A stretch of 64,000 nucleotides of DNA from NCBI GenBank assembly GCA_000004985.1, contig GG738862.1; one strand, 5' to 3'. Each line of letters begins with the position of its first letter. The first letter of the stretch is position 1. Both the position numbers and the translations under genes were made by a program. Of this stretch, positions 1 through 64,000 are shown one piece after another. The notes below the pieces were generated by a model, which was not told the DNA's origin, searched no databases, and worked only from the letters and a program-made list of their open reading frames with translations. This DNA comes from Naegleria gruberi. Lineage: Eukaryota.

Positions 1-98
1 TGTACGATACGGATAAAACAATTATTGTAATGATTGAAAGAAGTATGAAGGAGGAATTCCATAAATCCAACACTTTTTATTCCATTCTTTCCATTCTT

Positions 99-1418
99 TT
101 ACAAATCAGCTGATTCAACATCAATATGTGGAGTCAATTCATATCTATAGACCTTATTGTTGGAACTTGTTACGAGATATGGGAAACCATAACCACTTGA
201 AATGCGAGAGGGAGATGTTTTGATGATCTTACCAGTGGAAATATCGTATTGAATATAAATGCTGTTTTCTGCTGAATATTCCATTGATAGAATGGTCTTG
301 GAGTCAATTTGGGCAATTACGAGGGCAGAAGTGTCAGTTGACCAAATCAAGTTTGGTTCGTTTGGCAATGGCTTTAAGGAATTTTTATCAAATCTGGATT
401 TGACTGCAATAATCTTTTCTGAGCCTCCAAAACCTGAAGTTATTTCACACTTGACAATTGACGTAATTTCCAAAATATTTCCAGTTTGATTGGCAGTAGC
501 AATTGGATAAGAACAAGCTGAATTAGAATCAACATGTGGCATATGTCTAGTACTCATCACTTCAAGTCTTGTTTCAATTTGGTTTTCAATATTAAGGAAA
601 GATACAGAAATAGAAGTATCGTTTGCTAAAGTAACCGAAACCCATCCATTCACACCACTCACATATGCGATATTATCAATATCATGTGGGAATTTGAATG
701 AAGATATGATCCGACCATCGTTTACACGAATTTTGTGCAAAATGTTGTAATCAGCTGCATAAATGACATCATCCTTGCTATTTGCAGAGTTGACCAAAAT
801 CATTTCACTTCCAGTAACGTTTGCAGTCCACTTCAATTGGAGAGTAGTGGCATCTAAACCAAGAATGGAAGGAGGAGAAGTTCCAATAATGTAAAAATTT
901 TGAGTTTCAGCTAAAACTGAAGTATAAATGTTTGTTCTTTCAAAATGCGAAACTTGGCCGATTCTATTGGAAAGGTCAACTCTGACAATTAAGGAATCGT
1001 CACCACTCAAAAGAATGGTAGCGAAATAATTTCCCTTACTATCAAGACGAGCACTTGAAATACCAACAAAACCATCATACTTTTCAAAATTTGGAATTGT
1101 GACATGAATGAAATTGGACTTGCCACTTGTCATGTCAATTTCAAGCAAAGTAAATGGTTTAAAGGAATATTGAGTGTATGATTTTCCACGTACTGTATCA
1201 AAAACTGTTTCTTCAACACCATTAGTGCCATCATTAGGAAATGGCACTTTAATATTCCATGGAGCATGTTGTTTGTTGAATAAGATTCTGCTAGATCTAT
1301 ACGAATCATAACCTCCCTGGACGAATTGACCATTCACATGCACGTTAATACAGAGGAGTACTACCATCAACAAGAAGGCCATTGCCAACTTGTTTAAATT
1401 GTTTCTAACAATTTGCAT
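99..1418 (-). CDS. hypothetical secreted protein (signal peptide; possible beta-propeller-like repeats)
   Basis: The long minus-strand ORF 99..1664 begins with GTG in the ORF track. The first in-frame ATG is at 1418-1416 (MQIVRNNLNKLAMAFLLMVVLLCINVHVNG, a hydrophobic signal-like N-terminus). No recognisable catalytic motifs. Confidence 0.45.
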   Translation of the reverse strand: MQIVRNNLNKLAMAFLLMVVLLCINVHVNGQFVQGGYDSYRSSRILFNKQHAPWNIKVPFPNDGTNGVEETVFDTVRGKSYTQYSFKPFTLLEIDMTSGKSNFIHVTIPNFEKYDGFVGISSARLDSKGNYFATILLSGDDSLIVRVDLSNRIGQVSHFERTNIYTSVLAETQNFYIIGTSPPSILGLDATTLQLKWTANVTGSEMILVNSANSKDDVIYAADYNILHKIRVNDGRIISSFKFPHDIDNIAYVSGVNGWVSVTLANDTSISVSFLNIENQIETRLEVMSTRHMPHVDSNSACSYPIATANQTGNILEITSIVKCEITSGFGGSEKIIAVKSRFDKNSLKPLPNEPNLIWSTDTSALVIAQIDSKTILSMEYSAENSIYIQYDISTGKIIKTSPSRISSGYGFPYLVTSSNNKVYRYELTPHIDVESADL

Positions 1419-1736
1419 TTTTTTTTTTGATTGTGAAATTCGACACAAGATTACGCTTCGATTTAAACTGTGTGGAATATGCAACGGAGATGAAAAAGGC
1501 AATTTATTTGAAATAATCAAATAGCGTTTTGAAATTGTAGAAATTTGTGCGTCCTTTTTTGAGAATAACAGGGAGTTTAAACTCCCTTTGATTTGCATTA
1601 TGTTTACAATTCTCTCCCGTACTAATTGCCCATAAGGAAAGAAGCGAAAGAATCCAAAGCGCACAACTGAAAAACCTTGATGTTGAGTTGTTTTTGAAAA
1701 CTAAATGTTGTGATTGTTATTGTATAATATATTAGT

Positions 1737-3173
1737 TTATTGTTCATCTGAAGAATCGTCATTCTTTTCACCTGAATTCAAAACTACAGCATCGCTTTCT
1801 ACCTTAATATCCTTTTCAGAGACGAATCTGTCAATATCCTCGAATGCAGATTTAATGCCACTGACTTCATCCATTAAGAATCTGCACAAGTGATTGGTAA
1901 TTTCTCTGAGGGAGAGTTTGTGATTGCTTGCCTTTTCAGTGTACAATTCTTGAATGGTTATTTCTTTGGAATTTTCTGGATAAATTGGAGTTTCAAATAA
2001 TTCAAACACTCTCTTCTTGATACTTTCCTTATCATTCAAATTGAAATGCCAAATTCCATTCATTCTACTCAAAAAGGCCTTATTCAACTTGATATCTTCT
2101 GTGTTATTGGCAGAGAAGAATCGAATAACACCATCAGAAGGTTCAACACCATCAATTGAATTCAAAATATTTGACATTTCATTGGCAGTACATGAATCCA
2201 AGTATCTGTCAAAATCTTCAATCAAAACCACATAGTATTGATTTTGTTTTGGATTAACAACTGTTTCACATTCATCATAACATTCCTCATCACAATCAGA
2301 ACATTCAAATTCCTTCTTCTCTTCAGCAGCTTGTTTGAAAATAATCTTGGAAGGTGTCAGAATTGTCTTGACAGCATCAGAATCCTTAATATGTTGACAA
2401 TCTTTCAAATTGGCAGTGTAAATATCCAAATTATACTTGGTTGCAATGGCACGAGCAAATGATGATTTTCCTGTACCTGGAGGACCATGTACGAAATAGT
2501 TCAATGAACAGCTCTTACCAACCTTGTGCAACTTGTCAATTTTTTGATGAATAATATTGAAATCTCTTTCAAACATGTCAAACTTGTCATCAATACCATA
2601 AACATGGGACTGTTCCAATTCAATATATTGATACTTTCTCATCCAATATTCTTCCTTGACATTGTAGGCATATAAATTTCTTCCAGGTTTTGGACTTCTT
2701 GCATTATTGACATACCACTCTACCAAATTTTGAACTCTTCTTGTAGGATAAACAATTAGAATGCTTTCTGGATAGATGGCCCTTGTTGTTGATCCATTTT
2801 CAGCTGGTCTTTCGATTTCTCTACTCGGAACATAATACACAGCAAGTGAATGTTTCACTCCAGCTTTTGGTCGATTGATCTTTGCAAAATTCTCATCAGA
2901 ATAAGATTTACAATCAATAACCATGGATTCATTGAATTCCAATAAAGTTTCCTCACCTTCCTTTGCAACCAAATGTCTACCCTGCTCATCAACCATCAAC
3001 ATTCTTAATTGATTCTGAAAAGTGGTGTAGAATCGTTGTTGGAAACACCAACATTGACTATCATTATCATAGCCGGCAATAACATGAGGAGAAGGATACT
3101 TTTCCAATAGGAATTTATAATCAACAAAGGTAGAATCAATCTTTGTTATGAGAGTGGTCGAAGAAGAGGCCAT
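1737..3173 (-). CDS. BCS1-like AAA+ ATPase
   Basis: True ATG at 3173-3171 (MASSSTT...). Walker A is GPPGTGKSSFARAIA. A Walker B-like YVVLIEDFD resembles the BCS1 'LLEDID' motif. There is a long N-terminal BCS1-type region. Single exon of 478 aa. Confidence 0.75.
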   Translation of the reverse strand: MASSSTTLITKIDSTFVDYKFLLEKYPSPHVIAGYDNDSQCWCFQQRFYTTFQNQLRMLMVDEQGRHLVAKEGEETLLEFNESMVIDCKSYSDENFAKINRPKAGVKHSLAVYYVPSREIERPAENGSTTRAIYPESILIVYPTRRVQNLVEWYVNNARSPKPGRNLYAYNVKEEYWMRKYQYIELEQSHVYGIDDKFDMFERDFNIIHQKIDKLHKVGKSCSLNYFVHGPPGTGKSSFARAIATKYNLDIYTANLKDCQHIKDSDAVKTILTPSKIIFKQAAEEKKEFECSDCDEECYDECETVVNPKQNQYYVVLIEDFDRYLDSCTANEMSNILNSIDGVEPSDGVIRFFSANNTEDIKLNKAFLSRMNGIWHFNLNDKESIKKRVFELFETPIYPENSKEITIQELYTEKASNHKLSLREITNHLCRFLMDEVSGIKSAFEDIDRFVSEKDIKVESDAVVLNSGEKNDDSSDEQ

Positions 3174-3521
3174 TATATGATTGTTTTGTTTTTCTTTTTG
3201 ATGGTATTTCTTGATAATTTACGAGCTATTTATTTTTAGCATTCAGTTCAAAATATTGAATCTTCATAGTAATTGAACCTGACAGTTCCATGTTGAACCA
3301 TATGGTTACAAATTCTTAGAAATCGTTGACTTAAAAAAGAGGGTTATCACTTAACTATTGCATGAATAAAGGACAACAAACACTTTGGAGGTTGAATCTG
3401 ATGATTCAATTGTGAAAAGAAAAGTACAAGATAAGGAAGGAATAACCAGATCTTGCCTTGCGATTCAACACTAAATTTGCCAACCACTCTCAAAATATCG
3501 TACAAAAACAAAAAGAGTAAA

Positions 3522-3640
3522 AGACTACAGCACCACAGGTTCCCAAGTTGTCTCCAACCTCAGTACTGATGTGGCTCGACGATGCTTAACTTCTCAAATC
3601 GGACGGGATGAGGTGCATTCATCGTGATATGGCCGTAGCC
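3522..3640 (-). rRNA. 5S: 5S ribosomal RNA gene (copy 1)
   Basis: Reverse complement reads GGCTACGGCCATATCACGATGAATGCACCTCATCCCGTCCGATTTGAGAAGTTAAGCATCGTCGAGCCACATCAGTACTGAGGTTGGAGACAACTTGGGAACCTGTGGTGCTGTAGTC followed by a T-run terminator. Identical to the other 5S copies in the window. Confidence 0.9.
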
Positions 3641-4167
3641 ATCCATAACCTCAAAAATATTCTGATGAACAAGCACTGTGATCCTGAGGTAAGTCCATGA
3701 AAATGTTGCAAGTTTGAATATATAGTTTCTCCTTTCAATCCATTCTGTTGATTACTCCTTAATCAAAATCCTTAATCAAAATCTGTAATTAGCAATCAAC
3801 TCAGTCAATTAGAATCACTTCCGAGCTAAATAAATGGAAGAATCAACCTAGCAAAAAACACAAAAGTGCTCCATTCACTTTCCGACTTGATGAAAAAACG
3901 TCCTCGTCCTTCTTCCGTGAGCGCGTTCTAACGTTTTTCAACAACTTGGTGAGCTGCTACAACTACGCACGTTCTTTTTCGTCATGGTGAAAATCCGAAC
4001 AATAGAAAAAGACCGTTGGAGTTTTATCTTCAACATAAATATTGGTGAGACTGCATGAAGGAACAAAAACACAATCAAAAAAAAAAGACTCAACAACTAA
4101 TTGTTCTATTGAAGAACTAACAACAACAAGATATCTTGATATCAAAAGAAAACATTAGAAAATAAGA

Positions 4168-4428
4168 ATGAACGCTGTTATTATTCCATCAAATACTTCT
4201 GCTACTCATAAGAAGATGCATGCCAAGAAACATTCACCCCTATCAGAGAGAAGAACCTTCTCAAGTGAATTAACTGTCAATTTGACTTCAGATAGAACTG
4301 CAATTGCTAATACTGCCAATCCAAAGAAGATCTATCATATGTCTCAATATTATACCAGAGACGAAATTGAAGAAATTTATTTCGAATGGTTGGCCACTAC
4401 TGAGTATATTAAGCTCTATGAAGATTAA
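4168..4428 (+). CDS. small hypothetical protein (86 aa)
   Basis: ATG at 4168. Basic/Ser-Thr-rich ORF with no recognisable domain. It is isolated in a 1.5-kb intergenic stretch and could be spurious. Confidence 0.25.
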   Translation: MNAVIIPSNTSATHKKMHAKKHSPLSERRTFSSELTVNLTSDRTAIANTANPKKIYHMSQYYTRDEIEEIYFEWLATTEYIKLYED

Positions 4429-4671
4429 TTCCTACAAATGAAGATTATTCGAAATAATCACTTGTCATTTAAGGAATTGAAAAGAATTGGTTGTGTTTGT
4501 TAACATCAAGAAAATGAAACGTATTCAATGCATGAAATTATCAAAAAACACTTGTAAATAGTAAACTGCTAATTTAACTTTAAAAATTGATTCCAATTCT
4601 TGTTACTTTTGCCTAAAATACGTGTAATTTAAAGTATACTTTCCAAATTAAATTATGAGCAAAGCCTCAAT

Positions 4672-6892
4672 TCAAAAGGCTAGGGTTCTAATGACACTAT
4701 CTTTATGTTTTGGAGTGTTCTTCCTCAAAAAGTAGTCCTTATCTTGAAAGTATGTTTTAACAATTTTTGCCTTTTGCTTTAAATGAACAAGCTGTGGAGT
4801 AGCATTATTCTCTGAAGGAATAAATAAAAGATCGAGTAAACTAAAAGCATCCATTCTCTTATCCATAGACTTGACCAGTATCTTTTTTTTGATAATGGAA
4901 AGAATGATACTTTCATCATTTGAAAGGTCCACATCTTCCAAATAACCTTCAACAGTCTCTTCATCTTCTAAAAATTCCAACCTCTCCTCATGAATAATTT
5001 CTAACAGAACCATTCCCAATGAATAAATATCGCTCTTTGGGGAAATTAAATTTTTCTCAACTCTCTCAGGAGATCTGTATCCTGCAACATTAAGGGATGT
5101 GTAAAATAGGTTGAGTAGTTTGTAAACTTACCTTCTGAAAAATTCTTTGATGTCAGTGGATTCAAGTTCTTATCTACACATATTCCATCTTCAAGAGAAA
5201 ATTTCGTTGCTATTTCAAAATCTATCAAAAACCAATGCTTATCATACAACACAATATTTTCTGGTTTGATATCATTATGTGTAATTTGGTGTTTTTGTAA
5301 GAAACAGAGCTGAACAAGCAAATCAATGAAAAAAGCCATAATATTAATCTTCTTTCCCTTATTAAAGAACCTAGTCATACATTTACCAGCTAATGAAAGT
5401 GAAAAATTCCCATCAATCATTGGAGCATACAGAGTTAGGAAGTTATATCTTATAGAATCCTCATTAATGTTAATATTTGGTTGGTATTTAATAAAATACT
5501 CAACGCCATTAATTTTCCCCTTTTTGAGAGTTGAGCGGGTTTGGATTGGGTCAAAATTTTTGTCGTATTCTATCAATTGATTGTCTGCATCTAATTTAGG
5601 AAATGAAATTTCATTCTTTTGGTTGGATGACATCATACTTATTTGGCGTTGTGTAGTTAAATATTCGGTAACCTCTTCATTATTTGGATAAATGAGAGCT
5701 GTCATAATTCTAGCAATGAGATGAATTCGATCCATAACAACTTCGTGCTTATAGGATCCAATGAATGAAAGAGTAAAATTTGAAAGAGTTATGGATTTAC
5801 CATTCAAGCTGATTGATGAGCAGTGCAAAGAATACAAATGAGATGCCTGTCTGTCTGTTGTGATACCTAGAACTAATACTTGATTGTGCCATTCCTCAAT
5901 ATCTTTCTTGATAAGCTGCCTCATGGCATGAGAGAGGGCAATCTTCATCTGAGAAATGAGAGCTATAAAGTCCTTGTGGCTGGTGTGACTTTGATAAATA
6001 TCCGGCGAATCTTCTCTGATAACCCTAATGCATTTGTAACTATTTTTAAAAGTAACAATGGTAATATCGTCAGGTCTAAAGTCGGGAATGCTGGCCTGAA
6101 GATTGCCATCCAAACTGCCAACAAAATCTTGAATGCTAGAATTTCTGAACACCTCGAGATTAGTATTTAAAATCAAGTAACTTACGATCCTCCTGAACAG
6201 CCAGAAAAAATAGAGGTAAATCCCATTATTGGAGCAAAATATAATCTGGTAAGTTCCATTTCACTCTCCTCCATTGAATTACGAAATGGAGGGATTATTG
6301 AGCTGAATATTAAATTGTCTATTGTTTTCAATCGAAGATTATAGGATGACACATTATTGGTTGCATCAATTTGATATTCTATATTTTCGTATTTCTTGTC
6401 CAATTTTAGCCCTTCTTTCCTTAACTCATAAATTAGGGTCGAAATATCAGGATTTTGAAGATATCCAAGCAATAATGCTTGAATATTTTCTATTGTTTTC
6501 TTTTTTTCTTCGAATAAAGGATTAGTTTGACTGTTGTTCAATGTGATACCAAAGCCATACAAGGTATATTTGAATATGTTTGCCAGCTTGCTATTGTTGA
6601 TTGAAAAATGAGCAGGAAATTGAACTTTTTTGATATCCTCCAAGTTTGCAATGTTATGGTTATTTACAATATCGTTAAGTTTCCTTTTGGACGGTCTTTT
6701 CAAAGTCTTTTCGTTAATATTGTAAAATTTGGAAACAATATTAAGGGAGACAGCCATTTGCACATTCTCTATGACTTTTTTCTTACAATATTCTTTTTGT
6801 TTGTTAGACTTTTCTGAAGTTTCATTGGAATGTCGGTCATTGATTTTCTTTCGTTTGTTCTCTGCAATTAAGGTGGAAGCTTTTCTTTTCAT
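4672..6892 (-). CDS. protein kinase with N-terminal extension (3 exons, ~709 aa)
   Basis: Model: complement join(6186..6892, 5132..6144, 4672..5081).
- Intron 1 (6145-6185, 41 nt): GTAAGT donor sits at the ORF-track stop of ORF 6182..6937; acceptor gtgttcag; phase 2. It joins in frame to MILNT.../NSSIQDF.
- Intron 2 (5082-5131, 50 nt): gtaagtttac...tgttgcag; phase 1. It joins ...KNFSEG to YRSPERVEKNLISPKSDIYSLGMVLLEI (kinase subdomains VIII-IX).
- Catalytic loop HNDIKPENIVL; DFG appears as DFE; APE as SPE.
- Total 2130 nt = 710 codons.
- The first in-frame ATG at 6892 is assumed; the ORF-track start at 6937 is GTG. Confidence 0.6.
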
Positions 6893-7319
6893 TTTTTTTG
6901 AAAATAATGGCGCCAAAAAGGCTGAGTTGCTGTCCACGTTCTTCTTTTCTTCATCATGTAAGGCAAAAGTATCTCGTTCTAAATTTCTAATGTGATCGAT
7001 ATCATCTGTTTGTGGTTGGTTTTTGTTCTTCTTTTTGGTATTCGATTGTTGGGATGATGCAATTAATTGGAAGAATGGACTCTTTCTTAGTTTTGGTTTG
7101 AATTTTTACACTTGGAGGGTAGAAAGCAAGAATTAGAGCATCATCATTTCAAATGACTTCAGCTTGTAAAGATTTAAATTTACCAAATGATGCCTTTCCC
7201 TGCTTCCTCACCATCCTGCAAATATTGGTTTAAGCTTGAATTACTAAGTAACTCATCTAGAAAATCAGCTGAATGTTTTGCATATCATCATTGATGAATA
7301 TTTTGATGAATACTAGATG

Positions 7320-7950
7320 TGAAGTAATAAGAAGAACAGTGCTGTTAGATAACATCCAGGGGATGTATTCATTATTGTATTGATGAAGATTAACCATGTG
7401 GATGATGAATCGTTATTGTTAGGAAGTATGCAAAAATTCAACTTTCCAATCTCGTAGTTTTAAACAACTCTAAAAACATTAAATTCCCACATCAGGATGG
7501 TACGATAACATACCTTCTCCTGTTGTTGAAATTGAGCAAGTTATAAAGATGTGGTGAAATAATATTCGCACCACATTCTCCAACTCTACTCAAAGGAAAG
7601 TTTTGAGACTTCTTGGATGATGATATTGATCATTTAGAACAAGTATTATAATACATGATGTTCTTGTTGCTCTAGTTGCATCATTAAAGATGAAAATATT
7701 AATATTAATAAATTGATGAAATTATTCTTGAATTAAAACGCTCGGATACACATCATTGGTATATTGATGATTGTTAACATATGATGAAGATTTTAATCCA
7801 TGAATTCAACAAAGGTTTTCATCAGTTAATAATTTGCCTTTTAAAATTCGTAATTCATGATGGAATACAACAAAAACATCTTCCATACATTCCAACTATC
7901 CTATCATGTTGTGTATTAAATGTTTTTTCCCAAAATGAAGACTTGCTTTT
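7320..7950 (+). repeat. dispersed non-coding element R1, copy A (candidate structured ncRNA / snoRNA-like cluster or non-autonomous element)
   Basis: About 80% identical in blocks to 57300..57940, in the same orientation. Shared blocks: tgatgaagatt..gatgatgaat..attgttgggaag..aaaattcaactttccaatct; cctgttg(t)tgaaattga(g/a)caagtt; tctccaactctac; catttagaacaag..gatgttcttgttgc; gatgaaaatattaa.attaataaattgatgaaa; ccttttaaaatt(c/t)gtaattcatg. Many RTGATGA (C-box-like) motifs. No ORF. Confidence 0.45.
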
Positions 7951-8057
7951 GAATGGTGATGAGTAAATTTTTTTAATATTAAATACGTAAAAATATTATT
8001 GTAAAAATTATTAAATATTAAATTAATTTTACAAAATAAAACTATATTAGATTAATT

Positions 8058-9347
8058 TTACTTCTTTTTTTGTCTTCTTAACGCTAAAGTTACTTTAACT
8101 GTTAAAAAAGCATTATCAATTTCCAATGAAATTAATTCAGGTAATTCACCAATTGCAATTGCTCCTTTCATACTCAAATAATTACTCATCAAATTGACAC
8201 TTGTCAATTGTTTCATTCTTTCACTAATTAACAAAACTCCTTCATCATCAATTTCATTAAATTTTGCATCTAAATGAACTAATTGATCTAGTTCACAAAT
8301 CCATTCCACACATTTCGAATTTAGCCTATTAAATCCAATGGAAAGAGAAGTGAGAGTTTTTAAATTACTGATTGATCTGATTCCTGCAACAGTTATATGA
8401 TTTTCAGTGATATCCAAATCAGTTAAATGTTTCATATTCAGACTAATCAATAGAGCTCCTTTGTCACCGATTTGATTGTAATTGAGATTCAATCTGGTCA
8501 ATTTAACCAATTCACAAAGATGTTGAACTCCCTCTTGTCCAATAGAATTTTTTTTGATATTCAATTCTGTCAAATTTTTCAATTTTCCAATTGATCTAGC
8601 TCCATCTGTCGTTATCGAATTATTCTCAACATTTAATCGTGTCAATTGTTGCATTTCACCAATTACTGATGCTCCTATCATTCCAATTTCATTATTTCCA
8701 ATATCTAGAGTATGTAAATGTTTCAATTCCTTAATTGGTAAAATTAATGAAATCATATTTCTTTGAATATACAATTCTTCCAAATTTATCATTTCTCCAA
8801 TAAAGTTAACTGCGTTATATCTGATAGTATTATTCTCAATCTTGAGAAGTTTCAAACGTGGAGCGAGTGGCCTTAATGTATCAAAGAGTAATTCCCCAAA
8901 AATGATATTTTCACTTAAAAAAAGTTTCGTCAAGTTTTTCATCTTTTCAATGGTTCGCCAAAATTCCAATAAAGTGTCGAAAACAATTCGGACACTTCTA
9001 ATAGATTCTAAGAACTGGCTACTGGCAAGTAATTTAACATTTTTTGCACTGATCACCTTTTTAAATTCAATATCAAGTTTCGAATAATTTCGAATGACAT
9101 TAAACCACTGTTTAGAAACCAAAGCACAATGATTCAAAACAAAATATGGACGAAGAAAAGAAAATATTTCATAGCAAATATCATCCAGAAATATTTCTAT
9201 TATTTGGTTTGAACTTTCGTAAACTTTCCAATAGTTAATTTTCATAGCCATACCTTTACGTTCCACAATTTCCGATTCCTTTTCATATTCCACTTGATCT
9301 GCACTATCTAACTGACCAACAACATTTCCTTCCAGATCTCTATGCAT
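8058..9347 (-). CDS. F-box / leucine-rich-repeat protein (RNI-type LRRs)
   Basis: ATG at 9347-9345. N-terminal F-box-like segment (IFSFLRPYFVLNHCALVSKQWFNVI). About 12 RNI-type LRRs follow (NLTELNIKKNSIGQEGVQHLCEL etc.). Single exon, 429 aa. Confidence 0.7.
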   Translation of the reverse strand: MHRDLEGNVVGQLDSADQVEYEKESEIVERKGMAMKINYWKVYESSNQIIEIFLDDICYEIFSFLRPYFVLNHCALVSKQWFNVIRNYSKLDIEFKKVISAKNVKLLASSQFLESIRSVRIVFDTLLEFWRTIEKMKNLTKLFLSENIIFGELLFDTLRPLAPRLKLLKIENNTIRYNAVNFIGEMINLEELYIQRNMISLILPIKELKHLHTLDIGNNEIGMIGASVIGEMQQLTRLNVENNSITTDGARSIGKLKNLTELNIKKNSIGQEGVQHLCELVKLTRLNLNYNQIGDKGALLISLNMKHLTDLDITENHITVAGIRSISNLKTLTSLSIGFNRLNSKCVEWICELDQLVHLDAKFNEIDDEGVLLISERMKQLTSVNLMSNYLSMKGAIAIGELPELISLEIDNAFLTVKVTLALRRQKKK

Positions 9348-9759
9348 TTTTTAAATCAATTAATTTTAATTATTATTACTAAATTTCAAAATTTTTCTCT
9401 TTCTCATTGTGAATTTTGCAATTCAAAATTTTTTTACAAAGATGCAATATTTAAATATTGTAAAGTGAAAGGAAATTGTATTGGAACAAGACGAGAGCTT
9501 TCTATTGTCTGTAATGGATAGATCGGGTAATGTCTTTCTACATTGCATTTTTAACCATGTTTACTGCCCATCAAATCATAAAATCAATCTTCACGCTATG
9601 ACAACTGACAATCTTCGATTTTCTATCATCAAGAAAAAAAATTGCTCTTCTTCAACAATAACATCTTTGCACCACCCGAATAGCTTTCTACCGGTGATCA
9701 AACTTTCAACTCAACCGATTTACCACTAAATTCTATTCGAAACTTTAAACTATTCGAAA

Positions 9760-12332
9760 ATGGTCAAGGAAGGATATTTATACAAACAAGAAAAAAGTGC
9801 TTTACGTAAAACACCTCACTGGCAAAAGTATTACTGTATATTAACAGCCGATCGTTTGGATCTATACGAAAAGGAAGGAACGAAAGGTGTGAAATTTACC
9901 CTCAAAATTAAAGATAAATATGTTTCGGAAGGATGTGATAATTTTTGTAGAAAAGTAGATACTTTCAAGATTGAAGAATCAACCAGTATGTTGTTCATGT
10001 TGTTTTTCATCATGATTTTAATCAATTTTATTATATTTGTTAATATTACTATTGTAATATTGTTATTTGTGCTTTTTATGGAATATTTAATATATTTAAT
10101 ATATTGTAAAATGTGAAATTAATAGAAAAGGTACATTATTTTAATTGTGGTTCACCTGCAGAATGTAAAGCTTGGATGAATATGTTGGCAATTCATGGAG
10201 CTAATCCAATTCAACCAACCTATCAATCAAAGGAACATTTATTCAGTACTGATTTGAATGATTTATTGGAATTTGATGATTGGTTGAAGGAAGTTAAGAA
10301 GGATTTGCCAAAATCATCTCCTACTATTATTCATTCTGGATTGACATTTATTTATGATAAGAAGGAAAAGCAATTTGTTCCAAGATTATTCCTCTTTTTG
10401 GAAAATGGTATAATTTGCTATTTTAGTAAGGATTCCGTAAGTATCTTGTTGATTTCTAATCTATTAATGTGCATTTTGATTAGAAAAAACAAATAGCTCA
10501 ATTCCCAACTCATGAATCCCAAATGAATATTTTCACACAAGCTCCAAGTGTATTGGGTCAACCAGTTTCAGTTTCTCAAAAATCCGAAACTTCTGCTGAA
10601 GGTCATTTGGATGTTACCTTACTATCACCAATCACATCTATCATTTCTGTAAAACACTTTGAAAAGATGCTTCTTTCTACAACTTATTCTGAAACTGCTT
10701 GTGATGTAATCTCCAAGTATAGATTCAATTTTATTACAAATTGTAAGTGACCTATTCATTATAATGATATTGACCTATTTTAAAGATGATGAAACCATCA
10801 TGATGATGGCTAAGGAAAAGGGAGAAATCTTAAAGTTTATTGAATGTTTCCAAAAGAGTGGCGCCAAAGTTAAAATTACAATCAGACACATCAATGAAGA
10901 TATTGATAAGGGAGATTTCACTCGTGATAGTCCACTCTTAGCTGATGTCAAGGATAGCACCAAAGTTTCATTGGGAAAGGGTAAAATTACTGAATCATTC
11001 AATGCCATGAATAAGATTGAAGTTACTGTTGAACAAGATGAAATTGTTGACATTATTGAAAATCACAAACATTTGGGAATTACCTTGATTAGAAAGACTG
11101 ATAATACTCTTGCTCAAGGTTTGGTTCCTTCTGGAAGTGTAAAGGAATTGAGAAAGAAGGAAATTCCAAAGAATCTCACTGATGGACAAAAGAAAAAGAC
11201 TGCCTCCAATCGTAGACTTCCAGATCGTAATACTAAGAATATTAGTGATAATCTTGCACTTGTTGAAATGCAACACGAATGGAATGAAAGCGTCATTGAT
11301 AGAAAGGGACCAAAATCCAAGCCTCCAGAAATGCCACCTTACGAGCTCACTAAGGAAGACAAGAGTATCTCTATACCTCCATCTCCTCCTCGTCGTTTCA
11401 CTCCAGAAATTGAATCTGCATTCAAGAAGGTTACAACCCCAGAAGTCCCATCTCGCTCAGTACCTTCACAAGATAGCAAGCCATCCTTTGCTTCTAAGCA
11501 ACCACCGCCATCACTCCCTTCAGATAATACTCCATCAAGCACAGGTACTGGACCAAAGCTTCCACCTGGAGCTTTCAATCCATTGGCTGGTAGAGGATTT
11601 GCTCTTCCAGGTTTGAAGACTGGAACTACTCCATCTACACCTCTCTCAGATTCTGGTATTTCACCATCTATTGGTTCCTCTTCAACACCAACATCTTCTC
11701 AGGAAGATAAATCCATTGATAACTTTGAAGGTTTGAGAAAGGAAAATGCTAGCTTGAAGAAACAAATCGAAACTGAAAAGGAAAACTCTGAATATTTGGA
11801 AACTCAATTAGGTCAATTGAGAGGAGAAATCTCAACTCTCAAACAAAGAAATCAAGTTTTGGAAAAGGAAAATAATGAAAATTCCACCAAATTGAAAACC
11901 TTGCAAGGATCGACTCAATCCAACGATCAAGTACAAAAGATCAATTCCCTCCTCGATACCATTAACAAGATGAAAGACGAACACGAAAAACAAATGGAAA
12001 ATCTCAAAAGGGAACACTTGGAGGAATTAGATAGAACTATTAGAAAGACCAAATTAGAAGTTGAAACTGAATCAAAGAAACAAGAATCAGCTCCTGAGGT
12101 TCCAAAGAAACCACCTCGTCCAGGTGCATTCGGAGCAAGTTTGACTCCAGTGAGTCCAGGAGGTTCCTCTTCATCTCTAGATGATCTCAAACGTGAACTC
12201 GAACAAGAACGATCCAAGAGAATGGAAGAAACCAAGGAATTGAAGGAACAATTGAGATCCATGTCTAAGAAATTGGAATTTGAAAGGGAACAACTTCGTC
12301 CACTCATGGAATGGGTTCAAACTAAAAAGTAA
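9760..12332 (+). CDS. PH-domain protein with long C-terminal coiled coil (4 exons, 780 aa)
   Basis: Model: join(9760..9985, 10126..10436, 10484..10742, 10786..12332).
- Introns: 9986-10125 (GTATGT...aattaatag), 10437-10483 (GTAAGT...ttgattag), 10743-10785 (GTAAGT...ttttaaag).
- All phases are consistent; total 2343 nt = 781 codons.
- N-terminus MVKEGYLYKQEKSALRKTPHWQKYYCIL...KVHYFNCGSPAECKAWMNMLAIHG is a PH-domain signature.
- The C-terminus is heptad-rich with KEN/ELK repeats. Confidence 0.6.
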
Positions 12333-12423
12333 ATTATTCCTTTCTCCAAAATGTAATAATAATAAATTGAGTTGATTAATTCTACGAATGAATTTAATCT
12401 GTAATCCTTATATAATACTATTG

Positions 12424-13257
12424 CTACCGTATCATATGTTGTCTATTGAGATTATGTCTGCACATTAGAAATAATGCCAACATGATGCAAAGGTCATTCG
12501 ATCGATATTTGATCTTTTTCCTGATAGACCTTTCAGTTATCTTTCCATTTTCAATCAATAAATTCATGTCAATAATTTTCCTTAAATATGAAATCCCCAC
12601 AGCCATCAAAAACGACAATACTGACAATGTCACTGAATACCCAATAAAATAATAGACATTATTCCATTCCTTCCTCCATCCAAAAACATCTTTAAATCTC
12701 GAACTCACATCACACTTATTAGGAAATGGTTCAATTACCCTAATCAGACATGAATTTGATCCACTCACAAAATAAAATCTATTTCTATAACCCAACTCTT
12801 CAAAGCCACTTCTTCCAATTGCCGAATTCGCCAACAATTCACTAACACTATTCAAAACAAATAGAAAAGCCATCAATGAAAATGCAAACACAGCCATCAC
12901 TGTTCCAATCTGTATCAAAATACTAACAATCTCAAACTGTTGATCCGACATGGTGAAGAATATTTTCCTCCTCTCTCTAATTAATTTCCTTTTAAAATTT
13001 GATTCTTTGGGAGGCGTTAGGTGTTGTGAATTATCTTCATCCTCATCATCCTCATCATCCTCATCATTCATCACATTATCATCATCATTTAAATAATATT
13101 TTAATTTCCAAAATTCATCGGAAGATGATTTTGCATGCCAAGCTTTGTTGATCAGTGAAAGAGATAAATTATGAGAAAAATCGTGGAAGTTTACAAATTG
13201 CCACACCACTGACCATTCATCTTGATTCAAAACTCGTTGTTGATTGCTTGTTTCCAT
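12424..13257 (-). CDS. hypothetical membrane protein with F-box-like N-terminus and acidic (D/E) tract
   Basis: ATG at 13257-13255. The acidic tract is encoded by a GAT/GAG-rich DNA run at 13030-13090. Two hydrophobic helices (IVSILIQIGTVMAVFAFSLMAFLFVL; YFIGYSVTLSVLSFLMAVGI). No known catalytic motif. Confidence 0.4.
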   Translation of the reverse strand: METSNQQRVLNQDEWSVVWQFVNFHDFSHNLSLSLINKAWHAKSSSDEFWKLKYYLNDDDNVMNDEDDEDDEDEDNSQHLTPPKESNFKRKLIRERRKIFFTMSDQQFEIVSILIQIGTVMAVFAFSLMAFLFVLNSVSELLANSAIGRSGFEELGYRNRFYFVSGSNSCLIRVIEPFPNKCDVSSRFKDVFGWRKEWNNVYYFIGYSVTLSVLSFLMAVGISYLRKIIDMNLLIENGKITERSIRKKIKYRSNDLCIMLALFLMCRHNLNRQHMIR

Positions 13258-13576
13258 TTTTTTTTAATTATTTAAATAGTAGTTAAATAGTTAAATACTC
13301 AAGTTTACAACAAATATCAAATGATTATTTCCACACATTTTCGGTGGACACACCATGTATATTATGAGGAAAAACACTTTGAAATAACAGTTAAGCATGT
13401 TGCTTCTTTTGCGTACAATATATAACTCCTAGCACAATCCAAAATATCCGCCTCCATTTTCACTCAAATTCCACTCAATGGTTGCGTGCGACTTCCTCGG
13501 TTGCACTTTTAACTATTTTAAATATCTCCCAATCTGTTGCATCTTTGAATTCCACAATATTGAAATAATCAAACAA

Positions 13577-14662
13577 ATGTCTCAACAACAATTACCTGCT
13601 GTTCAAACCGTTGCACTTCTCAATGCTCCAAATCAAGATTTGGTGATTGAAACTCAATTGAAATTGCCACCAATTGGGGAGAATGATGTTTTGGTTAGAA
13701 ATTTGTATGCTGGTGTAAATCCGTTGGATGTTGCCTTTAGAAGAACTGGAATGTATATTTCCTCATATCCTGCAATTCTTGGAGTTGACTGTAAGTTGTA
13801 AACTTTACAATATTTCAATAATTTCAATTTGAATCAATATTGTGCAGTTAGTGGAATTGTTGCTGGTGTTGGATCCAAAGTTACTCAATTTAAAATTGGT
13901 GATTCAGTTAGTGGATGCACTTTTGGTGATTTCAGAGGAACTTATGCTCAATATATTGTTGCACCAGAATCAATGACCTTTCTCAATCCAAGCAAGTTAC
14001 CACACGAGTTGACTGCATCTGTTGGTGTTACCTTCTTGACTGCTTATCAAATTCTTTTGAAATATTTACCAAATGATGTGGAAAATGTTAAAGAACACAA
14101 AGGTTCTTTGAAAGGAAAGAAGATTCTCTTGATTGGTGGAAGTGGAGGTGTTGGTTTGTGTGCAATTCTTCTTGCCAAGCACTATTTCCAAGCTACTGAA
14201 ATTGTTTCCATTTCCTCCAATAGAAATATTGAATTTCTTACCAAATTAGGAGTTGACCGTGTTTTGGATTATAGCAAGGGAAAGGATCATTTAATCAATG
14301 AATTAGAAACTTTGAAAGATCACTTTGATCTCGTTGCTGATCTCATTGGTGGCTATCATGAATACTATCATGTTGAAATTTTAAAGAAAGATCAAGAATC
14401 TCAATTTGTTTCCATCATTCCACACAATGCCAAGCAAAACAGTGGAAAAGTATTTGGATGTGAGAGAACATTCACATTGATTGCGAGTGGTTCTAGAATC
14501 CAATATGAGAATATCTTGAATTTCCTTGCTGAGAATGAAAATGTCTGGAAACAAATTCCACTTCATGTTTTCAAATTGGAAAATGTAATGCAAGCTCATG
14601 ATTTGAGTGAGAGTAAGAGAACTGTTGGAAAGATTATTCTCGAAATTCCTCAAACTTTGTAA
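13577..14662 (+). CDS. zinc-type alcohol dehydrogenase / quinone oxidoreductase (MDR superfamily), 2 exons
   Basis: Model: join(13577..13790, 13848..14662).
- Intron 13791-13847 (GTAAGTtg...attgtgcag, phase 1) restores ...LGVD-F-SGIVAGVGSKV, the MDR substrate-domain motif.
- Rossmann GxGxxG: LLIGGSGGVGLCAILLAKH.
- ATG at 13577 (MSQQQLPAVQ); the ORF-track start at 13478 is upstream out-of-context.
- Total 1029 nt = 343 codons. Confidence 0.75.
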
Positions 14663-14746
14663 ATTATCCAAATTGAGAGAAGTTCAATAACAAATGTCAA
14701 ATATAGTAATAAACGAAACAATTTATTTTTTACAATTTGTAAAGTG

Positions 14747-15883
14747 TTATAATTGTGAATTATCGTGTGTATGAAATATTACATCTGGAAAAGATGAAGA
14801 ATTTTCAAGAGCTTTCTTCAAATTCATATCTGGAAAATGTTTGAAATTTCCAAAATTGAAAATCATTGAAAGATTATAAAAATCATTTCTACAAAAAGCA
14901 AACCATTCTTGCTCCAATTCTTGGATTTCCATTTTCTTTTCGTTTTTCAATACTTTGGAAAGTAATTTTTCTGCAAACTTGATGGAATAGTGAGATGGCC
15001 TTCTATTGTCAATTTCACATTTCATGCCAGCCTTGTAAATTGGTTGTTGAGCTGATGGAATTGAAGAGAAATGATTGGCATTTAGATCATATGGATAAGT
15101 AGCTTTGTAAATAATTTCCCTGTCAAATGTAATTGTCATGACACCACAATTTTCATCCTTATTGAGATATTCAGAATATTCCAAGAAATGACCATCGTAA
15201 TCAAATCTTTGAATGAAATTAGATTTGGTTATATCTAATTGATAAGTTGAATATTGGCCTTCCATTCCATCTAGCTCACTTCTTTCGAATTTAGTTATTC
15301 TATAGGTTGGAATTTCACCATTTCCAACCAGCTCACAAACTCTAAATTTCAACACTTCTCGAAAGAATTCCAAATTATCAGATCCAGGAACTACTGAATA
15401 ATATTGGAAATGACCAGAAATTCCCAAATATTCCATCATTATATCCCAAGAAGCTCTATCACTATACGAAAGCTGGCTAATTCCAACAATTTCATTAATT
15501 TCAGCAATCTTTCTTCTATTTTCTTGAAGAGAATGATATGGACGCCCAAAATTATCACCCAAAAGACTCAACATCAATTCACTTTCATTTTTTTCATTAA
15601 CTTTTTGAATGGTCAACTTGAGTGAATGAATATTTACGGCATGTGGTTGAATATCATCCATTGGCTGATTAGAAATCAATTCAAAGAGACATTTATGCCC
15701 ATCTCTCATATTGGATTCGTAATAATAACGAAAATCGCCTCCTTTGAACTTGTCATAGTTGCCACCACTCATAACTTTCATGCCAACTGCTCCTAAAATA
15801 AAATCACCTCCAAAGATGTGTTTTGGAAAGAGGAGAGGTACTTGGTTGAGTGGTGTAAGTGGTGTGGAATGTTGGTTGCCCAT
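14747..15883 (-). CDS. hypothetical protein, N-myristoylation consensus (MGNQHS)
   Basis: True ATG at 15883-15881. Single 378-aa ORF. N-terminal MGxxxS is a myristoylation consensus. No recognised domain. Confidence 0.5.
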   Translation of the reverse strand: MGNQHSTPLTPLNQVPLLFPKHIFGGDFILGAVGMKVMSGGNYDKFKGGDFRYYYESNMRDGHKCLFELISNQPMDDIQPHAVNIHSLKLTIQKVNEKNESELMLSLLGDNFGRPYHSLQENRRKIAEINEIVGISQLSYSDRASWDIMMEYLGISGHFQYYSVVPGSDNLEFFREVLKFRVCELVGNGEIPTYRITKFERSELDGMEGQYSTYQLDITKSNFIQRFDYDGHFLEYSEYLNKDENCGVMTITFDREIIYKATYPYDLNANHFSSIPSAQQPIYKAGMKCEIDNRRPSHYSIKFAEKLLSKVLKNEKKMEIQELEQEWFAFCRNDFYNLSMIFNFGNFKHFPDMNLKKALENSSSFPDVIFHTHDNSQL

Positions 15884-16041
15884 TTTTATTTTGAAGAGTT
15901 TGTTATTTACCCTATACGAAAGGTTTGGATTTTAGCCGAAACTGTTTCAGGATAATTGGAACCATTCGAAAGTTACATCAGTCAAGAGTAAGCAGTGTCA
16001 AGTAACACTTGTTTTTTACGCGTGTTTATTGATAGTTGTGA

Positions 16042-18941
16042 TTAAGCAATCAATAGTATGGAAAGTAAAATTGCAATCAAAGAAAGTGAAGTTCCAATTC
16101 TATTCGAAACATTTCTTTGATTTCCAGCAATCAACTTATTCATACTACTCACTTCAGAAACCTGATTAATATCCAACGATATTTTCCCAACAGCTCTCAA
16201 AGTATCTGGACGATTCAAATCCTTCATTGAACCCAAATCGAAAATCGAATAAATTGGAATTCCTTTCGAATTTAAACTTCTGCTATCAATATAATCTCCA
16301 TTAATTTCAGAATACAAACTCAATGTAATGGTCAACAGCTTATCATTCAAAAAATCCAAAGTTTGTTTTGGGATGAGTGTGAAATTTGTTGTCATTACTC
16401 CGCACACATCATCCGAACCAATGACAATTTCAGTTGAGTTGAAATAGAGATTGAAAGCTTGAGGTGGAATTCCAGTAAATTGGCACGATTGACCAAAGGT
16501 TGAATCTCTACATTGGCATTGATTGTAATCAACGCATTTTCCATGTCCACCACAAACTCTGTTCAAATCTTTTGAGGAAATTGAGTCACATGTTGTTTCA
16601 GAACAATCGCTTCCTGTCCAATTATTTTGACATTGACAGGTAGAGGACATGGTGCATTTACCATGAGAAGAACAAACATTTGGAGCATTGAATGGAATTC
16701 CATTACAATAAATCATTTCTCCTTCACATCCTGAAAAATCTGAGCTACTGAACTTTCCTTCTGGACATTTGGAGCAATTCTTCCAATCTTCATTGAGAAA
16801 TTCACCTAAATCACATGTGGTTTCTAGTTTTCTTATTTGAGTTGTGAAATGTCCGTTTATCTGATCTAAAAAGTAAATTTCATTATATCCTTTTATGGAA
16901 CCCCGAAGCTCAGGTGTATGGAAATTTGTTAAAGTTCCAACAATGCCACTTGGAGTATATCCAGGATCGAAATCACCATAGACAGTTTGTAAAAGTCCGG
17001 TCTTTTTCGAAACCTTTCGAATTCTATTGTCTTCTGAAAATATAATATCTCCATAAGGAAGAACTACAACTGAAATTGGAGAGATTGCTGCATTGGTTGC
17101 CTTAATTCCATCATGTCCATAATCGGTAGCATCTTTGGAACCTGCAACTATGGTGACTAAACCATTTGAACTAATCTTTTTGATTATACGATTCTTGTAA
17201 TCAGAAACGTAAAAGTCATTTTGTGGACTAATTGTAAATGTTGAACCAGATCCAAGTTGTGTCTGATTGGCAGAGATATTAGATGAGAAAATATCAGAAC
17301 CACCTCCTGCAACCAATCTAATTCGTCCACTTTCGAATGTGAAAATATATGATTGAGCTGAAGCAGACATTAAGAAATAAACTTGACCATTATATGGAGA
17401 AACCATCAGTCCAGATCCCTGACAAACACAAGTTTCCAATTGCAAATCTCCATCCTTAGGAATGCAATGTTGTCCATTTCCAGCGAAAATTGAAATTTCC
17501 TTCGTTTGAGTATTCATTTTGTAAAGCAGTGAATCAGTTGTGAAATAGACAGCTGGTTCAGCATTTGAAGCTGCAAAATTGTAATAATTAATTGCCTTGT
17601 CTCCAGTGAAAAAAGTCTCAACAATTGGAAGAGAATTCACGTCAGCAGATTGAGCAGTTTTTCGGTAGAAATTAATAGAATTGAAATACCATTCATTCGA
17701 ATCAGATTTGTAAACTGCTTTGACAGATCGACTGCTATCAATTTTAGAATAAGCAGCTGGAATACCATCAATGTAATATCCCTTTGATCCAGCAATTGTT
17801 TCAATCTTCCAGTCATTTCTATTAGCAGAGGCCGAGTTTACAATTTTTGCAATTCTTCCTTGTTTTTCTGAGATATACAATTCATTGGTAATTGGAGATA
17901 ATTCAATGTGATAAGGAGAAAGGAACAGCTTGTTAGTGTTCATGCCTTGATCTGGTCGAGGTGATGTATAAATACTTTGAATTCCAGCAGTATTAGAGGT
18001 GATATTACTCATTGCTCTAATATATCCACTTTGGTCAACCTTCATTAGAAAAGTTTGAGAGCCAAAGAAGATTTCCCCAGTCTTGTAATTGATAGTAAAA
18101 GTTCCTAAAGAACCAGATACAGATGTGGCCAGAGCGTTATCTTGTGGAAATCCCTCAAAACCATTTCCCAAGACATTGACCAGTGAGCCATCTTTAATTC
18201 TGAAGAGAGTGTCATGGTAAGCTTCATAGAAATAAATAGTTTCATTATAGACAGAACACGCAGAAATGTCTCTGAATGCAAGGTTTTGTAAATTGGTAAC
18301 AGGTCCCTCAAAATTGAAATATTGTCTTTTATAGAAATTTCCAAAATTAGTATCTAAATATTAAATATAGAAATAACTTACTTGCCACCACCTGCAACAG
18401 TATTAATAATCCTATCTCTAACCCTCTTTATCTTTCTCGATTCTGCAATAATCAAATCACCATTCGCTAGATCAATATCTAAATACCAAGGATTTTCAAG
18501 TTTTGCTTGATTTGCAGGAATATAATTACCATCAAGATAACCACCTCCAGCAAAGAGTGTTTTAGTTTTGGTTGATGCACTGTATTTGTAGACCAAACCT
18601 TGAGAAATATAGTAAATGTCAGATGTCTCTCCATCAACTGTGAAATCCATTGTTTGGAAAATGGATTCGTTTGGAACTGCATCTGTTATTTGACCAGAAG
18701 TTAGATTTAATAGTTTAATGGAGACATAGGTTGTTACAGTTTCGGTTGTAAAGTAAACTAAAGTTTCGTCCTTTGGGTGAAACATAAACTTTTGAGGAAG
18801 GATGACATTATACATGAAAGGAACACTTTCATCAGTTGAGCCAACAATTGTGGAAAGCTTTCGTGTAATACTTGCTGTTGAAATATGCAGAATCAAGAGC
18901 AGTAGGATAATGGTTGTAGATACGAAAGGTTTAGCTTGCAT
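16042..18941 (-). CDS. secreted NHL-repeat / EGF-like surface protein with C-terminal hydrophobic anchor (2 exons, 947 aa)
   Basis: Model: complement join(16042..18325, 18382..18941).
- Exon 1 starts at ATG 18941 with a signal peptide (MQAKPFVSTTIILLLLILHISTA).
- Intron 18326-18381 (56 nt, GTAAGTtatttc...tctataaaag, phase 2). This acceptor is chosen because it completes an NHL repeat: ...TVAGGGK|QYFNFEGPVTNLQNLAFRDISACSVYNETIYFYEAYHDTLFRIKDGSLVNVLGNG.
- Several NHL-like blades, then Cys-rich EGF/laminin-type repeats (CSSHGKCTMSSTCQCQNNWTGSDC...).
- The C-terminal hydrophobic tail (IGTSLSLIAILLSILLIA) is GPI/TM-like.
- Total 2844 nt = 948 codons. Confidence 0.6.
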
Positions 18942-19234
18942 TTTTTTTGAACTGGCTTCGGCATTTCAAAGAGATCTTGCCTTTCTTAAAAGAAAAGTTT
19001 CCAGGTGGTGAATGTTGCGGGATCTATTGGAACGTTTCCTAAACCATCCTGTAAACTAGAATCAGAACTTTTCAGAAGTTAATACTTTACAATCTAAATT
19101 CTTCCCTCCAAAATATTGTACAGAGATGTTGTAACCAAAGAATAGATTGCAAATCAGAATGTCTTATTTGGAAGAACCTTGAGATGATTAAATAATAATT
19201 GTTTTTCGCATTGAAAGCAAAATGAGGACAAAAG

Positions 19235-19270
19235 TGGAGTCATAGGGAATCGAACCCTAGACCTTCTGCA

Positions 19271-19301
<31 letters not shown>

Positions 19302-19307
19302 AACCCC
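19235..19307 (-). tRNA. trnA-UGC: tRNA-Ala (anticodon UGC)
   Basis: The minus strand reads GGGGTTATAGCTCAGTTGGTAGAGCGTCTGCTTTGCATGCAGAAGGTCTAGGGTTCGATTCCCTATGACTCCA. The cloverleaf has a 7-bp acceptor stem with G3:U70 (the Ala identity pair). Anticodon loop TT-TGC-AT, T-loop GGTTCGATTCC, no encoded CCA, 73 nt. Confidence 0.85.
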
Positions 19308-19658
19308 TTCTTGTTCTAATATTAAACTTAGACATTGTATCTGTAATTACTGTCGTTAAGGCTTTGGTTTTTGAAAGCAAGAAAAAGAGCTCTAGAATAG
19401 AGAATACTTGTTCTTGCATGACGAAAAAGAGAATAGAAAATCAAAGCATCCATCATTGATCAACGAATCCTCCACAAATCAAAATGTAAATAATCTTTGA
19501 ATAATACAATTTTTATCTCAATCCCAAAGGATATATTGTAATCAACTGTTCTTACATTGTTCTTGTTGTTAAATTTGTTTCTAGTATTGTTTGGTGAAAA
19601 TCTTCTTTTCCTTTGAAAAAGGATGAATGAGCTCTTCTGGGCAATGTTATGAATCAAA

Positions 19659-20786
19659 TCAGATAGTAAAGAATCCATTTTCGCCTTCTTCAATGTTCAA
19701 CTTTTTCTTTTTCTTTCGAAAAACAAACTCTCCATCAAACTTCCAAACCTTTGAATAATCTTTCCATGAATTGAGTGGCATTATCTCACTCAGAATATTA
19801 GAAATGAATTTTTCACAATCCTTTCTAGAGACACGATCAAAGAGAAGCCATCTCTCAAGAAGTTCTGTTGAATTTTTGAGCGAAGTATTCATTCCTTTAA
19901 CAAGAGTCAAGCCATTCTTTCTACTATTGAAATCGTTAAGAGTTTTGTACAAGGTAACGATGCAAGTATATTCAATTGATCTGTCCTCTTCTTCAAATCT
20001 TGAATAGTTGATTTGGAATAGAAACCATTTTGGAGTTCTTTTCGAAAACCAATAGCCACAGTAATTATCAAAAACAGTGTTATTTGCAGGAACTTGCTCA
20101 TCAGTTGTAAAGTAGTCCAGTTTCATACTTGATTTCTTGTTGTAGTCAATAATAAACACTTGATTGACTAGAGATGATCTTTGATAATTCTCCTCTCCTA
20201 AAGTTACAATATTCAAACTATCCAAAGGTGAATAGTCATCATTATCCCAACTACCTCTATCCATTGGAACTAGCTCTCCCTCAATATATCTTACAGGTCC
20301 ACATTTCCTTTGCAAACTCCAAGCTTGCAACTTTTCTCTACCATACAATTCAATAGCTTTGCAATTATTCAGGTCAGTTTTGAAATTAGCACCAATTCCA
20401 TTCAAAATAGGATCCCAGTATTCAAAGTTTGTTCTCAAAGCTTGATTCCAACTTTGACAAACATGATACGGAGGATGAATCAGCAAGTCAATTCCGGTCA
20501 AATATTCACAAATATGTGAAATAAATGGTGCCAATTTCGCACCAAGTTGTTTTGTAAAAGTGGTGGAAAAACTTGTCTGACTATTCTCAAGCAAAACCTG
20601 TATCAGTTGTTCTGCAAGCTCATTGAATTGATTAATACTGTCATCTGTTGATTGTCTTATCAATTCTATAATATTATCAGCTCTAACTATTAATTGTTCA
20701 TCAGAAGATTTTTCGGAATGAGTCTTTCTCTTCTTTGATTCAGTATCTTCATTGAGTGAGTTGTTGTTGTTCCGTTTATTCACCAT
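19659..20786 (-). CDS. hypothetical protein (375 aa), basic N-terminus
   Basis: ATG at 20786-20784. Single ORF. N-terminal NLS-like KRNNNN...KKRK. The ATG lies 1 nt upstream of the stop codon (20782-20780) of the preceding gene on the same strand. Confidence 0.5.
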   Translation of the reverse strand: MVNKRNNNNSLNEDTESKKRKTHSEKSSDEQLIVRADNIIELIRQSTDDSINQFNELAEQLIQVLLENSQTSFSTTFTKQLGAKLAPFISHICEYLTGIDLLIHPPYHVCQSWNQALRTNFEYWDPILNGIGANFKTDLNNCKAIELYGREKLQAWSLQRKCGPVRYIEGELVPMDRGSWDNDDYSPLDSLNIVTLGEENYQRSSLVNQVFIIDYNKKSSMKLDYFTTDEQVPANNTVFDNYCGYWFSKRTPKWFLFQINYSRFEEEDRSIEYTCIVTLYKTLNDFNSRKNGLTLVKGMNTSLKNSTELLERWLLFDRVSRKDCEKFISNILSEIMPLNSWKDYSKVWKFDGEFVFRKKKKKLNIEEGENGFFTI

Positions 20787-23700
20787 TTTTTTGTTAATTT
20801 TCCATTCTTGGGTTTATACTTGAATGCCTCGAAATCAATTTTGGTTCTTGGCATGTTATCTGATAGAGGGACTTGCAGCTTGACTGGAATGTTGGGTACT
20901 TTTTTAGGTACGATATTTGGTTGCTGTTGTCGTGAAGCAAACTCATGATTCGAGGACCTTATTGAATTGTTTGAAGTGTTTGATATGTTGGCATAGTTCA
21001 TTACTGGCATACTTGGTTGAAAGTAAGGTTGTTCTTGATATTGAATTGGTGCATTTCGTGATGTTGTCAGGAATGGCTCAAACTGTTGTTGCTGATGCTG
21101 TGTCCTGTAATTCAAAGGGGGTGCTACATTATTATTTGCAAAGCTATTGAATGGACTATTCATCATAGATTCCACTCTGAAAGCTTGTCTCAGTGGTGTG
21201 AAAGTTTCTCTAGGAGGCTCCTCTTGTATCATTCTCCCCCTTTGACCAAATAATGGAGACGGTGGTATTCTTCTATAAGATTCTTGCACATTTGGAATTT
21301 CATTTACAATCTTTGATTTCTTAAATGGTTGAAAAATTGGTTCTTGGTTAAAATTGTCTTGTTGTGTCAAAGAAAAGAGTCTCTTCTGGTTTATCGACAA
21401 TTCATCAGGAGGCCTCTCAAAAGAGAAAGGGATGGGTTCATTAACGAAAGAATAACTTAGATCTTGTTGTGTAATGAATGAATTAGTAAACGTAGATGGA
21501 TTATCTTGACTAACATCCATCACATTATCTGCCCTATAATGTTCATCCTCTGCTTCCGCTATGTGATTTCTCTCCTCAAATCCATCAAATATTTCGAATA
21601 GAACGTTGTACAATAATTTCTAATATATGTAAATGTTAAATGAGATTATTAAATAACATACCAAGCCAGTCTCTGTGAAATACCTTCCTAGATGTTGTGA
21701 AAATTCTTCATATGATTTCATTTGGCATATTTCCTTGATGGAGTAGTTCTGTACTATTGCTTGTGCCGAAAAGAAATTAACACAAGGGAATTTTGAAAGA
21801 AATGCCTCTTGAGGATTCTCCTTTTCTCTTATCCAAATAATGTCATGATTTAGAGCTTTGGATTGGGCCATTACTTCCACACATATCGAATTGATAATCT
21901 CAGCACTTTGATCCATGTTGTAGCTGTATCTTAAATTCACTTCTATTTGTAAAGATTTAGTAAAGCAGAGGAGAGAGCTAGAAACAAAGGATAAAGAATC
22001 AATAGATATAGTTCCTGCTGAGCTGCTTTCAATAATTACCCAACAGTAGGAAAATTGCAATGCCAGAGAAAGAATTCTATTGAATAAATCAGTAATTTCC
22101 TCTCTGTATGTATCAAGATTGTTGAATTTGTACAGAATGATACAATGCCTTTCATTAATTATTATATCTGCTGGAGAAAACAATGTAGAATTCCTCTCCA
22201 CAACATTAATCGAGAATCGTGATTCAAGCTCAGAAAGTAATTCGTTATTTTGAATACACTTCTCTGTAACAATGATTCTGCTAGATGCTGAGTTTTCTGA
22301 TTTTGATTTAAAACAGTACAGTCTCTCTAGATGGTCCAGTTCTTTGTCTTGTAGTATTGAAAAGCTCTTTTGCTTTTGTAAAATTTGATCAATAATTTTA
22401 GAATTCACAACTAATTCCTTCTCTTTTTTCAGTTTATACTTCAAATTCTTGACCCAAGATTGATTTAGCATGTCCAGTGATGTTTGTGTTTCTTCTCTTT
22501 CTAATCTAGACGATATAGCGAAATATCTCACCATATTTCTGCAAACTAGAGAATATAAAACATCATTATAATCTCCTGGTTCAATTTGGATCAATATATC
22601 TATTCCACTGAAAGCGTTCATATCTGAAATGTTAGCAATGTTGGAAAATGTTGTTAGATAAATATGAGGCTCTGGTTTTAAAACTCCTTCTGATAGTTTC
22701 ATTTCAGTTCCAATATTTAAGCTCTTCAATTTTAGATTATTTTCAACACTGAAGAGAGTAAATATGTTGTGTCCTTCCTCAAAAAAATTGGCAATATCTG
22801 AAAGAACCTTGTTATGCTTGGATAGAATAATTATTTTGGATTTTTCATCATAAAGCTCTTTGGCATGAGCCACTACTGTTTGTGCTTTGGTTTTATCCTC
22901 TATCTCATTGGTTAACTTAACCATTTGGAATGATATTTCTGAAATAGCGCCATCTAAAAGTGTTCGATAGGTGTCTGTTTCTTTAATTTTATCCAAATAA
23001 GCTTTTCCTACAGCAATTCCACCGTCCAAAGTTGCTTCAAAAAGGTACTTGAGTGTATGAAGACAAACAAGCTTTTTAAATGTGGTCCTTGTCTCGATAA
23101 TTCTCTTTGCATCGTTTGAAGATAGAACTACCTTCAAGTTAGTGGCATATTCTTCTACAATCCGTTTTAAGAAGCTGTAATACTATTAGTATTCATTAAT
23201 GTCGAAAGAAACTTACTCTGATTGAATACTCAAGAATTTGATGGACTCAAAACTATATCCCTTCACTCCTGAAATAGAGGACAATGTGAATTCTCCAACT
23301 TTGATAATATTCTCCAAAAACTTTGATGCTTTTCCTGATACAGGCACACTAATCTTTGCAGACAGTTGTGGTGATACATCCATTAGTATTTGCTTTGACA
23401 TTGTCGAGTCAAGCAGATGGGAAAGTTGTTGTATGTCTCTCGAAGGTATGCACGACATGATGATGGTTTGTATATTCTTCTTTGAAATGGAATACATTCC
23501 CTCTACAAATTTTGAAATTGGAATGAATTGATCTTGCTCAATTAAAACATGCTCCTTGTAAACTATTAGGCAACATTTTGAAAGTAATGCCTCCATCCTT
23601 TGAATAAAGCTCTCTGCAATACTTCTAGAAATGAAAAGAACCTTACATTTTTGTGAAATACTTGTAATCTTGGTTGTAAAATTATCCTTTGTTACCATGG

Positions 23701-25891
23701 ATAAACTCTTTGAGTGATTAAAAAGAAAGGATTTGATAAATCTATAGTCTTTCTCTAATCTTGTTTCATCACCGTCTATGTGAATGAACATGGAGTTTGA
23801 GCTACAGTTCTTCAACTTTTGGAGAAGTAGAATACTCTCTACCATTCTCAATTCCTCATCTTGTAGAACTACCAAAGAGTTTTGAACAAGAATGCTCCTT
23901 ACCATTTGAGAGTGTCTTGGCGAGATCTTTACATCTTCTGGAATGAATAACGCCTCTTCCTCATTAGGTTCCTTCTCTTGGAGTGAGGTGGTGGGAATAG
24001 GAGCAAGAGAAGGTTTTTTGAATGTAAGGAAGGCATCTAGATTATCCTCTAAAAACTCATTAAAAACTATCTTCTCTTGTACCTGTATTGGTGATAAATT
24101 TGGCGAATCTTGCTCAATAATAATATTGGTTTCATCCTCTTCATCCTCTTTCTCCATGTCAGTTATTGATGTCGAGTTATAATTTTCAAATTCTCCAATA
24201 TCTACTAGAGTTTCCATAAGTGATTCATACTTGTAGAGTGCGCCTTTTCCATCATCTTGATAATGGCTAACTGTTTCAGAGTAGGTAGATGATTGTTGGA
24301 ATAAATCTTGTAGAAAAAACATATCCTCTGTGGTGAATTCCCTTTCCATCTCCTCTATTTCACTCAACTTGTTAAATATCTTCTCTGAGAATATTCTACT
24401 CCTCGAGTTGGGAGTCATATTGTTTGGAATTTTGAGCACTATCTCTAGTTCCTTATGATCATTGAATAATTCCTTAACAAATGATTCACTAACACTATTT
24501 TCCATTAAACTCAACCCTGAGGCTAGAGATTTGCCATCCAACAATTCAGCTTCCTTTCTAGATAAATAGATAGAATCTGATAGCCATAAATTTTGTAGAG
24601 TAATTTCAATATTTGATGTCAATTTGGGTTTTACAATTTCCTCGATTGGTATTAGTTTGATTGGTACCGGCCTTGCATCTAGAAGAGGACAAGGAATTGT
24701 TCTAATATCATCTGAGTTGATAATTGAATCACTTGAAAATATAGCACTCCTTTCTTCCTGTATTTCCTGTTCAAGATGATTCAAGCACCAGTATTCCTGG
24801 ATAGTTTTTGCGCTATTGGCAATTTCAGAAATTGAATTTTTGGATAATTCTTGAAATGATGCATAGAATTCATCCAAAATGTTCAAATTGTACCTGTGTT
24901 CAATTTCAAGAATTGTATTTTGACAAACATCTTCCATCGTATCGTGCTCAAATATGTCATTATTGTTGTTGTTAGTGGACCTGGTTCCAGCTTTGGACAT
25001 CTCCCTAGACAAGTACTCATTCAAATAGGCTTTAGAAAACTCCAAAAACTTGATGTTCACTTCAAAATTGTACCTATTTGAGCAGTTTGATTCGTTGATT
25101 ATTTCCTCTCCTATAAGTATTGAATCGCTTTCCTCTAATAATTCTTCGAATTGATAACAAACAGGAATCATCTTAATTTCATCAAATGTTTCTTCCTTTT
25201 CAAAAACTCGTTGATTAGAATGTAAACCATCTAGCCAATCATTTGAATAGTCTGTAGGGAGTGAATCCATAGCAACCCACTCGGAAAGCACTCGTTCATC
25301 AATTAAATTTTCCACAGCCTTACTCTCAGGTTTACAATTAAATTTTGTTTTTTCCAGTAGTGTGGAAAATACAATAGAAGGATTGTAAAAAGGTTGACAA
25401 ATCTCTTCCGAAACCAATAGATGACAATCTAATATTTGTTCCTTGCTCTCTGACAAGTCATAATAATCAAGATAGTCTGAATATGCTTCTCCACTCCTTG
25501 TTATCGGCAATCTGTCTGTATTGAGAATAGATTCCACTTCATTCATCTCTTCCTCCTCAAGTAAATCCGTACAGATCATGTCCTCGTATGATTTTAATTG
25601 TTGAACACTTTCAATAGGATCCTGACAAGGACATGAATATTTATCTATTCGAAAAGCAGTATTACATTGTTAGATTATTAATATTAAATTCATTCACTTA
25701 CCGTTCATCATTAATTCTCTAGCCTCAACAAGTAAAATCTGATCGTATTCCTTGATGTTTGTTGGAAACTTTTTCAAAGGCTTGTCATCTTGAAGTGAGC
25801 AGGGAAGTTTAACTTGACAAATTCTCTCCAATCTGAGTTTAATCCTCTCAGTATGCATGGAATGATAGTCCTTGCAACTATGCTCAAACAT
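20780..25891 (-). CDS. large hypothetical protein, 4 exons, 1656 aa (Q/N/P-rich C-terminus)
   Basis: Model: complement join(20780..21619, 21662..23174, 23217..25644, 25702..25891).
- ATG at 25891 (MFEHSCKDY...).
- Introns: 25645-25701 (57 nt, GTAAGTgaatg...ttcgaatag, phase 1); 23175-23216 (42 nt, GTAAGTttct...tattacag, phase 2); 21620-21661 (42 nt, GTATGTtatt...atatattag, phase 0).
- This links four ORF-track ORFs; total 4971 nt = 1657 codons.
- No recognisable domain by eye. Confidence 0.6.
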
Positions 25892-26202
25892 TGTTACGTA
25901 GTTGAGTAGTCAATCAGTAGTTTTGATGATGGCAATTTTTTTAGTGGTAATCACAATTTAAGGCTTTGAAATTTTGGAGGGAAAGTTGTTAATGTTCACT
26001 CCACAATGTAATCAGTCACTCAAGAATCACCTTGATATTGTTATTAGAGTATTGCTGTATAAATTCACTCATTATCATTGTATTAATATTATGATAGGAG
26101 AGATATTTCAAGGTCATCCTCATCAATAAGTGTCTTTTGCATATTATCTACGAAAAAACTAGCTGTTTAAAATCTGTAAATCATCAAATAAAAAGGAAGA
26201 AA

Positions 26203-26661
26203 ATGAGCGCCAACAAACACAAAACCAAGGAGGAACGAATGGAAATTGTCAATGAATATCTTCAACAACAAAAGGAGAAGGAAGCAGTTAAGGCCCAAAG
26301 TGATTTATCGTTTTCGATATGGAAGGTAGGTTGTAGTGGTTAACCTCAATTTTCATAAATGATGTGATGATAAAACCTTGATGATGATGGAAATTAATTG
26401 CATGTAGAGAATCAATCCAGGATATGTTGTTCCAACAGAAATTTATAAATCAACAACAAAGGATACTTTTGTGTAAGTAGTCAATTGTTCGGAAAAGCTG
26501 AAAAACTTGATAGTCCTCAATATTCGGATCCAATCGATAAGTCCTACAATAGAATGTTGGACAAGGCAGCTCAGTGGAATGAAGAAGATTTAAAGACTTT
26601 TGGTAAATTAACTTCGGCAACACCAAAGGCTGCCAGTGAGAAGAAGCCATGGAAATTCTAA
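26203..26661 (+). CDS. small conserved-looking protein, 3 exons, 111 aa (function not recognised)
   Basis: Model: join(26203..26325, 26408..26472, 26514..26661). Introns 26326-26407 (GTAGGT...catgtag) and 26473-26513 (GTAAGTagtc...cttgatag). The product is MSANKHKTKEERMEIVNEYLQQQKEKEAVKAQSDLSFSIWK-RINPGYVVPTEIYKSTTKDTF-V-PQYSDPIDKSYNRMLDKAAQWNEEDLKTFGKLTSATPKAASEKKPWKF. Total 336 nt = 112 codons. Confidence 0.5.
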
Positions 26662-27019
26662 ATTATTCCAACTCTTTATACTAGGAATCATCATGTTGAT
26701 GATTGTGAATCCGATGGATTGAGTACACAAGATGATAGAGTAACGAACGTTATCTCATGTGCCATTTACTTGTAAATCAAAATTAATTATTGTACTATTA
26801 ATAAACTGTAGAAAAATTAAATGTTATTATTTCCAATAGTATCACACATGATGTCCTCCAAAATTGTTGTGATGATGAAGAAGATATCTTGGTGAAGGGA
26901 CACAAAACTGTCATTCTTTTATTCTGTCAAAAATGCCTTGCCTAAAAACTTTATTGTAAACTACACTACCTCCAAGTCATCCAAAAATTTTAAAAGTTTG
27001 TTGAAAAAAAAATCGTAAA

Positions 27020-27352
27020 ATGGTATGTATCAGTCACCTCATCCTTTTTTCTTACACCACAATTATCAACAATCTTATTTCATCATCAAAATTATAGCCA
27101 AAGCAAATCTTGAACGTTAAGGAATTCCTTGCTCTTGCTGTTGCCGCTAAGGAAAAGGGAAGCATCACCCTCTACAAGTCAAAGGACAGAAAGAACAGAT
27201 CATACAAGTTCAAGCTTAGAACCAGACAATACCTTTACACTTTGAAGATGAAGAACAAGGTTAAGGCTCAACAATTGGAAAAGGCTCTCCCACCAACTTT
27301 GAAGAAGTCTTACATTAACCACCCAGAAAAGAAGGAAACCAAGAAGCAATAA
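27020..27352 (+). CDS. RPL38: 60S ribosomal protein eL38
   Basis: Model: join(27020..27022, 27098..27352). The ATG is followed immediately by a GTATGT intron (27023-27097, ...attatag). The exon-2 product, M-PKQILNVKEFLALAVAAKEKGSITLYKSKDRKNRSYKFKLRTRQYLYTLKMKNKVKAQQLEKALPPTLKK..., aligns to eL38 ([46 protein letters not shown]...LPPGL). Confidence 0.8.
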
Positions 27353-27700
27353 ATTTGTTCTCTAAATCTTAAAATTAAAACAAGTTGAGAATATTTTGTT
27401 GTTAATTATCAAAGCACAATAGTATCATTGTCTAAAGATATCAAGCAAGGATATTTATCTTCTACTTTTCAAAATAATTCACTCTTGTTGTTTTGGAAAA
27501 TACTTTAATACACTCGAATTTTAATGGAAAAGGATCAAGAATCATCTTGAAGATTTATTTGCCTAGATTCAAAGTATTACATTCTATTGTTTTGGTTGTG
27601 ATAGGAATATTGAGAAGGGAAGATTGGTGTGAAAACAAATGGAGGTAATAGGTGTTCTGGTGTTCAAAATCATGTCTAAATCACATCTCGAAAAAGCCGA

Positions 27701-28057
27701 TCATCTCTTTGGATTTCTCAACACTAAAATTACAGAATCTCCTCTCAAAAACAACTTGTTTGTGAAACGTGTCTTGTTGATTGGCTTTGACTTTTTTCTT
27801 CCCTTTCCACTTTTTGGTTGTTCCGTCCACATTTCCTGTACATTTTCCAATACCATATTACAGTGTCTATCAAAGGCTTTAACTCTAGCCAACAATTTTC
27901 TATTATTTCTACAACTAATTAAAATTTGTGTTTGTTCACGAACACTTTCCAACAATAACGAGAGTGGTCCCTTTTCAAATAGTAATTCCTCTTCCTTTTC
28001 CAATTCCTCAGCAGTCTTTTGTGGAGCTTCTGTGGTGGCTGCTACTGTTTGCGACAT
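27701..28057 (-). CDS. SNRPD2: small nuclear ribonucleoprotein Sm D2
   Basis: ATG at 28057-28055, single exon, 118 aa. Sm motifs: [50 protein letters not shown]...[17 protein letters not shown]...[12 protein letters not shown]. Near-colinear with metazoan SmD2. Confidence 0.85.
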
Positions 28058-28324
28058 GATAAATTATTGTTGATGATGAATAATTGATTATTTTTTGATG
28101 ATTGGAAAATTCTTTAGAAAATTTTTATTAATTTTATTTGATCAACGAGCTTGTGAGATGAAAATACAACACATGGAACAAAGAAAATTACATTGAACAA
28201 GTAGTAAATTAAATGTTTTAGCACTCCTAGTTAGAATCAATGATGAAATATTAAGAACAAAGAAAGTTGTTAGTGATGTTAATGATATGAAGTATTTGAA
28301 AGGAATTAAAAAAGATTGAAAAAA

Positions 28325-29449
28325 ATGATGATTAACGATAATGAAGAGGAGGCTTTTAAGGATGATTTTCCTCCACCACCGGCATTCTATAGATTGTATC
28401 ATCCAACAAAGAGTGAATATATTCCTCCAGAACCACCTAAACCAGTTCCTAGAGGAGAAACTTATATATCATTCGGAGAAACATTAACATCTTTTGTAAG
28501 TTTTTGCTCCTCCTGATGTAAATAATATTTAACAATATATGATGGTGTTGTATGGTCATGTTGTGGATCAAAATATTCATCAAATTAAAATTATTATTGG
28601 AATGGAATTAATATTTTGTTTAAATTATTATCATCATCAAATTGGATCAATTTATTATTGTTTATCGATAATATTTGGATTGAATTATTTACCATCCTAC
28701 TATTTATTAAATAGAATGAATTTAATCCAATCAAATCAGGATTTGAAACTGTTAAAAAGCTTTACGGTGATAAACCACTAGATAGTATAGATCATGTTGC
28801 GGAATTGAAAAAACTAAATAGATCTTTATTGTACAATTATTTGGAATTGTTGGATTTGCTGATTGAACATCCAACCCTTCAAGTGAATGAAACTGAGGAT
28901 ATTTCAACAATTACAAATTTTGATGGATCAAAGACCATTGTCAAGTTTTGTTGGGAATTGAAATTACATCAAATCGAGTTAATTTTCATTAACATGTCAT
29001 TCCTGTTAAATTATTATAGACCTCATCAAGCTAGAGAACAAATGATAACAATTTTACAAAACCAATTAAAGAGAAGAAAGGAAGTCACAGAAAGTGTGGG
29101 AGATTGTATACAATATTGTCACAAGGTGCTCAAAGAGGCCCAAATGACACTGACGAGTATTAATTTACAAGAGGATGTATTCTTAAAGACTGTTGCTTCA
29201 GAACCAGCTGCTTCTTCAGTATTGGAAAATGATAGTTCCATGACTGATTTTTATATGGGTCAATCAAACCCAAGCAAGAGAAAGAGAGAAGATGGCATGC
29301 AAGATGAGGATCAAACATTAACATCCTTCACACATGACTTGAATGGATTTGGATCAACAAGTGGTAGACAACATGACAAGAAACATAAGGATACTAATGT
29401 TAGTGTTGTGGATATTAATGATGAAATCATGCAGGAATTTTTCCAATAA
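28325..29449 (+). CDS. MED7: Mediator complex subunit 7 (MED7), 2 exons
   Basis: Model: join(28325..28495, 28715..29449). Exon 1 encodes FPPPPAFYRLYHPT...PPKPVPRGETYISFGETLTSF. A 219-nt intron (GTAAGTttttgc...ttattaaatag) follows. Exon 2 encodes NEFNPIK...DHVAELKKLNRSLLYNYLELLDLLIEHP...LLNYYRPHQAREQMITILQNQLKRRKE, which matches the MED7 core (KLNMSILINFLDLLDIL...NEYRPHQARETL). Confidence 0.65.
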
Positions 29450-29596
29450 TTTATTGTATATAAAAAGAGTTTTTGAAAGATGATGGTAATGAGCTTTTAA
29501 TTTGGATTCTACTGAGAATTATTTTGATCGATAAGATGGACATCCTAATTCGATTTAAGATAGATACTGAAATAATGCAGGAATTCTTCTAATAAT

Positions 29597-30139
29597 TTAT
29601 TCGAGCCTCTTCCTTACAATTGAATTATATTCTGAAAAGTGATTTCTAAACTTGCTCAATTTCAAGTAAATCATCCACAAGTGACCTAGCAAGCCACCAA
29701 ATCTTTCAGAATGCACCAATCGACATGAATTCTCACTCTCTTCTACCACTTGGAATGTATGCTCTCCGCTAAATATTGGAAACCATTTGAATCCAACAAT
29801 TCCCTTCCATCCAAAGATAAACTCTTCCTTCTCATCTTGTTTTGACACGTGCCACTTCCACAATCGAGCATTCATCACATTATCCTCAGTGAGAATTGAA
29901 ACTCTGAATGGTATTTGTTCCAAGTGTGGTGTTAAAATTGCATTTGGATCAGTAACTAATCTCTTGGCGAATACTTCCTCCAAATCCAAGCCATTTCCGA
30001 GAGATTCCCACTTGACAACCATTCCAATTGGATAGTGTTCTCTCTTGGTTATATATTCAAACACCTCACTTGCTGGCTTGTTGATAATGATTGAGCTGCT
30101 TACTACTTTCTTCCAAAATTCAACAATTGGTTGATTCAT
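29597..30139 (-). CDS. SRPBCC (START/Bet v1/COQ10-like) fold protein, hypothetical
   Basis: ATG at 30139-30137. 180 aa with the alternating beta/long C-terminal helix pattern typical of SRPBCC proteins. Assignment is by pattern only. Confidence 0.4.
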   Translation of the reverse strand: MNQPIVEFWKKVVSSSIIINKPASEVFEYITKREHYPIGMVVKWESLGNGLDLEEVFAKRLVTDPNAILTPHLEQIPFRVSILTEDNVMNARLWKWHVSKQDEKEEFIFGWKGIVGFKWFPIFSGEHTFQVVEESENSCRLVHSERFGGLLGHLWMIYLKLSKFRNHFSEYNSIVRKRLE

Positions 30140-30698
30140 TTTTCTTATTCGTTTTATTAATAATTAAGGGTTTTGTTCGAGTTGTTTTTTTGTTGTCTTG
30201 TGTAAATCTAGTTACTGTCTGACAAACGCTATTGCAGTATTTATTTGAGAAGCTATAATAGCGCAGTGTTTCTTTGAGTCGTTCAATAGGCGAATTGTGG
30301 AAGAGTGCGAATGAAGACAGTTTGAATAATTGAGCGTTTCTATTTTTGGATCCTTACTGGTTTACGGGATTCTTTAGAAGGTTGTGGGTTAATTTTGCTG
30401 AGGTGAACAAGTGAGAGATTAAATCGTCTATGAGATTTTATAAGATTGGTCCAATTCTCTCTCAAGATTTACAAAAGGGCAACAAAATGAAACAGTATTC
30501 GAAGGTTACAAATTTTACAGAGATTGAAATCACTAAATTTCAAACCTAAAAAGGTGGAATGACGGAATGAAGCTCCCGTCAATTGCCATCAAGTAAAACA
30601 TCTATTCTGTTTTCGTCCCTTACCAACTTTGATGACCTTATTGGGTAATTATAAGCGTTGTTTAGTTTTGAGAGAAACAAAAATTATTCAGAAAAAAT

Positions 30699-33218
30699 AT
30701 GACACAAATATATCCATACGATATTGTAAGTTCAAGCTCTTCTCAACAAACTAATATCTGTAAGAAACAAGACGAAACATCAGACATAAACTCTGCAGAA
30801 ACAGATGAAAAGGAAAAGTTAATGACAAAGAAACCCATCCCTTGTATGAGATTCATATCCATGCGAGTGTTTATCACCCTTCTAATTGTTATCCTATTGA
30901 TTACATGTTCAATATTTATTTGGTTAGCTTCGTTTGTAGGATCAACAAATGCTCTTCAAGAAATGACAAAAGAATTGATAGGAAAGGTGGGTGAGAAAAC
31001 CATTTCTTATATCCAATTAGAAATTGAACCACAAATGAGGTTGTCAATGAGCTTGGCAGCAGACATTAGTTTTGGAGTTATTGGAGAGAAGCCGAAACCT
31101 GTTTATTTGTATGAGAAATACAAGATTTTCGAGTCTTCTGGGTTGGGAGTTTTCTATCCTAAGGAGATGTATACCTATTCATTGTCTGGTATTTCACCAA
31201 ATTCGTTGTTGACCTATTTAGAGAAACAAAACGCTGGATTAATCTTTTGGAATGTTAACGAAACTGATGGAAGTCCAACAACAGTGCATAAAAACGATTC
31301 TACAACGTATGAAATAACGTCTCAACACTATTGGAAGAGAAGCTTGGAATTATTCAATGAATTGAATGAAAATTCCATTGTTGGTGAGCCATATTTGGTT
31401 ATCAACTCTGGATTGGCGATATTTTGCTCAACCAAGGTTTACAATTCTACGTTGTTTGCTCTAAGTGGTCAGAAACAATATATTGGAATTGCCAAATCAA
31501 ACATGATGTTAAATTCCATTCAAGAATTTTTACAAAAGTTAACCATAATTGGTAATGGATATGTTATTTTGGCAGAATTGAATGACAGTGTGATTGGTGC
31601 ATCTATTAATTCAACATCTATCGATGGGAAGTCAAGAGTTTCATTATTCGAGTTAATAGATAAAGATTCTGGACAACTGATGAACGATATTCGTTCCCAA
31701 TATGGAAATCTTTCAGAAATTCCATCCTTCATTCAGATATATAGCAATGGGATAGGGTACTATGTATCAAAGAAAGATTACATATATAAGAACATTCATT
31801 GGATTCTCTATATGGTTGTTTACAAGTCAGATGTCGATCAAACCACAAATATTAATTCTGGAATTTCTGTTGGTGTAGCAGTGGTAGTTATCCTATTCGG
31901 AGTGGCTTGTAGTTTTATTATTGGTCATTTGGTTACCAATCCTCTTAGATTTCTAGAAAATCAATTCATGAGAATCAAAACTTTTGACTTAAAGTCATGT
32001 TCTTTCAATTCAAGCAAATTCAAAGAAGTTGACAGTATTTATGAGCACCTATTCGACATGGTTACTTGGTTGAACGAATTCAAATCATTTCTTCCAGAAA
32101 ATGTGTTTAACCAATTGAAGAATTTCGAACAAGTTGAACGGAAATCTTCTCTATTCGAAAAGAAGGAATCATTTTCCAGAAATTCATCAGAATTTGGATC
32201 TTCCAAGGTTGACAAACCGAATACTCTTCAAAACTCATCTGATTCCTCTTTGAAAGCTTCCAAAGTCATTTCTGGAAGTTTATTCAAATTAGGGTTAAAC
32301 CATTCCAGATGTAGCGTTGTAAATGTCAAGCTATTTGGTTTCAATGAACAGGTTTCGACAAATGAAATTTCGAATATATTTTCCAAGATCGCTAATGGAC
32401 TTTCAACTCTTTGCAAAACCATGCAAGTCTCGGATTTACTCATTTTTGGAATAGACGAATACCAACTCACTTTCGTCGATTCCAATAAGAAATGTGAAAT
32501 GGCTTCCATTGAGGCAAGCTTAAAAATTAGCAAAATTCTAGATAATATTCTTGGAAAATCAGAGAAAAAAGTTAGTTATTGCATTGGAATTTTTACTGAC
32601 ATGGCGTACATTGGAAATATTGGAAACCATTCTTTACGTTGCTATTCTGTGGTTGGTCCAATTGTTTCAAATGCTAGAAAATTGGCAATTTTTGGGCATA
32701 CTCTTGATTGTAAAGTTTTGGTGGATAGTGGAACGTTATCACCTGTAGTAATAAGTCAATTTGTGATTAGACCAATTGACCGAATCGAAATGGAAGTTTT
32801 CAATTCGAAAACTAAACAGATTATTTCAGTTCATGAAGTATTGAGGGAAAATTTGGTCAATCCTGATGAATGGCTTTATGAATTGGAACAATCGAATAGT
32901 AATTCACAATTTAAAGTTTTACAAAATTCTTTCGTTTCGATATTTGAAGTGGAAACAGAAGAATCAAACTTTGTAGAGAAAGTCAGAGAAACAAGACGAA
33001 TCTTTCAAAGATACATTGATGAAAATCCTTCAGACATCTTGGCTTTCAATCGTTTGATTTATGTACTCAACTTTCTTCTAGATTATTCTGATGATTCGAA
33101 TGCTTCTCTTTTTGAATTGTTGAAAAATTACAAAACAGCACTCCACAGATCAGTCCAAACTCTTTCTCACCATAATTGTGAAGATGTTGAAATAACTCAT
33201 ATAAATTTTAAAGGTTAG
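30699..33218 (+). CDS. receptor-type class III adenylate/guanylate cyclase homologue (2 TM helices flanking an extracellular domain; C-terminal cyclase-homology domain)
   Basis: ATG at 30699, single 839-aa ORF.
- TM1 VFITLLIVILLITCSIFIWLASFV.
- About 300 aa extracellular region.
- TM2 ISVGVAVVVILFGVACSFIIGHLV.
- Cyclase-homology region VVNVKLFGFNEQV...LLIFGIDEYQLTFVD...YCIGIFTDMAYIGNIGNHSLRCYSVVGPIVSNARKLAIFG matches the class III core (RIGIHTGPVVAGVIG...Y.VWGDTVNLASRMES). Confidence 0.6.
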   Translation: MTQIYPYDIVSSSSSQQTNICKKQDETSDINSAETDEKEKLMTKKPIPCMRFISMRVFITLLIVILLITCSIFIWLASFVGSTNALQEMTKELIGKVGEKTISYIQLEIEPQMRLSMSLAADISFGVIGEKPKPVYLYEKYKIFESSGLGVFYPKEMYTYSLSGISPNSLLTYLEKQNAGLIFWNVNETDGSPTTVHKNDSTTYEITSQHYWKRSLELFNELNENSIVGEPYLVINSGLAIFCSTKVYNSTLFALSGQKQYIGIAKSNMMLNSIQEFLQKLTIIGNGYVILAELNDSVIGASINSTSIDGKSRVSLFELIDKDSGQLMNDIRSQYGNLSEIPSFIQIYSNGIGYYVSKKDYIYKNIHWILYMVVYKSDVDQTTNINSGISVGVAVVVILFGVACSFIIGHLVTNPLRFLENQFMRIKTFDLKSCSFNSSKFKEVDSIYEHLFDMVTWLNEFKSFLPENVFNQLKNFEQVERKSSLFEKKESFSRNSSEFGSSKVDKPNTLQNSSDSSLKASKVISGSLFKLGLNHSRCSVVNVKLFGFNEQVSTNEISNIFSKIANGLSTLCKTMQVSDLLIFGIDEYQLTFVDSNKKCEMASIEASLKISKILDNILGKSEKKVSYCIGIFTDMAYIGNIGNHSLRCYSVVGPIVSNARKLAIFGHTLDCKVLVDSGTLSPVVISQFVIRPIDRIEMEVFNSKTKQIISVHEVLRENLVNPDEWLYELEQSNSNSQFKVLQNSFVSIFEVETEESNFVEKVRETRRIFQRYIDENPSDILAFNRLIYVLNFLLDYSDDSNASLFELLKNYKTALHRSVQTLSHHNCEDVEITHINFKG

Positions 33219-33378
33219 TTTTTTTATTAGAAACATTAATTAATTCACTTCATTGAAGATCACTCAAAAGTTAATTATTAGAAAGGTTTTGAATCAGACT
33301 AATACAATTCCATCTTCAATGTAATCAACACTTTTCACATTTTCATTTTGGAATAACAAAATTAAAAATTGCTAGATT

Positions 33379-34398
33379 TTATTTCCTTTTTTTGGAATTG
33401 ACAAGATCATTTCCAAACGAGTCAATCATATATTTTTGAATTTCTTCATCGCTTTGTAATTCTTTTGATAGAAATCGAAATACCAAACGTTCCTTCCTGA
33501 CAGCTGTCAGAGCTATTTCTCTATCATTATTAAGGTGGATATCTAGCTGTTGGGTTGAATATTCATTAGGAAAAACTGCTTTCAACACTATTTCCTTATC
33601 CGCTTTAAGATTGTCACTCAAATGTCTTAGAAATTCCAAATTTAAATCATCATTAGATTTAGCAATAATTTTTAAAACGAAATCCTTATCTGATCTTAAT
33701 TCACTTGGAAAGAATTCAAAAGCTTTTGAATCTGCTTCAAATAAATCACTCACAAAATCCTTGTCACTGGTCAAATCAGAAGAAATATATTCAAGAACTA
33801 GTCCAATATCACCAAAACTTCTAGCAAGTAATAATACAAATTCTCTATCTGCTCTCAATTCACTGGAAGCATATTTAAACTGTAAATAATCTTTTTCAAA
33901 AGCTGCCATCACAACTTCCTTGTCATTTCTTAATCTGTTCGAGACAGCTCGCAACGGTTGACGTTTTTCTTTGAAATGAATTGAGAAAATTGCGAGAACA
34001 GCTGGTTTATGATCCCATAAATCGAATATAGAAACCATTTTTAGAATTGGGTTTTCAGTTGCATTGTGTTTGAAATTGGAATTGATCAAGTTGACTAAAA
34101 GTTTTGTAATTTGATTTCTGTTCCTTACAAGATCAAATCCTATAATGTTTAGGTGGTTTTTACCTCCCAAGAGGGAGAAACCTTGCATGGTATGTACAAT
34201 TAAAGTCACTTCATATTTCTTTGGCTTGCCAGATAATTTACGAAACAACATTTCGGATTTAATATTCGAATCCAGGATTAAAATGACAAGAAACCCACCA
34301 GTTAAATTATCAATATTCGACAGCATGGGTTGGTTGTCCTGATGTTGAATTATTTTTTTAAACTGGAAATTGAACAAAACATTGTTAAATAAATTCAT
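33379..34398 (-). CDS. DUF4116-repeat protein
   Basis: ATG at 34398-34396, 339 aa. Contains at least 5 tandem ~35-aa units of the form D(K/R)E(F/I)VLxxxxxxxxxLxxxSxELRxD (for example DKEVVMAAFEKDYLQFKYASSELRADREFVLLLAR; DKDFVLKIIAKSNDDLNLEFLRHLSDNLKADKEIVLKAV). Confidence 0.55.
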   Translation of the reverse strand: MNLFNNVLFNFQFKKIIQHQDNQPMLSNIDNLTGGFLVILILDSNIKSEMLFRKLSGKPKKYEVTLIVHTMQGFSLLGGKNHLNIIGFDLVRNRNQITKLLVNLINSNFKHNATENPILKMVSIFDLWDHKPAVLAIFSIHFKEKRQPLRAVSNRLRNDKEVVMAAFEKDYLQFKYASSELRADREFVLLLARSFGDIGLVLEYISSDLTSDKDFVSDLFEADSKAFEFFPSELRSDKDFVLKIIAKSNDDLNLEFLRHLSDNLKADKEIVLKAVFPNEYSTQQLDIHLNNDREIALTAVRKERLVFRFLSKELQSDEEIQKYMIDSFGNDLVNSKKRK

Positions 34399-34600
34399 TT
34401 GTAAAAAAGGAACAAATTTGAAATTCCACTCGTGTTGCCTAACAACTATTTGGGATTCATCTGAAAATTTATCTGGAGAAATAATGAGTTAACTTCATGT
34501 TAAAATTCTATTCTTCGAACAGCTCTATTAGAAAGTTGATACCATCTGTTCTTTTGAACTTGCACTTGCAGATATAATTAACTTTGAATCGAATAAAAAA

Positions 34601-35062
34601 ATGACTAAAAAGAAACAAGCTACTCCCACACCAACCACTTTTGCACCTCCCCAATTAAACGATTTTCTAATTCATAATTTTTGTATCGGAAGAGAAACCA
34701 CATCAAATGGTGCTTTAAAGTTAATCAGCTACGGAGATTGGGGATTAGCAATTTACCGAACTCCGATTGGTGTAAAATTTGGAGTTCATTCATCAGAGGA
34801 TTTTATTACTCAATTCTTGAATGAAGATTATTTGAGAGAGGACGAAAGAGAAGTATACGAAAGTATCGACCTAATGAGTATGTTAGAAATAATGCCAATT
34901 GAATTGGAAGAATTGAAATCTGCCAAATCAAAGATTAAAACATTTGAAGGTTTACCAGAAAAGTTTGGGAAATGCATTAGAACTTGTTGTAATGGAAATA
35001 ACAAATGTTTTGTTGGAATTGCAAATGCACATGTTTACTGTTTTGATTATGGAACTTCTTAA
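34601..35062 (+). CDS. hypothetical protein (153 aa)
   Basis: ATG at 34601, single ORF. Pro/Thr-rich N-terminus and Cys-rich C-terminus (CIRTCCNGNNKCFVG). No recognised domain. Confidence 0.4.
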   Translation: MTKKKQATPTPTTFAPPQLNDFLIHNFCIGRETTSNGALKLISYGDWGLAIYRTPIGVKFGVHSSEDFITQFLNEDYLREDEREVYESIDLMSMLEIMPIELEELKSAKSKIKTFEGLPEKFGKCIRTCCNGNNKCFVGIANAHVYCFDYGTS

Positions 35063-35199
35063 ATATTTGTATGAAATTGATGAATAAATTGTAAAGTGCC
35101 TAGTTAACTTATTGATTGTACCCGCCGTGCTATGTTTGTGTTATTCTAAAGATAGATTTACTTCATATTGTTGAAGAGTGAAAGATTAAGGAAGTGAAT

Positions 35200-35318
35200 G
35201 GCTACGGCCATATCACGATGAATGCACCTCATCCCGTCCGATTTGAGAAGTTAAGCATCGTCGAGCCACATCAGTACTGAGGTTGGAGACAACTTGGGAA
35301 CCTGTGGTGCTGTAGTCT
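35200..35318 (+). rRNA. 5S: 5S ribosomal RNA gene (copy 2)
   Basis: GGCTACGGCCATATCACGATGAATGCACC...CTGTGGTGCTGTAGTC followed by TTTTT. Preceded by the conserved block ttgaagagtgaaagattaaggaagtgaat. Confidence 0.9.
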
Positions 35319-35946
35319 TTTTATCTTTTCTTTTACCACAGACTTGCTCCCAATCTTGAGCTTTTGGAATTTTGATGTAGCTTCAGGTTTGCCTTGTATT
35401 GGTTTCAGTTGGCATTGGATCTTCACCGCAGCAAAATTCCAACACACACAAAATTTCTATTATTTAACAGAGCGAGAAATCATACCAGATGATCCTCACA
35501 GGAAAAAATTGAGAAGGAGGGCAACAACCACTTTGATTATTGACCAAATTCTGGCTACTCATCCTCTGAGTGCAAGGAGGAGAGTTTCCAGATTCACAGT
35601 TCAGTCTGCATGATCACTGAAATGTCCTTCAAGGTAAGTATGAAGAAAGAAAAGAGTGTAAATTCGAACAAATCTTATAAGCCTTTCTAGATGTATGGTT
35701 TTTGAGAACTGAATTATGGTCGTTGTTTGTTATTTTATGATTTAACTTCTCTGAGATAGTTGAACATGAAGTAAACACAGAGTTGATAAATTACATTGAA
35801 ATTTAAGTAGGACGTGTATTGAACAAAAGTTCAACGTAGAAAATAAGGGGTCAAAAAAACTCAACTGTGTGCTTTATTGAATATTTACATTTTGATTTTA
35901 TTTACAATGAATGCCTAGGTTTACAAAATTTTGAGTTAAATGGAGA

Positions 35947-36156
35947 TTACCACATTTTGAATTGTTTGTTTCTCATTTCTAAAGTATTATGTGATTGAGA
36001 TTTAGAAGTTTTGCTTGTTTCAATAGAATTCAATGTTTTGTAATCAATTAAATTTCTTCTTCTTGTTCCACCAACAATATTATCCAGAGAAATTTCGGAA
36101 TTAAATTGTGAAGTATTATTGGAGGAATTATACATATTTCTTCTTGTTGAGACCAT
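35947..36156 (-). CDS. small basic Ser/Asn-rich protein (69 aa), paralogue of 36355..36651
   Basis: ATG at 36156-36154. Shares the motif NIVGGTRRRNLIDYKTLN with NIISGTRHRNNIDYHHANLN in the divergently oriented neighbour. Confidence 0.3.
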   Translation of the reverse strand: MVSTRRNMYNSSNNTSQFNSEISLDNIVGGTRRRNLIDYKTLNSIETSKTSKSQSHNTLEMRNKQFKMW

Positions 36157-36354
36157 TTTCTTATTGTTATTTTCTTTTGTTGGTTTTCATTAAATTTCTT
36201 TCATCAAAATATTAAATTCTTGTGATGAATGGAAAATCCACTAAAAATCGGAATCACAAAATTAGTGGAAATCATCATGGAAATAAATAGATAATTGTTT
36301 TGGATGATGATATTTCCACAACAAAATAACTAAATAACAAAAACTAAGAGCAAA

Positions 36355-36651
36355 ATGCCAGCTAGAAATACTTCATCAAATTCTTCAAATTCTTCCGGAG
36401 ATAGAATTCCAACAAAAACAGAATGGACAAGATCAAAACCAATTGATTTATCTAAAAGATTACCATTATTTGATATTGATACATCTAATATTATAAGTGG
36501 AACAAGACATCGTAATAATATTGATTATCATCATGCAAATTTAAATGGTAAACAAATTTCAGTGAAAAGATCTTCGAAAAATTCAATTGAAAAGAGAGCT
36601 AAACAATCAAACACCACAAATAAGAAGATTACCAAATCGAAAAAGATGTAA
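36355..36651 (+). CDS. small basic Ser/Asn/Lys-rich protein (98 aa), paralogue of 35947..36156
   Basis: ATG at 36355. Oriented head-to-head with its paralogue across a 198-bp spacer. Confidence 0.35.
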   Translation: MPARNTSSNSSNSSGDRIPTKTEWTRSKPIDLSKRLPLFDIDTSNIISGTRHRNNIDYHHANLNGKQISVKRSSKNSIEKRAKQSNTTNKKITKSKKM

Positions 36652-37263
36652 ATTACAACTTGTAAATAATTCAGTAAATTGTAATTTGTAAATAAAATGT
36701 TTGAAATTTATGAAGTTTCAATTTCGAATTGATAAGAATAAGAGAAACCAAAATTTGCATCAAGCAATTCAACATGTGGAATGTTCAATAAATACGAAGG
36801 TGATCAACCCTACCAATTTCTTCAACAAACCTTACTGAACCAACAAGATTCGTCTAGTTGCCTTCACTGTTCATACAGTCAAAGACTGTAGCGGGATTGT
36901 CGCCATATTCCTGGCAGGCTTCCCGTCCAAAATTAATAATTGAAATTTCTCTATTAACACAGCTTCTAAGTAGCGATCTTTTATTTGGAGGCATGGTTGT
37001 TGTCTACAATCAACTTTGGGTGGTAATACCACATTGTCAGTTAGTGTTGGTGGTTCAGGAATTGTTAAAGTTATTGATAACTATAAGGATATTGTTCATC
37101 CAATATGATCAAACTCCATTGAAATAGTTAATAATTTAGTTGCAAATTAGATATTTGTTATAAACCTTTTATAATCTCAGGTTTCCAATAAAAAACAAAG
37201 TCCATATGTTGATTAATGATTTTTAATAGCATCTCAATAAAAATCAATAAAACATGCAATAAA

Positions 37264-37378
37264 AGACTACAGCACCACAGGTTCCCACTATCCCTTTTGT
37301 TCAGTTTATTAAGGTAATTGATGGCTATGGCCATATCACGATGAATGCACCTCATCCCGTCCGATTTGAGAAGTTAAA
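37264..37378. pseudogene. rearranged / truncated 5S rRNA pseudogene (two fragments in opposite orientation)
   Basis: Positions 37264-37287 (AGACTACAGCACCACAGGTTCCCA) are the antisense 3' end of 5S. Positions 37323-37378 (GGCTATGGCCATATCACGATGAATGCACCTCATCCCGTCCGATTTGAGAAGTTAA) are the sense 5' 56 nt, with a C-to-T change and truncation. Confidence 0.65.
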
Positions 37379-37539
37379 AGGCAAACAATAATTTTTCAAT
37401 CTTTGGAAATTCAATTTAATAGTTCTACCACTGAATCGATTATTTGAAAAGTTACTTTGAGGTTTTCTGAATAGGTTTTTGATAATGATTCCTTTTTTTT
37501 CAAATCCAATAGCAACAAAGTATGAATGATTTTTGACTC

Positions 37540-38622
37540 TTATTTGGTTTCTGTTAAATTCCTGTAAGCCCATCTCACAATGGCATTTACAACATTACTA
37601 TCGATTCCTTGTATTTGTTTACATGCATGTTCAATTTTTTCTTCTTTTTCTCCTTTAAAGGATATTAAGGCATCCACAACATTTTCCAAATCATATCCAC
37701 AAACCATTTTTGACTGAAGGTCTTCCTCATTGATCCCAACTCCTACATCATAGTCTATCAAAACCATTCTCATTTGTTCCCTTCTCCACGATTTTGGTTT
37801 GCTTTTATCAAGTTTGAATTCAGAAATTTCTAAAAAACTTGTTGCCCTTTGCAAAGTCCCCTCAACTTTGGTTTGCTCTTCTAGTTGTAATTTCATTAAT
37901 TGTAATTTTGACTCAAGACTTGCAACCCTTATTGATGTGTTGTTTTGGGCACGCTCTTTTCGTTTTCGTTTCGTTTTTGTATATTTAAATTCTTTGCTTG
38001 ATTCAGAAAGACCCTCTGAAGAGGAGGTTAGTGGTTCTGAAAGATAGTCTAGGAGTGCTTCAACATTTGAAGTATATCTTTTAATGGCTTCCCAAGATGA
38101 ATGCCTTGAAATATTGCCCTTACCACCCCAAATTCTTTTATAAAACGAAAGAGGTTTATCATTACAGGAATGGATCTGTTCAATACTTGGTATAGTAATT
38201 ACATCTTCTGTTAATGTGACAGAATTATCCTGTCTGCTTTCTTTGACAATGTTAAATCTGTGATGACCAAAGGTTGCAGGTTCTTTGACACAGAATTCAA
38301 TGGGGTAATCAGCTATCCAGCTATTATACAACAACATTAAAAAGGTTTTAATCTTTCTCCTGCTCCTCGAAAAGCATAATACTTTGATAAACGAAGAGGC
38401 ATCTTGTATTTGAGTTGATGGTGGTGAACAATAAATTCTCGACACCTCACCATAAACATCCGCATGCACAGCTAGTGCTCTAATATATCTCTTAACCTGT
38501 GTTTCCCGAGGAATATGTATAAAAAACGACAAGTGGGTTGGCAATTTATCTATTGCTTCTGTCAATGAAACAAGCGCTTCATTTCCGTTCTCCTCTGTAA
38601 TGGTAACATATTGTTCACTCAT
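37540..38622 (-). CDS. hypothetical protein (~360 aa from first ATG)
   Basis: ORF 37540..38715 has a TTG track start. The first in-frame ATG is at 38622 (MSEQYVTITEENG...). Central KR-rich segment (KTKRKRKERAQ), then a helical C-terminus. No recognised domain. Confidence 0.45.
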   Translation of the reverse strand: MSEQYVTITEENGNEALVSLTEAIDKLPTHLSFFIHIPRETQVKRYIRALAVHADVYGEVSRIYCSPPSTQIQDASSFIKVLCFSRSRRKIKTFLMLLYNSWIADYPIEFCVKEPATFGHHRFNIVKESRQDNSVTLTEDVITIPSIEQIHSCNDKPLSFYKRIWGGKGNISRHSSWEAIKRYTSNVEALLDYLSEPLTSSSEGLSESSKEFKYTKTKRKRKERAQNNTSIRVASLESKLQLMKLQLEEQTKVEGTLQRATSFLEISEFKLDKSKPKSWRREQMRMVLIDYDVGVGINEEDLQSKMVCGYDLENVVDALISFKGEKEEKIEHACKQIQGIDSNVVNAIVRWAYRNLTETK

Positions 38623-39244
38623 TTTCTGTAGTTTTGGATTAATTAGATAAAATGGCGGTAAACTTGTTTGGCATTTTTTTACAAATGAAAGTTTGTTAAG
38701 CTTAAGGTTTTGCAATTCGTAAAATAGAGTTTGGTTAAGGTCTGACTTTTGCTAAATTCACTGCATAATAGCCTATATTTTCAGTAAGGAAATTTACTTT
38801 ATTCTACTCTTCCAAATATTCTATCTTCCCAATCATTAAATAAATTCTCCTTCATCGTAATCACCTAGTCTAGGATGAACCACAAGTGAAAAATCACCAC
38901 AATGATTTCCGTCCACCTGAATTCTCTTTTGAAGTACTTTCCTCACATAAATTGGGGTGATAATTCAAATAATTGGAAACTTTTGATGATCCACCAATTA
39001 CGAAAACGAATGGTAGAGGAGCAATTAATATTTACAGATTGGAGCTCTTAATTCCCCCTTATCAAAAACATGGTGAATTATCCTTCTCTCTGAATGATAC
39101 CATTCAAGTTAATTCTTCATATAATTCAAATTGTTGCTATCATCATTATATTGGTCATAAGGTTCTGGTCTTTTTTTCATCAGCTGAGATTTTGATTAAG
39201 GGGAGATTCCTCAAATCAGCAAACAAATTAAACTCTCAAAAAAA

Positions 39245-40231
39245 ATGCGACCTCTCTTTTCCATTCGCTCTGACATTGTTCGGCACTTTTCTTCTGCTAT
39301 CCGACCTTTCTTTAATTCGGCAGAAAAACTGTTCAGAGAAATAATGAAACCACATTTAACCTTTGAAGAATGCGCAAGTCTGTATGCGAATACGAACACA
39401 AAATCAATGAGTCTTGCAACCCTTATGATTACTTTGTGCTCTAAGCATAAACGGTCCGAAGTGGAAAGAAGGAAATATATTGATGAATTGAAAAATATTA
39501 TTCATCATTTTGATGAAGGCTCTGCCACTATTAGAACCATTGATATTGCCATTTCTACATTAGTGCATGAAGAAGGCTATGATGAAGTTGTAACTCTTGT
39601 TAGAAAACTTGGAAATTCATCACTTGCTTCTCTGAAGAGTTTTAGATTGGATCAAATCTTAAAAGTTCTCTCAAGTTATCCGAATGATTTTGAATTGGAT
39701 ATTGCCAAACATATATTTTCTGTTTTACTTGAAAGAAAACAAGTCAGTTTATACGCCTACAATTACTATGCACAGTGTTTGTTTAAATATAATTTTGAAG
39801 AGGGGATGACATTATTACATGAAATGAATGCTCAAAAAATCAAAATTTTTGATAATCTGTTTATTTCCTCATTGACTTTCTCTTTAAAGAAAAACAAACA
39901 AAAAGAAAGTAGAATGATTTGCTCAATGATTGAACATTCCAAAACTACCAACAAAGTGCTATTAACCACAATGGTGAATTTTTATAACAAATGTGAAGAC
40001 TATGATAAGGCAATTGAAATTACTAGAAACGTTAGCAGTGATGGATTGGATACAACTTCATATAATTGTTTAATTCAATCCTATATTGGAAAAAGTGATT
40101 TAAATAGAGCAATAGAGATGCTTGCTGAAATGCAACAGCAAAATATTTCACCCGACTCGGCCACATTTACAATTATTTTAACTGCTTGTGCTGACAGTAA
40201 GAATTACGAACAAGGGTTGAAAGTACTTTAG
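39245..40231 (+). CDS. pentatricopeptide-repeat (PPR) protein, N-terminal segment (ends at an in-frame stop inside a tandem repeat unit)
   Basis: ATG at 39245. The N-terminus is R/S-rich (presequence-like), followed by PPR-like helical repeats (MVNFYNKCEDYDKAIEITRNV...SYNCLIQSYIGKSDLNRAIEMLAEMQQQNISPDSATFTIILTACAD). Confidence 0.55.
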   Translation: MRPLFSIRSDIVRHFSSAIRPFFNSAEKLFREIMKPHLTFEECASLYANTNTKSMSLATLMITLCSKHKRSEVERRKYIDELKNIIHHFDEGSATIRTIDIAISTLVHEEGYDEVVTLVRKLGNSSLASLKSFRLDQILKVLSSYPNDFELDIAKHIFSVLLERKQVSLYAYNYYAQCLFKYNFEEGMTLLHEMNAQKIKIFDNLFISSLTFSLKKNKQKESRMICSMIEHSKTTNKVLLTTMVNFYNKCEDYDKAIEITRNVSSDGLDTTSYNCLIQSYIGKSDLNRAIEMLAEMQQQNISPDSATFTIILTACADSKNYEQGLKVL

Positions 40232-41800
40232 TTAGAGAACAAAATCGAGCACATCATCTATGAGATTTGAATCAATGATTAATTTCTATAACAAATGTGA
40301 AAAATATGATAAGGCCATTGAATTATTTGATAGCGTTCCAAAAGATAGAGTAGATACGACATCATATAATTGTGTAATTCAATCCTATATTGGAAAAGGT
40401 GATTTAAATGGAGCAATAGAAATACTTGCTGAAATGCAACATCTAAATATTTTACCTAACTCTACAACATTGCTATTATTTTAACTGCTTGTGCTGACAG
40501 CAAGAATTATGAGCAAGGATTGAGGGTGTTGAATATAGTTGGAGAGAACAAACTTTCAAGTAATCATTAGATAACCTCAATGATTAATTTCTATAACAAA
40601 TGTGAAAAATATGATAAGGCCATTGAATTATTTGATAGCGTTCCAAAAGATAGAGTAGATACGACATTATCACAATTGTGTAATTCAATCCTATATTGGA
40701 AAAGGTGATTTAAATGGAGCAATAGAAATACTTGATGAAATGCAACATCTAAATATTTTACCTAACTCTACAACGATGGCTATTATTTTAACTGCTTGTG
40801 CTGACAGCAAGAATTATGAGCAAGGATTGAGGGCGTTGAATATAGTTGGAGAAAGCAAACTTTCTAGTACTCATTGATGACCTCAATGATTAATTTCTAT
40901 AACAAATGTGAAAAATTTGATAAGGCCATTGAATTATTTGATAGCGTTCCAAAAGATAGAGTAGATACGACATCATATAATTGTGTAATTCAATCCTATA
41001 TTGGAAAAGGTGATTTAAATAGAGCAATAGAAATACTTGATGAAATGCAACATCTAAATATTTTACCTAACTCTACAACGATGACCATTATTTTAACAGC
41101 TTGTGCTGACAGCAAGAATTATGAGCAAGGATTGAGGGTGTTGAATATAGTTGGAGAAAGCAAACTTTCTAGTACTCAGTTGATGACCTCAATGATTAAT
41201 TTCTATAACAAATGTGAAAAATTTGATAAGGCCATTGAATTATTTGATAGCGTTCCAAAAGATAGATTAGATACAAGTTTTCACAACTGTTTAATTCAAT
41301 CCTATATTGGAAAAGGTGATTTGGATAGAGCATTTAGTATTTTTAATCACATGAAGGAATACTGTTCTATTCAACCTATTATCCCTGATACAACTACGTA
41401 TTTGGTGTTATTGACAGGTTGTGCAGACAGAGAATCTCTGAGCAAGGATTGAGGGTGTTGAATATAGTTGGAGAAAGCAAACTTTCTAGTACTCAGTTGA
41501 TGACCTCAATGATTAATTTCTATAACAAATGTGAAAAATTTGATAAGGCCATTGAATTATTTGATAGCGTTCCAAAAGATAGATTAGATACAAGTTTTCA
41601 CAACTGTTTAATTCAATCCTATATTGGAAAAGGTGATTTGGATAGAGCATTTAGTATTTTTAATCACATGAAGGAATACTGTTCTATTCAACCTATTATC
41701 CCTGATACAACTACGTATTTGGTGTTATTGATAGGTTGTGCAGATTTAGTATCTCCAACCAAAGGAAAAACATTAATTAAAGAGATACAAGAAAAACAAC
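39960..41800 (+). repeat. intragenic tandem array, six ~304-316-bp units (about 3 PPR motifs each)
   Basis: Units start near 39970, 40274, 40578, 40876, 41182 and 41498 (...CAATGATTAATTTCTATAACAAATGTGAAAAAT...). Units 2 and 3 carry stops and 1-bp indels relative to units 4-6; units 5 and 6 are near-identical. Confidence 0.8.
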
Positions 41801-42828
41801 TAGATAGTTCTGAGATGATCAAATCTGCAATGTTGACATTCTATTCCAAAACTTGCAACCAGAAAAAGACAACCGAAATATTAACAGATATACTAAGCAG
41901 CAACCCCTCCATTATGTCATATAATTGTATTTTAGCAAGTTATGCTCGTCATGGACAGGGTAAAAAAGCTTTGAATTTATTCAAGTCTATGGTTAAAAAC
42001 AGTGTACAACCTAATGGAGATACTATCACAATTATTTTGAATGCCTTGTCACATAGTGGAATGGTTGAAGAGGCCATAAAGATTTACAGCACAATAGAGA
42101 CACTCAAAATAATCCCATCACCATCCCATAAAACAGTAATGGTTGATGTTTTTGCGAGGGCTGGATTATTTAATGAAGCTGAACAGCTCATTGGAGACAG
42201 TACTGAGGCAATACTATGGCGAACACTCATGGCAGGATGTAGAAAGCATAATAATATAGAGATAGCAGAAAAAATATTCGAAATTTTAACAAAAATAGAA
42301 CCAACCGATCCATCTCCTTACATACTGCTATCAAATATTTACATGTTTAAAGGAAATAATACTAAGGCAAGTGAAATAAGAGGTTTGATGGTACAACAAG
42401 GCATTAAAAAAATTCCTGGAATTGTTTATAGTGAAGATAAAGGTACAACCTATCAATTCATTTCTGGTTCCAGTAATTACCCATTGTTTACAGAAGTGGA
42501 GAATAAGCGAAAAGAGATTTATCAAAAAATTATTGGTGCTGGTTATGTATCAGATACTAGATGGGTTACAAACGCTCAACTAATATCTGAGGAGGAAAAG
42601 ATTGATTCTTTATGCAGACACGCAGAAAAAATAGCAATCTCCCATGCTTTTGTTTTGCAACCAAATAGAAAAAAGATACTTTTAACAAGTAATTTGAGAG
42701 TTTGTAATGACTGTCACAATGCCATAGCTTACATTTCAAAAGAAATGAATGTGGAAATAGTTGTAAGAGATGCAAACAGATATCATCACTTCAAAAATGG
42801 TAAATGTAGCTGCAATGATTATTGGTAA
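41419..42828 (+). CDS. PPR-E-DYW protein, C-terminal segment (DYW cytidine-deaminase-like domain)
   Basis: The C-terminus HAEKIAISHAFVLQPNRKKILLTSNLRVCNDCHNAIAYISKEMNVEIVVRDANRYHHFKNGKCSCNDYW matches the plant DYW domain (HSEKLA..NLRVCGDCH...EI.VRD..RFHHF.DG.CSCGDYW). The preceding E/E+ region reads IPGIVYSEDKGTTYQFISGSSNYP...GYVSDT. Upstream PPR/TPR-like repeats continue back into the tandem array. Confidence 0.7.
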   Translation: MCRQRISEQGLRVLNIVGESKLSSTQLMTSMINFYNKCEKFDKAIELFDSVPKDRLDTSFHNCLIQSYIGKGDLDRAFSIFNHMKEYCSIQPIIPDTTTYLVLLIGCADLVSPTKGKTLIKEIQEKQLDSSEMIKSAMLTFYSKTCNQKKTTEILTDILSSNPSIMSYNCILASYARHGQGKKALNLFKSMVKNSVQPNGDTITIILNALSHSGMVEEAIKIYSTIETLKIIPSPSHKTVMVDVFARAGLFNEAEQLIGDSTEAILWRTLMAGCRKHNNIEIAEKIFEILTKIEPTDPSPYILLSNIYMFKGNNTKASEIRGLMVQQGIKKIPGIVYSEDKGTTYQFISGSSNYPLFTEVENKRKEIYQKIIGAGYVSDTRWVTNAQLISEEEKIDSLCRHAEKIAISHAFVLQPNRKKILLTSNLRVCNDCHNAIAYISKEMNVEIVVRDANRYHHFKNGKCSCNDYW

Positions 42829-43238
42829 TCTTCTTATTAGTGAGAGATTCTGTTCTATTGAATTTTTCGAAGAGCTTTTGTTTTTTTTTTGTTTATTCAA
42901 TTTCTAACTCAGCAAGTGATCAATCAAAGAATCAATTTCTTGCATCAATTTGTTAGAAAGTTTCATTTTTCTTTCTCCTTTTAAAATCACAATGATAACA
43001 ATACTACAATCGTAAATGCTTTTGTTTCTCTCAAACGAAATGGCAACTGAGAATGGTAGAATAAATCCTTCTGAAACATAATATGCATACACCAACTCCA
43101 ACGACTGAAAACTGATCCATTAATTGAATTGACAAATACTGTTTCTTCGATATTCAATCTATCGAAACAATACAAATCCAAAATCAATGCTCTTCTTCCT
43201 TAATAATCTGTTGCTTCCGCTCTTTTATTTTGTAAGGA

Positions 43239-44334
43239 TCATGTTAAATCTTCATCATCAATATTTGTTTTCATTGTTTGAGAAAACAATTCGTTATTAA
43301 TTTCAGAACGCAACTTTTTTTGATTAATCTCCCAGATGGAAACATTTTGAGGTGATTCAGTAGTTCTTAAATGTTCTAGGCATGCACTATAACATTTGCA
43401 TAGGCAGGTTGAGTGGAAAATGACTTGGTTGAGGGATATTCTGTCTTTCACTTCATTTAGTAGTTCTATTGCTGTGGAAAGAGTTTGTTTTACAATTTCC
43501 AAAGAATGTGAATTTGTTTCTGCAATGTGAATACAGCAATCAGTGAACTCTGCCAATGGAAATTGAATTGTAGCATCCCTTTCGTCAAATGCTGAAACGA
43601 ACGTAACATTTGCACTGTGCTTCCAGTAAACAAATCTAAACATTTTAAAAGCATGTTCCAGAATGGTTGTCATTTGGGATTCAGCACATATTGAGGGATC
43701 ATATGCCCTTGCTAACATAACTAATTTGTAGAGTAGAGCAGGAATATGCGCAGATTGGGGTTGAAGGTGGTTTAAAGAAATAAATATTGCAATGAAGAGC
43801 TGCCAGAAAAAACTCTTGGGTGAGTGAAGGGAAACCAGTGTTGGAAGATGTCATCTCTTCATATAAACGAGAAATAGTATAAAAAACTGAGGTACTGGGA
43901 TGATTCATCTTGAACTTGTTGAGATTTGAAACAAAATTAGTCCATTCCTTGAAAAACTCTGAAGACTTTTTACCACCAGTATCGTGAAAGAAAGCATTGG
44001 AAGTAATGGCCATTGTGACTTTATCAATAACATCCATAGACAAAGGATTTGGATACGTACAAAGAACAGAGCTCGTAGAAACAATGGCTGATTCGATATT
44101 GTCCAAATTGATGAGTGTTTCAATCTTGGATTTTTCTAATTCGCTTAATGGGAAAAAGATGTCTATTTCTCCCTTGATGTGATCCTTATTTTTGTTGGTA
44201 TTAGTTTTTAATAAATTAATAAATTGGCCACCATCAATAGGAGTTCTGCTTAATATTTGTCCGTCTACCCGGTCCTGTCTCAGCATCATGCTTTCATCAT
44301 CATGGACTAACCGTGGTGGTGCTCTTTCATACAT
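43239..44334 (-). CDS. hypothetical protein encoded by two overlapping same-strand ORFs (frame disruption near 43700-43720)
   Basis: ORFs 43699..44370 and 43239..43718 overlap in frames 0 and +1, and both frames are open across about 130 nt. The first ATG is at 44334 (MYERAPP...). No canonical GTAAGT intron is visible, so this is a frameshift, an unconventional intron or a sequence error. Confidence 0.4.
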
Positions 44335-44487
44335 TTTTTTCGATTTATTTAAATCAGCACCATGAAACAAGTTTCTTCTTTTTCAATGATTTTTAATTTG
44401 GTTGAAATAGTATGTAAATTAAGGACCCTCGGAAATAACAGTATTCATCATGAATTTATTTATTTCATTATCTTATCTCAATTTAGA

Positions 44488-45543
44488 TTACAAATTCAAG
44501 ACAATGCTAACAAGTTTGACAGCTTCCTCTGATTGTGGTAAACTAGTTACCAAAGCATTACTTGGTTGCATTTCATGACTCAAATTATAAACACAACTCA
44601 TTCCACAAAAATCAATTCCACATTCATTTCCAATTCGATTGCAAGCCACAAAATATGGAAATTGCTCTTTGGTAGAAATCATGGGTTGTAATCTATCCAA
44701 CCAATACTCGAGACAATCAGTTGAAAACCAATTACACATGAATACCAATACATCAGATCCAATTTCCTTATGGAAAGTGGTCAATTCTCTCAAATTAATG
44801 TCAGTGCAATAATTTGTTCCATTGTCAATATCCATACAAATTCCAACACCAATTCGAATATTTTCTCTATCCATTCCTGTTGGTTTATCCATGGTAGAAG
44901 TGTCGTGTGTGAGAATGCAACGCTCATTCAAGGAATAATCAAATGCTTTGAATGTATCACCTTCCTCTGCCCACACAGTATCCGCCTCAAAAAGGAAATG
45001 TTTTCTGTAGGTCACATAATTACCATTATGTGAAATCACATACATTGAATTATACAATTTACAATTGGATAGCTCATCCTTTCCATCTTGAATCAATTCC
45101 TTTTCTGGAAATCCCAAAAAAACAGTGCAATTGAATTTCTTGGCAAGTGCAAGTCCATATTCGAAATACTCTCCACCAGGACCAGATCTCTCACAGAATG
45201 GAAAGATATCCTCCCTATCTTTGAAAACATAGCCAGAGAGTGTCATTTCTGGAAAGACGAGAAAATCAATTAATTTCGAATCGAGTGGAGAAAGCATGTG
45301 TGAAATGTGTTCCTTGTTAATGTCTATTTGTTTGAATTTTATATCGCATTGACAAATGGCAACGTTTAGTGTGATTTTGCTGTTGCTGTTGGCGTGATGC
45401 AGGGAAGTATCTGATGCTGACATTTTTTTTATTGTGAACTCCGGTTGAAACTCCTTGTTGGATGCTGAAATTGTGTGGAAAAGCATCCACCAATCTGCAT
45501 TTTCAGGTTTTATCGTATTTTGAATGCTGTGGATTACAGTCAT
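44488..45543 (-). CDS. carbon-nitrogen hydrolase (nitrilase superfamily; Nta1-like amidase branch possible)
   Basis: ATG at 45543-45541. Putative Glu-Lys-Cys triad: FPEMTLSGY (Glu), YRKHFLF (Lys), GVGICMDI (Cys). 351 aa, single exon. Confidence 0.7.
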   Translation of the reverse strand: MTVIHSIQNTIKPENADWWMLFHTISASNKEFQPEFTIKKMSASDTSLHHANSNSKITLNVAICQCDIKFKQIDINKEHISHMLSPLDSKLIDFLVFPEMTLSGYVFKDREDIFPFCERSGPGGEYFEYGLALAKKFNCTVFLGFPEKELIQDGKDELSNCKLYNSMYVISHNGNYVTYRKHFLFEADTVWAEEGDTFKAFDYSLNERCILTHDTSTMDKPTGMDRENIRIGVGICMDIDNGTNYCTDINLRELTTFHKEIGSDVLVFMCNWFSTDCLEYWLDRLQPMISTKEQFPYFVACNRIGNECGIDFCGMSCVYNLSHEMQPSNALVTSLPQSEEAVKLVSIVLNL

Positions 45544-46084
45544 ATTCAATGTTCAATTTTATGATGATGGAAAAATGTATTTCATTCCGAGAGATATTTC
45601 ATTTGAACTGATAGAAATAAATTGATGGGAGGAGGTGTTGCTGAACAAACCATGTGTCAAATAAGAGAAGAGTCAAGAAGAAGAAATTCTGTCAAGTGAA
45701 CACATGTGTTGTAAACTCATGATGGAACCCACTACGATTTTCTGACATGTCCAAATAATTGTAGTTCAATTACAACAGTATAATGCAATTTACAAAAGTG
45801 AGTGACATACCTACCATTTATCTAATTTGTTGCCAATCATGTCCAAATTTATTCTGTCAATTGTCCAAACCTTACTCAACCACCAATGAGATTGAAGTGT
45901 CATGGACAACGATAGTTCCAGCGTTTGTCCTTGTTCTGCAACATTCTATCCATTACAATATGCAGCTCTGGTGAACTTTCCACTGCGCCATTCTCGTGTC
46001 CATCATCGCTTTCGAATAAAAACTGCAGCAAATCTCACAAAATTTCACAACAAAAAAAAACAAAAACCAATCAATCATAAAAAG

Positions 46085-46483
46085 ATGCCACAACAATTCC
46101 TCATTGTCCTCGAAAAATGTGTCGAACAAGATGACGGCAGCAATGAAATCTGGTCTCAATTCAAGTGCAGCGACTCTGTTTTCGAATATGTTTTTGGAAT
46201 CGAATATCCAACAGGAACCACAGCTGGCGAAAGAATTGCCAGAATTCCAACCAGTGGCGCCAATTTAGATTTGTACGCTGGAATTGAGAGAATTTTCAAT
46301 AAGAATGGACAAGTTGTCTCCAAACTTAAGGGAATCATGACAAATGGTTCTTGGACTTTATTCCAATTGTTGAGTGATAAGGGATTCAAGTTGGCTGAAC
46401 AACGTAATTATGATGTTGTGCAATTTTGTTCAACTCTTAATGGAAGAAAGTTGGTTGAGAGAATTTTTGTTAGAGATTTGTAA
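46085..46483 (+). CDS. small hypothetical protein (132 aa)
   Basis: ATG at 46085 (MPQQFLIVLEK...); the ORF-track start at 45902 is upstream. No confident family assignment. Confidence 0.4.
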   Translation: MPQQFLIVLEKCVEQDDGSNEIWSQFKCSDSVFEYVFGIEYPTGTTAGERIARIPTSGANLDLYAGIERIFNKNGQVVSKLKGIMTNGSWTLFQLLSDKGFKLAEQRNYDVVQFCSTLNGRKLVERIFVRDL

Positions 46484-46523
46484 ATCAATGATGCAAAGAA
46501 TAAATAGTTTAGTTTCGAATATT

Positions 46524-46562
46524 CACTACGAGCCAACGAGCTAAGAAATGTCGTCGAGCTGT
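46524..46562 (+). repeat. left terminal inverted repeat of candidate element
   Basis: CACTACGAGCCAACGAGCTAAGAAATGTCGTCGAGCTGT. The outer 13 bp and inner 13 bp are perfectly inverted-complementary to 50629-50657. Confidence 0.6.
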
Positions 46563-46715
46563 GAAATATTTTCGCAATTATTAAAAAATAAAAATGGTGA
46601 GACCTTTCAATACTTTCATTCTCAATTTAGAGACATGAAAAACAAATTTAGTCATTATCCGCCAGTATAAAAGCTAACAAAACAACATGTGCAACAATTA
46701 AACAACAAAACAAAT

Positions 46716-47357
46716 ATGACCAGGAACAACAACAATAATAAGAGGAAGAGTAGTGATAGTAGTGGAAAACAGAAGAAGAGGAAGATACAAACTGGGGAAT
46801 TACCATCATCAATACCTTTGGATTCAAGAGATGGAGAAGGAGAAGTGGATTTCATTTTGGAATCAGGAGATTTTGAATATAAACCGGAATATGAGGAGTG
46901 GAATCAAGTACCATCGGAAAAGCAATTAGTTTTTAGTGTTATTTGGGGAGTTTTTGCTAAATGTGCAAGATGTAAAATCAATCAACATTTGGATATGAAT
47001 GCTAGTTGTACAATTAATCATGAAACTCTTGGATCATGTGCACATCAAGTATTTTATTTGATGATGAAGGACTCAAAGGGAGAATTTCGTAGATGGTATC
47101 AGGATGTTTGGTGGAATGGTATTAGAAAAAGAAGCAAATGTATTCAATTTATATTCCGAAATTGTTTACCGAATTTTGATAAATATGATGATTGGGGAAT
47201 GGTATTAATATTGCACACCAACAACACATCTCAATTTGGAACACTCAAATGTAGACAACAAATGAATATTACTAGAATGTCAATAACTTGTAATATTGAA
47301 ACAGGAGAGGTTTGGAGTTCTTTTAGATTCAAGAAGTCAATTGAGAAAGTACGATAA
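46716..47357 (+). CDS. Cys/His-rich hypothetical protein (213 aa) inside candidate element
   Basis: ATG at 46716; the ORF-track start at 46689 is GTG. N-terminal KR-rich NLS-like tract. Contains CARCKINQHLDMNASCTINHETLGSCAH. Confidence 0.45.
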   Translation: MTRNNNNNKRKSSDSSGKQKKRKIQTGELPSSIPLDSRDGEGEVDFILESGDFEYKPEYEEWNQVPSEKQLVFSVIWGVFAKCARCKINQHLDMNASCTINHETLGSCAHQVFYLMMKDSKGEFRRWYQDVWWNGIRKRSKCIQFIFRNCLPNFDKYDDWGMVLILHTNNTSQFGTLKCRQQMNITRMSITCNIETGEVWSSFRFKKSIEKVR

Positions 47358-47389
47358 CAACTTGTCAACCAACAATCAACAAATAAAAT

Positions 47390-49123
47390 ATGTCAGCATC
47401 CTTTAAATCTGACGTTCGTAAAATTGCTTTAACAATACCTCCCGAGTTGAACAATGATTCATTTCCTTCCATCCTACTTTTTTGTGTGTGTCAGCTCATG
47501 CTGAAATGTATTACAATAGAAGTACTCGAAAATATTTTGCTAAGTGCTTTTATTAATATTTATTTACCAATGATGACAAACAATAATGAACGCAACAAAC
47601 CTCTTGGCTGGGAAATTATTGATGATGATGATGTTACATCTCAACATAATTCGGAAGCAAGTATTGACATTGTTTCATTGTTAAGACAAGCAAGTGATGA
47701 AGTACAAAATATTGAACAAAGTGAGGATGTAGAGCATTCCCAACAAACAAGAAAACAATCAACAAGCAAGAAACCAAAAGCACCAAAACAGGTGCCAATT
47801 TTATACACTGATATTTTGGATAATTATACTGATTTTTCGTTTTTAAAATATAAATTAACTGGAGATGCAATTATTGAGGATGGAAGAGTTAATAGAACTA
47901 AGAGCAAATCTAAGCCAGTAGCAATTTGTAATATGGATCATTTCGGATTTTCAAAAAAAGATTTGTTTAGAAAATCTTGTAAACATTTCGTTGAATCTAA
48001 GCCCCATCTAAATTTAATATCAGCTAACAATAATTCTATTAAAAGCATCAAACTATTTAATATTAATGAAATGAAACAGAGTAAGGATATAAAATTTAAA
48101 GATAAAGAAGTTCTAGGAAGATTCTTATTTGGAATTGAATTGGCTGGATTAAATCATGGAATTAATGGATTTGAACATTTTATTCATTTGATTGCATATT
48201 TATTTAAGGATGAATTTATTCATGCCATTGGAACATATGATTACAAGGATAAAATTTTAAAAAAAGTAAAAGAATTACCAATTCAGGAACATTTAGAAAG
48301 TCTTAATGAATATATTGAGATGTATGAAAAAAAAACATTTCCAATAATATCTCCACTGAAATATATTGAAGAAGAGCAACATCAGGATTTGGATAGTGAA
48401 GAAGATCAAAATGAAGAACATGAACATTTTAATGAATTTAATACTGGAGTGGTTTCAACAACAAAGAAACATTCAAAGGAAAAACAACAACCACAAAAAG
48501 AAACAAATATTGAAAATGATGATAATGAATGGCATGATATAGATAGCTCAATGGATGACGATGTTGAAGAGGTAGTTAATATTGTTGAACAATCACGTGT
48601 AGATGTAGTCAATAATGAATCAAGTAAATTTACATTTACTAAAAAAATGGTTAGAGATATTTATGGAAAACAAGAATCCAGAATGTCATGTTTGAATTAT
48701 TCTAAATTTTCCAAAATAACTGAATCAGACAACACCAAAGACTCAGTTTTAAGAAAAGCAACAGCTATTTTGAATATACAAACTCTTTTAAAATTTGGAG
48801 TTCAGGTTGATGAAGAAAATTCAATAGTTGTCGCGAGCATGCTCAAGGTGTTGGAAGAATCAATAAGGTACCACATTAATTGGATTAAGGAAGCCGAAAA
48901 AGATGAAACTTTGAGCAAAAAATTGAAAAAAGAGGATTTGGAAATAGATTTAAAAGTATTTTATTTCAAATTAAATCTAGATGAAGCCTCAGGTACTGTT
49001 ACATTCGCTATTCAATTATTGAATGGAAAATCTCATGGAAATCCCGAATCGAGATTAAATGTGACAACACTAGCTGCCTGGCGTGGAGGCGAAGAGAAAA
49101 TGAGATCGAAAGTAGTAATGTAA
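47390..49123 (+). CDS. hypothetical 577-aa protein inside candidate element (possible transposase / accessory; acidic central region)
   Basis: ATG at 47390, 33 nt after the stop of the previous ORF. The stop at 49121-49123 lies 12 nt before the Tet ATG. No DDE triad recognisable by eye. Confidence 0.5.
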   Translation: MSASFKSDVRKIALTIPPELNNDSFPSILLFCVCQLMLKCITIEVLENILLSAFINIYLPMMTNNNERNKPLGWEIIDDDDVTSQHNSEASIDIVSLLRQASDEVQNIEQSEDVEHSQQTRKQSTSKKPKAPKQVPILYTDILDNYTDFSFLKYKLTGDAIIEDGRVNRTKSKSKPVAICNMDHFGFSKKDLFRKSCKHFVESKPHLNLISANNNSIKSIKLFNINEMKQSKDIKFKDKEVLGRFLFGIELAGLNHGINGFEHFIHLIAYLFKDEFIHAIGTYDYKDKILKKVKELPIQEHLESLNEYIEMYEKKTFPIISPLKYIEEEQHQDLDSEEDQNEEHEHFNEFNTGVVSTTKKHSKEKQQPQKETNIENDDNEWHDIDSSMDDDVEEVVNIVEQSRVDVVNNESSKFTFTKKMVRDIYGKQESRMSCLNYSKFSKITESDNTKDSVLRKATAILNIQTLLKFGVQVDEENSIVVASMLKVLEESIRYHINWIKEAEKDETLSKKLKKEDLEIDLKVFYFKLNLDEASGTVTFAIQLLNGKSHGNPESRLNVTTLAAWRGGEEKMRSKVVM

Positions 49124-49135
49124 TATTTTAAATTT

Positions 49136-50526
49136 ATGATTGAGGCTACTAGAGCTAACGGAGTAATTGTTGATGGGAAAACATACAAAGTTGACTATTT
49201 AATGACAACTGATTTATTATCCTTGAAAAATATTAGTAGATTAATGTTTAAAAGAATGTGCCCATATTGTTTGAGTCTTTCAACATTATGTGATAGAAGA
49301 CATGTATTGAGAGCAAAAGAAGAACTTTCATGTATTTTATCTATTCCTCCCTCAAAGATAGTAATTTGTTTCCTCCATTTAAGGGAACGAATCATGGAAA
49401 GACTGTTAATAGATTCAATATTGACAATGAGTAGTACGAGAAAATTTTTGAAGACGTTGAAATCAATTAAGAATTTTCAGAACTTTTCATTGCGTCAACT
49501 TAACACCAAAAAAGGAATATTATATAGATGTTACTTGATAGGAAATATGGTTAAATCATTGTTAAAAAGTCTTATTGTTATCAAGAAATTTATCAATCCA
49601 ATGCAATATGAATTGATGACCAAATTTAAACGAGTAGTGGATTTGTTGAACGTAAAGGAACGAATGGATGATGAACAGTATGAAACTTTTATGAAAGCTC
49701 TCAAAGATATGCAACAATCATATTGCAGATTATATGTTAATGGTCCTAAAAGTTGGTACATGCACATATTGTTTCATCATGTTCCAAGTTTATTGAAAAT
49801 GTACGGCTCCTTAAAGCCATTTGAAACTCAGGGTTTTGAAGGTAAGTAATCATTAACTTTAATATTAATTGTAAACAGGAGCTCACATTGACGATAAAGA
49901 TCTATTGGAAAAAACCTCTCATAATGGAGGAAGAAAATCATATTTGCACTTTATGTTTCCAAACTTTAAAGATATAATGTTAATCCAATTTATTTTACCT
50001 AGATTAAGGAAATTGTTAATTTGTAACGAGTATGGTTTTAAATTTGACTGTAGTAAAAGAGATTCTAAATTGGTAAGGCAATTTCTTGATGAGCCCTATC
50101 CTGATATACTTTGTGAATATTCTCATTTATTGGAAAGAAATGATGATCAAATGTGTGATGACGAATGTTGTCAAAATAATTGATTCACATAGAATTATTA
50201 AAGCTCATAGGGATAATCTTGATGTAGGAGTTAGTATATTGTTTTATTTCGGATCGTATCTTGAAAATGAAGGTTATTTGGAGTTAACTGATAAAAATTG
50301 CAAAATATATTGCAGACCTGGAGATGTAGTGATATTTAAAGGAAATATTTATAAACACAAAGTTAATAATATTTCAACAGGATTTAGGATAGGAATTGTT
50401 TATTTCACACATAAGGGAAACAAGTCAAAACCATACTATGAAACAACGCAACGAGCCTCTTTGAAGCAACACAGAGAGTTGTTTCCTAACGAGAAGCCAA
50501 AGAAAAAGAAGAAGACAAATAAATAA
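49136..50526 (+). CDS. Tet/JBP-family 2-oxoglutarate/Fe(II) dioxygenase (NgTet-like), 3 exons, ~432 aa
   Basis: Model: join(49136..49841, 49879..50022, 50078..50526).
- Intron 1 (49842-49878, 37 nt): GTAAGTaatc...gtaaacag, phase 1.
- Intron 2 ends at the AG at 50076-77. Its donor is GTAACG at 50023 (55 nt); the alternative is GTTTTA at 50035 (43 nt). Both are phase 1 and both keep the total divisible by 3.
- Catalytic motifs: H-R-D (SHRIIKAHRDNLDVGVSILFYFGSY), distal His (GDVVIFKGNIYKHKV) and 2OG-binding Arg (GFRIGIVYFTHKG).
- The C-terminal half is near-colinear with NgTet1 as I recall it (YLELTDKNCK; KPYYE.TQ..SLK.H.E). Confidence 0.65.
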
Positions 50527-50628
50527 ACGAACTTCATTCCTATCAATGTCAAAAATTTATTTGTTGTTTACATTCTAAAGAGAACATCCCTTCCAAAAAA
50601 AATTTACCTTCTACTTGTATTCTAATGT

Positions 50629-50657
50629 ACAGCTCGACGACCGCTTGGCTCGTAGTG
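50629..50657 (+). repeat. right terminal inverted repeat of candidate element
   Basis: ACAGCTCGACGACCGCTTGGCTCGTAGTG. Its reverse complement matches the left end 46524-46562. Confidence 0.6.
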
Positions 50658-50695
50658 TTGTGTTTTGAAAACTTGATCACAATTTGGATAAAAAA

Positions 50696-52606
50696 ATGTC
50701 ATTAGAGGATGATGGAGAGAAGCAGATTTATTCTGTGTTTAATTTACCGGAAGTGGTTTCTAATGTTTTATTAAATTTATCTGCAAGGGAAAGAGCAAAG
50801 TTTCGTCTCATCAATTCGAATTGTGATCAAGTATACAAAATTGAAGAGGAATTATTATTTATTAAATTATGGACAAGATATAGAGATGGACATTCGTTCG
50901 GATATCAAGAAGAAACACTTTCTAATGAAGAATTGGAGCATTATCAAGAAATTTATGGAAATTTACAATTTCATTTGCGTGTTTGGTTGACTAAATGTTC
51001 AAATGGAAGATATGAGAGGGAAAATTCATTGTTATTGAGTATTTGCAATATTGGCGATTGGAGATTTATTCAAGATTGTCCATTTGTGAATGAAGATTTT
51101 CTTGAAGAATATTTAGATTCGAATTTGGTAAAGAGTTTAGTTTGTGTTCACATGGCGAAAGAAGTTTCGTATTTTATGGACATGAGAAGTGGAATATTCT
51201 ACCAAAATGTTAATATTAAATCTACTTTGAATTGGAAAAGACTTGGAACTATTCAAGAATGGTTAGAAAATATGCCCTTCGATATATTAGGAAAATTATC
51301 AATGACTAATAAGGGAAGAAAAGTTAATTATCTTGCAAAACTTATGAAAGCAATGGAAGGAAATAATATTGAGGCGATTATTTCTTTATTGAAACAGAAT
51401 TTATGTTTATTTCCCTATTTAAAGGATCAATTTAAAAGAAGGGAAGAAATTTTACAATTTTTATTGGAAAATAACGTTTATGGAACATCAATTATTGGTA
51501 TACACAGTTATTTACCTGCATTTATACCGTATGATTTGAGATGTGATCCAGATTTTGTATTGAAATATTGTAAAATTATTGATTTTTATTATTATTTACC
51601 AACTAAATTAAGAAATGATACTGAATTGATCATTAAAATATTGGAAATTCACAAAGATGTCACTATTCATCTCAGTTCAGTACCAAAAGAATTATTTTCT
51701 GATATTAGGGTTTTGAAAATATTAAGAAAACCAATTATGGAAGAATTACAATACAAAGATTTCCCACATTTGGAAATTGACACTATTGAAAAATTAATGA
51801 TATTTGGAGATTGTAATATTCTATATCCATACATATCTGACAAGTTACTCAATGATCAAGATTTTATCAGGAAATTTTTAATTGCTCAATATGGAGAGGA
51901 GTATAATGTAAATCCTACAAATTTGGAATCTGTTAAACATCCATTACAAATGGTGTTTATTGACCAATCATTGAGAAGTAACAAATCAATCATGGAAAAC
52001 CTCTCACAATACCATCTTTTATATTTATGTGGCGACTTGAAAAGAGATTTTGACATTTTATCAAAAATTGAAAAAACAAGTATTCTAAAGAAGGTCAATC
52101 CACTTTTAACATTGGAAGATTATCTTGAAATATTTAGAAAATTCATACAAAGATCTCCAACGAAAACTTTTACATTTTACTATTATATTTCAAATTTACC
52201 AACAAAATTATTCAATTGTAAAGAGGTTGTTCTGACAACAGCAAAATTATACAAAAAGTATCTTGTGGTTTTAAGTAAGATTGGAAGTGAATTATGTAAG
52301 GATGTGCAGTTTTGGAGGGAATTGTTAGAGGAAACTTCGTATGTTGATATTGGAAGTTTCGTCCCACATGAAATTCGAAACGATCCAAAAGTTTTCCTCA
52401 AACAATTGAAATATCCTGAATTGCAAATGTGTTCAAAAGAGTTGTTGGAAAATGTTGAATTTGTGGAGGAGTTTTTGGTTGCCAATAATCATTTCGAATA
52501 CATTTACCTTTCACCTAAAATGAGATCAAATAAGGAATTATTCATGACATTAAGTGAGAAAGATATGGAACTATTTCAATTTGCATCCCCTGATTTATTT
52601 GCCTAA
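50696..52606 (+). CDS. DUF4116-repeat protein with F-box-like N-terminus (637 aa)
   Basis: ATG at 50696; the ORF-track start at 50684 is TTG. N-terminal LPEVVSNVLLNLSARERAKFRLINSNCDQV (F-box-like). Repeated D..FVLK...LP..LRND.E(L/I) units (DPDFVLKYCKII..LPTKLRNDTELIIKIL; LLNDQDFIRKFL; IRNDPKVFLKQL; MRSNKELFMTL). Confidence 0.55.
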   Translation: MSLEDDGEKQIYSVFNLPEVVSNVLLNLSARERAKFRLINSNCDQVYKIEEELLFIKLWTRYRDGHSFGYQEETLSNEELEHYQEIYGNLQFHLRVWLTKCSNGRYERENSLLLSICNIGDWRFIQDCPFVNEDFLEEYLDSNLVKSLVCVHMAKEVSYFMDMRSGIFYQNVNIKSTLNWKRLGTIQEWLENMPFDILGKLSMTNKGRKVNYLAKLMKAMEGNNIEAIISLLKQNLCLFPYLKDQFKRREEILQFLLENNVYGTSIIGIHSYLPAFIPYDLRCDPDFVLKYCKIIDFYYYLPTKLRNDTELIIKILEIHKDVTIHLSSVPKELFSDIRVLKILRKPIMEELQYKDFPHLEIDTIEKLMIFGDCNILYPYISDKLLNDQDFIRKFLIAQYGEEYNVNPTNLESVKHPLQMVFIDQSLRSNKSIMENLSQYHLLYLCGDLKRDFDILSKIEKTSILKKVNPLLTLEDYLEIFRKFIQRSPTKTFTFYYYISNLPTKLFNCKEVVLTTAKLYKKYLVVLSKIGSELCKDVQFWRELLEETSYVDIGSFVPHEIRNDPKVFLKQLKYPELQMCSKELLENVEFVEEFLVANNHFEYIYLSPKMRSNKELFMTLSEKDMELFQFASPDLFA

Positions 52607-52678
52607 ATTTATTGTTGAAAAGTGAATCTGGTGTCATTCAAATTATTAATTGAAGAGTGAAAGATTAAGGAATTGAAT

Positions 52679-52797
52679 GGCTACGGCCATATCACGATGA
52701 ATGCACCTCATCCCGTCCGATTTGAGAAGTTAAGCATCGTCGAGCCACATCAGTACTGAGGTTGGAGACAACTTGGGAACCTGTGGTGCTGTAGTCT
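52679..52797 (+). rRNA. 5S: 5S ribosomal RNA gene (copy 4)
   Basis: Identical 5S sequence followed by a T6 terminator. Preceded by aattattaattgaagagtgaaagattaaggaattgaat. Confidence 0.9.
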
Positions 52798-54175
52798 TTT
52801 TTATTCCCGTTCCTACTTAAACATCTTTTTCATTCTCCTTTAAACCTTCTTCCTTAATTAATTTTGGCTTTTGACATTTTTTACCTTGCAACTTGATTTC
52901 ACTGCATCTTGCATGGCTCCTTAAGAGGATAAAAAAAGAATAAAAATTAGCTGACATGAATTCAATATTAATAAATTAGTATATTTCAAAATTTAACGTA
53001 ACGAAATTTCTATTTCAATTTCGAAAAGCATTTAATTTGCTTTAAAATTACAACTCAAATCTTTCATTCCTTCAATAATTCCAACAATTTTGAAACATTC
53101 TATTGGTATATGATTTTGTGTGAAACTTGGGGATGATTATCCCACAAATAACACATGTAATTCTCCCACATTCATATTACCAATGACATGCACACGATAG
53201 TTGACAATGAGACAGGGCAAATACTGCCAATATCTATGTGTGTAATTCGTATCAATACGGATATGCCTATTACAGCGAGTGCTGGGCAACAGTATCAGAG
53301 ATAGGTAACATTACGTGACAGATTAAGCAGGAATGATAATAGCTCTTCCTACGAAACCAAATAGGGACTTGAGAAAATTTAAATGTTGTCCTCCTCTCGG
53401 TATTAAACTTGTTAAGAATCATGAGGTGTTGGCTTGTTGAGGTTCTTGGACCAGATGTTAGAATGTTGTCCGAGATTCAAGTCGCATTGAGCACAATGTC
53501 AGTGATGTGGGAAAGATGTTTGATTAATACTACTACCAACTCATGTCTTTGAGATTTTGCTCCCTTGATTACTAGCATGAGGAATTATAATGAATGTGTC
53601 CTTAATATTTCTCATGTTCATGTTTACATGTATTCAAGATGTGTTGAATGCATCCAACATGTGTTGTAACATAGCAATTATCACATATTTCCGTCAAGAT
53701 AGAGAGGACTGTACAACGCAACATCTTTTATCTCTGTGTGAAATACCCACTGATCTCCTTACCAAGCTTGTTTTTTTTAAAACTGAAATCGATGCTAGAA
53801 AAGGAAAGCAGTAATTTTGATATTACTGTTGGTAACAAGTAAGCCATTCACATTGAATATTATTACTTTGAGTACAAATATTATGAACTCTCAATTGCAA
53901 TCTTCTCTAATAGATTGTAGATTGGAAGAGCAGTCGTTGTTCTATCAGTAATTTATCGAGCAGATGACGAACATTCAACAAACAATCCAAAACTGGGATA
54001 TTCATATCTAAAATTGATATCCATTATTTTTGTACTGGACTCTATATCCCTCCTTTATTAATTTGAACATCTGTATATCACTGTATATATCTTTGTATTA
54101 CAATAGCTTTTTTAGTCCACACAACAATGTTTTCTCGTTTTCTCTCTTGTCCTTAGAAAAGCAAAAAAAAACAAA

Positions 54176-56035
54176 ATGTATCAAAGGAAAGCATTGATAA
54201 CTAACCAATCAATCCTTAGTGTCAGTTTGCTGCTAGTTTGTTTACTGGCATTAAGTATTTTGCATGTTCCATCATCTGTTTTGTGTGCTTCCTCAAGTAG
54301 CTCATCAAGTAATGGAACTGTGAGAGAATGGCTCAATGACTTGAATGATCAAGCTGCTAATCTACAATCCTCTGCTTCAAGATTGCAAAAAGCTATTGCA
54401 ATTTTGAGTATGGCCAACAATACAGCATCCATCATCAGCATGAGAAATGCCCAGCTAAAGAAGATTAATTCTGCACTTGACATGATTAATCAAGAAATTT
54501 CAATCTTTAAAATCACCTGCAGTAATAATGATGGTCCTGATTGTAGCATTCCAGTATGTGTATCAAAGTGTTTGAACTGCTCTGGACCTGGAAAGTGTGG
54601 TGTTTGTTCTGGTAATTTTGATGGAAGTGATTGCTCTGCATGTAAATCTGGATGGAGTAATTACAATAGCAATTGTACTGTTCCAATTTGTGATTCTAAA
54701 TGTATTATTTGTCAATCACCTGGAAACTGTACCAATTGCTCTGGTAATTATGATGGTTCTGTATGTTCATCATGCAAATCAGGATGGAATGGTTCTAATT
54801 GTTCAACACCTATTTGTGATTCTAAATGTGTAACTTGTCTCTCACCAGGAAACTGTACTAATTGCTCTGGTAATTGGACTGGATCTGCCTGTTCTATTCC
54901 TGTATGTGATTCCAAATGTTTGAATTGTTCAGCACCTAGTGTTTGTTCTCAATGTTCTGGTAATTGGGTTGGTTTAACTTGTTCAGTATGTCAGACAGGA
55001 TGGACAGGAGCAACTTGTTCAACACCAGTATGTGATTCCAAATGTACAACCTGTGCATCTCCTGGTGTTTGCTCAGTTTGTTCTGGTAATTGGCAAGGAT
55101 CTACATGTTCCACATGTAAGACAGGATGGACAGGAGCAACTTGTTCAACACCAATTTGTGATTCCAAATGTACAACCTGTGCATCTCCTGGTCAGTGTTC
55201 TGTGTGTTCTGCTGGTTGGACAGGAGCAACTTGTTCAACACCAGTTTGTGATTCTAAATGTACAACATGTGCATCTCCTGGTCAGTGTTCTGTGTGTTCT
55301 TCTGGTTGGACAGGAGCAACTTGTTCAACACCAGTTTGTGATTCCAAATGTACAACATGTACATCTCCTGGTGTTTGCTCAGTTTGTTCTGGTAACTGGG
55401 ATGGTCCTTCATGTTCTGTGTGTAAAACTAGTTGGACAGGTTCATCTTGCAATCTCGCTCTTGGTGATTTTGCAAACTCACCATTATTCTCCGCTAGTTA
55501 TGGAGCTAGGTTGATCACATCTATTTTGAGTGGCGTTATGAAGAAAACACCAACCAGACTCTATAGAGCCATGGCAACTTATGGTATGGGAATTGGTTAT
55601 GGCTATCATCCTTACGCTTTCCATAATGCCTGCAATGGTTATTCTTCAACAGTTACAATTGTGAAAACATCAGCAGGGGCTGTATTTGGTGCCTATCTAA
55701 GCATTCCATGGGAAGATTATAATGCTGGGGATACAACAACTCGTAAGACATTTTCAGATCCTAATGCATTTCTATTTAGTATGGTAACATCGAGCGGTGT
55801 GGAGAGATTTGTGAAATTGGGTTATTCTGGAGCTGTTGGACAAACTGTTACATACAATTTTATAACACATCCATTGTTTGGAGCGTCGGATATTTATTTG
55901 GGACAAGGGATGAGCTATCAGCCAGCACCTGATGCTTATTCGAAACCAGCAACTTTTCAACCTTTGGAACCTAACTGGAGTTATGGAACTACATATTCAT
56001 TCACTGTTTCTGATTATGAAGTGTATAGTATTTAA
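54176..56035 (+). CDS. secreted Cys-rich EGF/furin-like repeat protein with C-terminal TLDc domain
   Basis: ATG at 54176. Signal peptide MYQRKALITNQSILSVSLLLVCLLALSILHV. About 12 tandem CxxxCDSKCxxCxSPGxCxxCSGNWxGSxCSxCKxGWTGxxCS units. C-terminal ...VTIVKTSAGAVFGAYLSIPWEDYNAG...NAFLFSMV...GASDIYLGQG...SFTVSDYEVYSI is a TLDc-like signature. Confidence 0.65.
   Translation: MYQRKALITNQSILSVSLLLVCLLALSILHVPSSVLCASSSSSSSNGTVREWLNDLNDQAANLQSSASRLQKAIAILSMANNTASIISMRNAQLKKINSALDMINQEISIFKITCSNNDGPDCSIPVCVSKCLNCSGPGKCGVCSGNFDGSDCSACKSGWSNYNSNCTVPICDSKCIICQSPGNCTNCSGNYDGSVCSSCKSGWNGSNCSTPICDSKCVTCLSPGNCTNCSGNWTGSACSIPVCDSKCLNCSAPSVCSQCSGNWVGLTCSVCQTGWTGATCSTPVCDSKCTTCASPGVCSVCSGNWQGSTCSTCKTGWTGATCSTPICDSKCTTCASPGQCSVCSAGWTGATCSTPVCDSKCTTCASPGQCSVCSSGWTGATCSTPVCDSKCTTCTSPGVCSVCSGNWDGPSCSVCKTSWTGSSCNLALGDFANSPLFSASYGARLITSILSGVMKKTPTRLYRAMATYGMGIGYGYHPYAFHNACNGYSSTVTIVKTSAGAVFGAYLSIPWEDYNAGDTTTRKTFSDPNAFLFSMVTSSGVERFVKLGYSGAVGQTVTYNFITHPLFGASDIYLGQGMSYQPAPDAYSKPATFQPLEPNWSYGTTYSFTVSDYEVYSI
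54530..55440 (+). repeat. intragenic tandem DNA repeats (alternating ~120-bp and ~78-bp units) encoding the EGF-like modules
   Basis: Near-identical DNA units, for example ACTTGTTCAACACCAGT(A/T)TGTGATTC(C/T)AAATGTACAAC(C/A)TGTGCATCTCCTGG(TGTTTGC/TCAGTGT). They produce antisense pseudo-ORFs (54597..54833, 55032..55514). Confidence 0.8.
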
Positions 56036-56214
56036 ATTCAAACAATAAAAGATTCTTCATGAGCCATTAAAATAATGTGATGAAATTCCAACTTGGAAAT
56101 CTTGCTGATTTTCAACTGCATTTATTTATTTTTGATGTGTTTCAAACGAAACGACATCACTTCTACCAAGTTTATTATTTATAAAACAATAATGATGTAA
56201 ACTAACAAATCAAT

Positions 56215-56913
56215 TTATTGAGACAAACATTGATTAATGGATGGACATTGAGATGGAAGAATAAAATTAGCATTATCCACCTTTTCAATCATGTCATAAA
56301 AAACTTGTTCTTGAGAAGCATTCGAAACTACAACATACGAGCTCAATAACCAACACTTATTGGAGGTCATTTGTGGTTCTCTGAATGTCCACATGGTTCC
56401 AGTGGATCCGTTTTGAGAAGAAACAACTTTCAATGCATCATAATTACCAATCTTTCCTTTTGTAATCTTTCCATTGGATGCTGGAATGCAAATTGAATTC
56501 CATTGATTGAAATCTGAAACCTTTCTACAAACACATTGACCATCTCTTAAACCATACAAAACAGTTACTGTAGAACTAATCTTGATATCCCAATTGGTGT
56601 AATTGAAAACAACTCCATCAACTGTATAACTGATATCTTGTCTCATCTTTCCAGTATTGTAATCTGCTGAAACTTTAAAGTTTCCATCGTAATGTTGTAA
56701 AGTGTTATTGGACAAGACAGCAATTTGATTGAAACTTCCTTTCAAAGAAAAGACATTTGGCAAACAACAAATATTTGAATCAGATGGAGCTCTCTTATTG
56801 AAAGCAGAACTTTCGAATAATTGATTGAAAACAAACATTGGAGAAGCAGCGTGGCACATTGAAGCCATGGTTGCAACAACAAGTAAGAATGAAAGAATTG
56901 TTAGTTTCAACAT
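56215..56913 (-). CDS. hypothetical secreted protein (signal peptide; several Cys)
   Basis: First ATG at 56913 (MLKLTILSFLLVVATMASMCHA...); the ORF-track start at 56946 is TTG. 232 aa. No recognised domain. Confidence 0.5.
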   Translation of the reverse strand: MLKLTILSFLLVVATMASMCHAASPMFVFNQLFESSAFNKRAPSDSNICCLPNVFSLKGSFNQIAVLSNNTLQHYDGNFKVSADYNTGKMRQDISYTVDGVVFNYTNWDIKISSTVTVLYGLRDGQCVCRKVSDFNQWNSICIPASNGKITKGKIGNYDALKVVSSQNGSTGTMWTFREPQMTSNKCWLLSSYVVVSNASQEQVFYDMIEKVDNANFILPSQCPSINQCLSQ

Positions 56914-57037
56914 TTTTTTTGGTATGAGAAATTGTAAGATATTCAAATTATTTTACTAATTTATACATTTTCAAATTGGAAACTCAATCGAAACAATTTA
57001 ATTGATCAATCTTGAAACTTTAGTTGAAAGAATAAAA

Positions 57038-57156
57038 AGACTACAGCACCACAGGTTCCCAAGTTGTCTCCAACCTCAGTACTGATGTGGCTCGACGATG
57101 CTTAACTTCTCAAATCGGACGGGATGAGGTGCATTCATCGTGATATGGCCGTAGCC
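57038..57156 (-). rRNA. 5S: 5S ribosomal RNA gene (copy 5)
   Basis: Reverse complement is identical to the 5S sequence, followed by a T5 terminator on the minus strand. The upstream conserved block is present but interrupted by a 24-bp partial duplication (gatgaaagattattataaagaat). Confidence 0.9.
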
Positions 57157-57299
57157 ATTCTTTATAATAATCTTTCATCATTCAATTCCTTAATCTTTTA
57201 CTCTTCAATTAATAATTTTACTAAAATTGCAAAAGGAAAAAGAGTACGTGACAAATTGTTGCCAAAAGGTTTGTTGTTCTTTCTGGATAGGATTTGAAA

Positions 57300-57940
57300 T
57301 TGAAAGAACAAGAAGAACATCACTGCTAGATAACATCACGGAGATGTATTTATTGGTGTCTTGATGAAGATTGATGAAGTAGATGATGAATAATTATTGT
57401 TGGGAAGACATGTGAAAATTCAACTTTCCAATCTTTGGAAAATTGCTGAAAAACATTGCAAATCTACCTTTCCTGTTGTGATTTAATAACAAATCTTGTT
57501 CGTCCTGTTGAAATTGAACAAGTTTTCCAGTGCTGTTTTTGGCTGTGAAAATTAACGGTCAAACTTTCATCTTCTCCAACTCTACATCTGCTTGAAGGAA
57601 AATTTTGAAACTTTCTGGTATGATGCTAATTAACATTTAGAACAAGCCTAGGATGTTCTTGTTGCTTTTGATGATGTTCTTCATGATGAAAATATTAAAA
57701 TTATTAATTTGATGAAAATATTCTTAAAGTAATACAATCGCACCCATTTGATTGTTATATCATTGCTGTATACTAATGGATGATGTGGGTTTTACTTCTC
57801 CAACTCGACAAAATGTTCCATCAATTTAATCGGTGCCTTTTAAAATTTGTAATTCATGTTGAAATACAACAAAATTAATTCCCACATGTTCCATATTATC
57901 CTATCCTCTTGTTCTGAAAATATTTTCCGCAGTGTCGAAG
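57300..57940 (+). repeat. dispersed non-coding element R1, copy B
   Basis: Same orientation and the same conserved blocks as 7320..7950. Lies between 5S copy 5 and the gene starting at 58125. Confidence 0.45.
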
Positions 57941-58124
57941 AATTGCCTTTGAAAATCAGCAATGATGAAAACTGTAGCAGAGTGATGAAATTTTTTCCTC
58001 TTTTTTTTTGCTTGCACTTTCTTTCATCAAACTTCATTTAATGCAAAAACTCGGCAAAGATTTTCATTTACATATGTAACGGTTTTTGAAGAATAAAAAA
58101 AAGATTTTAATAATTTTCGAAAAA

Positions 58125-59129
58125 ATGAGTAGGATCGGGAAAGTGTGGTCATTGTTCGATCATTTTTGCGATTTATTAGCATCTCATCACGCAATACTAA
58201 ATGAGGAACCATTTGTAAATTTCCCTACTACTTCACTATCGGTCAGCCAAAAGCTTTTTGAAGATTTTAAACAATACACCACCCACCATAGAGATTATAA
58301 AGGGTTTCCTACAAGAAAAGGACATAAAAAGAACAAGTCTCTTCTTCCGAAGAACACAACAATGCCAAAGAATCACGAAGGTATTGTTAAAATGTTCAAT
58401 AATTTCTTCAATGCAAAGAAATCTTACATTCAAGAAAAACTCGAGGAAGATAAAAAGAACGGCCCTACCATTGCAGGTGTTGTTGAAGTTGTTGAGTGTG
58501 ATAAAGATGACAATGAGCAAGAATTATCAGATGACGAGGTTGTTGTGGATCCCAATGACGAAGATGTTGAAAAGAAATCATATTCTGTCTCGAACGAATC
58601 AGTAACAAGTATAATTAAGAAAGATATGAATGAATTAAAATCCAAACAGAGGAAAATATCTGACATTCAAGACTATGAAATTGAAGAAAAGCCCTTAAAG
58701 ATTAAAAAGAAAGAACTTGTTAAACAACAAGACCAGCAGGCCAATCTATGCAGAGGTGCTATTATAACATTAAAGAAAGAGGCAAAGCAAGCTATTGATA
58801 TTGATACAGAATCTCAAGATAAGAATATGACACAAACAAAGCTGTGTGTTCAAAAGATAGAACAAGTGTTAGAAGAAACTGTACCTATAATTGAAAAAGA
58901 AGCAAAAGAACTTCAACAAAGAAAAGAAAAAGTATTGGCTGAATTACAAAAAGAAGAAGAACGTATCAAATTAAGCATGGGACTTGTAACTACTGCTTCT
59001 CAATTCAAAGAACATTTGGTTGGTTTTATTCATGAGAAGGAAATAGAGTTTGCTAAATTGGAACAACAAGAGGAGGAGAACTTGAACGATTTTTATGCAA
59101 ATCTGTTCAAAAACTCAAACAATAAATGA
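58125..59129 (+). CDS. hypothetical coiled-coil protein (334 aa)
   Basis: ATG at 58125 (MSRIGKVWSLF...); the ORF-track start at 58086 is TTG. Acidic/lysine-rich with heptad-like K/E/Q repeats in the C-terminal half. Confidence 0.5.
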   Translation: MSRIGKVWSLFDHFCDLLASHHAILNEEPFVNFPTTSLSVSQKLFEDFKQYTTHHRDYKGFPTRKGHKKNKSLLPKNTTMPKNHEGIVKMFNNFFNAKKSYIQEKLEEDKKNGPTIAGVVEVVECDKDDNEQELSDDEVVVDPNDEDVEKKSYSVSNESVTSIIKKDMNELKSKQRKISDIQDYEIEEKPLKIKKKELVKQQDQQANLCRGAIITLKKEAKQAIDIDTESQDKNMTQTKLCVQKIEQVLEETVPIIEKEAKELQQRKEKVLAELQKEEERIKLSMGLVTTASQFKEHLVGFIHEKEIEFAKLEQQEEENLNDFYANLFKNSNNK

Positions 59130-59187
59130 AAGCGAGTAATGGCCTAAAATTGGTGTAAATTTCCAAAAACGTTTGGCTAATGGACTT

Positions 59188-62100
59188 TTATTTAAAAACA
59201 ATTTTCTGATTGTTAATTAAAACATTGTAAAGATGAGAAAGTTCAAAGAGACACGACTTGTCACGAATGTTAATAATTGTCCTCAAATATTTCACTGCAT
59301 CCCTATTAAATATTCTACACTTGTACAAGAGTGGAAGTCCTTCAAGAGATTCTCTTGAAATAAGTCCAAATTCATCAATAATTGATTGTTGGAATAATTC
59401 CTCTTCCTTAGAGTTTGGTGCATAGGGTTTTGGAGCTATTCCCAAGAATTTACAGAACTCATCTTGTTCTAATTGATTGGCAAAATAGAGAGATCCAGCA
59501 AATATGTGAATGTCAGTCAACAAGTTCAGTAATACCTTGTCAGCAATTTCAAAGTTATTATTTGGTACACTCCATGCTGGTTCATCAATCATGATACGAG
59601 AGGTAGGACTTGTTCGTGAGCAGAACATGAGTATACGAGTTGGTGAAAATTTGTCCAACTTTTGAATATAATGATTAGCCTCTTCTGGACTCAAAATGAT
59701 AATTGTTTGTGAGTATTCACTGTAGGCCAGCCAAGTGACGGGTTTGAAGAATGGACTATTCTTGGAAGCATTCGAAACAGTTTTGAGGTAATTGTCAGTG
59801 GCATAAATGTTGTGATTCCAATTGATTGGAGAGGCCAATAGAGTTTCTTCCAAAGATTCAGATAATGGACGGGCTTTAAGTGGTTGAATGGAGACATCAT
59901 ATTCCTCTTGGAGAATGCCCTTCTTCATGAATAACTCCAAGGTATCGTCAATTACAGTAGCTGCAGGATCACATTTTTGAGGTCTCTCTACAATTCTTTG
60001 CTCTTCCAATTCATTTTCCAATTCTCTTTCCTGTTCCTCGTTGAGTATTTGTGAAAAGATAGTTTTAGAGTGAGCTCTCTTATTAATATTTGCTCTAATT
60101 AATTCCAAAGAAGGAGAAATATCTATGGAAAAGAGTTTTGAAATGTGAAGGGCTCTCTTTTCAAAGATACTGAGAAGGTATTGTTCATATCTTTCCTGTC
60201 CATAAAAATCACTAATTTTGAATAATTCATTTTCAGTGCACTGCTCTGCATATTCATCCATTTTAAGCTTGGCATCATATTCGGTTTTGGCAATTTTTTT
60301 AGAGTAGAAGAGCAATCCACTAGTTGACCATTGTAGATAGTGATCATTTTCCATTTGTACTCTATTGTGAATGGACCATTTCAATATTCTTTCTTGGATT
60401 GTAAGCTGTTGTGAAAAATTGTCATTAATAAAACGATCAACTTCTTGACTTGCCCAGAAGGCAACAGAGTGTCCTTTTCCTAATAATCTCATTCTCATAC
60501 AGGCTTGGCATAGTCTCTCAAATGTAAGACCATTACCCAGTGTTACGGCTGCTTTCATTCCAGTAGGGAATTTGAGATCTGTACCTCTTGTGTGAATATC
60601 ATCAAGATAAATCAAACATCTTTCCAATTTGTTCTTATAGGGAGATATTTCGAATGGAATTATCAAACCATTTCTATCCAAAACAACCAATTGATCTTGG
60701 GTGTTGAAAAATACAGCTGCATCTGCAACTTGTTCAGTCACAGAGTTTAACCAGTATTTGCAAAGATTCATATTACTCATTTCAAGCATGAGCGCTCCCA
60801 CATCAATTAATACTCGTTGGTTATTAGCATTCAATTCAGATATAAAGTTAGTAATCTCTGCTTGTTTGACAACATGATATTCTTCATTCTCTTTAGAGAG
60901 GAGAATTTTCAATAATTCTCCAGTAGTTCCCCTAAGGGAAGGAAGCTCATTTTCCTTAATGGTGATTGGCAAAAGGAATGCCTTCGTTCCAGAGAATCCA
61001 CAAGTAGGGAATTTACTTTCCTTACAAAGATTCCAAGCTGATGCTGAAATCTTTCTATCAAACTGTTTACATTCTCTTGAGAATACAGCTCGATTGAGGA
61101 AAAAGTCAATCACTGCCATGTTATTTCTTAAAGCTGGGTATAAAACTTGTGTCTTTTGAATAAAGTCTTCCAAGTTAATGCTCTTGTAATGTTTGATTGA
61201 TTCGGGAATATTTTTCATTTCATAGACCCATTTCTCATATTCCACATCGGGAGATTCTATTCTTTGAAGGAATTGGAAAACCACATCTAATTGTTCATTA
61301 GTCAATCCAGAATAATAATAACTCAATAATGTTAAAAGAATTGCAATATCTGGATGCCCAAACTCGGCTCTATCAGAAGGGCAATCCTTAGCTCTGTAAG
61401 GAACAGCCACCAATCTCTTGATATTAGGATTGACTCCATAATTAACTCTCCATCTCTTATTGAGCGAGTGATACAATAATCCAAAAGCAAATATACCTCT
61501 CATTAATAAAATTTCCGATTTTAAAATATCATTTGACATGGTAGAAAGAATATCCAACTCAGTTTGTGAAATGGTTTCTGCTGTTAATATCTTCTTAATA
61601 TTTTCTCGGTCGTTCAATTTGTAAGGAATGAAAATTTCACTTGCCCTTCCTTCTAAAATATCATCTACAATTAAATCAACTAATTGATTGTAAGATGTCT
61701 TATCTAAAACTCTAAAATAAGGGAAAGTATGAGAATCTCCTCTAGTAAAGAATTCAACATGTGAAGCGCCAAGTTTGTTGAATAAACTTTCAGCATGCTT
61801 TCTAACAATTCTCATAATTTTTTGAGGTAATATCCATCTCAGATTTCCCATATCCAAATCTTTTTGTTCTCCCACAGTATAAATTAATTGATATCTAACA
61901 TGAAGAATTTCATCACTTTCATCGAGAATATCTCTGCAGTGTTTTTCGAAATAGTCTTGTAATCTCAAATAATCGTGAGCAATTGATTCCTTAGCAATTG
62001 CTTTTTCAATTCCTTTCAATTCAAATGACAATCTATATTCTGGAACAGTGATAAGAATGCTCCTTTCCTTTTCCATTACTTCCAATACACTTCTAATAGT

Positions 62101-64000
62101 CTTTAAATCTGTTGCAGTAATTTTCAAATCTCTGCTAAATGGTAGATAGATTACCTTTCTATTAAGAATTCCACCAAGTTTAAATGAAAGATATGTATAA
62201 TTGGTCTGGAGTAATTGTTTTAGTACAGTCAATCGAGGAATTTGTGCTTCGTTAAATGCAAGGACTAACATTGGAATAATTACCGATGTTTTGCCTTCTC
62301 CCATATTGAATTGGAGAACCATGTTTGTACTTGAGGAAAGCATGTGATTTGCAACTTCATATTGTCTTGGTCTAATCATCAAATCGAGTTCAATTTCCAA
62401 TAATAACCATTGGGGGAACTTTTTAGGGCTCCAATTAACATGTCCACTATTTTCAAGTTCTCTATCAAATTGTACCTTCTTATTTGGATCATTGTTCATA
62501 AGTTTCAATCTGTTGTATCGTTGTTCCAAAGTTGTTAATACAGCAAGAGCTCCAATCAAGTCTTTACAACCACAATACTGTTCAGTATCTGATATCAAAT
62601 CCTGGAATAACAGATATGGGCATAAACGATTTGAAATTCCACATTCTGCTATTGCTGATTTTGCAGTATCGGAAAAATTAGAAAGTTTACATTCCAGAGC
62701 TTTCCAAATTTTTTCTTTCAATTCCAATATGACAGAAATATTAGGCAGTTGTGCTGAGGTTACTTGGTTTGGGTTATTGGCTGTCAAATAACTGCCCTCC
62801 AGGTCTAGAATGTACTCGTTGTAAAGAGGGTCATGAGAGTCATGTGAAAATAATTGAACATCATGCTCCAAGGTTTTGATTACATCCTTCTCACAATATG
62901 GTGATATGTCACCTTTTTCAAAAATGTATTTAGCCATTTCTGGAACATCAGCTAATCCAAAAACAAGCTTATTTCCATCTTCTTGTACCTTGGTAAAATT
63001 CTGAATATCAAATGTTTGATTTGTTTCGTTTGGCTGTAAATTCTCCATTGTAATGTTGACTATTGTTATGTCACCTTTAGCATTATTCATCATATTTTGG
63101 AGAACTGATTTAATACCTTGTAAAAATTTTTGAACTCGTTCTCTATTGTAAAGTGTAGATAAATAGTTATTGATATGATCGACAGCTTCACTCTTATCAA
63201 TAAAATTTAATCTTCCAAATTTGTTTTTCTCCATTAATTGCTCCTTATTGAATGCTATTTCAGCAAACCTTAGGCATGTTCTAATATCATTATTAAACGT
63301 TTCATGGTCATCCTCATCATCAAATGTTAGTCTACTATTTGCCGCTTTCAATAAATTTATAACGTCATCTTCATCAAAATCAGTACATTCCAAATCATCA
63401 ACACTTGAAAAAATTAAAGGTGAATGTTGATTTCTAAAAGAATTGGCAAATAAATTAATAATCATGAAACAAGCCAACATTTTCTTTTTTTCTGGGAATA
63501 CATAACCGAGATAAGATATGAAAACTTTGAAATCGGCAGGTGTTTGAGTTTTGGCTGCTTCATAGAGTGTGAGGAAATCATCTTCGAGGTCAATATTTTT
63601 CCAATCATACAGGAAGTTCTCCACTTTTTTTTCTGGATTGAACGAGGACACTGAATTGATAAGTTCAACTGCTGAAATTTTCTGAAAATTATTTTTTGAA
63701 ATAGATGCCAAGTACTTGCAAGCAACATAGGATGTCATTGAAGAGATCTTGATTGTTTCAACATAATTGACATCTTTTTGAGAACTAATTCTTAAACGTA
63801 CAATAGGATTGTAATAATTAAGGTAGGCTTTGTAATACCTTCTTGCCAAGAAGAGAGGATCTTCCTCGTCACTCTTTTTAACACTACTGCCACTTTCCCC
63901 GTCTAGGAAAATTGTCTCCTCTGACTTTTTAACAATAGAGTCCACAATTAGTTTGTAAGCATCCAAAAGACATAAACTTGATAAATTTGTTTTAGGCCAT
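59188..64000 (-). CDS. very large protein with DUF3638/DUF3645-like P-loop module (partial; continues beyond window end)
   Basis: Stop at 59188. The frame is open to the window edge; the track start at 63966 is TTG and there is no upstream stop. Motifs: IRPRQYEVANHMLSS..VLQFNMGEGKTSVIIPMLVLAF (a GEGKT P-loop, as I recall it for DUF3638) and RVNYGVNPNIKRLVAVPYRAKDCPSDRAEFGHPDIAILLTLLSYYYSGL (DUF3645-like). Confidence 0.55.
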   Translation of the reverse strand, partial: WPKTNLSSLCLLDAYKLIVDSIVKKSEETIFLDGESGSSVKKSDEEDPLFLARRYYKAYLNYYNPIVRLRISSQKDVNYVETIKISSMTSYVACKYLASISKNNFQKISAVELINSVSSFNPEKKVENFLYDWKNIDLEDDFLTLYEAAKTQTPADFKVFISYLGYVFPEKKKMLACFMIINLFANSFRNQHSPLIFSSVDDLECTDFDEDDVINLLKAANSRLTFDDEDDHETFNNDIRTCLRFAEIAFNKEQLMEKNKFGRLNFIDKSEAVDHINNYLSTLYNRERVQKFLQGIKSVLQNMMNNAKGDITIVNITMENLQPNETNQTFDIQNFTKVQEDGNKLVFGLADVPEMAKYIFEKGDISPYCEKDVIKTLEHDVQLFSHDSHDPLYNEYILDLEGSYLTANNPNQVTSAQLPNISVILELKEKIWKALECKLSNFSDTAKSAIAECGISNRLCPYLLFQDLISDTEQYCGCKDLIGALAVLTTLEQRYNRLKLMNNDPNKKVQFDRELENSGHVNWSPKKFPQWLLLEIELDLMIRPRQYEVANHMLSSSTNMVLQFNMGEGKTSVIIPMLVLAFNEAQIPRLTVLKQLLQTNYTYLSFKLGGILNRKVIYLPFSRDLKITATDLKTIRSVLEVMEKERSILITVPEYRLSFELKGIEKAIAKESIAHDYLRLQDYFEKHCRDILDESDEILHVRYQLIYTVGEQKDLDMGNLRWILPQKIMRIVRKHAESLFNKLGASHVEFFTRGDSHTFPYFRVLDKTSYNQLVDLIVDDILEGRASEIFIPYKLNDRENIKKILTAETISQTELDILSTMSNDILKSEILLMRGIFAFGLLYHSLNKRWRVNYGVNPNIKRLVAVPYRAKDCPSDRAEFGHPDIAILLTLLSYYYSGLTNEQLDVVFQFLQRIESPDVEYEKWVYEMKNIPESIKHYKSINLEDFIQKTQVLYPALRNNMAVIDFFLNRAVFSRECKQFDRKISASAWNLCKESKFPTCGFSGTKAFLLPITIKENELPSLRGTTGELLKILLSKENEEYHVVKQAEITNFISELNANNQRVLIDVGALMLEMSNMNLCKYWLNSVTEQVADAAVFFNTQDQLVVLDRNGLIIPFEISPYKNKLERCLIYLDDIHTRGTDLKFPTGMKAAVTLGNGLTFERLCQACMRMRLLGKGHSVAFWASQEVDRFINDNFSQQLTIQERILKWSIHNRVQMENDHYLQWSTSGLLFYSKKIAKTEYDAKLKMDEYAEQCTENELFKISDFYGQERYEQYLLSIFEKRALHISKLFSIDISPSLELIRANINKRAHSKTIFSQILNEEQERELENELEEQRIVERPQKCDPAATVIDDTLELFMKKGILQEEYDVSIQPLKARPLSESLEETLLASPINWNHNIYATDNYLKTVSNASKNSPFFKPVTWLAYSEYSQTIIILSPEEANHYIQKLDKFSPTRILMFCSRTSPTSRIMIDEPAWSVPNNNFEIADKVLLNLLTDIHIFAGSLYFANQLEQDEFCKFLGIAPKPYAPNSKEEELFQQSIIDEFGLISRESLEGLPLLYKCRIFNRDAVKYLRTIINIRDKSCLFELSHLYNVLINNQKIVFK

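Follow-up and report, generated by a model that had tools for sequence, protein, structure and literature searches.

A duplicated non-coding element rich in TGATGA words in a gene-dense stretch of Naegleria DNA

Two sequences of roughly 650 to 700 nucleotides, lying on the same strand about 50 kb apart, are paralogous copies of one non-coding element in the Naegleria DNA analysed here (64 kb in all, termed "the window" throughout). The copies lack the hallmarks of small nucleolar RNAs (snoRNAs), of structured RNAs and of transposons, and they show only weak constraint. The reading we prefer, to which we assign a probability of about 0.45, is an old local duplication of non-coding DNA in nearly neutral decay, the copies being either a low-copy repeat or fragments of a dead gene. 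One ancestral segment of 650-700 bp would have given rise to one further copy within some 50 kb on the same arm of its chromosome, and after the duplication both copies would have decayed near-neutrally. They may now represent a low-copy dispersed repeat or a dead fragment, that is, a piece of a former gene or of a non-autonomous element with ends that are no longer recognisable, and their many TGATGA(A) words would have been inherited from the ancestor. We infer both the neutrality and the relic origin from a comparison of the two copies, and the evidence on either side is laid out below together with the alternatives. As it stands, the element adds one more low-copy duplicate of non-coding DNA to a gene-dense protist genome.

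Extent, surroundings and divergence of the two copies

Blastn aligns positions 7320-7953 of copy A with 57301-57953 of copy B (E 2.4e-89, 70% identity over 670 columns), and the identity amounts to about 72% over 628 aligned nucleotides. A nhmmer profile built from both copies found no third copy in the 64-kb window. Both searches bear out an earlier note on this DNA, made by eye from the letters, in which the element was described as present twice and in the same orientation. The homology, as judged from the alignment, starts at 7320 and 57301 (TGAAGTAATAAGAAGAACA / TGAAAGAACAAGAAGAACA) and closes with a T-run, 5' of which both copies carry TGATGA(G/A)-(GT)AAA. Between these ends the conserved blocks of the pair are AAAATTCAACTTTCCAATCT, TTCTCCAACTCTAC, TGCCTTTTAAAATTYGTAATTCATG and TATCCTATC (Table 1).

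Table 1. Coordinates of the two copies, of the words and predicted stems within them and of the neighbouring 5S rRNA gene
Feature	Position in the window	Strand	Remarks
Copy A, non-coding repeat	7320-7975	+	about 656 nt; aligned to copy B; stops in every frame
Copy B, non-coding repeat	57301-57997	+	about 697 nt; aligned to copy A
Hairpin 1	7336-7378 (copy B: 57317-57359)	+	RNAalifold pairs 17-22/54-59 and 29-37/43-50
First two TGATGA(A) words, copy A	7381-7409	+	TTGATGAAG at 7381, GGATGATGAAT at 7402
Three tandem (T)TGATGAAG-type words, copy B	57362-57390	+	10-nt period; Tandem Repeats Finder TTGATGAAGA x1.9
Unit 1, copy A	7396-7492	+	AUGAUGA; 20-nt block AAAATTCAACTTTCCAATCT; terminal complement ATGTGG/CCACAT; no CUGA
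Unit 1, copy B	57379-57467	+	terminal complement GTAG(AT)/(AT)CTAC; CUGA at 57446
Hairpin ATGTGGTG / CACCACAT	7549-7576	+	copy A only; read directly
Conserved inverted repeat	7636-7664 (copy B: 57639-57659)	+	6-bp stem AGAACA/UGUUCU; loop 17 nt in A, 9 nt in B
Further words, copy A	starts 7617, 7689, 7714, 7765, 7781, 7857 (degenerate), 7957	+	
Further words, copy B	starts 57620 (degenerate), 57669, 57683, 57710, 57780 (degenerate), 57962, 57983	+	
T-run closing the homology	7968-7974 (copy B: 57991-57996)	+	read from both copies and the alignment
5S rRNA gene	57038-57156	-	Rfam RF00001, 105.4 bits; outside the repeat

Outside the homology borders the flanks of the two copies are no more alike than shuffled sequence, and none of the open reading frames (ORFs) around one copy is paralogous to those around the other. 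Only the unit of about 650-700 nt was therefore copied, and a larger segmental duplication is rejected on the same two grounds. Likewise rejected is an origin by tandem repetition, since Tandem Repeats Finder reports a single short array in copy B and nothing else.

The window has a G+C content of 33%, is gene-dense and follows the standard genetic code, and some of its genes contain short GT...AG introns. Naegleria genomes are gene-dense, have 33-37% G+C and confine their rRNA genes to an extrachromosomal plasmid (PMC12482156). An alternative genetic code was considered and dismissed, the standard code giving 40 ORFs of at least 150 aa and up to about 1600 aa. The RNA genes of the window comprise four identical, dispersed 5S rRNA genes, one tRNA gene and one U1 candidate (35473-35641), with no 18S or 28S rRNA gene among them; a PPR-E-DYW protein and DUF4116 proteins are encoded as well. 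Genes on the minus strand lie beside both copies (ORF 6185-7105 beside A, 56215-56946 beside B), and a plus-strand gene (58086-59129) lies beyond copy B. According to the earlier note copy B directly abuts a 5S gene and the start of a protein gene; in fact the 5S gene is located 144 nt to its left, and the likely ATG of the protein gene about 130 nt past its end.

Parts of the surroundings are recognisable in relatives. The RPL38 gene at 27024-27352 is 87% identical to RPL38 of Naegleria fowleri, and the order of a large gene, a 117-aa gene, RPL38, LSM, Med7 and IFT20 is kept between the two. This synteny spans 20.7-33 kb of the window, and the RPL38 locus lies 20-30 kb from either copy. The AAA ATPase encoded at 1740-3173 has 95% identity, within its aligned part, to a predicted protein of N. 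gruberi, and it is 100% identical to one encoded on a metagenomic contig; this contig agrees with the window at 98-99% and ends at window position 6001, before copy A. Together these matches place the window in a Naegleria of the N. gruberi group, in keeping with the published genome features cited above. In N. lovaniensis the region around the AAA gene shows no synteny with the window. The examined loci of N. fowleri and N. lovaniensis and the metagenomic contig neither cover nor contain the element.

Divergence between the copies follows no coding rhythm. The substitutions fall into 86 transitions and 89 transversions (a ratio of about 1), mismatches are spread evenly across the three phases without 3-nt periodicity, and about a dozen gaps of 1-11 nt each, or about one indel per 50 nt, are mostly not multiples of three. 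Small non-triplet indels, a transition/transversion ratio near 1 and even mismatches point to near-neutral divergence. All six frames carry stops in A and in B, and the longest ORFs within the copies reach 42-65 aa, none of them common to both, in agreement with the earlier description of the copies as free of ORFs.

Some unevenness of conservation counts against a relic. The earlier note had pictured conserved blocks interleaved with divergent stretches, and over all aligned columns this pattern is real: nine identical runs of at least 12 nt are observed against 3.3 expected (P 0.0014), the longest of them 22 nt, and the blockiness as a whole has a P of about 0.002. Inside four long ungapped blocks, each end trimmed by 4 nt, it is marginal (P 0.049), and the excess over all columns arises in good part because bases are misaligned around indels. 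The over-represented runs over all columns are evidence against the relic reading nevertheless; taken as a whole, the signal of constraint on the element is weak.

Coding past and mobile-element hallmarks

One homologous minus-strand frame is poor in stops, with 8 in copy A and 7 in copy B where about 17 would be expected (P 0.04 and 0.012, respectively), and the phase in which one copy is read relative to the other is back at one value over 64% of the alignment. Such a frame would fit a former ORF. Its changes by codon position number 22 at third, 26 at second and 37 at first positions; as third positions change least, there is no sign of selection at the protein level, and the distribution, which is not the one predicted for a coding past under selection, weighs against the relic reading. 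Protein-coding genes or pseudogenes are rejected because the copies show no periodicity, have an anti-coding pattern of codon positions in that stop-poor frame, match no Pfam family in their conceptual translations and have no intact paralogue elsewhere in the window. A plus-strand ORF of 32 codons is common to both copies (MMKILIHE... in A, MMWVLLLQ... in B), and by a hand count 13 of its codons carry amino-acid changes versus 3 with silent changes only. An exact look-up of three small ORFs within or overlapping the copies and of two neighbouring genes returned no match. The "ORF" that translation table 6 opens on the minus strand at 7268-7903 is not real coding sequence, and a selenoprotein or other UGA recoding is rejected as well, given that TAA or TAG stops persist in every frame.

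Were the copies two old mobile-element insertions, whether solo LTRs or non-autonomous DNA transposons (MITEs), the rest of the family would reside elsewhere in the genome. The sharp homology borders between unrelated flanks speak for such an origin, as do the length of 650-700 bp, a size typical of LTRs, and the TG with which both copies start; repeats moreover make up 7-8% of Naegleria genomes (PMC12482156). The ends tell otherwise. Terminal inverted repeats joining the homology ends are absent from both copies, and neither has a consistent target-site duplication at its borders. The sole long flanking direct repeat, the 10-nt TCTTTCATCA found around copy B at 57171-57180 and 58020-58029, falls outside the homologous part, by 120 nt and 22 nt. 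Both copies end in the T-run and not in CA, Pfam detects no coding remnant in them, and there are only two of them in 64 kb. We regard a mobile element as unlikely on this balance. The element resembles low-copy dispersed or segmental duplicates and solo LTR or MITE relics in that its two copies share an orientation, are sharply delimited and about 72% identical, differ by frequent small indels and bear little mark of constraint; unlike solo LTR or MITE relics, it is devoid of terminal inverted repeats, target-site duplications, TG...CA ends and a coding remnant. The term "non-autonomous repeat", used for it in the earlier note, hence holds only when taken loosely, for a dispersed repeat of low copy number; the MITE hallmarks (terminal inverted repeats and target-site duplications) were looked for and are absent.

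The preferred reading of a decaying local duplicate does not pass through these results unscathed. That neither inverted repeats, target-site duplications, LTR ends nor a coding remnant identify a mobile element is evidence against a relic too, and a rare repeat would hardly be expected to occur twice in 64 kb had its duplication not been local.

TGATGA words and their possible meaning

The most conspicuous feature of the copies is a short word. Multiple RTGATGA motifs resembling the C box of snoRNAs had been pointed out before, and each copy indeed contains four RTGATGA and 7-8 TGATGA on the plus strand (8 per copy-containing interval), whereas TGATGA is found 0-1 times on the minus strand. 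Compared to a background in the window of 1.2 TGATGA per kb per strand, the copies are about 9-fold enriched; TGATGAA is enriched 14-fold and is the sole strongly enriched word. About half of the non-coding TGATGAA words of the window fall inside the two copies, and the other intergenic DNA of the window holds 14 in 13.3 kb, which equals the density in coding DNA. Neighbouring TGATGA motifs are separated by gaps of 20-215 nt. Roughly half of the TGATGA(A) words occupy one aligned site in A and B, and the rest are private to one copy.

A bias towards one strand has a mundane parallel in the coding sequence of the window. In its real ORFs the 6-mer GATGAA occurs 42 times in sense and 11 times in antisense orientation, 35 of the 42 being in the phase that encodes Asp-Glu. 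GATGAA is thus mainly a sense-strand coding word, and its excess on one strand is not by itself a sign of C boxes. Conservation between the copies gives a mixed picture: three of seven TGATGA sites are conserved, which is not significantly above other 6-mers (P 0.19), four of five GATGAA sites are (P=0.01 versus other 6-mers), and conservation within 15 nt of the motifs (0.649) equals that elsewhere (0.647, P=0.46). Since sites and flanks are not clearly better kept than the remainder and half of the sites are private, the excess of motifs would have been inherited from the ancestor and is not visibly maintained site by site.

It is possible, if unlikely, that the words serve as an array of protein-binding sites. 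The copies would then be paralogous Pol II genes for a putative non-canonical, unstructured non-coding RNA with about eight UGAUGAA sites for an RNA-binding protein, which could be a K-turn protein of the L7Ae/Snu13 type or some other factor, and by analogy such an RNA would serve as a decoy or scaffold rather than guide methylation. Its models are NORAD with its Pumilio sites, the Schizosaccharomyces pombe meiRNA bound by Mmi1 and the CsrA-binding RNAs CsrB/RsmZ, with which the element shares a short motif repeated about eight times on one strand of poorly structured, non-coding sequence, and here the paralogous copies have kept the number of motifs. Unlike in these RNAs, the motifs of the element are not preferentially conserved, and the likeness is no more than an analogy. 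The strict strand bias (about 8 per copy on the plus against 0-1 on the minus strand), the constancy of the motif number (7 and 8) despite turnover of sites, an enrichment that is specific to the element and not that of a general promoter word, a low degree of structure compatible with a protein-binding RNA and the blockiness over all columns (P 0.002) are all in favour of such an array, and so is a possible homologue of one of its parts, described in the last section.

The neighbourhood adds to this side of the balance. With its four 5S genes and U1 candidate the region abounds in small-RNA genes, which also weighs against a relic, and the 10-mer CATCTAGAAA, which lies 43-52 nt upstream of the U1 candidate, recurs at 7254-7263, that is, 57-66 nt upstream of copy A. 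Against the array stand the absence of CATCTAGAAA upstream of copy B, the lack of a conserved 3' stem-loop after the T-run, the conservation of motifs and flanks at the level of the rest and the fact that ancestry alone explains the motif excess. We know of no motif-array RNA in Heterolobosea. If transcribed, a motif-array RNA lacking D boxes would add a new kind of non-coding RNA to those of Discoba.

Another alternative is a cis-regulatory module, in which a homotypic cluster of TGATGAA sites, a promoter or an enhancer, would have been duplicated as a cassette. Both copies are located in the 5' intergenic space of a minus-strand gene, and copy B in addition upstream of the gene at 58086-59129; turnover of sites at a stable count is typical of clusters of binding sites. 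Yet the neighbouring genes of the two copies are unrelated, the 5S gene intervenes between copy B and its minus-strand gene, a bias to one orientation is unusual for clusters of transcription-factor sites and the remaining intergenic DNA of the window shows no enrichment of TGATGAA. These points make a regulatory cassette very unlikely.

Box C/D features, predicted folds and unit 1

The main idea of the earlier note, a snoRNA cluster, can be spelled out as a polycistronic set of canonical box C/D snoRNAs, in which every UGAUGA would serve as a C or C' box and the conserved blocks would act as rRNA guides. The number of motifs on one strand and their spacing suit such a cluster, as does the terminal stem of one segment, unit 1, in which a single pair shows a compensatory change (GC in A, AU in B); Rfam returns weak C/D matches below threshold (E 0.45-5). 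In the related Euglenozoa, snoRNA genes are usually clustered. What is missing is the second half of the signature. The D-box word CTGA occurs 0 times in copy A, where 2.2 are expected, and its two occurrences in copy B (57446 and 57912) are aligned to CTAA and TATT in A, so that they are not conserved. Nor are the bases just 5' of CUGA conserved in those C...CUGA pairs of copy B that have a snoRNA-like spacing, which leaves no conserved guide in the expected place, and the identical 20-mer AAAATTCAACTTTCCAATCT is followed 3' by neither a D-like nor a D' box in either copy. A search for terminal stems at each C-like box (about eight units) found a stem in both copies for unit 1 only, and that stem adjoins no D box.

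A permissive Rfam search of each region gave no match better than E 0.02, and all were far below the gathering scores: the best C/D matches scored 17-24 bits against gathering scores of 38-70 (E 0.45-8) and were driven by the C box, and the top snoRNA match reached 23.9 bits against 42 (E 0.45). The search with covariance models that had been suggested as a check on the snoRNA proposal yields chance-level matches only. Because the rRNA genes of Naegleria are plasmid-borne and absent from the window, complementarity was gauged against unverified versions of the 18S and 25S rRNAs of Saccharomyces cerevisiae, of the correct lengths (1800 and 3396 nt), and the outcome is a lead more than a formal test; with this query, counts and lengths of complementary stretches on both strands of both copies equal those of shuffled sequence, and no box-adjacent antisense stretch of at least 11 nt is common to both copies. 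A scan of the whole window for guide plus CUGA against the same yeast rRNA produced no excess over shuffles and no genuine Naegleria snoRNA as a local example, and the literature searched contained no published catalogue of Naegleria snoRNAs. Box H/ACA features are absent too, with no segment beating shuffles, no H/ACA match in Rfam and a very weak consensus fold.

Known polycistronic C/D clusters (yeast snR72-78 and those of Euglena and trypanosomatids) thus share with the element RUGAUGA-like words on one strand of about 650 nt without ORFs, weak structure and, in one unit, a short terminal stem; they differ from it in their D and D' boxes, their geometry of guide plus box, their similarity to Rfam families, their detectable rRNA complementarity and the terminal stems of their other units. 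A canonical snoRNA cluster, as proposed in the earlier note, is highly improbable, and clusters of C-box-like TGATGA words are insufficient to call snoRNAs.

The second part of that proposal, a structured RNA, was founded on stems. Of the inverted repeat first noted, the stem is indeed conserved and the loops differ by an 8-nt indel, but the arms given for it, AGAACAAG and CTTGTTGC, are complementary at 6 of 8 positions only, and the 6-bp stem AGAACA/UGUUCU is uninformative because it is identical in both copies. The second hairpin is present in copy A and confined to it; opposite 7549-7576, copy B carries 11 inserted nt, and its bases there are unrelated and do not align. The argument that a conserved stem with a divergent loop marks a functional RNA accordingly reduces to one invariant 6-bp stem and a hairpin of copy A.

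The upper stem of hairpin 1, GAUA.CAUC/GAUG.UAUU, is invariant between the copies, and its basal stem (ACAGUG/UAUUGU in A, ACAUCA/UGGUGU in B) contains two changes on both sides, which weigh little, the structure having been predicted on the same two-sequence alignment. Together with the pair in the unit-1 stem, these three both-sided changes are evidence against a relic. Over the whole element, changes on both sides affect 9 of 113 predicted pairs on the plus and 10 of 111 on the minus strand, and such equal "compensatory" counts are expected of two sequences with a structure predicted from their own alignment.

Eight segments, tested in both copies and on both strands, fold no better than dinucleotide shuffles (z +0.40 to -1.92), including unit 1 (0.02 in A, -1.9 in B) and the segment around the inverted repeat at 7636-7664 (-0.9 / -0.5). 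The consensus minimum free energy over about 700 columns is -47.7 kcal/mol on the plus strand, a very weak fold, and -57.8 kcal/mol on the minus strand; in sliding windows the consensus energies range from -1 to -13 kcal/mol per 120 nt. With no excess stability and so weak a consensus fold, the reading of the element as a folded RNA fails its tests. Of the earlier interpretation as a whole, the low-copy repeat survives in its loose sense, and the snoRNA cluster, the structured non-coding RNA and the MITE do not.

Other RNA classes were tried and rejected. Hammerhead ribozymes, SECIS elements, U3, U4, U5, 5.8S and 5S-derived sequences have no Rfam matches here, and the resemblances seen by eye are 8-10-mers at chance level. 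A telomerase RNA was suggested by size and by the U-run at the 3' end, but neither the template CCCAAACCC nor any of its variants occurs in the window; the candidate telomeric repeat of N. gruberi is TTTGGG (PMC3622300). An RNA of the Sm class is rejected as well: AAAUUUUUUCC at the 3' end of copy B is similar to the Sm-like site in the U1 candidate, copy A differs there, and a conserved 3' stem-loop is lacking. A single Pol III transcript is unlikely because of internal runs of T4-T6, the 5S genes of the window ending at T4-T5.

It is clearly unlikely, in our estimate, that the copies represent genes for a lineage-specific C-box array RNA of Heterolobosea without D boxes, whose first module, composed of AUGAUGA, the invariant 19-20-mer AAAATTCAACTTTCCAATC and a terminal stem, would be an independently conserved small RNA found also in an unrelated metagenomic eukaryote. 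Two scans of viral contigs for homologues gave nothing useful. Among the 108 contigs obtained in a metagenome scan with an 18-mer of the element, only one, L107, which comes from another organism, has additional similarity (17.4 bits versus 11.6 for the next, P ~0.02 by a rough tail estimate). This similarity weighs against a relic, and L107 as a homologue of unit 1 is an unproven candidate, proposed from the order of short matches. The contig contains no CUGA and no other part of the element. Its matches follow one another as in unit 1, namely AUGAUGAA, AUUGUUG, the same 19-mer and AAAA.CAUUG, and it has a terminal complement of its own (CAATGA/TCATTG), which is placed differently from the unit-1 stem.

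Flanks and minus-strand frame of the repeat copies

Copy B of the two-copy non-coding repeat is bracketed by a perfect 10-nt direct repeat, TCTTTCATCA (57171-57180 and 58020-58029), the arms of which lie 120 nt and 22 nt beyond the sequence shared with copy A and the reverse complement of which contains TGATGAA. No counterpart of this direct repeat was found at copy A. Between copy A and the LRR/F-box gene, 81 nt (7977-8057) lead from the repeat's end to that gene's stop codon; at 7% G+C, this spacer is much AT-richer than the other intergenic DNA of the window (26-34% G+C), and it forms inverted repeats composed of A and U only.

The minus strand of both copies carries a homologous frame (7320-7976 and 57301-57998) with few stops in about 220-230 codons, namely 8 in copy A (P = 0.04 versus shuffles) and 7 in copy B (P = 0.012). 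Several stops of one copy align with Gln codons of the other, and the distribution of changes by codon position does not have a coding look.

Small RNA genes and a shared upstream motif

Coordinates of several features in and beyond the window are compiled in the table.

Coordinates of the features (window positions unless a contig is named)
Feature	Position	Strand	Remark
Unit-1-like sequence	L107 205-318		metagenome contig ERZ1034377 NODE_40560, 1317 bp
10-mer CATCTAGAAA	7254-7263; 35684-35693		upstream of copy A and of the U1 candidate
U1 snRNA candidate	35473-35641	-	Rfam 47.9 bits, E 6e-9; below the gathering score of 69.5
5S rRNA genes (n = 4)	3522-3640; 35200-35318; 52679-52797; 57038-57156	-; +; +; -	
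Rearranged 5S pseudogene	37245-37287; 37308-37377		two fragments
PPR-E-DYW editing-type protein	39200-42825	+	DYW deaminase domain, E 3e-34
Secreted-type protein	54176-56035	+	about ten Cys-rich repeats

The four 5S genes are identical and scattered across 54 kb among protein genes. Both plus-strand copies are immediately preceded by the motif (A)TTAAGGAA.TGAAT, and at the copy starting at 57038 approximately 24 additional bases separate this motif from the gene. The pseudogene combines a 3' fragment with an oppositely oriented 5' fragment.

The U1 candidate starts at its 5' end with AUACUUACCU, harbours the Sm-like site AAUUUUUUCC and is convergent with the 5S gene at 35200-35318, 155 nt downstream of which it is located. 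Upstream, TATAAG is located about 30-35 nt from the candidate, and CATCTAGAAA occupies positions -52 to -43. The same 10-mer is found 57-66 nt upstream of copy A and was not found upstream of copy B; its recurrence may be coincidental (chance roughly 0.01-0.03), or the 10-mer may act as a proximal promoter element.

Related sequences in other DNA

L107, a metagenomic contig of another organism (about 42% G+C), is the outlier among 108 contigs that have in common an 18-mer of the conserved block of unit 1, the first module of the repeat. Its unit-1-like sequence contains AUGAUGAA, AUUGUUG, the identical 19-mer AAAATTCAACTTTCCAATC and AAAA.CAUUG, is flanked by CAATGA/TCATTG and is enclosed by short ORFs on both strands.

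The metagenomic contig L112 (ERZ929261, PRJEB11402), from a near-identical Naegleria strain, matches window positions 29-6001 at 98.0-99.4% identity and lacks 2866-3616, a segment that comprises the 5' part of the AAA ATPase gene, a spacer and most of the first 5S gene. This gap stems from a deletion in that strain or from collapse of the assembly. Between window positions 20783-33215 and N. fowleri (VFQX01000006.1), micro-synteny is kept over at least 12 kb around RPL38, in the order large gene, 117-aa gene, RPL38 (with an intron directly after the ATG), LSM, Med7 and IFT20. Synteny is lost on the left side, with an ABC transporter at this place in N. fowleri.

Protein genes with repeats

Naegleria is known for the peculiarity of having DYW proteins as a non-plant organism. 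Here, tandem repeats of about 305 bp (39965-41738), which encode more PPR-like units, precede the PPR-E-DYW protein. In the secreted-type protein the Cys-rich repeats have the pattern CS.C..G W.G..CS.P.CDSKC..C, and their spacing alternates between 126 nt and 90 nt.

Follow-up and report, generated by a model that had tools for sequence, protein, structure and literature searches.

In plants, the DYW-type PLS-class family of pentatricopeptide-repeat (PPR) proteins specifies and catalyses the C-to-U editing of organellar transcripts, and the plant-type DYW editing factors of Naegleria are a published case of probable horizontal transfer. Knoop and Ruedinger reportedly listed 10-11 DYW-type PPR proteins of N. 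gruberi in 2010; the family and its occurrence in Naegleria have been known since that year. Split editing factors are known from Arabidopsis, where the E+-class protein CRR4 and the PPR-less DYW1 act in trans, and PLS-triplet block duplication with unequal crossing-over is known from PPR genes, e.g. from restorer-of-fertility-like PPR clusters. The DYW domain is defined by an HxE(x)nCxxC zinc signature and a terminal DYW motif with a second zinc site, in a source that also mentions DYW1/DYW2 (PMC7611903). The DYW-type PPR proteins and two C-to-U sites of N. gruberi are treated in literature cited in PMC4202320. The family is presumed to serve these two known mitochondrial editing sites.

Here, we analysed a window of 64,000 nucleotides of Naegleria gruberi NEG-M nuclear DNA and found that positions 39245-42828 on the plus strand hold one ancestral PLS-E-DYW PPR gene. 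The locus is 100% identical to the N. gruberi predicted proteins XP_002678363 (NAEGRDRAFT_66501), XP_002678364 (NAEGRDRAFT_66502) and XP_002678365 (NAEGRDRAFT_66503), and its three ORFs are identical to EFC45619, EFC45620 and EFC45621 of a 502,116-bp scaffold; the public annotation treats them as separate "predicted proteins". These matches, together with the Pfam domains, show that the first-pass annotation was correct in recognising a PPR-E-DYW gene in a heterolobosean. Since Naegleria DYW factors are already published, the gene itself adds nothing new; a literature search by accession found no paper naming the accession numbers of the locus. Its reading frames and the motifs of its catalytic end are the following.

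39245..40231, plus strand: 5' ORF of 328 aa (NAEGRDRAFT_66501), an exact match to EFC45619, terminating at the TAG at 40229-40231
40874..41452, plus strand: middle ORF of 192 codons from TTG (NAEGRDRAFT_66502, 188 aa from a downstream ATG), holding array units 4 and 5 only
41419..42828, plus strand: 3' ORF of 469 codons, with the tail of unit 5, unit 6, S-P-L2-S2, E1, E2 and DYW; stop TAA at 42826-42828
42247..42423, plus strand: E motif (Pfam PF20431 E_motif, E 2.6e-16, aa 277-335 of the 3' ORF)
42415..42825, plus strand: DYW cytidine-deaminase domain (Pfam DYW_deaminase PF14432, E 2.8e-34, aa 375-469 of the 3' ORF)
42415-42435, plus strand: PG box PGIVYSE of the 3' ORF
42619-42636, plus strand: HAEKIA, containing HxE (HAE) at 42619-42627
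42703-42717, plus strand: CNDCH, containing CxxC (CNDC) at 42703-42714
42784-42792, plus strand: HHF motif of the DYW domain
42805-42825, plus strand: CSCNDYW, C-terminal motif of the DYW domain

In the 3' ORF, the S-P-L-S-P-L2-S2-E1-E2-DYW module is complete and the HxE/CxxC deaminase signature is intact, and the PPR array, the E1/E2 motifs and the DYW deaminase place the locus among the DYW-type PLS-class PPR editing factors. Pfam PPR/PPR_2 matches are present in all three ORFs (E 3.5e-14 in the 5' ORF, for PPR_2 at aa 269-316; 6e-31 in the middle ORF; ~1e-31 in the 3' ORF). The first ATG of the 3' ORF lies at 41500, and NAEGRDRAFT_66503 is annotated from the ATG at 41668 with 386 aa. The 3' ORF follows the synthetic PPR-DYW protein 9kfx motif by motif, from the triplet through E1/E2 and the PG box into the DYW domain (E 1e-121), and matches the OTP86 DYW domain 7o4e (E 3.5e-27). 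Like these land-plant PLS-E-DYW factors, with which it aligns end to end, it possesses the PG box, the HxE(x)nCxxC signature and the terminal DYW; unlike them, it is found in a heterolobosean amoeba, and the surviving ORF holds only about 7 PPR motifs, parted from the presumptive targeting sequence. Metagenome scans contained no close relative of the E-DYW part, with at most 37% identity over the full domain and 56-70% for C-terminal fragments of 23-96 residues. The chance of 469 open codons at 33% GC in random sequence of the same composition is about 1e-13. Because the ORF has stayed open over this length with every catalytic motif intact, selection must have acted on it up to a recent date and perhaps still does.

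The 5' ORF leads from its N-terminus through an orphan all-helical PPR-like solenoid into unit 1 of the array. Residues 1-30 are basic and predicted to be disordered, and constitute a possible mitochondrial presequence, where targeting signals were judged by a charge-count heuristic and disorder prediction only. The predicted structure of the ORF is an alpha-solenoid with PPR proteins as its best PDB matches (281-329 alignment columns). When the N-terminal 245 aa were run with HMMER against 1.84 billion representatives, only the protein itself and three spurious repetitive matches came back, aa 1-215 gave no Pfam match at E<=10, and the N-terminus found no match in the metagenome scans. The N-terminus is thus an orphan, and these searches yielded no orthologue whose full-length ORF is intact. 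A composition profile and a bacterial promoter/terminator scan were irrelevant or uninformative for this eukaryotic locus.

Do the three ORFs represent three genes or one? They offer no continuous coding sequence from the N-terminus through the PPR array to the DYW domain. They are colinear on one strand, flanked by minus-strand neighbours at 37540-38715 and 43239-43718, and the frame-corrected array units are consecutive S-P-L triplets that pass directly into the E-DYW part. Because of this colinearity and continuity, and because the basic disordered N-terminus is present on the 5' ORF only, NAEGRDRAFT_66501, 66502 and 66503 are, on the sequence evidence, fragments of a single gene, and we correct the annotation to that effect. 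The middle ORF possesses neither the N- nor the C-terminal domain and probably arose as a by-product when the broken array was annotated.

The array itself comprises six tandem units at 39959-41814, each 304-318 bp or about 102 codons long, and one unit is exactly one S-P-L motif triplet (102 aa: S 31-33 + P 35 + L about 36). A six-unit internal array near 39960-41800 had been proposed before, and it was borne out by Tandem Repeats Finder (39965-41649, period 306, 5.5 copies, score 2180; a second array at 41096-41744, period 317, 2.0 copies, 97% matches) and by a 42-nt unit probe, which gave 5 matches vs 0 expected from shuffles and none elsewhere in the window.

39959-40262, plus strand: unit 1 (304 bp), the S-P-L triplet of greatest age; interrupted in frame by the TAG at 40229-40231 and 2 bp short near 40256
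40263-40567, plus strand: unit 2 (305 bp); 1-bp deletion after 40468
40568-40873, plus strand: unit 3 (306 bp); TAG as first codon at 40568-40570, +1 insertion at 40671 and -1 deletion at 40873
40874-41179, plus strand: unit 4 (306 bp); intact S-P-L triplet
41180-41496, plus strand: unit 5 (317 bp), chimeric, with a body of the unit 6 type and a tail of the unit 4 type; a 1-bp loss at the mosaic junction near 41428-41438 shifts the frame
41497-41814, plus strand: unit 6 (318 bp), 306 bp lengthened by 12 bp inserted in the P motif; intact, and running on without a break into the E-DYW part
41122-41744, plus strand: very recent 317-bp tandem duplication, in which 41122-41427 and 41439-41744 differ at a single position (41415 C vs 41732 T)

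The 85-99% DNA identity that the first-pass annotation gave for the whole array is too uniform: unit 1 shares only 63-75% with the others and unit 4 only 71% with unit 6, with 94-97% among units 2-4 and 305/306 identical positions in the block duplicated between units 5 and 6. The amplification is apparently recent, because identity is 94-97% among units 2-4 and only 1 of 306 positions differs in the 317-bp duplicate. Among units 2-4, pN/pS is 0.69-0.83, on only 8-20 differences per pair, which is compatible with relaxed constraint. The unit 5 junction is a mosaic of unit 6 and unit 4 sequence with a 1-bp loss. We considered dating the lesions by the divergence among units and dropped this approach, since the mosaic units point to gene conversion or unequal exchange. 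As in the known block duplications of PPR genes, the unit is exactly one P-L-S block (102 codons), and the mosaic junctions indicate homologous misalignment. In contrast to these, the duplication here lies within one gene, is observed while DNA identity is still 94-99.7%, goes along with a lost reading frame, and differs between two copies in one strain.

Seven disabling lesions, two stops and five indel events, each specific to its unit, cut the gene into three ORFs. They span 40229 to 41430, with six inside 40229-40873; thus 6/7 fall in 652 of 3584 bp (binomial P about 2e-4, for a segment chosen post hoc). The interruptions reported earlier were all recovered: the TAG that ends unit 1, where a 2-bp deficit follows in the unit tail; the 1-bp deletion and TAG assigned to unit 2, the latter (TTG->TAG) being the first codon of unit 3 in the present register; the two indels of unit 3; and the change of frame from unit 5 to unit 6, which is due to a -1 deletion inside unit 5, near 41430. 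None of the lesions is located in the long mononucleotide runs typical of sequencing indels, and the window is without N. Because they are seven in number, independent, outside such runs and free of N, and because the unit 3 frameshift is common to a second genomic copy, the lesions are by their pattern real. The locus carries the multiple independent disabling mutations of a pseudogene, one of them common to that second copy. A variant genetic code is of no help, since some of the breaks are frameshifts, and TAG and TGA are among the stops while the terminal codon is TAA. The clustering of the lesions may reflect continued maintenance of the two end ORFs as two genes or, equally, a higher mutation rate of tandem arrays.

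The second copy of the region, identified by protein-level comparison, lies colinear on a 59,947-bp scaffold, which carries NAEGRDRAFT_54547 and is probably the other haplotype. Its protein P0122 has the unit 3 frameshift in common with the locus ('...SQL.NSILYWKR*'), but runs in frame from unit 1 through unit 2 into unit 3. Both copies are therefore broken, in different ways. By accession order, the N-terminal PPR ORF on this scaffold is followed directly by the downstream neighbour with no gene annotated in between, and the scaffold's annotation contains no DYW model.

The closest paralogue, P0002 (NAEGRDRAFT_72252), is 46% identical over 99% of the 3' ORF. It comes from the same organism and has the same S-P-L ... 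L2-S2-E1-E2-DYW order with HxE/CNDCH/CSCN(D/N)YW motifs, but possesses one ORF with one triplet like units 1-4 and one like unit 6, whereas the locus has 4 + 2 copies, seven lesions and three annotated proteins. Because P0002 has one triplet of each type, the amplification appears to be locus-specific.

Based on these observations, we consider it fairly probable that a single ancestral DYW-type PLS PPR gene had its PLS triplet amplified by unequal crossing-over and is now decaying in NEG-M. Among the three readings offered by the first-pass annotation, a recently expanded and partly decayed PPR tract is the one that fits best. The ancestral gene would have comprised a presequence, a degenerate helical/PPR tract, about two S-P-L triplets, S-P-L2-S2, E1, E2 and DYW. 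The first triplet type would have reached four copies (units 1-4) through unequal crossing-over, or through slippage during replication, that kept to the 306-bp (102-codon) S-P-L register; later, the second type would have been doubled (unit 5 from unit 6) via a mosaic junction that lost 1 bp. The seven frame-breaking lesions may have gathered in the array afterwards or arisen through the amplification itself. Because no ORF joins the N-terminal targeting part to the deaminase, a full-length editing factor presumably cannot be made from this haplotype, and the locus is most likely a decaying gene that is at least partly pseudogenised.

Could the break instead have created two genes? Here, the decayed units would be dead spacer, the 3' ORF would be expressed alone as a short PLS-E-DYW editing factor starting at the ATG at 41500, or in unit 4 before the 317-bp duplication, and the 5' ORF may be expressed as a PPR-only protein. 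Indeed, the 3' ORF is a complete module with intact catalytic motifs, the lesions are concentrated between the two end ORFs, and the public annotation has separate models, three in number. The 442-469 aa of the 3' ORF also lie within the range of Naegleria-type DYW proteins (P0003 with 444 aa, P0002 with 536 aa), but such short annotated lengths may reflect truncated models, because the N-terminus of P0002 begins inside a PPR motif. Apart from the decayed array there is no intergenic or promoter space, and neither ATG-initiated N-terminus of the 3' ORF resembles a presequence, as acidic residues outnumber basic ones (6 vs 5 in the first 30; 3 vs 1 for the other start). Moreover, the second copy lacks an annotated DYW model, and the present start of the 3' ORF must be new, because unit 4 was separated from the DYW part by a duplication of such recent date (1/306). 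We therefore regard such a fission as rather unlikely.

A true array that is uninterrupted or of other copy number, with frameshifts and duplication introduced by haplotype mis-assembly or read errors, seems to us quite improbable. Tandem repeats at 94-100% identity are indeed difficult to assemble, the one-base difference of the 317-bp duplicate fits the allelic range, and the second divergent copy in the strain could have been mixed in. However, seven lesions fall in 1.3 kb outside long mononucleotide runs and Ns, the unit 3 frameshift recurs in the independently assembled second copy, and the unit 5 junction is a mosaic sequence and not a clean haplotype join. The assembly collapse of a longer array that had been suggested is likewise disfavoured: a collapse lowers copy number without making unit-specific indels or stops, and the second copy has the same unit 3 frameshift.

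A little less probable still is a rescue at the mRNA level, in which unannotated spliceosomal introns would remove the damaged units (e.g. one intron from GTACTT at 40222 to a TTTCTAG acceptor whose last base is 40867, and another of 317 nt over the duplication), or frameshifting or read-through would bypass them. The frame is regained by skipping exactly one 317-bp copy, and the -1 deletion of unit 3 happens to set the TTTCTAG acceptor in frame with unit 4. As many as 1120 single-intron GT-AG solutions restore one ORF, a number that shows how easily chance produces such pairs. Ahead of the first stop there is a single donor close to the consensus (40197 ACA|GTAAGA), the stretch from 40231 to 42400 is devoid of pyrimidine-rich acceptors, and at least two long introns with weak sites would be required where the annotators modelled none; the splice-site scan gave no convincing donor/acceptor pair, leaving this rescue unsupported.

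Least probable of all would be a fission under way, with both ORFs expressed and working like the split plant factors, and with whole PLS triplets gained, lost or changed in frame state per haplotype as a fast birth-and-death route to new editing specificities in a protist: CRR4 and DYW1 (the latter mentioned in PMC7611903) also carry specificity and deaminase on separate polypeptides, but here the 5' fragment is without E motifs, PPRs are retained on the 3' fragment, and the split is made by fresh frameshifts and stops and not by separately evolved genes.

If the locus is a triplet-amplified gene in decay, it offers a concrete reason for the discrepancy between the 10-11 reported DYW genes and 2 known editing sites, namely that at least one of the genes appears to be a wreck. 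This is useful for the curation of the PPR family and for counts of editing factors, and leaves the overall picture of the system unchanged. The locus also illustrates how a PLS array grows, with whole S-P-L triplets duplicated in register and caught at 94-99.7% DNA identity. Would such growth retarget recognition, as the first-pass annotation proposed? The amplification is there, but read from the sequence with the published PPR code, the amplified units are nearly identical in their recognition residues (S motif T5/D-last; P motif N5/N-last or N5/D-last). Because these residues are almost the same, the extra copies would demand a target with 3-nt-periodic G-Y-N and not a new specific one; retargeting is the weaker part of the first-pass annotation.

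NAEGRDRAFT_66501, 66502 and 66503 appear to be fragments of one ancestral gene, mis-annotated as three 'predicted proteins'. The window belongs to the nuclear genome of Naegleria gruberi NEG-M (33% GC, N count 0), and each of the locus's three ORFs is 100% identical to a predicted protein of a 502,116-bp scaffold:

39245-40231 (+): 5' ORF, NAEGRDRAFT_66501 (EFC45619 / XP_002678363), 328 aa
40874-41452 (+): middle ORF, NAEGRDRAFT_66502 (EFC45620), 188 aa
41419-42828 (+): 3' ORF, 469 codons, NAEGRDRAFT_66503 (EFC45621 / XP_002678365), public model 386 aa

The public model of 66503 takes ATG 41668 as its start, although this lies inside the ORF, which is free of stops from 41419 on and offers an ATG further upstream, at 41500.

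A DYW deaminase is recognised by its HxE(x)nCxxC zinc signature together with a DYW motif that contains a second zinc site (PMC7611903), and the 3' ORF has all of these features. It matches DYW_deaminase (E 2.8e-34), E_motif (E 2.6e-16) and PPR/PPR_2 (E about 1e-31) in Pfam, resembles the DYW domain of OTP86 (7o4e, E 3.5e-27) and aligns end to end with the crystallised synthetic PPR-DYW protein 9kfx, over the PLS triplet, E1, E2, PG box and terminal DYW (E 1e-121). The deaminase motifs lie at:

42619-42627 (+): HAE
42703-42717 (+): CNDCH
42805-42825 (+): CSCNDYW

Given these motifs and the Pfam and structure matches, the DYW domain named in the first-pass annotation was called correctly. By every sequence-level test of membership the 3' fragment belongs to the DYW-type PPR family; the locus taken whole lacks the one continuous coding sequence required.

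The same annotation described a six-unit array with stops and frameshifts within a PPR-DYW gene, an observation confirmed by the units, the lesions and the three ORFs, and its interpretation of the locus is supported. Tandem Repeats Finder reported periods of 306 bp (39965-41649, 5.5 copies, score 2180) and 317 bp (41096-41744), and no array unit was found elsewhere in the 64 kb. With the register set at the codons TTG-ATG-ACC, the units are:

39959-40262 (+): u1, 304 bp
40263-40567 (+): u2, 305 bp
40568-40873 (+): u3, 306 bp
40874-41179 (+): u4, 306 bp
41180-41496 (+): u5, 317 bp
41497-41814 (+): u6, 318 bp

Judging from the frame-corrected translations and the 9kfx alignment, a 306-bp unit (102 codons) corresponds precisely to a single S-P-L triplet of PPR motifs; in u5 and u6 the P motif contains an insertion of 12 bp. 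Identity among units is uneven, being 63-75% between u1 and the others, 94-97% among u2, u3 and u4, and 71% between u4 and u6, and 41122-41427 differs from 41439-41744 at one of 306 positions. Unit u5 is chimeric: its body is of the u6 type and its tail of the u4 type, and where they meet, near 41428-41438, bases of u4 and u6 are intermingled and one base is absent.

With intact u4 (or u6) as frame reference, seven disabling events cut the locus into its three ORFs:

40229-40231 (+): TAG
near 40256 (+): 2-bp deficit
after 40468 (+): -1 deletion
40568-40570 (+): TTG to TAG
40671 (+): +1 insertion
40873 (+): -1 deletion
near 41430 (+): -1 deletion

Six of the seven fall within 652 of the 3584 bp (P about 2e-4 for a segment chosen post hoc), and none lies in a long mononucleotide run, the usual place of sequencing indels.

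Several observations point to a single ancestral gene. All fragments lie colinearly on the same strand, flanked on either side by a minus-strand gene, and after frame correction the units lead directly into the E-DYW part. A basic N-terminus that is predicted to be disordered is found only in the 5' ORF (5 K/R versus 2 D/E among residues 1-30, which have pLDDT below 50), the candidate starts of the 3' ORF being acidic. The N-terminal 245 residues of the 5' ORF had no homologue among 1.84 billion representatives and no Pfam match. A single-sequence AlphaFold model of this ORF, no more than suggestive at a mean pLDDT of 64, is an all-helical solenoid whose top PDB matches are PPR proteins (281-329 columns). 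In the nearest paralogue, NAEGRDRAFT_72252 (46% identity), the u1-u4 type and the u6 type are each represented by a single triplet, four units fewer than in the locus; the ancestral state was thus about two triplets, and the four extra units are specific to the locus.

Most likely the first triplet type was multiplied by misaligned homologous exchange, or by slippage during replication, that kept to the register of the PLS triplet. Unit u5 would have arisen later, when the tail of a u4-type unit and that of u6 exchanged sequence, with one base lost at the heteroduplex junction, and point lesions would afterwards have built up in the u1 tail, u2 and u3. Among u2-u4, pN/pS is 0.69-0.83 on few changes, compatible with relaxed constraint. 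As we read them, specificity residues are nearly alike across the amplified units (S motif T5/D-last; P motif N5/N-last or N5/D-last). Under the PPR code as reportedly set out by Barkan 2012 and Yagi/Takenaka 2013, a protein with all amplified units would, by our reading, need a target with a 3-nt G-Y-N period. This argues that target recognition did not drive the amplification, and it weakens the earlier suggestion that a changed repeat number would retarget the protein.

A second copy of the 5' ORF region, NAEGRDRAFT_54547 (455 aa), lies on a 59,947-bp scaffold and shares a 90%-identity cluster with the 5' ORF. Since flanking genes on both sides (66497, 76176, 66500 and 48386) have 93-100% identical partners there, this scaffold is a colinear second copy that covers the window from ~32.4 kb as far as 46.5 kb (46483) or beyond; its proteins EFC36147 and EFC36154-36157 are 93-100% identical to those of window genes. 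It seems to stop inside the 66497-like gene. Most simply, it is probably the other haplotype, which the assembly carries as a scaffold of its own; Naegleria is described as being for the most part a heterozygous diploid (PMC9928731). Compared at the protein level, NAEGRDRAFT_54547 and the 5' ORF differ once over the N-terminal 294 residues. In the former, u1 passes into u2 and u2 into u3 in frame, u2 is itself a mosaic of u1 and u2, and the ORF terminates in u3 with '...SQLFNSILYWKR', the same shifted reading as in the window ('...SQLCNSILYWKR'). Because of this shared ending, the u3 frameshift is common to both copies and the u1 and u2 lesions are peculiar to the window copy. In neither copy are the N-terminus and a DYW domain joined. 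The accessions of the downstream neighbour (EFC36154) and the PPR ORF (EFC36155) are consecutive, so that in accession order the scaffold holds no gene model for the E-DYW part, which, from the annotation, we infer to be broken, absent or hidden by a gap. This type of gene has been described before; what is new is that its PLS-triplet array was amplified recently, has lost its frame and is not the same in two copies within one strain. A literature search, covering sources other than the family's two primary papers, gave no mention of the locus accessions or of the array.

Is the locus still functional or decaying? The 3' ORF, with its motifs intact, is far longer than chance openness would give (about 1e-13 at the window stop-codon frequency), and the lesions are clustered. 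Two readings fit these facts. Both ends may still be under selection, as two genes split by fission. Alternatively, the tandem array may simply mutate faster, with decay too young to have reached the ends. Neighbouring genes diverge by roughly 2% in amino acids between the two copies, from which we put the chance that a 1.4-kb ORF free of constraint would still be intact at roughly 20-40%; the integrity of the 3' ORF is therefore not decisive as evidence of selection. Splicing to one ORF is possible on paper, with 1120 single GT-AG solutions, but just one consensus-like donor lies upstream of the first stop and no pyrimidine-rich acceptor was found in 40231-42400. An assembly error, for which the almost perfect 317-bp duplication might speak, is unlikely because the independently assembled second copy shares the u3 frameshift and because of the nature of the lesions. 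DYW genes outnumber editing sites in N. gruberi, according to PMC4202320, an excess partly explained if some, like this locus, are wrecks.

Other repeats occur in the window. A second tandem-repeat region (54604-55372; periods 126 bp with 76-80% matches and 90 bp with 96%, 2.7 copies) has many TGT/TGC codons in its consensus and resembles a gene for a cysteine-rich (EGF/furin-like) repeat protein. The translations of ORFs 33379-34398 (-) and 50684-52606 (+) contain many copies of a short motif, 'L(R/K)xD(K/R)(D/E)(F/I)VL...', which suggests a repeat-domain protein family present twice. Two pairs of long ORFs, adjacent or overlapping, lie at 43239-44370 (-; 43239-43718 and 43699-44370) and 47390-49849 (+; 47390-49123 and 49136-49849); their exact translations are absent from the protein collection, and these ORFs probably represent exons, either of genes with introns or of genes that were modelled differently.

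Follow-up and report, generated by a model that had tools for sequence, protein, structure and literature searches.

Positions 46524-50657 (~4.1 kb) of the 64-kb window, by which we mean the whole stretch of Naegleria gruberi NEG-M DNA that was analysed, most likely hold one copy of a cut-and-paste DNA transposon from a heterolobosean lineage within the CMC/Transib-RAG1 ('CMCT') clade, which is probably non-autonomous and carries a captured or truncated Tet fragment. Between bipartite terminal inverted repeats (TIRs) that begin CACTAC, it carries ORF1, a ~900-codon transposase gene (ORF2 + ORF3) and, at the 3' end, the Tet fragment. An earlier note had proposed a Tet-cargo DNA transposon here; overall, its observation is partly confirmed and its interpretation partly supported.

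Terminal inverted repeats and flanks

The ends of the element and the bases next to them are as follows.

46524..46562, no strand: 5' TIR, bipartite, with terminal module CACTACGAGCCAA, 13-nt spacer CGAGCTAAGAAAT and inner module GTCGTCGAGCTGT
50629..50657, no strand: 3' TIR, whose reverse complement reads CACTACGAGCCAA, 3-nt spacer GCG, GTCGTCGAGCTGT
46522..46523, no strand: TT at the 5' flank, a candidate 2-bp target-site duplication with 50658-50659
50658..50659, no strand: TT at the 3' flank, pairing with 46522-46523

The earlier description of these ends, as GC-rich inverted repeats identical over 13 bp at each end, starting with CACTAC, abutted on both sides by TT and placed in intergenic gaps, is confirmed. 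Both modules match exactly and each 13-mer, CACTACGAGCCAA and GTCGTCGAGCTGT, occurs at exactly these two TIR sites in the 64-kb window, while shuffles expect 0.45 and 0.16 matches for the two 13-mers when ≤2 mismatches are allowed. The G+C content is 51% and 62% in the TIRs versus 30% in the element, and the rare motif CGAGCY occurs 3 times in the 5' TIR, with CGAGC or its complement found 28 times in the whole 64 kb. The termini read CACTACG...CGTAGTG, matching the 5'-CA..TG-3' termini of the CMCT clade, as do those of the relatives L005 and L006/L007. The 5' end lies 40 bp past the stop of the left gene and the 3' end 38 bp ahead of the ATG of the right gene. The TT/TT flank match has a chance probability of ~0.08 at the local base composition, and no 3-, 4- or 5-bp target-site duplication is present at the element flanks (ATT vs TTG; ATATT vs TTGTG). 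Nor is a clear duplication of any length seen in L005, L006 and L007, where repeats may have produced chimeric contigs.

The TIR spacers measure 3/13 in the N. gruberi element and 11/21 in a relative. As a side observation, the spacer of the gene-upstream end exceeds that of the other end by exactly 10 bp in two distant family members, a pattern reminiscent of the 12/23 rule.

An inverted repeat that arose by chance around ordinary host genes, with no transposon, would agree with a flank match of only 2 bp and with no second copy having been found. However, the two exact inverted 13-mers, unique in 64 kb, bracket a RAG1/Transib-type transposase together with its conserved partner ORF, and relatives share CACTA-type ends; this explanation is vanishingly improbable and already effectively refuted.

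The transposase gene

The features of the transposase gene, all on the + strand, are listed below.

47390..49123, +: N-terminal 577 aa of the transposase (ORF2 = NAEGRDRAFT_66508), identical to XP_002678368.1
48980-48982, +: first catalytic D, where KLNLDEAS aligns with the D of at least 30 family members
49121-49123, +: premature in-frame TAA at the end of ORF2
49124..49841, +: transposase continuation (ORF3; its start is NAEGRDRAFT_66509), from alignment, profile and predicted fold
49211-49213, +: second D
49259-49270, +: C(2)C
49367-49378, +: CxLH
49763-49780, +: H(4)H
49838-49840, +: catalytic E
49842..49878, +: 37-nt GTAAGT...ACAG intron or intron-like insertion, on removal of which the frame is restored
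49879..50183, +: transposase C-terminal tail, with the frame open to the TGA at 50181-50183

On sequence grounds, ORF2 and ORF3 read as one ~900-aa transposase gene that is cut by a single in-frame TAA. ORF2 shares its frame with the third mechanical ORF (49136-49849), with just this TAA between them, and the position of the TAA is read through in all homologues, including the uninterrupted 980-aa homologue P0005 from metagenome contig L002, which is itself preceded by an ORF1 homologue. Cutting exactly the 37 nt at 49842-49878 recovers both the frame and the family-wide motif QGFEgaH, and the homologues are uninterrupted where the N. gruberi gene has this putative intron. The tail of the 326-aa query can be aligned to residue 325 with P0001/L001 and to residue 310 with Willaertia, and its motif IQFILPRLRKLL agrees with the family consensus.

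This changes the reading of the three ORFs that had been reported previously. ORF1 (213 aa) and ORF2 (577 aa) do exist, although the spacers are 32 and 12 bp and not 33 and 12, and the third ORF (49136-49849), which had been taken for Tet, is instead the catalytic C-terminal half of the transposase, with the Tet sequence lying downstream in another frame. Likewise, the 577-aa and 213-aa ORFs, presented as companions of Tet, correspond to the N-terminal part of the transposase and to a family accessory gene.

Alignment and modelling describe a predicted DDE triad on an RNase H-like fold with a C2C/H4H zinc site, and point to a homologue of RAG1/Transib. In a 62-sequence alignment the D, D, E, C42, C45, H210 and H215 columns are nearly invariant, and the zinc-site residues, lying in CPYC (C42, C45) and HILFHH (H210, H215), align to RAG1 ICTLCD and YLHKTLAHVPE. 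The family profile matches the RAG1 core (E 2.5e-11), HzTransib (E 7e-10) and BbRAGL (ProtoRAG; E 5e-9), with the RAG1 and Transib profile alignments spanning the second D through the E. The AlphaFold model of the transposase continuation reached a pLDDT of 94.9, and when it was compared with the PDB using Foldseek the top 19 matches were all RAG1, RAGL or Transib, with a probability of ~1, and no other protein was among the confident matches. Pfam RAG1 is matched by 8/62 family members and Pfam Transposase_21 by one of the 62 relatives, weakly (E 0.008), with no match to Transposase_21 (Tnp2) in the N. gruberi transposase at E≤1. The N-terminal region of ~500 aa has no detectable similarity to anything. 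The proposal of a TIR-bounded DNA transposon of CACTA-related lineage, originally based on the CACTA-like terminus only, is supported by the element's own RAG1/Transib-type transposase.

The likely mechanism is drawn by analogy from RAG1 and Transib: the enzyme would bind to ends that terminate in CAC and nick at the CAC border, the element would be released via hairpin formation on the flanking DNA, and insertion with a short staggered cut would follow.

ORF1 and the transposon family

Upstream of the transposase gene lies the second gene of the family.

46716..47357, +: ORF1 (213 aa), an accessory protein conserved in this transposon family, with homologues upstream of the transposase of relatives

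A homologue of ORF1 immediately precedes the transposase both in Willaertia magna (L003; 43% identity, E 2e-49) and on the metagenome contig L002 (28% identity, E 6e-16). ORF1 itself has no match in Pfam or the PDB, and its AlphaFold single-sequence model was unusable (pLDDT 35). The family is distributed across N. gruberi, N. lovaniensis, N. fowleri, Willaertia magna and metagenomes, and repeats of N. lovaniensis have already been given the label CMC-EnSpm by RepeatMasker (PMC6125883). CACTA-type TIRs are present in the relatives L005 and L006, and in a distant relative the contigs L006 and L007 share the element, with similarity that begins exactly at CACTAC and left flanks that differ. The L006/L007 element contains a complete core histone gene, and the family does therefore pick up host genes. 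Related copies have decayed, each at a different position, with a stop in ORF1 in Willaertia and a frameshift in L001.

The Tet fragment

Between the transposase tail and the 3' TIR we located the following features.

50182..50526, +: fragment from the 3' part of a Tet/JBP dioxygenase gene, by NgTet1 homology
50089-50526 (ORF 50086-50526), +: stand-alone ATG ORF with the Tet fragment, 145 aa
50206/50212, 50356 and 50386, +: Tet HxD, H and R, respectively, in AHRDN, YKHKV and GFRIG aligned with NgTet1
50153..50192, +: hypothetical 40-nt intron GTGTGA...ATAG of a transposase-Tet fusion, tentative, which restores the frame

Using phmmer against the PDB, the Tet fragment matched only residues 219-325 (of 327) of NgTet1 4LT5 (E 1e-39) and only residues 158-265 of 5CG8 (E 7e-40). 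A tblastn search with an NgTet1 query sequence gave 65.7% identity over 99 aa, and the N-terminal 220 residues of the same query had no match anywhere in the 64-kb window. As alignment is confined to NgTet1 219-325, the dioxygenase domain is truncated and not intact, and of the intact core claimed previously the HxD, H and R residues are what is present. A complete double-stranded beta-helix is not found: of the NgTet1 core, the N-terminal two thirds are absent, and the sequence upstream is transposase. The missing part presumably covers elements of the 4LT5 structure that contact DNA and 5mC, together with the strands that open the fold. The fragment lies internal to the right TIR in a frame that differs from that of the transposase. 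Tet is absent from seven relative loci (L001-L006 and L009, for L009 as judged from the gene table only), and Tet_JBP is absent from the Pfam families of the 62 family proteins.

We considered whether this could be a functional Tet-cargo transposon, whose active Tet/JBP dioxygenase, separate or spliced to the transposase C-terminus, oxidises 5mC against silencing, and we judge this unlikely. The HxD, H and 2OG-binding R are all there, with 64-66% identity to NgTet1 over ~100 aa, and the 40-nt GT..AG interval would bring Tet into frame with the transposase, so that a fusion protein is possible. Furthermore, repeats and young transposons are where 5mC concentrates in N. gruberi (PMC12344493), and TET/JBP genes are repeatedly carried by fungal CMCT-lineage transposons (PMC12730594). 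However, the N-terminal two thirds of NgTet1 have no counterpart here, the upstream sequence is transposase by homology and is itself broken by a stop, and all relatives examined are without Tet. The 5' splice site of the putative intron is also poor and non-consensus, and in the Tet frame the homology to Tet (IDSHR) reaches into this interval. The functional cargo suggested by the earlier note is thus at odds with a C-terminal third that is out of frame and missing from the seven loci and 62 proteins, and to go by its sequence the fragment most likely makes no active dioxygenase. It may have originated as a captured fragment of a host Tet gene, or may be what an internal deletion left of a Tet cargo that was once complete.

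State of the copy

The copy is probably non-autonomous or dead, because an in-frame TAA splits the transposase, which also has the 37-nt intron-like interruption. Despite these transposase lesions the TIR modules are still identical (26/26). Since only the last third of Tet is present and the transposase has a premature stop, we regard the locus as a slightly decayed mobile element and not a working Tet carrier; the premature stop also leaves the earlier 'recently mobile' reading unsupported. A very young or still constrained copy would also fit, given that ORF1 is intact, the TIR modules are perfect and the ~2.7 kb that code for the transposase contain only one stop, and the TAA could have arisen as an error of sequencing or assembly. 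Both annotated proteins (P0002, P0003) are the only members of their 90%-identity clusters, so no annotated paralogue is nearly identical and the element may exist as a single copy; metagenome scans yielded no further copies.

The one-member clusters would likewise suit a domesticated or fixed host locus, in which an ancient insertion has been immobilised, ORF1 and the transposase-derived proteins serve the host, and the TIRs are relics. An intact ORF1 with a single lesion in the transposase, and the neat fit of the element into a short intergenic gap, point the same way. Against this, a stop inside the catalytic region and an interruption that is not a multiple of 3 argue against selection for host function, TIR modules identical at 26/26 positions are unexpected for an old relic, and the Willaertia and L001 copies decay elsewhere, as is typical of transposon copies. 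We consider domestication unlikely, and favour a decayed transposon copy.

Comparison with known systems

The core of the N. gruberi transposase is homologous to Transib/RAG1/ProtoRAG by profile and predicted fold, and the ends of the element open with CAC, a start shared with the RSS heptamer and the Transib/ProtoRAG TIRs. As in the RAG1/Transib group, these ends are bipartite, with a terminal module, a sequence-variable spacer and an inner module, and the two ends differ in spacer length by roughly one helical turn, as is also reported for RSS 12/23 and some Transib elements (PMC8355894). However, the 5-bp target-site duplication of Transib sensu stricto is lacking (ATATT vs TTGTG), the terminus is CACTACG and not the CACAGTG or CACAATG of Transib/RSS, and, unlike the RSS nonamer, the inner module is G+C-rich and not A-rich, with spacers of 3/13. 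Furthermore, in place of a RAG2-like gene there is ORF1, which is unrelated and encodes 213 aa, the N-terminal region of the transposase is long (~500 aa), and the host is a heterolobosean protist.

With EnSpm/CACTA and CMC elements the copy shares 5'-CACTA termini, a two-gene layout of accessory protein and transposase, the C2C/HxxxH motif and a tendency to capture host gene fragments. Unlike EnSpm/CACTA sensu stricto, it shows neither Transposase_21 nor a 3-bp duplication (ATT vs TTG), and its ORF1 has no similarity to TnpA or to the Transposase_23/24 families. If TT/TT were a 2-bp duplication, it would agree with Mirage or ESTA-type elements, for which target-site duplications fall within a 2-5 bp range (PMC12730594).

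Fungal TET+ DNA transposons include KDZ, Plavaka, EnSpm, ESTA and others (Iyer et al. 2014; Kojima 2025; PMC12730594), and the N. gruberi element resembles them in having TET/JBP-derived sequence within a TIR-bounded CMCT-clade element, in a host with 5mC on repeats. Theirs, however, are complete TET/JBP genes that are recurrent and present in many copies, whereas the N. gruberi Tet is one out-of-frame copy of the C-terminal third, its host is not a fungus, and the related elements lack it. Pack-MULE and Pack-CACTA elements offer a further parallel, in that a fragment from a host multigene family (the NgTet paralogues) lies with the transposase gene on one side and a TIR on the other, where element transcripts could include it by read-through or splicing, but in contrast to their short non-autonomous shells the N. 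gruberi element keeps its own nearly intact transposase.

The transposase gene and its interruptions

ORF2 (577 aa, 47390-49123) is 100% identical to NAEGRDRAFT_66508 (XP_002678368.1), and the first part of ORF3, which begins at 49136, corresponds to NAEGRDRAFT_66509 (XP_002678369.1) of Naegleria gruberi. The element had been described as carrying a Tet ORF and two further, unknown ORFs, but this has to be revised, as ORF2 and ORF3 share the same frame with one TAA between them. The position of this TAA is uninterrupted in P0001, the protein of metagenome locus L001 (44% identity), and in the Willaertia magna homologue, while P0005, a 980 aa protein from metagenome contig L002, spans both ORF2 and ORF3 without interruption. 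The residues flanking the stop (VVM*YFKFMIEA) likewise fall in ordinary coding columns when 34 long relatives are aligned. As homologues are continuous over the TAA, ORF2 and ORF3 represent a single gene with a premature stop, and reading the TAA as part of a 33-nt 'intron' is ruled out by coding sequence at this point in homologues.

Deletion of exactly 37 nt (49842-49878, GTAAGT...ACAG) restores the frame together with the family-wide motif QGFExxH, and we read this second interruption as a putative intron, although it is short; introns in N. lovaniensis have a median length of 80 bp (PMC6125883). The window copy keeps all catalytic and zinc residues, and both aspartates are conserved in the family, the first lying in ORF2 (KLNLDEAS) and the second in TTDLLS. 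The premature stop prevents this copy from making transposase at full length, barring read-through of the TAA or an error in the assembly; intact copies, if there are any, could still mobilise it in trans.

Affinity to RAG1 and Transib

Searched singly against Pfam, ORF2 gave no match. Using an exhaustive profile search started from ORF3 exon 1 and P0001 we identified 107 relatives, with N. gruberi, N. lovaniensis, N. fowleri and Willaertia magna as named sources and metagenome proteins making up the remainder; the second N. gruberi relative is a distant paralogue, NAEGRDRAFT_82344. Neither the protein alignment nor the TIR pattern gave any match when used to scan metagenomes. Alignment of 62 sequences showed C42, C45, C78, L80, H81, R85, Y208, H210, H215 and E235 to be near-invariant, with C(2)C and H(4)H motifs sitting between the second aspartate and the glutamate, and the same signature has been given for the EnSpm/Mirage/Chapaev/Transib/RAG1 group (PMC12730594).

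When the alignment profile was compared with PDB sequences, it matched the RAG1 core (E 2.5e-11), the Helicoverpa Transib transposase (7.3e-10) and amphioxus RAG1L (5.4e-9), pairing C..C with ICTLCD of RAG1, H....H with YLHKTLAHVPE, and E with the catalytic glutamate. Pfam RAG1 was detected in 8 of the 62 members and Transposase_21, weakly, in one. The AlphaFold model of the ORF3 part has a pLDDT of 94.9, and its top 19 PDB matches are RAG1, BbRAGL and HzTransib only, with a probability of ~1. The element shows three of five features of the wider CMCT clade (CACTA-Mirage-Chapaev with Transib/RAG1) and is closer to RAG1/Transib than to Tnp2. It does not fit EnSpm proper in target-site duplication or Pfam domain, nor Transib proper in target-site duplication. 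CMC-EnSpm repeats are already listed in N. lovaniensis (PMC6125883), and the presence of the clade in Naegleria is thus not new.

Additional domains occur within the family, with an Ulp1-type protease domain (Peptidase_C48, best E 7e-16) in two members, P0027 (locus L009, 215-4087) and one other, and a UCH domain in two.

Terminal repeats and surroundings of the element

The inverted repeats claimed in the earlier note are real, with the left repeat (46524-46562) reading CACTACGAGCCAA-CGAGCTAAGAAAT-GTCGTCGAGCTGT, and the reverse complement of the right repeat (50629-50657) reading CACTACGAGCCAA-GCG-GTCGTCGAGCTGT. Each 13-mer is found at these two sites only within the 64-kb window, where shuffles give an expectation of <0.5 matches even with 2 mismatches permitted. 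The repeats are also GC-rich, as had been noticed (51% and 62% versus 30% G+C for the whole 4,134-bp element), and CGAGC or its complement occurs five times within them versus 28 times across the whole 64-kb window. The dinucleotide TT, said to abut both ends, is indeed present, although it carries a chance of ~8% at this base composition, and no direct repeat of 3, 4 or 5 bp was found at the flanks (left ...GAATATT, right GTGTTTTG...). No further copy of any element ORF was detected elsewhere in the window.

The right-hand neighbour of the element encodes a DUF4116 protein, and a 5S rRNA gene lies 73 bp downstream of this gene. The 64 kb contain four 5S rRNA genes in total, scattered along the sequence and equal in Rfam score:

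RNA genes of the window (Rfam 105.4 bits for each 5S rRNA)
3522-3640, minus strand, 5S rRNA
35200-35318, plus strand, 5S rRNA
52679-52797, plus strand, 5S rRNA
57038-57156, minus strand, 5S rRNA
19234-19307, tRNA-Ala(TGC)

A conserved gene upstream of the transposase

ORF1 (213 aa, 46716-47357) has no relative in Pfam or PDB, including when searched with a three-sequence profile, and its single-sequence AlphaFold model was unusable (pLDDT 35). The gene immediately preceding the transposase is nevertheless an ORF1 homologue both in Willaertia (43% identity, E 2e-49) and in L002, a contig from a metagenome (28%, E 6e-16). Rather than an unknown companion of a Tet cargo, as previously proposed, ORF1 is on account of this adjacency a conserved second gene of the transposon family and not cargo. 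That the two genes stay so close together in distant relatives suggests that they are co-transcribed or joined by a splice that has escaped notice. No GT..AG in the window would link ORF1 to ORF2 in a compatible frame, which rules out an intron between the two.

The gap between ORF1 and the transposase is 32 nt in the window (47358-47389) and 15 nt in L002 (890-904). Within the element, ~45 bp upstream of the ORF1 ATG, there is a TATA-like box, GTATAAAAG (46666-46674), which is a possible element-borne promoter.

A truncated Tet sequence at the 3' end

The Tet/JBP core reported at the 3' end retains its HxD, distal H and R, but the domain is only a part: in a phmmer search of PDB sequences it covered only residues 219-325 of NgTet1 (4LT5) and, in the shorter construct 5CG8, residues 158-265, each with E ~1e-39. 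No match to the N-terminal 220 residues of NgTet1 was found anywhere in the window, the query being an NgTet1 sequence whose C-terminal part matched as expected. With the 145-aa Tet ORF alone, the Pfam Tet_JBP match is sub-threshold. Homology to three relatives shows that the sequence immediately upstream of the Tet piece is the transposase tail, and the Tet frame differs from that of the transposase, which stops at 50181-50183.

The two frames would be put together by removal of a 40-nt GT..AG interval (50153-50192), which would splice the transposase to a Tet C-terminal module. This fusion is the less likely reading and indeed unlikely, given the poor donor and the Tet-like residues (IDSHR) that run into the interval. 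Tet was absent from the seven relative loci fetched (L001-L006 and L009), and the list of Pfam families for the 62 family proteins does not include Tet_JBP. Truncation and absence from the relatives examined together indicate that the Tet sequence is a truncated piece particular to the window copy or its subfamily, and it is either a captured fragment or the remnant of a complete cargo gene after internal deletion.

Ends, lesions and cargo in relatives

The ends of relatives are of the same sort, and those of the element in the window thus fit the family. At locus L005, CACTATGGTGGTGGG and CACTATGGTTGTGGG surround an 836-aa transposase gene, with no inner module found in these ends. The L006 element has a 5' end (159-202) of CACTACAAACCA-[21]-TGTCTTTCGCT and a 3' end (6031-6064) of CACTACAAACCA-[11]-TGTCTTTCGCT, and is 99.9% identical to L007, from a different sample, from exactly CACTAC on, while the sequence left of CACTAC differs. 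This identity starting at CACTAC marks a true element terminus, with the relative present in at least two contexts. In Willaertia, CACTACAAAC precedes the ORF1 homologue by 420 bp, with no recognisable right end, and no convincing TIR pairs were found in L002, L003 (Willaertia), L004 (N. lovaniensis) or L009.

A different disabling lesion is present in every copy sampled, a pattern that decaying transposons would be expected to show: the Willaertia ORF1 homologue (L003 7742-8305) has an in-frame stop, and the L001 transposase has a frameshift just before its CPYC motif, at about 990-1010.

Further analysis of L006 revealed a complete core histone gene (Pfam Histone, E 7.8e-39; 1528-1914, and 1622-2008 in L007), which lies 11 nt upstream of the transposase gene and inside the CACTACAAACCA-bounded element, where two unknown small ORFs are also carried. 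This gene is another chromatin-related host gene picked up by the transposon family.

Significance

Three N. gruberi 'predicted protein' pieces (NAEGRDRAFT_66508, NAEGRDRAFT_66509 and the unannotated Tet piece) become a single interpretable mobile element, and at least one Naegleria Tet-like sequence is a transposon-borne fragment and not a gene, which bears on NgTet paralogue counts and on how the reported lack of 5hmC in N. gruberi is read. Fungal DNA transposons are well known to carry TET/JBP genes (PMC12730594); as far as the literature was searched, this is the first non-fungal TET/JBP sequence within a CMC-clade transposon, although an earlier mention of the locus is possible. New here are a Naegleria element with its structure set out explicitly, its closer affinity to RAG1/Transib than to Tnp2, the conserved ORF1, the Tet-derived fragment inside and the asymmetric ends. 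The relative with a full histone gene hints that CMC-clade elements repeatedly take up chromatin-related host genes. Through this element a RAG1/Transib-like transposase lineage becomes known from Heterolobosea; its conserved partner protein and its bipartite, asymmetric ends make it an experimentally tractable outgroup for asking how RSS-like end recognition arose.

Comparison with RAG1 and Transib systems

The anatomy, homology and lesions of the element are shown by the analysis, and RAG1/Transib biochemistry suggests how it may have moved. The CAC ends would be recognised and then nicked, with hairpins forming on the flanks, excision of the element and staggered integration, while the inner module or CGAGCY motifs may be bound by ORF1, by the long region at the transposase N-terminus, or by both.

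At the gene-upstream end the spacer is longer by exactly 10 bp both in the window (13 versus 3) and in L006 (21 versus 11), although the spacer sequences are unrelated and the L006 relative has 25% transposase identity. With two elements, this asymmetry is only a lead. It is conceivable, if rather improbable, that the lineage uses helical-phase-asymmetric ends ('3/13' here and '11/21' in the relative), with ORF1 possibly an accessory factor reading the inner module. If true, asymmetric synapsis of the 12/23 type would be ancient in the RAG1/Transib clade and older than animals. A 12/23 asymmetry is found in some Transib elements and in the RSSs (PMC8355894). The difference of 10 bp, or one helical turn, between the ends of the window element and of L006 is reminiscent of the 12/23 rule of the homologous RAG1 system and of 12/23 Transib TIRs, and in the RAG1 system the role proposed here for ORF1 is held by RAG2 and the nonamer-binding domain.

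Follow-up and report, generated by a model that had tools for sequence, protein, structure and literature searches.

Positions 46524 to 50657 of the window, by which we mean the whole 64-kb stretch of Naegleria gruberi DNA that was analysed, carry a set of + strand genes enclosed by terminal inverted repeats (TIRs). In order, these are ORF1, ORF2, an in-frame TAA, a continuation of the transposase gene begun in ORF2, and the 3' fragment of a Tet/JBP gene (Table 1; related loci and proteins are given by L and P numbers). The first-pass annotation of this DNA had placed ORF1 and ORF2 in the same orientation within inverted repeats, and this is confirmed in the sequence, where the repeats are exact and occur twice each. 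The unit is present as one copy only in the 64-kb window, with a nonsense codon and a shortened transposase C-terminus, and no second copy of any of its ORFs was found there.

Table 1. Features of the element and their positions in the 64-kb window
Feature	Position	Strand	Evidence or remarks
Left TIR	46524..46561	+	CACTACGAGCCA + 14-nt spacer ACGAGCTAAGAAAT + GTCGTCGAGCTG
ORF1, 213 aa (NAEGRDRAFT_66507)	46716..47357	+	100% match to annotated N. gruberi protein
ORF2, 577 aa	47390..49120 (stop to 49123)	+	N-terminal part of transposase; tblastn to L002, L001, L010
In-frame TAA splitting the transposase gene	49121..49123	+	Aligns with Tyr of homologues (window VVM*YF, L002 LRYYF)
Transposase continuation	49124..49841	+	First ATG 49136; D26, C42/C45, C78/H81, H210/H215, E235
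Intron, 37 nt, GTAAGT...ACAG	49842..49878	+	Removal restores frame
Last transposase exon	49879..50183	+	Alignment with P0002/L002 and the L010 505-aa ORF
Tet/JBP 3' gene fragment	50182..50526	+ (frame +1)	HRD, YKH and R motifs, native stop
Right TIR	50630..50657	-	CACTACGAGCCA + 4-nt spacer AGCG + GTCGTCGAGCTG (read on - strand)

Each end of the element is built of two 12-bp blocks. Either block has exactly two occurrences within the 64 kb, inverted relative to each other, against about 0.01 expected by chance. The ends are unequal, the spacer between the blocks being longer on the left than on the right, as in RAG-like elements, and both begin with CACTACG, thus starting with the 5'-CAC of an RSS-heptamer-like terminus. 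Relatives also start with CAC (CACGGCG in L003, CACAACA in L012, and CACTACA in L013), and the bipartite design with the long spacer on the left recurs in L003 (about 11 versus 2 nt) and L012 (52 versus 15 nt) and, more weakly, in the Willaertia locus L013, whose TIRs, CACTACAATTTA, lie at 7177 and 15238. Intact bipartite TIRs are present in at least four elements. Two conserved blocks with unequal spacers, as in the window, L003, and L012, characterize the asymmetric TIRs of Subgroup I Transib and RAGL transposons. The right end of L010, one terminus of which reads CACTACAAACTT, and the TIRs of L011 were sought and not found. No target site duplication (TSD) of 2 to 5 bp was seen at the window copy (flanks ATATT and TTGTG), none was seen at L012 (ACTGG and AATTA) or L013 (GACTT and AAAAA), and no duplication of 2, 3, or 5 bp was consistent across the three. 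The TSD could be masked by the age of the insertions or by chimerism in metagenome contigs.

ORF2 is 100% identical to a 516-aa "predicted protein" of N. gruberi. It comprises a conserved N-terminal domain (about aa 118 to 380), an acidic linker (about aa 300 to 400, with 10 to 14 D/E per 40 residues) corresponding to the acidic stretch remarked on in the first-pass annotation, and, at its very end, the start of an RNase H-like core, with D531 (nt 48980-82) and E568 (nt 49091-93). The TAA that closes it stands where homologues have Tyr, and a single base change would turn it into TAT or TAC. ORF2 shares its reading frame with the ORF that follows, and since the TAA position is read through in L002 (a single 1170-aa ORF), L001, and Willaertia L010 (505-aa ORF), the two ORFs are, as judged by alignment, parts of what was formerly one predicted transposase gene of about 900 aa. 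The motif residues of the continuation, numbered from the ATG at 49136, are encoded at 49211 (D26), 49259/49268 (C42/C45), 49367/49376 (C78/H81), 49763/49778 (H210/H215), and 49838 (E235). Removal of the intron gives a gap-free alignment, with FETQGFEG joined to AHIDD, to the intron-less P0002/L002 and L010. Homology to the relatives stops near ...MCDDECCQNN*, so that the natural C-terminus, of some 10 to 45 codons, is missing. By the same comparisons, ORF2 is the N-terminal 60% or so of a DDE transposase and not a free-standing protein. It had earlier been stated that neither ORF bears an obvious DDE signature, and the next ORF had been taken for the N-terminus of Tet; the core is in fact present, only split, since D531 and E568 lie in ORF2 while the next ORF holds the second Asp, CxxC, LH, HxxxxH, and Glu of the transposase.

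Pfam searches with the single ORFs gave nothing useful, and a scan of JGI metagenomes with the family alignment returned no relative. An exhaustive HMMER search with a profile of ORF3 (the ORF following ORF2) and P0002 found 99 relatives. In an alignment of 18 family sequences, D, E, D, CxxC, LH, YxHxxxxH, and E were invariant or nearly so, and the window has the DDE motif of the CMCT clade, that is, D531 followed by D26, C42, C45, H81, H210, H215, and E235; the 2C + 3H set is common to the whole clade (PMC12730594). The Pfam RAG1 model was matched by 5 of 60 relatives scanned (best E 6e-6), and a comparison of the family profile with PDB placed RAG1 first, at a marginal E of 0.008, RAG1 or RAG1L accounting for 17 of the 20 matches listed. 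The alignment with RAG1 spans ADESD (E662), D708, C727xxC730, H937, H942, and E962, at an identity of 11 to 14%. A search for an RNase H-like fold, suggested in the first-pass annotation, was made via the closest intact relative found, P0008 (16 to 29% identical in the A6 alignment), rather than the window protein: its AlphaFold2 (AF2) model had a core pLDDT above 90, and the top 10 Foldseek matches were all RAG1 or HzTransib (E 4.5e-7 to 6e-4, probability 1.00), indicating a RAG1-core-like fold. The PDB searches returned no structures of CACTA, Chapaev, or Mirage, and a match to RAG1 is therefore compatible with those sister superfamilies too. A KDZ/Kyakuja element was considered and rejected, as no KDZ or CxC Pfam domain was present in the window ORFs or in 60 family members and RAG1 was matched instead. 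The suggestions that the repeat-bounded unit is a transposon and that one of its ORFs supplies the transposition function are both supported, the ORF in question being ORF2. We consider it likely that the region is a single copy, now decayed, of a cut-and-paste DNA transposon that has two genes, belongs to the RAG1/Transib-like (CMCT) clade, and resides in N. gruberi.

The TIR of En/Spm is CACTACAAGAAAA, and the termini of the window copy, like those of L013 and L010, likewise begin with CACTAC(G/A). En/Spm (CACTA) is moreover a two-protein system (TnpA and TnpD), the transposase being encoded along with a small accessory protein. It also shares the CMCT motif set; the 2C + 3H motifs are common to the entire clade (PMC12730594). 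The locus could thus be a two-gene transposon of the CACTA/EnSpm type (CMC), with ORF1 as the counterpart of TnpA and ORF2 plus ORF3 as that of TnpD, rather than a relative of RAG1 and Transib. One family member does match Pfam Transposase_21 weakly (E 0.002 to 0.008), but the Pfam RAG1 matches are more numerous and stronger, and it is RAG1 rather than Transposase_21 that gives the best matches in profile and structure comparisons. Bipartite ends with unequal spacers have been reported for RAG-like and Transib elements, the 3-bp TSD of En/Spm was not found, and a comparison of ORF1 with Pfam detected nothing similar. In addition, the two proteins here are encoded by separate ORFs and not by known alternative splice products. 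On balance we hold a CACTA-type origin to be rather unlikely.

ORF1, which would be 222 aa long if started at the upstream GTG at 46689, ends 32 nt before the ATG of ORF2. Its N-terminal 60 aa or so are KR-rich and of low complexity, and the conserved domain that follows spans some 150 aa (about aa 60 to 210). Homologues include P0004 (46% identity, E 3e-56) and Willaertia P0005 (49%, E 1e-32). An ORF1-like gene adjoins the transposase in all eight loci examined, the relatives being L002, L010, L011 (tblastn E 2e-15), L012, L013, L014, and L015. The L012 and L013 genes were recognized with hhalign (probability 89.6%, E 1.9e-6) and that of L015 at 46 bits. The L014 gene scores weakly in the profile comparison but matches the protein of L015 with a BLASTP E of 8e-5. 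ORF1 does have the C..C/H/C/H cluster and, at its N-terminus, the KR-rich stretch from which zinc-mediated DNA binding had been proposed, but C142 is the sole invariant Cys among six aligned ORF1-like proteins; the CxxC, H102, C108, and C192 are substituted in the more distant members. The cluster is thus not conserved, and the proposal of zinc-mediated binding is not supported. Remote-homology searches, which for the transposase profile led to RAG1, yielded nothing for ORF1: there was no match in Pfam, and a six-member family profile found nothing in PDB at E <= 10, though RAG2 chains are in PDB. By these profile and Pfam comparisons, ORF1 is not a RAG2-like kelch-propeller gene. An AF2 model built from three sequences (pLDDT 39) was too poor for fold comparison.

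We also asked whether ORF1 and ORF2 could be fused by splicing. No intron with a GTAAGT-like donor was found; 27 GT..AG combinations keep the frame between the two ORFs, most of them removing part of the conserved ORF1 C-terminus, and the two that spare it use the donor at 47349 (GTACGA), which is a weak match. ORF1 is a conserved accessory gene and encodes the second protein of the transposon family. Judged by its linkage to the transposase, this protein is most likely a transposition cofactor, which would act in end recognition or regulation.

A tblastn search with NgTet1 matched the window only at 50182-50478 (residues 221 to 319, 65.7% identity, E 1.6e-41), a phmmer search against PDB aligned chain residues 221 to 325 only of 5cg8 and 4lt5 (E 1e-42), and Pfam Tet_JBP was matched only at profile positions 89 to 164. 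The Tet portion in the window accordingly amounts to the last 105 or so codons of an NgTet1-like dioxygenase; the N-terminal two-thirds are absent from the whole window, and the rest of what had been read as a neighboring Tet gene is transposase. A 40-nt intron (50153-50192) that would join transposase to Tet in frame was tried and rejected. Because the frame +1 reading (DSHRIIKAHRD) fits NgTet1 better than the spliced one, the junction is treated as a rearrangement. A complete gene was found in Willaertia L013, where a full-length Tet-like gene of 336 aa (14029-15077) lies inside the TIRs, its end some 150 bp short of the right one. These TIRs also contain the ORF1-like gene and the transposase, in a layout that matches the window, with 3.3 kb of other sequence between transposase and Tet. 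The Tet piece in the window is most likely the remnant of a Tet cargo gene, and a deletion may have taken the 3' end of the transposase gene together with the 5' two-thirds of Tet. Outside fungi, no case of Tet enclosed by the TIRs of such elements is described in the accessible literature. The Naegleria Tet family is in use in methylation-sequencing chemistry.

The first-pass annotation had offered, as its other option, that both ORFs are candidate partner proteins of Tet, which would make a module centered on Tet. They do share orientation and repeats with the Tet-derived sequence, and L013 repeats the arrangement of the genes, there with a full Tet-like gene. Yet the window keeps the end of Tet only, in a different frame, ORF2 demonstrably belongs to a DDE transposase, and the ORF1-transposase pair, constant in all eight loci, has Tet beside it in two of them and none within reach in the other six. 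The Tet-module explanation is largely refuted by this, and we give it next to no credence.

The pair of ORF1 and transposase is conserved in N. gruberi, N. lovaniensis, Willaertia magna, and environmental relatives, which could also be expected of a host gene pair that was domesticated in heteroloboseans and is now flanked by relic repeats. The intact state of ORF1 in the window, the gain of a spliceosomal-type 37-nt intron by the transposase gene, and the failure to find TSDs are in keeping with this. Against it, the transposase gene of the window copy is interrupted by a nonsense codon and shortened at its C-terminal end, the genes flanking the loci vary from species to species, and at least four elements keep intact bipartite TIRs. 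Furthermore, in a metagenome relative five distinct left flanks adjoin the same terminus, CACGGCGATCTAGG, and L003 is an internal-deletion derivative without the transposase; these signs of mobility come from the metagenome relative, not from N. gruberi itself. Domestication therefore appears improbable. As for the transposon copy in the window, its transposase gene is broken by the TAA and has lost its natural C-terminus, and so it is probably immobile.

The closest known systems are RAGL transposons and Subgroup I Transib, e.g., AanRAGL and amphioxus ProtoRAG (PMC9435367; Kapitonov & Jurka 2005, PMC1131882). The present family shares with them a DDE transposase that resembles the RAG1 core and has the zinc sites CxxC and HxxxxH, 5'-CAC termini, a second conserved gene beside the transposase (in tandem or convergent), and two conserved blocks per end with unequal spacers, 14/4 nt here and 4/13 bp between the 13-bp and 10-bp elements of AanRAGL from Aureococcus (PMC9435367). 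It differs from them in that no 5-bp TSD was seen, identity to RAG1 is just 11 to 14%, some copies carry Tet, and the host is a heterolobosean, a group unmentioned in PMC9435367 or its supplements. The partner, of about 190 to 240 aa, shows no detectable resemblance to RAG2, which is a kelch/PHD protein, or to any other protein.

DNA transposons with Tet genes in fungi were reportedly described by Iyer et al. in 2014. They comprise Kyakuja/Dileera/Zisupton, Plavaka, TET+ EnSpm, and ESTA (Kojima 2025, PMC12730594). As in the present family, the TIRs of a DDE transposon enclose a Tet/JBP dioxygenase gene that lies downstream of the transposase, a third protein is encoded by some of the elements, and EnSpm, ESTA, and Plavaka also belong to the CMCT clade. 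Unlike them, the elements described here have a nonfungal host, a transposase without a KDZ Pfam match, and a Tet of the NgTet1 type, of which the window copy retains only a 3' fragment.

An intact transposase has an N-terminal DNA-binding region, an acidic linker, and an RNase H-like DDE core with the zinc sites CxxC/H and HxxxxH that are typical of RAG1. By analogy with RAG1 and Transib, it would bind both of the unequal ends as a dimer, nick beside CAC, and excise and reinsert the element. The ORF1 protein may serve it as a cofactor, as TnpA does for En/Spm or RAG2 for RAG1. More tentatively, and as a possibility that we ourselves regard as doubtful, the observations would fit an old, diversified heterolobosean lineage of RAG1-like transposons with a non-RAG2 partner, Tet cargo, and a transposon-linked Naegleria Tet family. 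In structure, its transposase would stand closer to that of RAG1 and RAG1L than to the Transib of insects, and the ORF1 family would provide an obligatory subunit, with a 4/14 rule of spacer asymmetry comparable to 12/23. Tet would be an anti-silencing cargo of some members, and Naegleria Tet genes, possibly including NgTet1, would be transposon-borne or transposon-derived.

With these results, two annotated orphan proteins of N. gruberi are reassigned, one as the accessory protein of a transposon and the other as a truncated transposase, and an apparent Tet gene region is reassigned as a transposase/Tet chimera. The range of RAG1/Transib-like elements with unequal-spacer ends now includes Discoba, and a two-gene design in which the partner is unrelated to RAG2 is relevant to the recruitment of cofactors by RAG1-type enzymes and to the origin of 12/23-type asymmetry. 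The elements also provide a lead on Tet outside fungi, which would give the Naegleria Tet family a testable origin.

The 577-aa ORF forms the front of a gene that continues in the next ORF (49136-49849). The two share a reading frame, and nothing lies between them but a TAA codon (49121-23) and four further codons. A search with the next ORF returned one close relative, P0002, whose metagenome contig (L001), like a longer one (L002), carries a single uninterrupted 1170-aa ORF spanning both window ORFs; the 577-aa ORF matches it over aa 118-379 (E 8e-12) and aa 417-573 (E 7e-19), and the next ORF at 44% identity (E 6e-88). A 505-aa ORF of Willaertia magna (L010) also has no break at the position of the window's stop, which in the alignment is opposite a Tyr (VVM*YF versus LRYYF) and is therefore one substitution away from TAT or TAC. 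Frame and homology are then kept only after removal of a 37-nt GTAAGT...ACAG segment at 49842-49878 (FETQGFEG/AHIDD); its absence from the relatives makes this segment an intron peculiar to the copy in N. gruberi. A 40-nt GT...AG segment (50153-50192) has a length near that of this confirmed intron, and its splicing would join the transposase in frame to a Tet fragment (...LLERNDDQ/IIIKAHRD...); the unspliced frame +1, however, better fits NgTet1, the known Naegleria Tet dioxygenase. No second copy of the 213-aa ORF, the 577-aa ORF, or the next ORF was found elsewhere in the 64-kb window.

Together, the 577-aa ORF and the next ORF are a RAG1/Transib-like transposase. A Pfam scan of the window ORFs taken singly revealed no family. 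An exhaustive HMMER search with the next ORF and P0002 gave 99 relatives, and 3 of the 10 looked up were N. gruberi, N. lovaniensis, and Willaertia proteins; among 60 relatives scanned, Pfam recognized RAG1 in five (best E 6e-6), Peptidase_C48 in two, and, weakly, Transposase_21 in one. Invariant or nearly so in an 18-sequence core alignment were D, E (W.G.E), D, CxxC, C.LH..R, YxHxxxxH, and E..H. The best match of the family profile among all PDB sequences was RAG1 (E 0.008), with RAG1 or RAG1L making up 17 of 20 among the matches listed, and profile and RAG1 were paired at ADESD (E662), D708, C727xxC730, and YFH...LAH...SEGNE (H937, H942, E962). The first-pass annotation had seen no DDE signature, a view that fails, as D531 lies in the 577-aa ORF and further core residues lie in the next ORF, in alignment with RAG1.

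The structure modeled was not that of the window protein itself but that of P0008, a 980-aa protein (profile E 7e-55) and the nearest of the intact relatives found, from an alignment that takes in both window ORFs; the pLDDT of its core was above 90. In a Foldseek search of the PDB with this model, RAG1 and HzTransib filled the first ten places (E 4.5e-7 to 6e-4, probability 1.00), followed by Hermes (5.6e-3). Structure comparison gave 19.0 (457) for RAG1, 18.7 (415) for amphioxus RAG1L, 11.3 (266) for HzTransib, 10.0 (330) for the P element transposase, and 7.3 (263) for Hermes. Because the PDB searches turned up no CACTA or Chapaev structure, RAG1 ranks first without those as comparators, and placement within the CMCT clade is left to phylogeny. 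In the literature searched, which did not include Repbase, neither Naegleria nor Willaertia is mentioned as a host of Transib or RAG1-like elements. The earlier reading of the unit as a transposon holds, as does the expectation that one of its two ORFs supplies transposition, the 577-aa ORF being the transposase.

The inverted-repeat boundaries between which the two ORFs had been placed are likewise real: the 64 kb contain exactly two matches, inverted, to CACTACGAGCCA and exactly two to GTCGTCGAGCTG, at 46524-46561 and 50630-50657, the chance expectation for such end-block matches being ~0.01. Each end consists of two 12-bp blocks, with a spacer of 14 nt on the left versus 4 nt on the right. 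Tao et al. 2022 (PMC9435367) describe the same two-block design with unequal spacers in a RAG-like transposon of Aureococcus, where the elements measure 13 bp (CAC...) and 10 bp and the spacers 4/13 bp; they report that asymmetric TIRs typify RAG-like elements and Transib elements of Subgroup I. The ends of the metagenome relative are CACGGCGATCTAGGCAG...CATAAAACG, with a left spacer longer by ~9 nt; those of the N. lovaniensis element (L012) are CACAACAATTTA ... ATTTTGTGCGC, the spacers there measuring 52 and 15 nt, and a Willaertia element (L013) has CACTACAATTTA at either end. Both flanks are readable in three elements, and none of these showed a TSD.

Five contigs of the metagenome relative are common from CACGGCG inwards, with five unrelated sequences outside, and contig L003 is an internal-deletion derivative lacking 2.8 kb of the transposase gene. 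The copy in the window seems to be dead, as it carries a nonsense codon and its C-terminus is truncated. Contig L004 departs from the other metagenome contigs at ~177, ~29 nt inside the left end and not at the CAC terminus; it is either truncated at its 5' end or an assembly chimera. A palindrome (L002 1771-1861, equal to L003 2138-2228; 34-nt arms, 91% complementary, 23-nt loop) lies in the 2.1-kb spacer between the homologue of the 213-aa ORF and the transposase, a place where the window element has just 32 nt. In the 3' part of the metagenome element, past the transposase and before the right end, L003 encodes a 193-aa ORF on the opposite strand (4168-4749, minus strand) without a family match, a short stretch of which is faintly like the family of the 213-aa ORF (2 bits, not significant).

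The 213-aa ORF lies on the same strand as the 577-aa ORF, 32 nt upstream. Two homologous proteins, P0004 of the metagenome relative (46% identity) and P0005 of Willaertia (49%), are both encoded upstream of the transposase, inside the left end, and in more distant family members a gene of ~190 to 240 aa likewise adjoins the transposase. Such a gene was present beside the transposase at all eight loci (window, L002, L010, L011, L012, L013, L014, and L015). Since C142 alone among the Cys residues is invariant across the six ORF1-like proteins aligned, the Cys/His cluster does not amount to a zinc site conserved in the family, and the zinc-finger idea is abandoned. The protein has no match in Pfam or the PDB. 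From its constant linkage to the transposase we infer that it probably serves as a cofactor in transposition, a role comparable to that of RAG2 or TnpA, though common ancestry with these is not demonstrable.

Features of the window element and of related loci
Feature	Position	Strand	Remarks
213-aa ORF (ORF1)	46716-47357	+	NAEGRDRAFT_66507
577-aa ORF (ORF2)	47390-49123	+	100% identity, NCBI 'predicted protein [Naegleria gruberi]'
D531; E568 (ORF2)	48980; 49091	+	conserved core residues
D26; C42/C45; H81 (next ORF)	49211; 49259/49268; 49376	+	conserved core residues
H210/H215; E235 (next ORF)	49763/49778; 49838	+	conserved core residues
ORF1-like gene, L011			tandem upstream of transposase, 15-nt gap; tblastn E 2e-15
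ORF1-like gene, L012			tandem upstream of transposase; hhalign probability 89.6%, E 1.9e-6 over 153 columns
ORF1-like gene, L013			tandem upstream of transposase; same hhalign comparison as L012
ORF1-like gene, L015			downstream of transposase, convergent; 46 bits to family profile
ORF1-like gene, L014			downstream of transposase, convergent; weak to profile, BLASTP E 8e-5 to L015 protein
Full-length Tet-like gene, Willaertia L013	14029-15077		inside TIRs; end ~150 bp short of right end

The neighbors of the window element are ordinary, namely a DUF4116-repeat protein (50684-52606, plus strand; E 2e-16) and a carbon-nitrogen hydrolase (44488-45549, minus strand; E 4e-19); the Willaertia and N. 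lovaniensis elements have other flanking genes. Immediately outside the right end of the latter (L012 11066-15386) is a tandem pair of genes whose products have Zn(2)Cys(6) domains of the fungal type, and in P0071, a distant family member, such a domain is fused to the transposase C-terminus. Elsewhere in the window, there are three successive ORFs with PPR-type repeats (39245-42828, plus strand), the last of which ends in a DYW-type C-terminus (...CSCNDYW); long near-identical segments (LMTSMINFYNKCEKFDKAIELFDSVPKDR...) repeated in the second and third suggest either that a frame is broken or that an internal tandem duplication took place recently. A 619-aa ORF (54176-56035, plus strand) has ~10 tandem Cys-rich units (CSTPVCDSKCTTCASPG.CSVCSGNW.G..CS.C) behind a signal-like N-terminus, and the Willaertia element has Cys-rich fragments like these in the stretch that separates its transposase from Tet (L013 11924-12674).

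The match to NgTet1 in the window is limited to 50182-50478 (residues 221-319; 65.7% identity by tblastn, E 1.6e-41), in frame +1, starting exactly where transposase homology ends; the Tet stop lies ~100 bp from the right end, and nothing in the whole window corresponds to NgTet1 residues 1-220. So short a fragment is unlikely to act alone as a dioxygenase. A PDB search with the transposase/Tet hybrid matched NgTet1 over 105 residues (E 1e-42); a word-indexed protein search with the hybrid returned neither NgTet1 nor another N. gruberi Tet, yet it missed this true match, so that its lack of hits is no evidence against paralogues. The two ORFs had also been proposed as Tet partners, which is not borne out: the window Tet is a fragment, and six of the eight pairs have no Tet alongside. 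The fragment could alternatively be a captured piece of a gene and not a cargo remnant. The full-length gene inside the Willaertia element matches NgTet1 (E 5e-5), CcTet (E 6e-3), and Pfam Tet_JBP (E 0.005, below the curated cutoff). The reading that assumes least makes Tet an occasional cargo of this transposon family, as it is in fungal TET+ transposons; the window copy would then have lost the transposase-Tet junction by deletion.

Follow-up and report, generated by a model that had tools for sequence, protein, structure and literature searches.

A probable defective CMCT transposon copy holding an NgTet1-like 3' gene fragment in Naegleria gruberi

Overview of the locus

The stretch of Naegleria gruberi DNA analysed here, referred to as the window, is 64,000 nucleotides long. 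The locus of interest is probably a cut-and-paste transposon of the CACTA/EnSpm-Mirage-Chapaev-Transib (CMCT) clade in a defective copy, within which lies a 3' fragment of an NgTet1-like gene that was captured or left by a deletion. The element, described from one copy in N. gruberi NEG-M, features in order a left terminal inverted repeat (TIR), an upstream ORF, a transposase pseudogene, the Tet 3' fragment and a right TIR (Table 1). A sequence-only reading had assigned positions 49136-50526 to a Tet/JBP-like dioxygenase gene with two small introns, possibly fused in frame to the 577-aa ORF upstream. Alignment with homologues places 49136-50183 in a transposase and leaves only the sequence from 50182 onward to Tet. 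The best database protein match to the whole region is 53% identical.

Table 1. Features of the transposon copy and their positions in the window.
Feature	Position	Strand	Basis
Whole TIR-bounded DNA transposon copy, 4134 bp	46524-50657	+	Exact inverted terminal blocks
Left TIR: CACTACGAGCCAA, 13-nt spacer, GTCGTCGAGCTGT; CACTA-type terminus	46524-46562	+	
Cys/His-rich upstream ORF, 213 aa from ATG (222 aa from GTG 46689)	46716-47357	+	Conserved in relatives
Transposase N-terminal part (577-aa ORF)	47390-49120	+	Co-linear with P0001 and many relatives
In-frame TAA between D1 and D2	49121-49123	+	tblastn HSPs of relatives run across
Transposase catalytic part	49124-49841	+	D2, CxxC, HxxxxH, E
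Spliceosomal intron of 37 nt, GTAAGT...ACAG, phase 1, in transposase gene	49842-49878	+	Frame switch in homologue alignments
Transposase last exon (AHIDDK...FLDEPYP...CCQNN, then TGA)	49879-50183	+	Same-frame alignment with homologues
3' half of NgTet1-like TET/JBP dioxygenase and Lys-rich tail	50182-50526	+	Equivalent to NgTet1 residues 221-321
Right TIR: CACTACGAGCCAA, GCG, GTCGTCGAGCTGT on the minus strand	50630-50657	-	

The transposase gene

The stretch 49136-50181 is not Tet. The supposed Tet gene is transposase for roughly its first 335 codons, and 49136-50183 is, judged by homology, the C-terminal two thirds of a transposase catalytic domain with its D2, CxxC, HxxxxH and E motifs. By tblastn, P0001, a 791-aa paralogue from N. 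gruberi, gives one HSP over 48404-49843, which runs across the TAA, and its alignment continues in the next frame over 49878-50168. P0002 gives the same pattern, as do two Willaertia magna loci, one protein from N. lovaniensis and dozens of proteins from metagenomes, and in more than 15 relatives one tblastn HSP spans the TAA without a change of frame. Since relatives align co-linearly across the TAA and on past the intron, the 577-aa ORF, the following 237-aa ORF and the next ~100 codons form one predicted gene. The observations that the upstream stop lies 12 nt before the ATG at 49136 and that the two ORFs share a frame hold. The suspected link between the two ORFs also holds in that they belong together and a transposase is involved; they are, however, joined by co-linearity across the TAA and not by an intron.

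The TAA sits in a 2-codon (6-nt) insertion that is absent from all relatives, and it is best read as a nonsense lesion within that insertion. With the 37-nt intron removed the gene reads through 919 codons in which the TAA is the sole internal stop, compared with a random expectation of ~9% stop codons. The first catalytic Asp (D1, 48980-82, motif NLDEASG), which the profile aligns with RAG1 D600, lies in the 577-aa ORF. The other catalytic residues are located in the next ORF, namely D2 at 49211-13 (TTDLLSL), CxxC at 49259-61 and 49268-70, HxxxxH at 49763-65 and 49778-80 and the catalytic E at 49838-40, so the TAA would cut the catalytic domain in two.

The transposase frame ends at the TGA at 50181-83. 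Its C-terminus is ~100-140 aa shorter than those of P0001, P0010 and P0025, a comparison derived from P0001 (E548 of 791 aa) and from tblastn coordinates for P0010 and P0025. With the TAA and the short C-terminus, the copy does not have the uninterrupted transposase ORF of an autonomous copy. In the P0001 tail, residues ~685-784 form a separately conserved helical module that is also found in P0009 and P0015 and is absent from the window copy.

Two GenBank entries cover parts of this gene. P0006, a 516-aa predicted protein, covers 47573-49123, and XP_002678369.1 (P0007, NAEGRDRAFT_66509; 197 aa) covers 49256-49849. They are pieces of one transposase pseudogene and not independent genes.

Introns and proposed splice junctions

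The frame switch of the P0001 and P0002 alignments falls exactly at 49842-49878, and the Willaertia homologues and the metagenome homologues L003 and L004 are uninterrupted at this site. The 37-nt GTAAGT intron that had been proposed for the Tet gene exists; however, it belongs to the transposase. The second proposed intron, from 50023 or 50035 to 50077, was rejected on homologue co-linearity in the transposase frame. P0001, P0002 and Willaertia read through it in the unspliced frame, and beyond 49878 their alignments extend to 50168, 50147 and ~50102, respectively. A search for a frame-compatible acceptor for the GTAAGG donor at 50073 found none, as had been pointed out.

A 33-nt GT...AG segment had been suggested as an intron fusing the two ORFs. 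The segment actually lies at 49112-49144, one base away from where it was placed, and it is coding in relatives, as it encodes KFMIE, which is common to P0001. The spacing from GGEEK to NG is 18 residues in all relatives and 20 in the window, counting the stop; the splice would leave 9. This intron was rejected because it would remove conserved residues and break the motif spacing.

Transposase family and fold

An exhaustive HMMER search found 124 relatives of the transposase. An alignment of 54 of these features near-invariant D, CxxC, H, R, Y, HxxxxH and E positions, and the motif spacing equals that of RAG1 D708/C727/C730 and H937/H942/E962. The family profile matches zebrafish RAG1 (E = 3e-11), amphioxus BbRAG1L (3e-9) and HzTransib (1e-6). 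With Pfam, 7 of the 54 relatives match RAG1 and one matches tnp2; the transposase parts of the window ORFs match no Pfam model above threshold. For the fold, the intact paralogue P0001 stood in for the window protein, with which it shares 45-53% identity. The AlphaFold model of P0001 has a core pLDDT above 90, and the top 33 PDB fold matches are RAG1, BbRAG1L or HzTransib only, with E-values down to 3e-10 and TM-scores up to 0.60.

Motifs and modelled fold together identify the transposase as a predicted RAG1/Transib-fold DDE enzyme of the CMCT clade. The window copy features the DDE triad, the C(2)C after the second D and the H(4)H 20 residues before the E that are found in CMCT transposons and the RAG1 core. 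It differs from these in having a conserved extra upstream ORF and a stop-interrupted transposase, and its placement is at the level of the clade, not of a sub-lineage. The Kyakuja-Dileera-Zisupton (KDZ) family was considered for the transposase and found no support, as profile and fold point to RAG1/Transib/CMC. Two metagenomic relatives, P0023 and P0028, feature a C-terminal Ulp1/Peptidase_C48 protease domain, a domain that is frequent in DNA transposons. Metagenome scans with Tet and with the transposase gave no matches. The CMCT clade is defined by a DDE enzyme with a C(2)C after D2, an H(3-4)H before the E and a RAG1-like fold (PMC12730594). Among the classified DNA transposons of N. lovaniensis, CMC-EnSpm forms the largest class (PMC6125883).

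The Tet-like fragment

The ORF at 50086-50526 matches the NgTet1 structures 5CG8/4LT5 with E = 3e-42. With NgTet1 as the reference, residues 221-319 align with 50182-50478 at 66% identity by tblastn and Smith-Waterman. The H-R-D/YKH/FRIG core and the C-terminal YYE.TQ..SLK, which had been called intact from the sequence alone, are confirmed in this alignment. The Fe(II) triad HxD...H is formed by H 50206-08, D 50212-14 and H 50356-58 (YKH), which align with NgTet1 H229, D231 and H279. The 2-oxoglutarate-binding Arg is kept as R 50386-88 (FRIG), the equivalent of NgTet1 R289, and the base-contacting residues D234, F295 and H297 of NgTet1 are also kept. The fragment thus has the ligands, base contacts and C-terminal helix of NgTet1 (PDB 4LT5, 5CG8/5CG9). 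In contrast to NgTet1, it is without residues 1-220 and without a homologous start codon, features an extra 13-aa Lys-rich tail and sits inside a transposon. An alignment to the NgTet proteins had been suggested as a check on the gene model; against NgTet1 the catalytic core matches, whereas the exon model fails, with homology from residue 221 only.

The onset of Tet homology is abrupt at the Asp at 50182-84, and the same-frame sequence 5' of this Asp is unrelated to NgTet1. The Tet frame opens at 50080 within the transposase exon and is the +1 frame relative to the transposase. The fragment is stop-free for 115 codons in DNA of 29% GC, a composition at which ~9% of random codons are stops, and it has neither a start codon of its own nor an in-frame upstream exon. 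Searches of both strands and all frames of the 64 kb by tblastn and Smith-Waterman gave no match to NgTet1 residues 1-220 at E < 10. The complete double-stranded beta-helix, which includes NgTet1 residues ~57-220, is absent. The Pfam Tet_JBP model covers the fragment at positions 89-164 of 164 only and below threshold, and there is no GenBank annotation over the Tet-like part. Weak NgTet1 tblastn matches at 54.6-55.1 kb were considered as the missing Tet half and rejected, as they belong to a Cys-rich repeat protein.

The N-terminal sheet and helices of NgTet1 are required for building the active site and for DNA binding (PMC4678852). Because homology starts at residue 221 and NgTet1 needs its N-terminal part to complete two beta-sheets and helices, the fragment is predicted to be only the C-terminal half of the fold. 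As the sequence stands, the locus is predicted to be without an intact Tet dioxygenase and the fragment to be incapable of making an active one, since the N-terminal half is absent and there is no in-frame link to the transposase.

Element boundaries and content

The element termini are CACTACGAG...CTCGTAGTG, and the ends read 5'-CACTA...TAGTG-3', as expected for the CMCT clade, with inverted 5'-CA...TG-3' termini. Both GC-rich TIR blocks (13 nt + 13 nt) are exact, are in inverted order and are found nowhere else in the window. Their local alignment score is 36, compared with 19.5 ± 2.9 for shuffled sequence, where 0 of 1000 shuffles reached 36, and the highest score among 295 genomic controls is 32. 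The flanks, ...AATATT and TTGTGT..., have only TT in common, and no clear target-site duplication of the 2-5 bp sought was found. The Tet fragment lies inside the element, 103 nt from the right TIR and in the same orientation as the transposase. A N. lovaniensis relative features analogous CACAACAATTTA ends with weak significance (p ~0.03), the TIRs of L005 are suggestive only, and none that were convincing were found in L001, L002 and L006.

These boundaries bear on whether the Tet sequence belongs to the element. It could be the remnant of a host NgTet paralogue in or beside which the transposon landed, with the inverted repeats at 46524 and 50657 being fortuitous. The proposed ends are backed by no target-site duplication, one copy was examined and the Tet homology starts abruptly at the end of the transposase gene, all of which would fit such a remnant. 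However, two exact GC-rich blocks are inverted on both sides at a score that no shuffle reached, the right-hand blocks lie downstream of the Tet stop codon, and the Tet 5' half is neither upstream of the element nor elsewhere in the 64 kb. A host remnant is accordingly considered very unlikely.

The upstream ORF has a homologue directly 5' of the transposase homologue in Willaertia magna (L002, 7742-8305; 43% identity, E = 4e-49) and another in a metagenome contig (L001, 353-856; E = 9e-16). It has no Pfam match; its product could be a companion protein that binds DNA, or the ORF could be the N-terminal exon of the transposase. Three GenBank 'predicted proteins' at this locus are parts of one transposon; this is confirmed for P0006 and XP_002678369.1 and assumed for the upstream-ORF model.

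Several neighbouring genes lie outside the element. The ORF at 45902-46480 is identical to N. gruberi XP_002678366.1. Directly downstream, a 640-aa ORF (50684-52606) features four DUF4116 repeats (E = 2e-16). A locally GC-richer stretch at 54176-56035 encodes a 619-aa secreted-looking protein with Cys-rich EGF-like repeats (CS.P.CDSKC..C..PG.C..CSG.W).

The junction and the origin of the fragment

The end of the transposase frame at the TGA and the start of Tet homology at 50182 coincide, with a +1 change of frame. The Tet piece apparently stands in place of the transposase tail, because the window copy has 101 residues beyond the catalytic Glu and relatives have ~200-240. The stop context at 50175-50186 reads AAT AAT TGA T, in which a +1 slip gives GAT, the first Tet-homologous codon. 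This context resembles the antizyme UCC-UGA-U frameshift site, which is probably a coincidence.

The in-frame transposase-Tet fusion that had been put forward does not agree with this junction, as the Tet frame is shifted by +1 from that of the transposase and only half of the Tet fold is present. A functional fusion or coupled pair would have to arise via splicing or via readthrough and a +1 shift at AAU-UGA-U (50178-50184). Both frames are unusually intact, the Tet Fe and 2-oxoglutarate ligands are kept, a +1 slip at the TGA would place the ribosome in the Tet frame right at its first conserved residue, Asp, and frame-compatible GT..AG pairs exist. However, 28 distinct pairs of this kind could bridge the transposase and Tet frames in this AT-rich stretch, and finding one carries no weight, since such a pair is expected by chance. 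Additionally, both proposed introns delete residues that are conserved in relatives, the architecture was not found among database proteins, and the half fold does not include the N-terminal sheet and helices that NgTet1 needs (PMC4678852). A functional product is therefore highly improbable, because readthrough of the TAA, a change of frame and a working half-domain would all be needed.

The most economical origin is fragment capture or deletion during gap repair. By this reading, the TAA that separates D1 from D2 disables the copy. The Tet fragment may have entered by template switching or filler-DNA synthesis in the repair of a post-excision gap, which amounts to gene-fragment capture, or it may be what an internal deletion left of a whole Tet gene in an ancestral element. 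Capture of host exons is documented mainly in plants, where Pack-MULEs and CACTA elements carry them. Like these, the locus would feature a non-functional piece of a host gene between transposon ends and an abrupt junction with transposon sequence.

The second route would make the copy an internal-deletion derivative of a 'TET+' transposon. Its ancestor would have featured a complete NgTet-type gene downstream of the transposase, as in fungal EnSpm, ESTA, Plavaka and KDZ elements, and the deletion would have run from the transposase tail through the intergenic DNA to the end of Tet codon 220. This account differs from the best explanation only in the source of the fragment. It agrees with the location of the Tet fragment within the TIRs, with its orientation and with a transposase C-terminus that is ~100-140 aa short and whose breakpoint is the Tet start. 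TET/JBP transposons of the same clade are known in fungi (PMC12730594), and transposable elements are methylated in N. gruberi, so that a Tet passenger would have a purpose (PMC12344493). However, none of the 124 transposase relatives features a Tet domain. Neither P0001 nor P0002 has a Tet tail, and six related loci (N. lovaniensis, Willaertia magna and metagenomes) show no Tet homology in their available flanks of up to 10 kb per side. Because neither the 124 relatives nor the six loci carry Tet, it is apparently not a regular passenger of this transposase family, and an origin from a TET+ element is regarded as unlikely.

The transposase, with 1 stop in 919 codons, and the Tet fragment, with its 115 open codons, are far better preserved than expected for an old pseudogene, and the nearly unbroken frames of the two pieces point to recent damage. 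Since the preservation exceeds the level of an old pseudogene, some function may persist, the TAA may be read through, or it may reflect an assembly error.

Significance

The locus joins two known kinds of element: it is a transposon holding a captured piece of a gene, and it recalls the TET-carrying transposons of fungi. The fungal TET+ DNA transposons are those of Kojima 2025 and the KDZ elements reportedly described by Iyer et al. 2014. DNA transposons that encode TET/JBP are documented in fungi, including members of the same CMCT clade; they are thought to use TET/JBP to escape methylation-based silencing and have so far been described only in fungi (PMC12730594). As in the fungal elements, a TET/JBP sequence lies here between the terminal repeats and downstream of the transposase. 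The fungal elements feature complete TET/JBP genes in many copies, whereas here there is half a gene, encoding half a domain, in one copy from a heterolobosean whose relatives are without Tet. By analogy, the Tet sequence in this transposon offers a modestly interesting parallel to them.

A further reading, in which a heterolobosean CMCT transposon carried TET and this locus is what remains of it, is doubtful and distinctly on the unlikely side. If true, it would be the first TET-carrying transposon outside fungi. Naegleria transposons would then have carried, or in other copies would carry, an NgTet-type dioxygenase erasing host 5mC on transposable elements, and the NgTet1-8 expansion would have been spread by such elements.

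As it stands, the locus should not be tallied as an NgTet gene. N. gruberi has several Tet-like genes and sparse 5mC that is found preferentially on repeats and transposable elements (PMC12344493). Because fungal TET transposons may counter silencing and N. gruberi 5mC falls preferentially on repeats and transposable elements, a Tet sequence inside a Naegleria transposon is a concrete lead, suggesting that this arms race may also be found in a eukaryote very distant from fungi.
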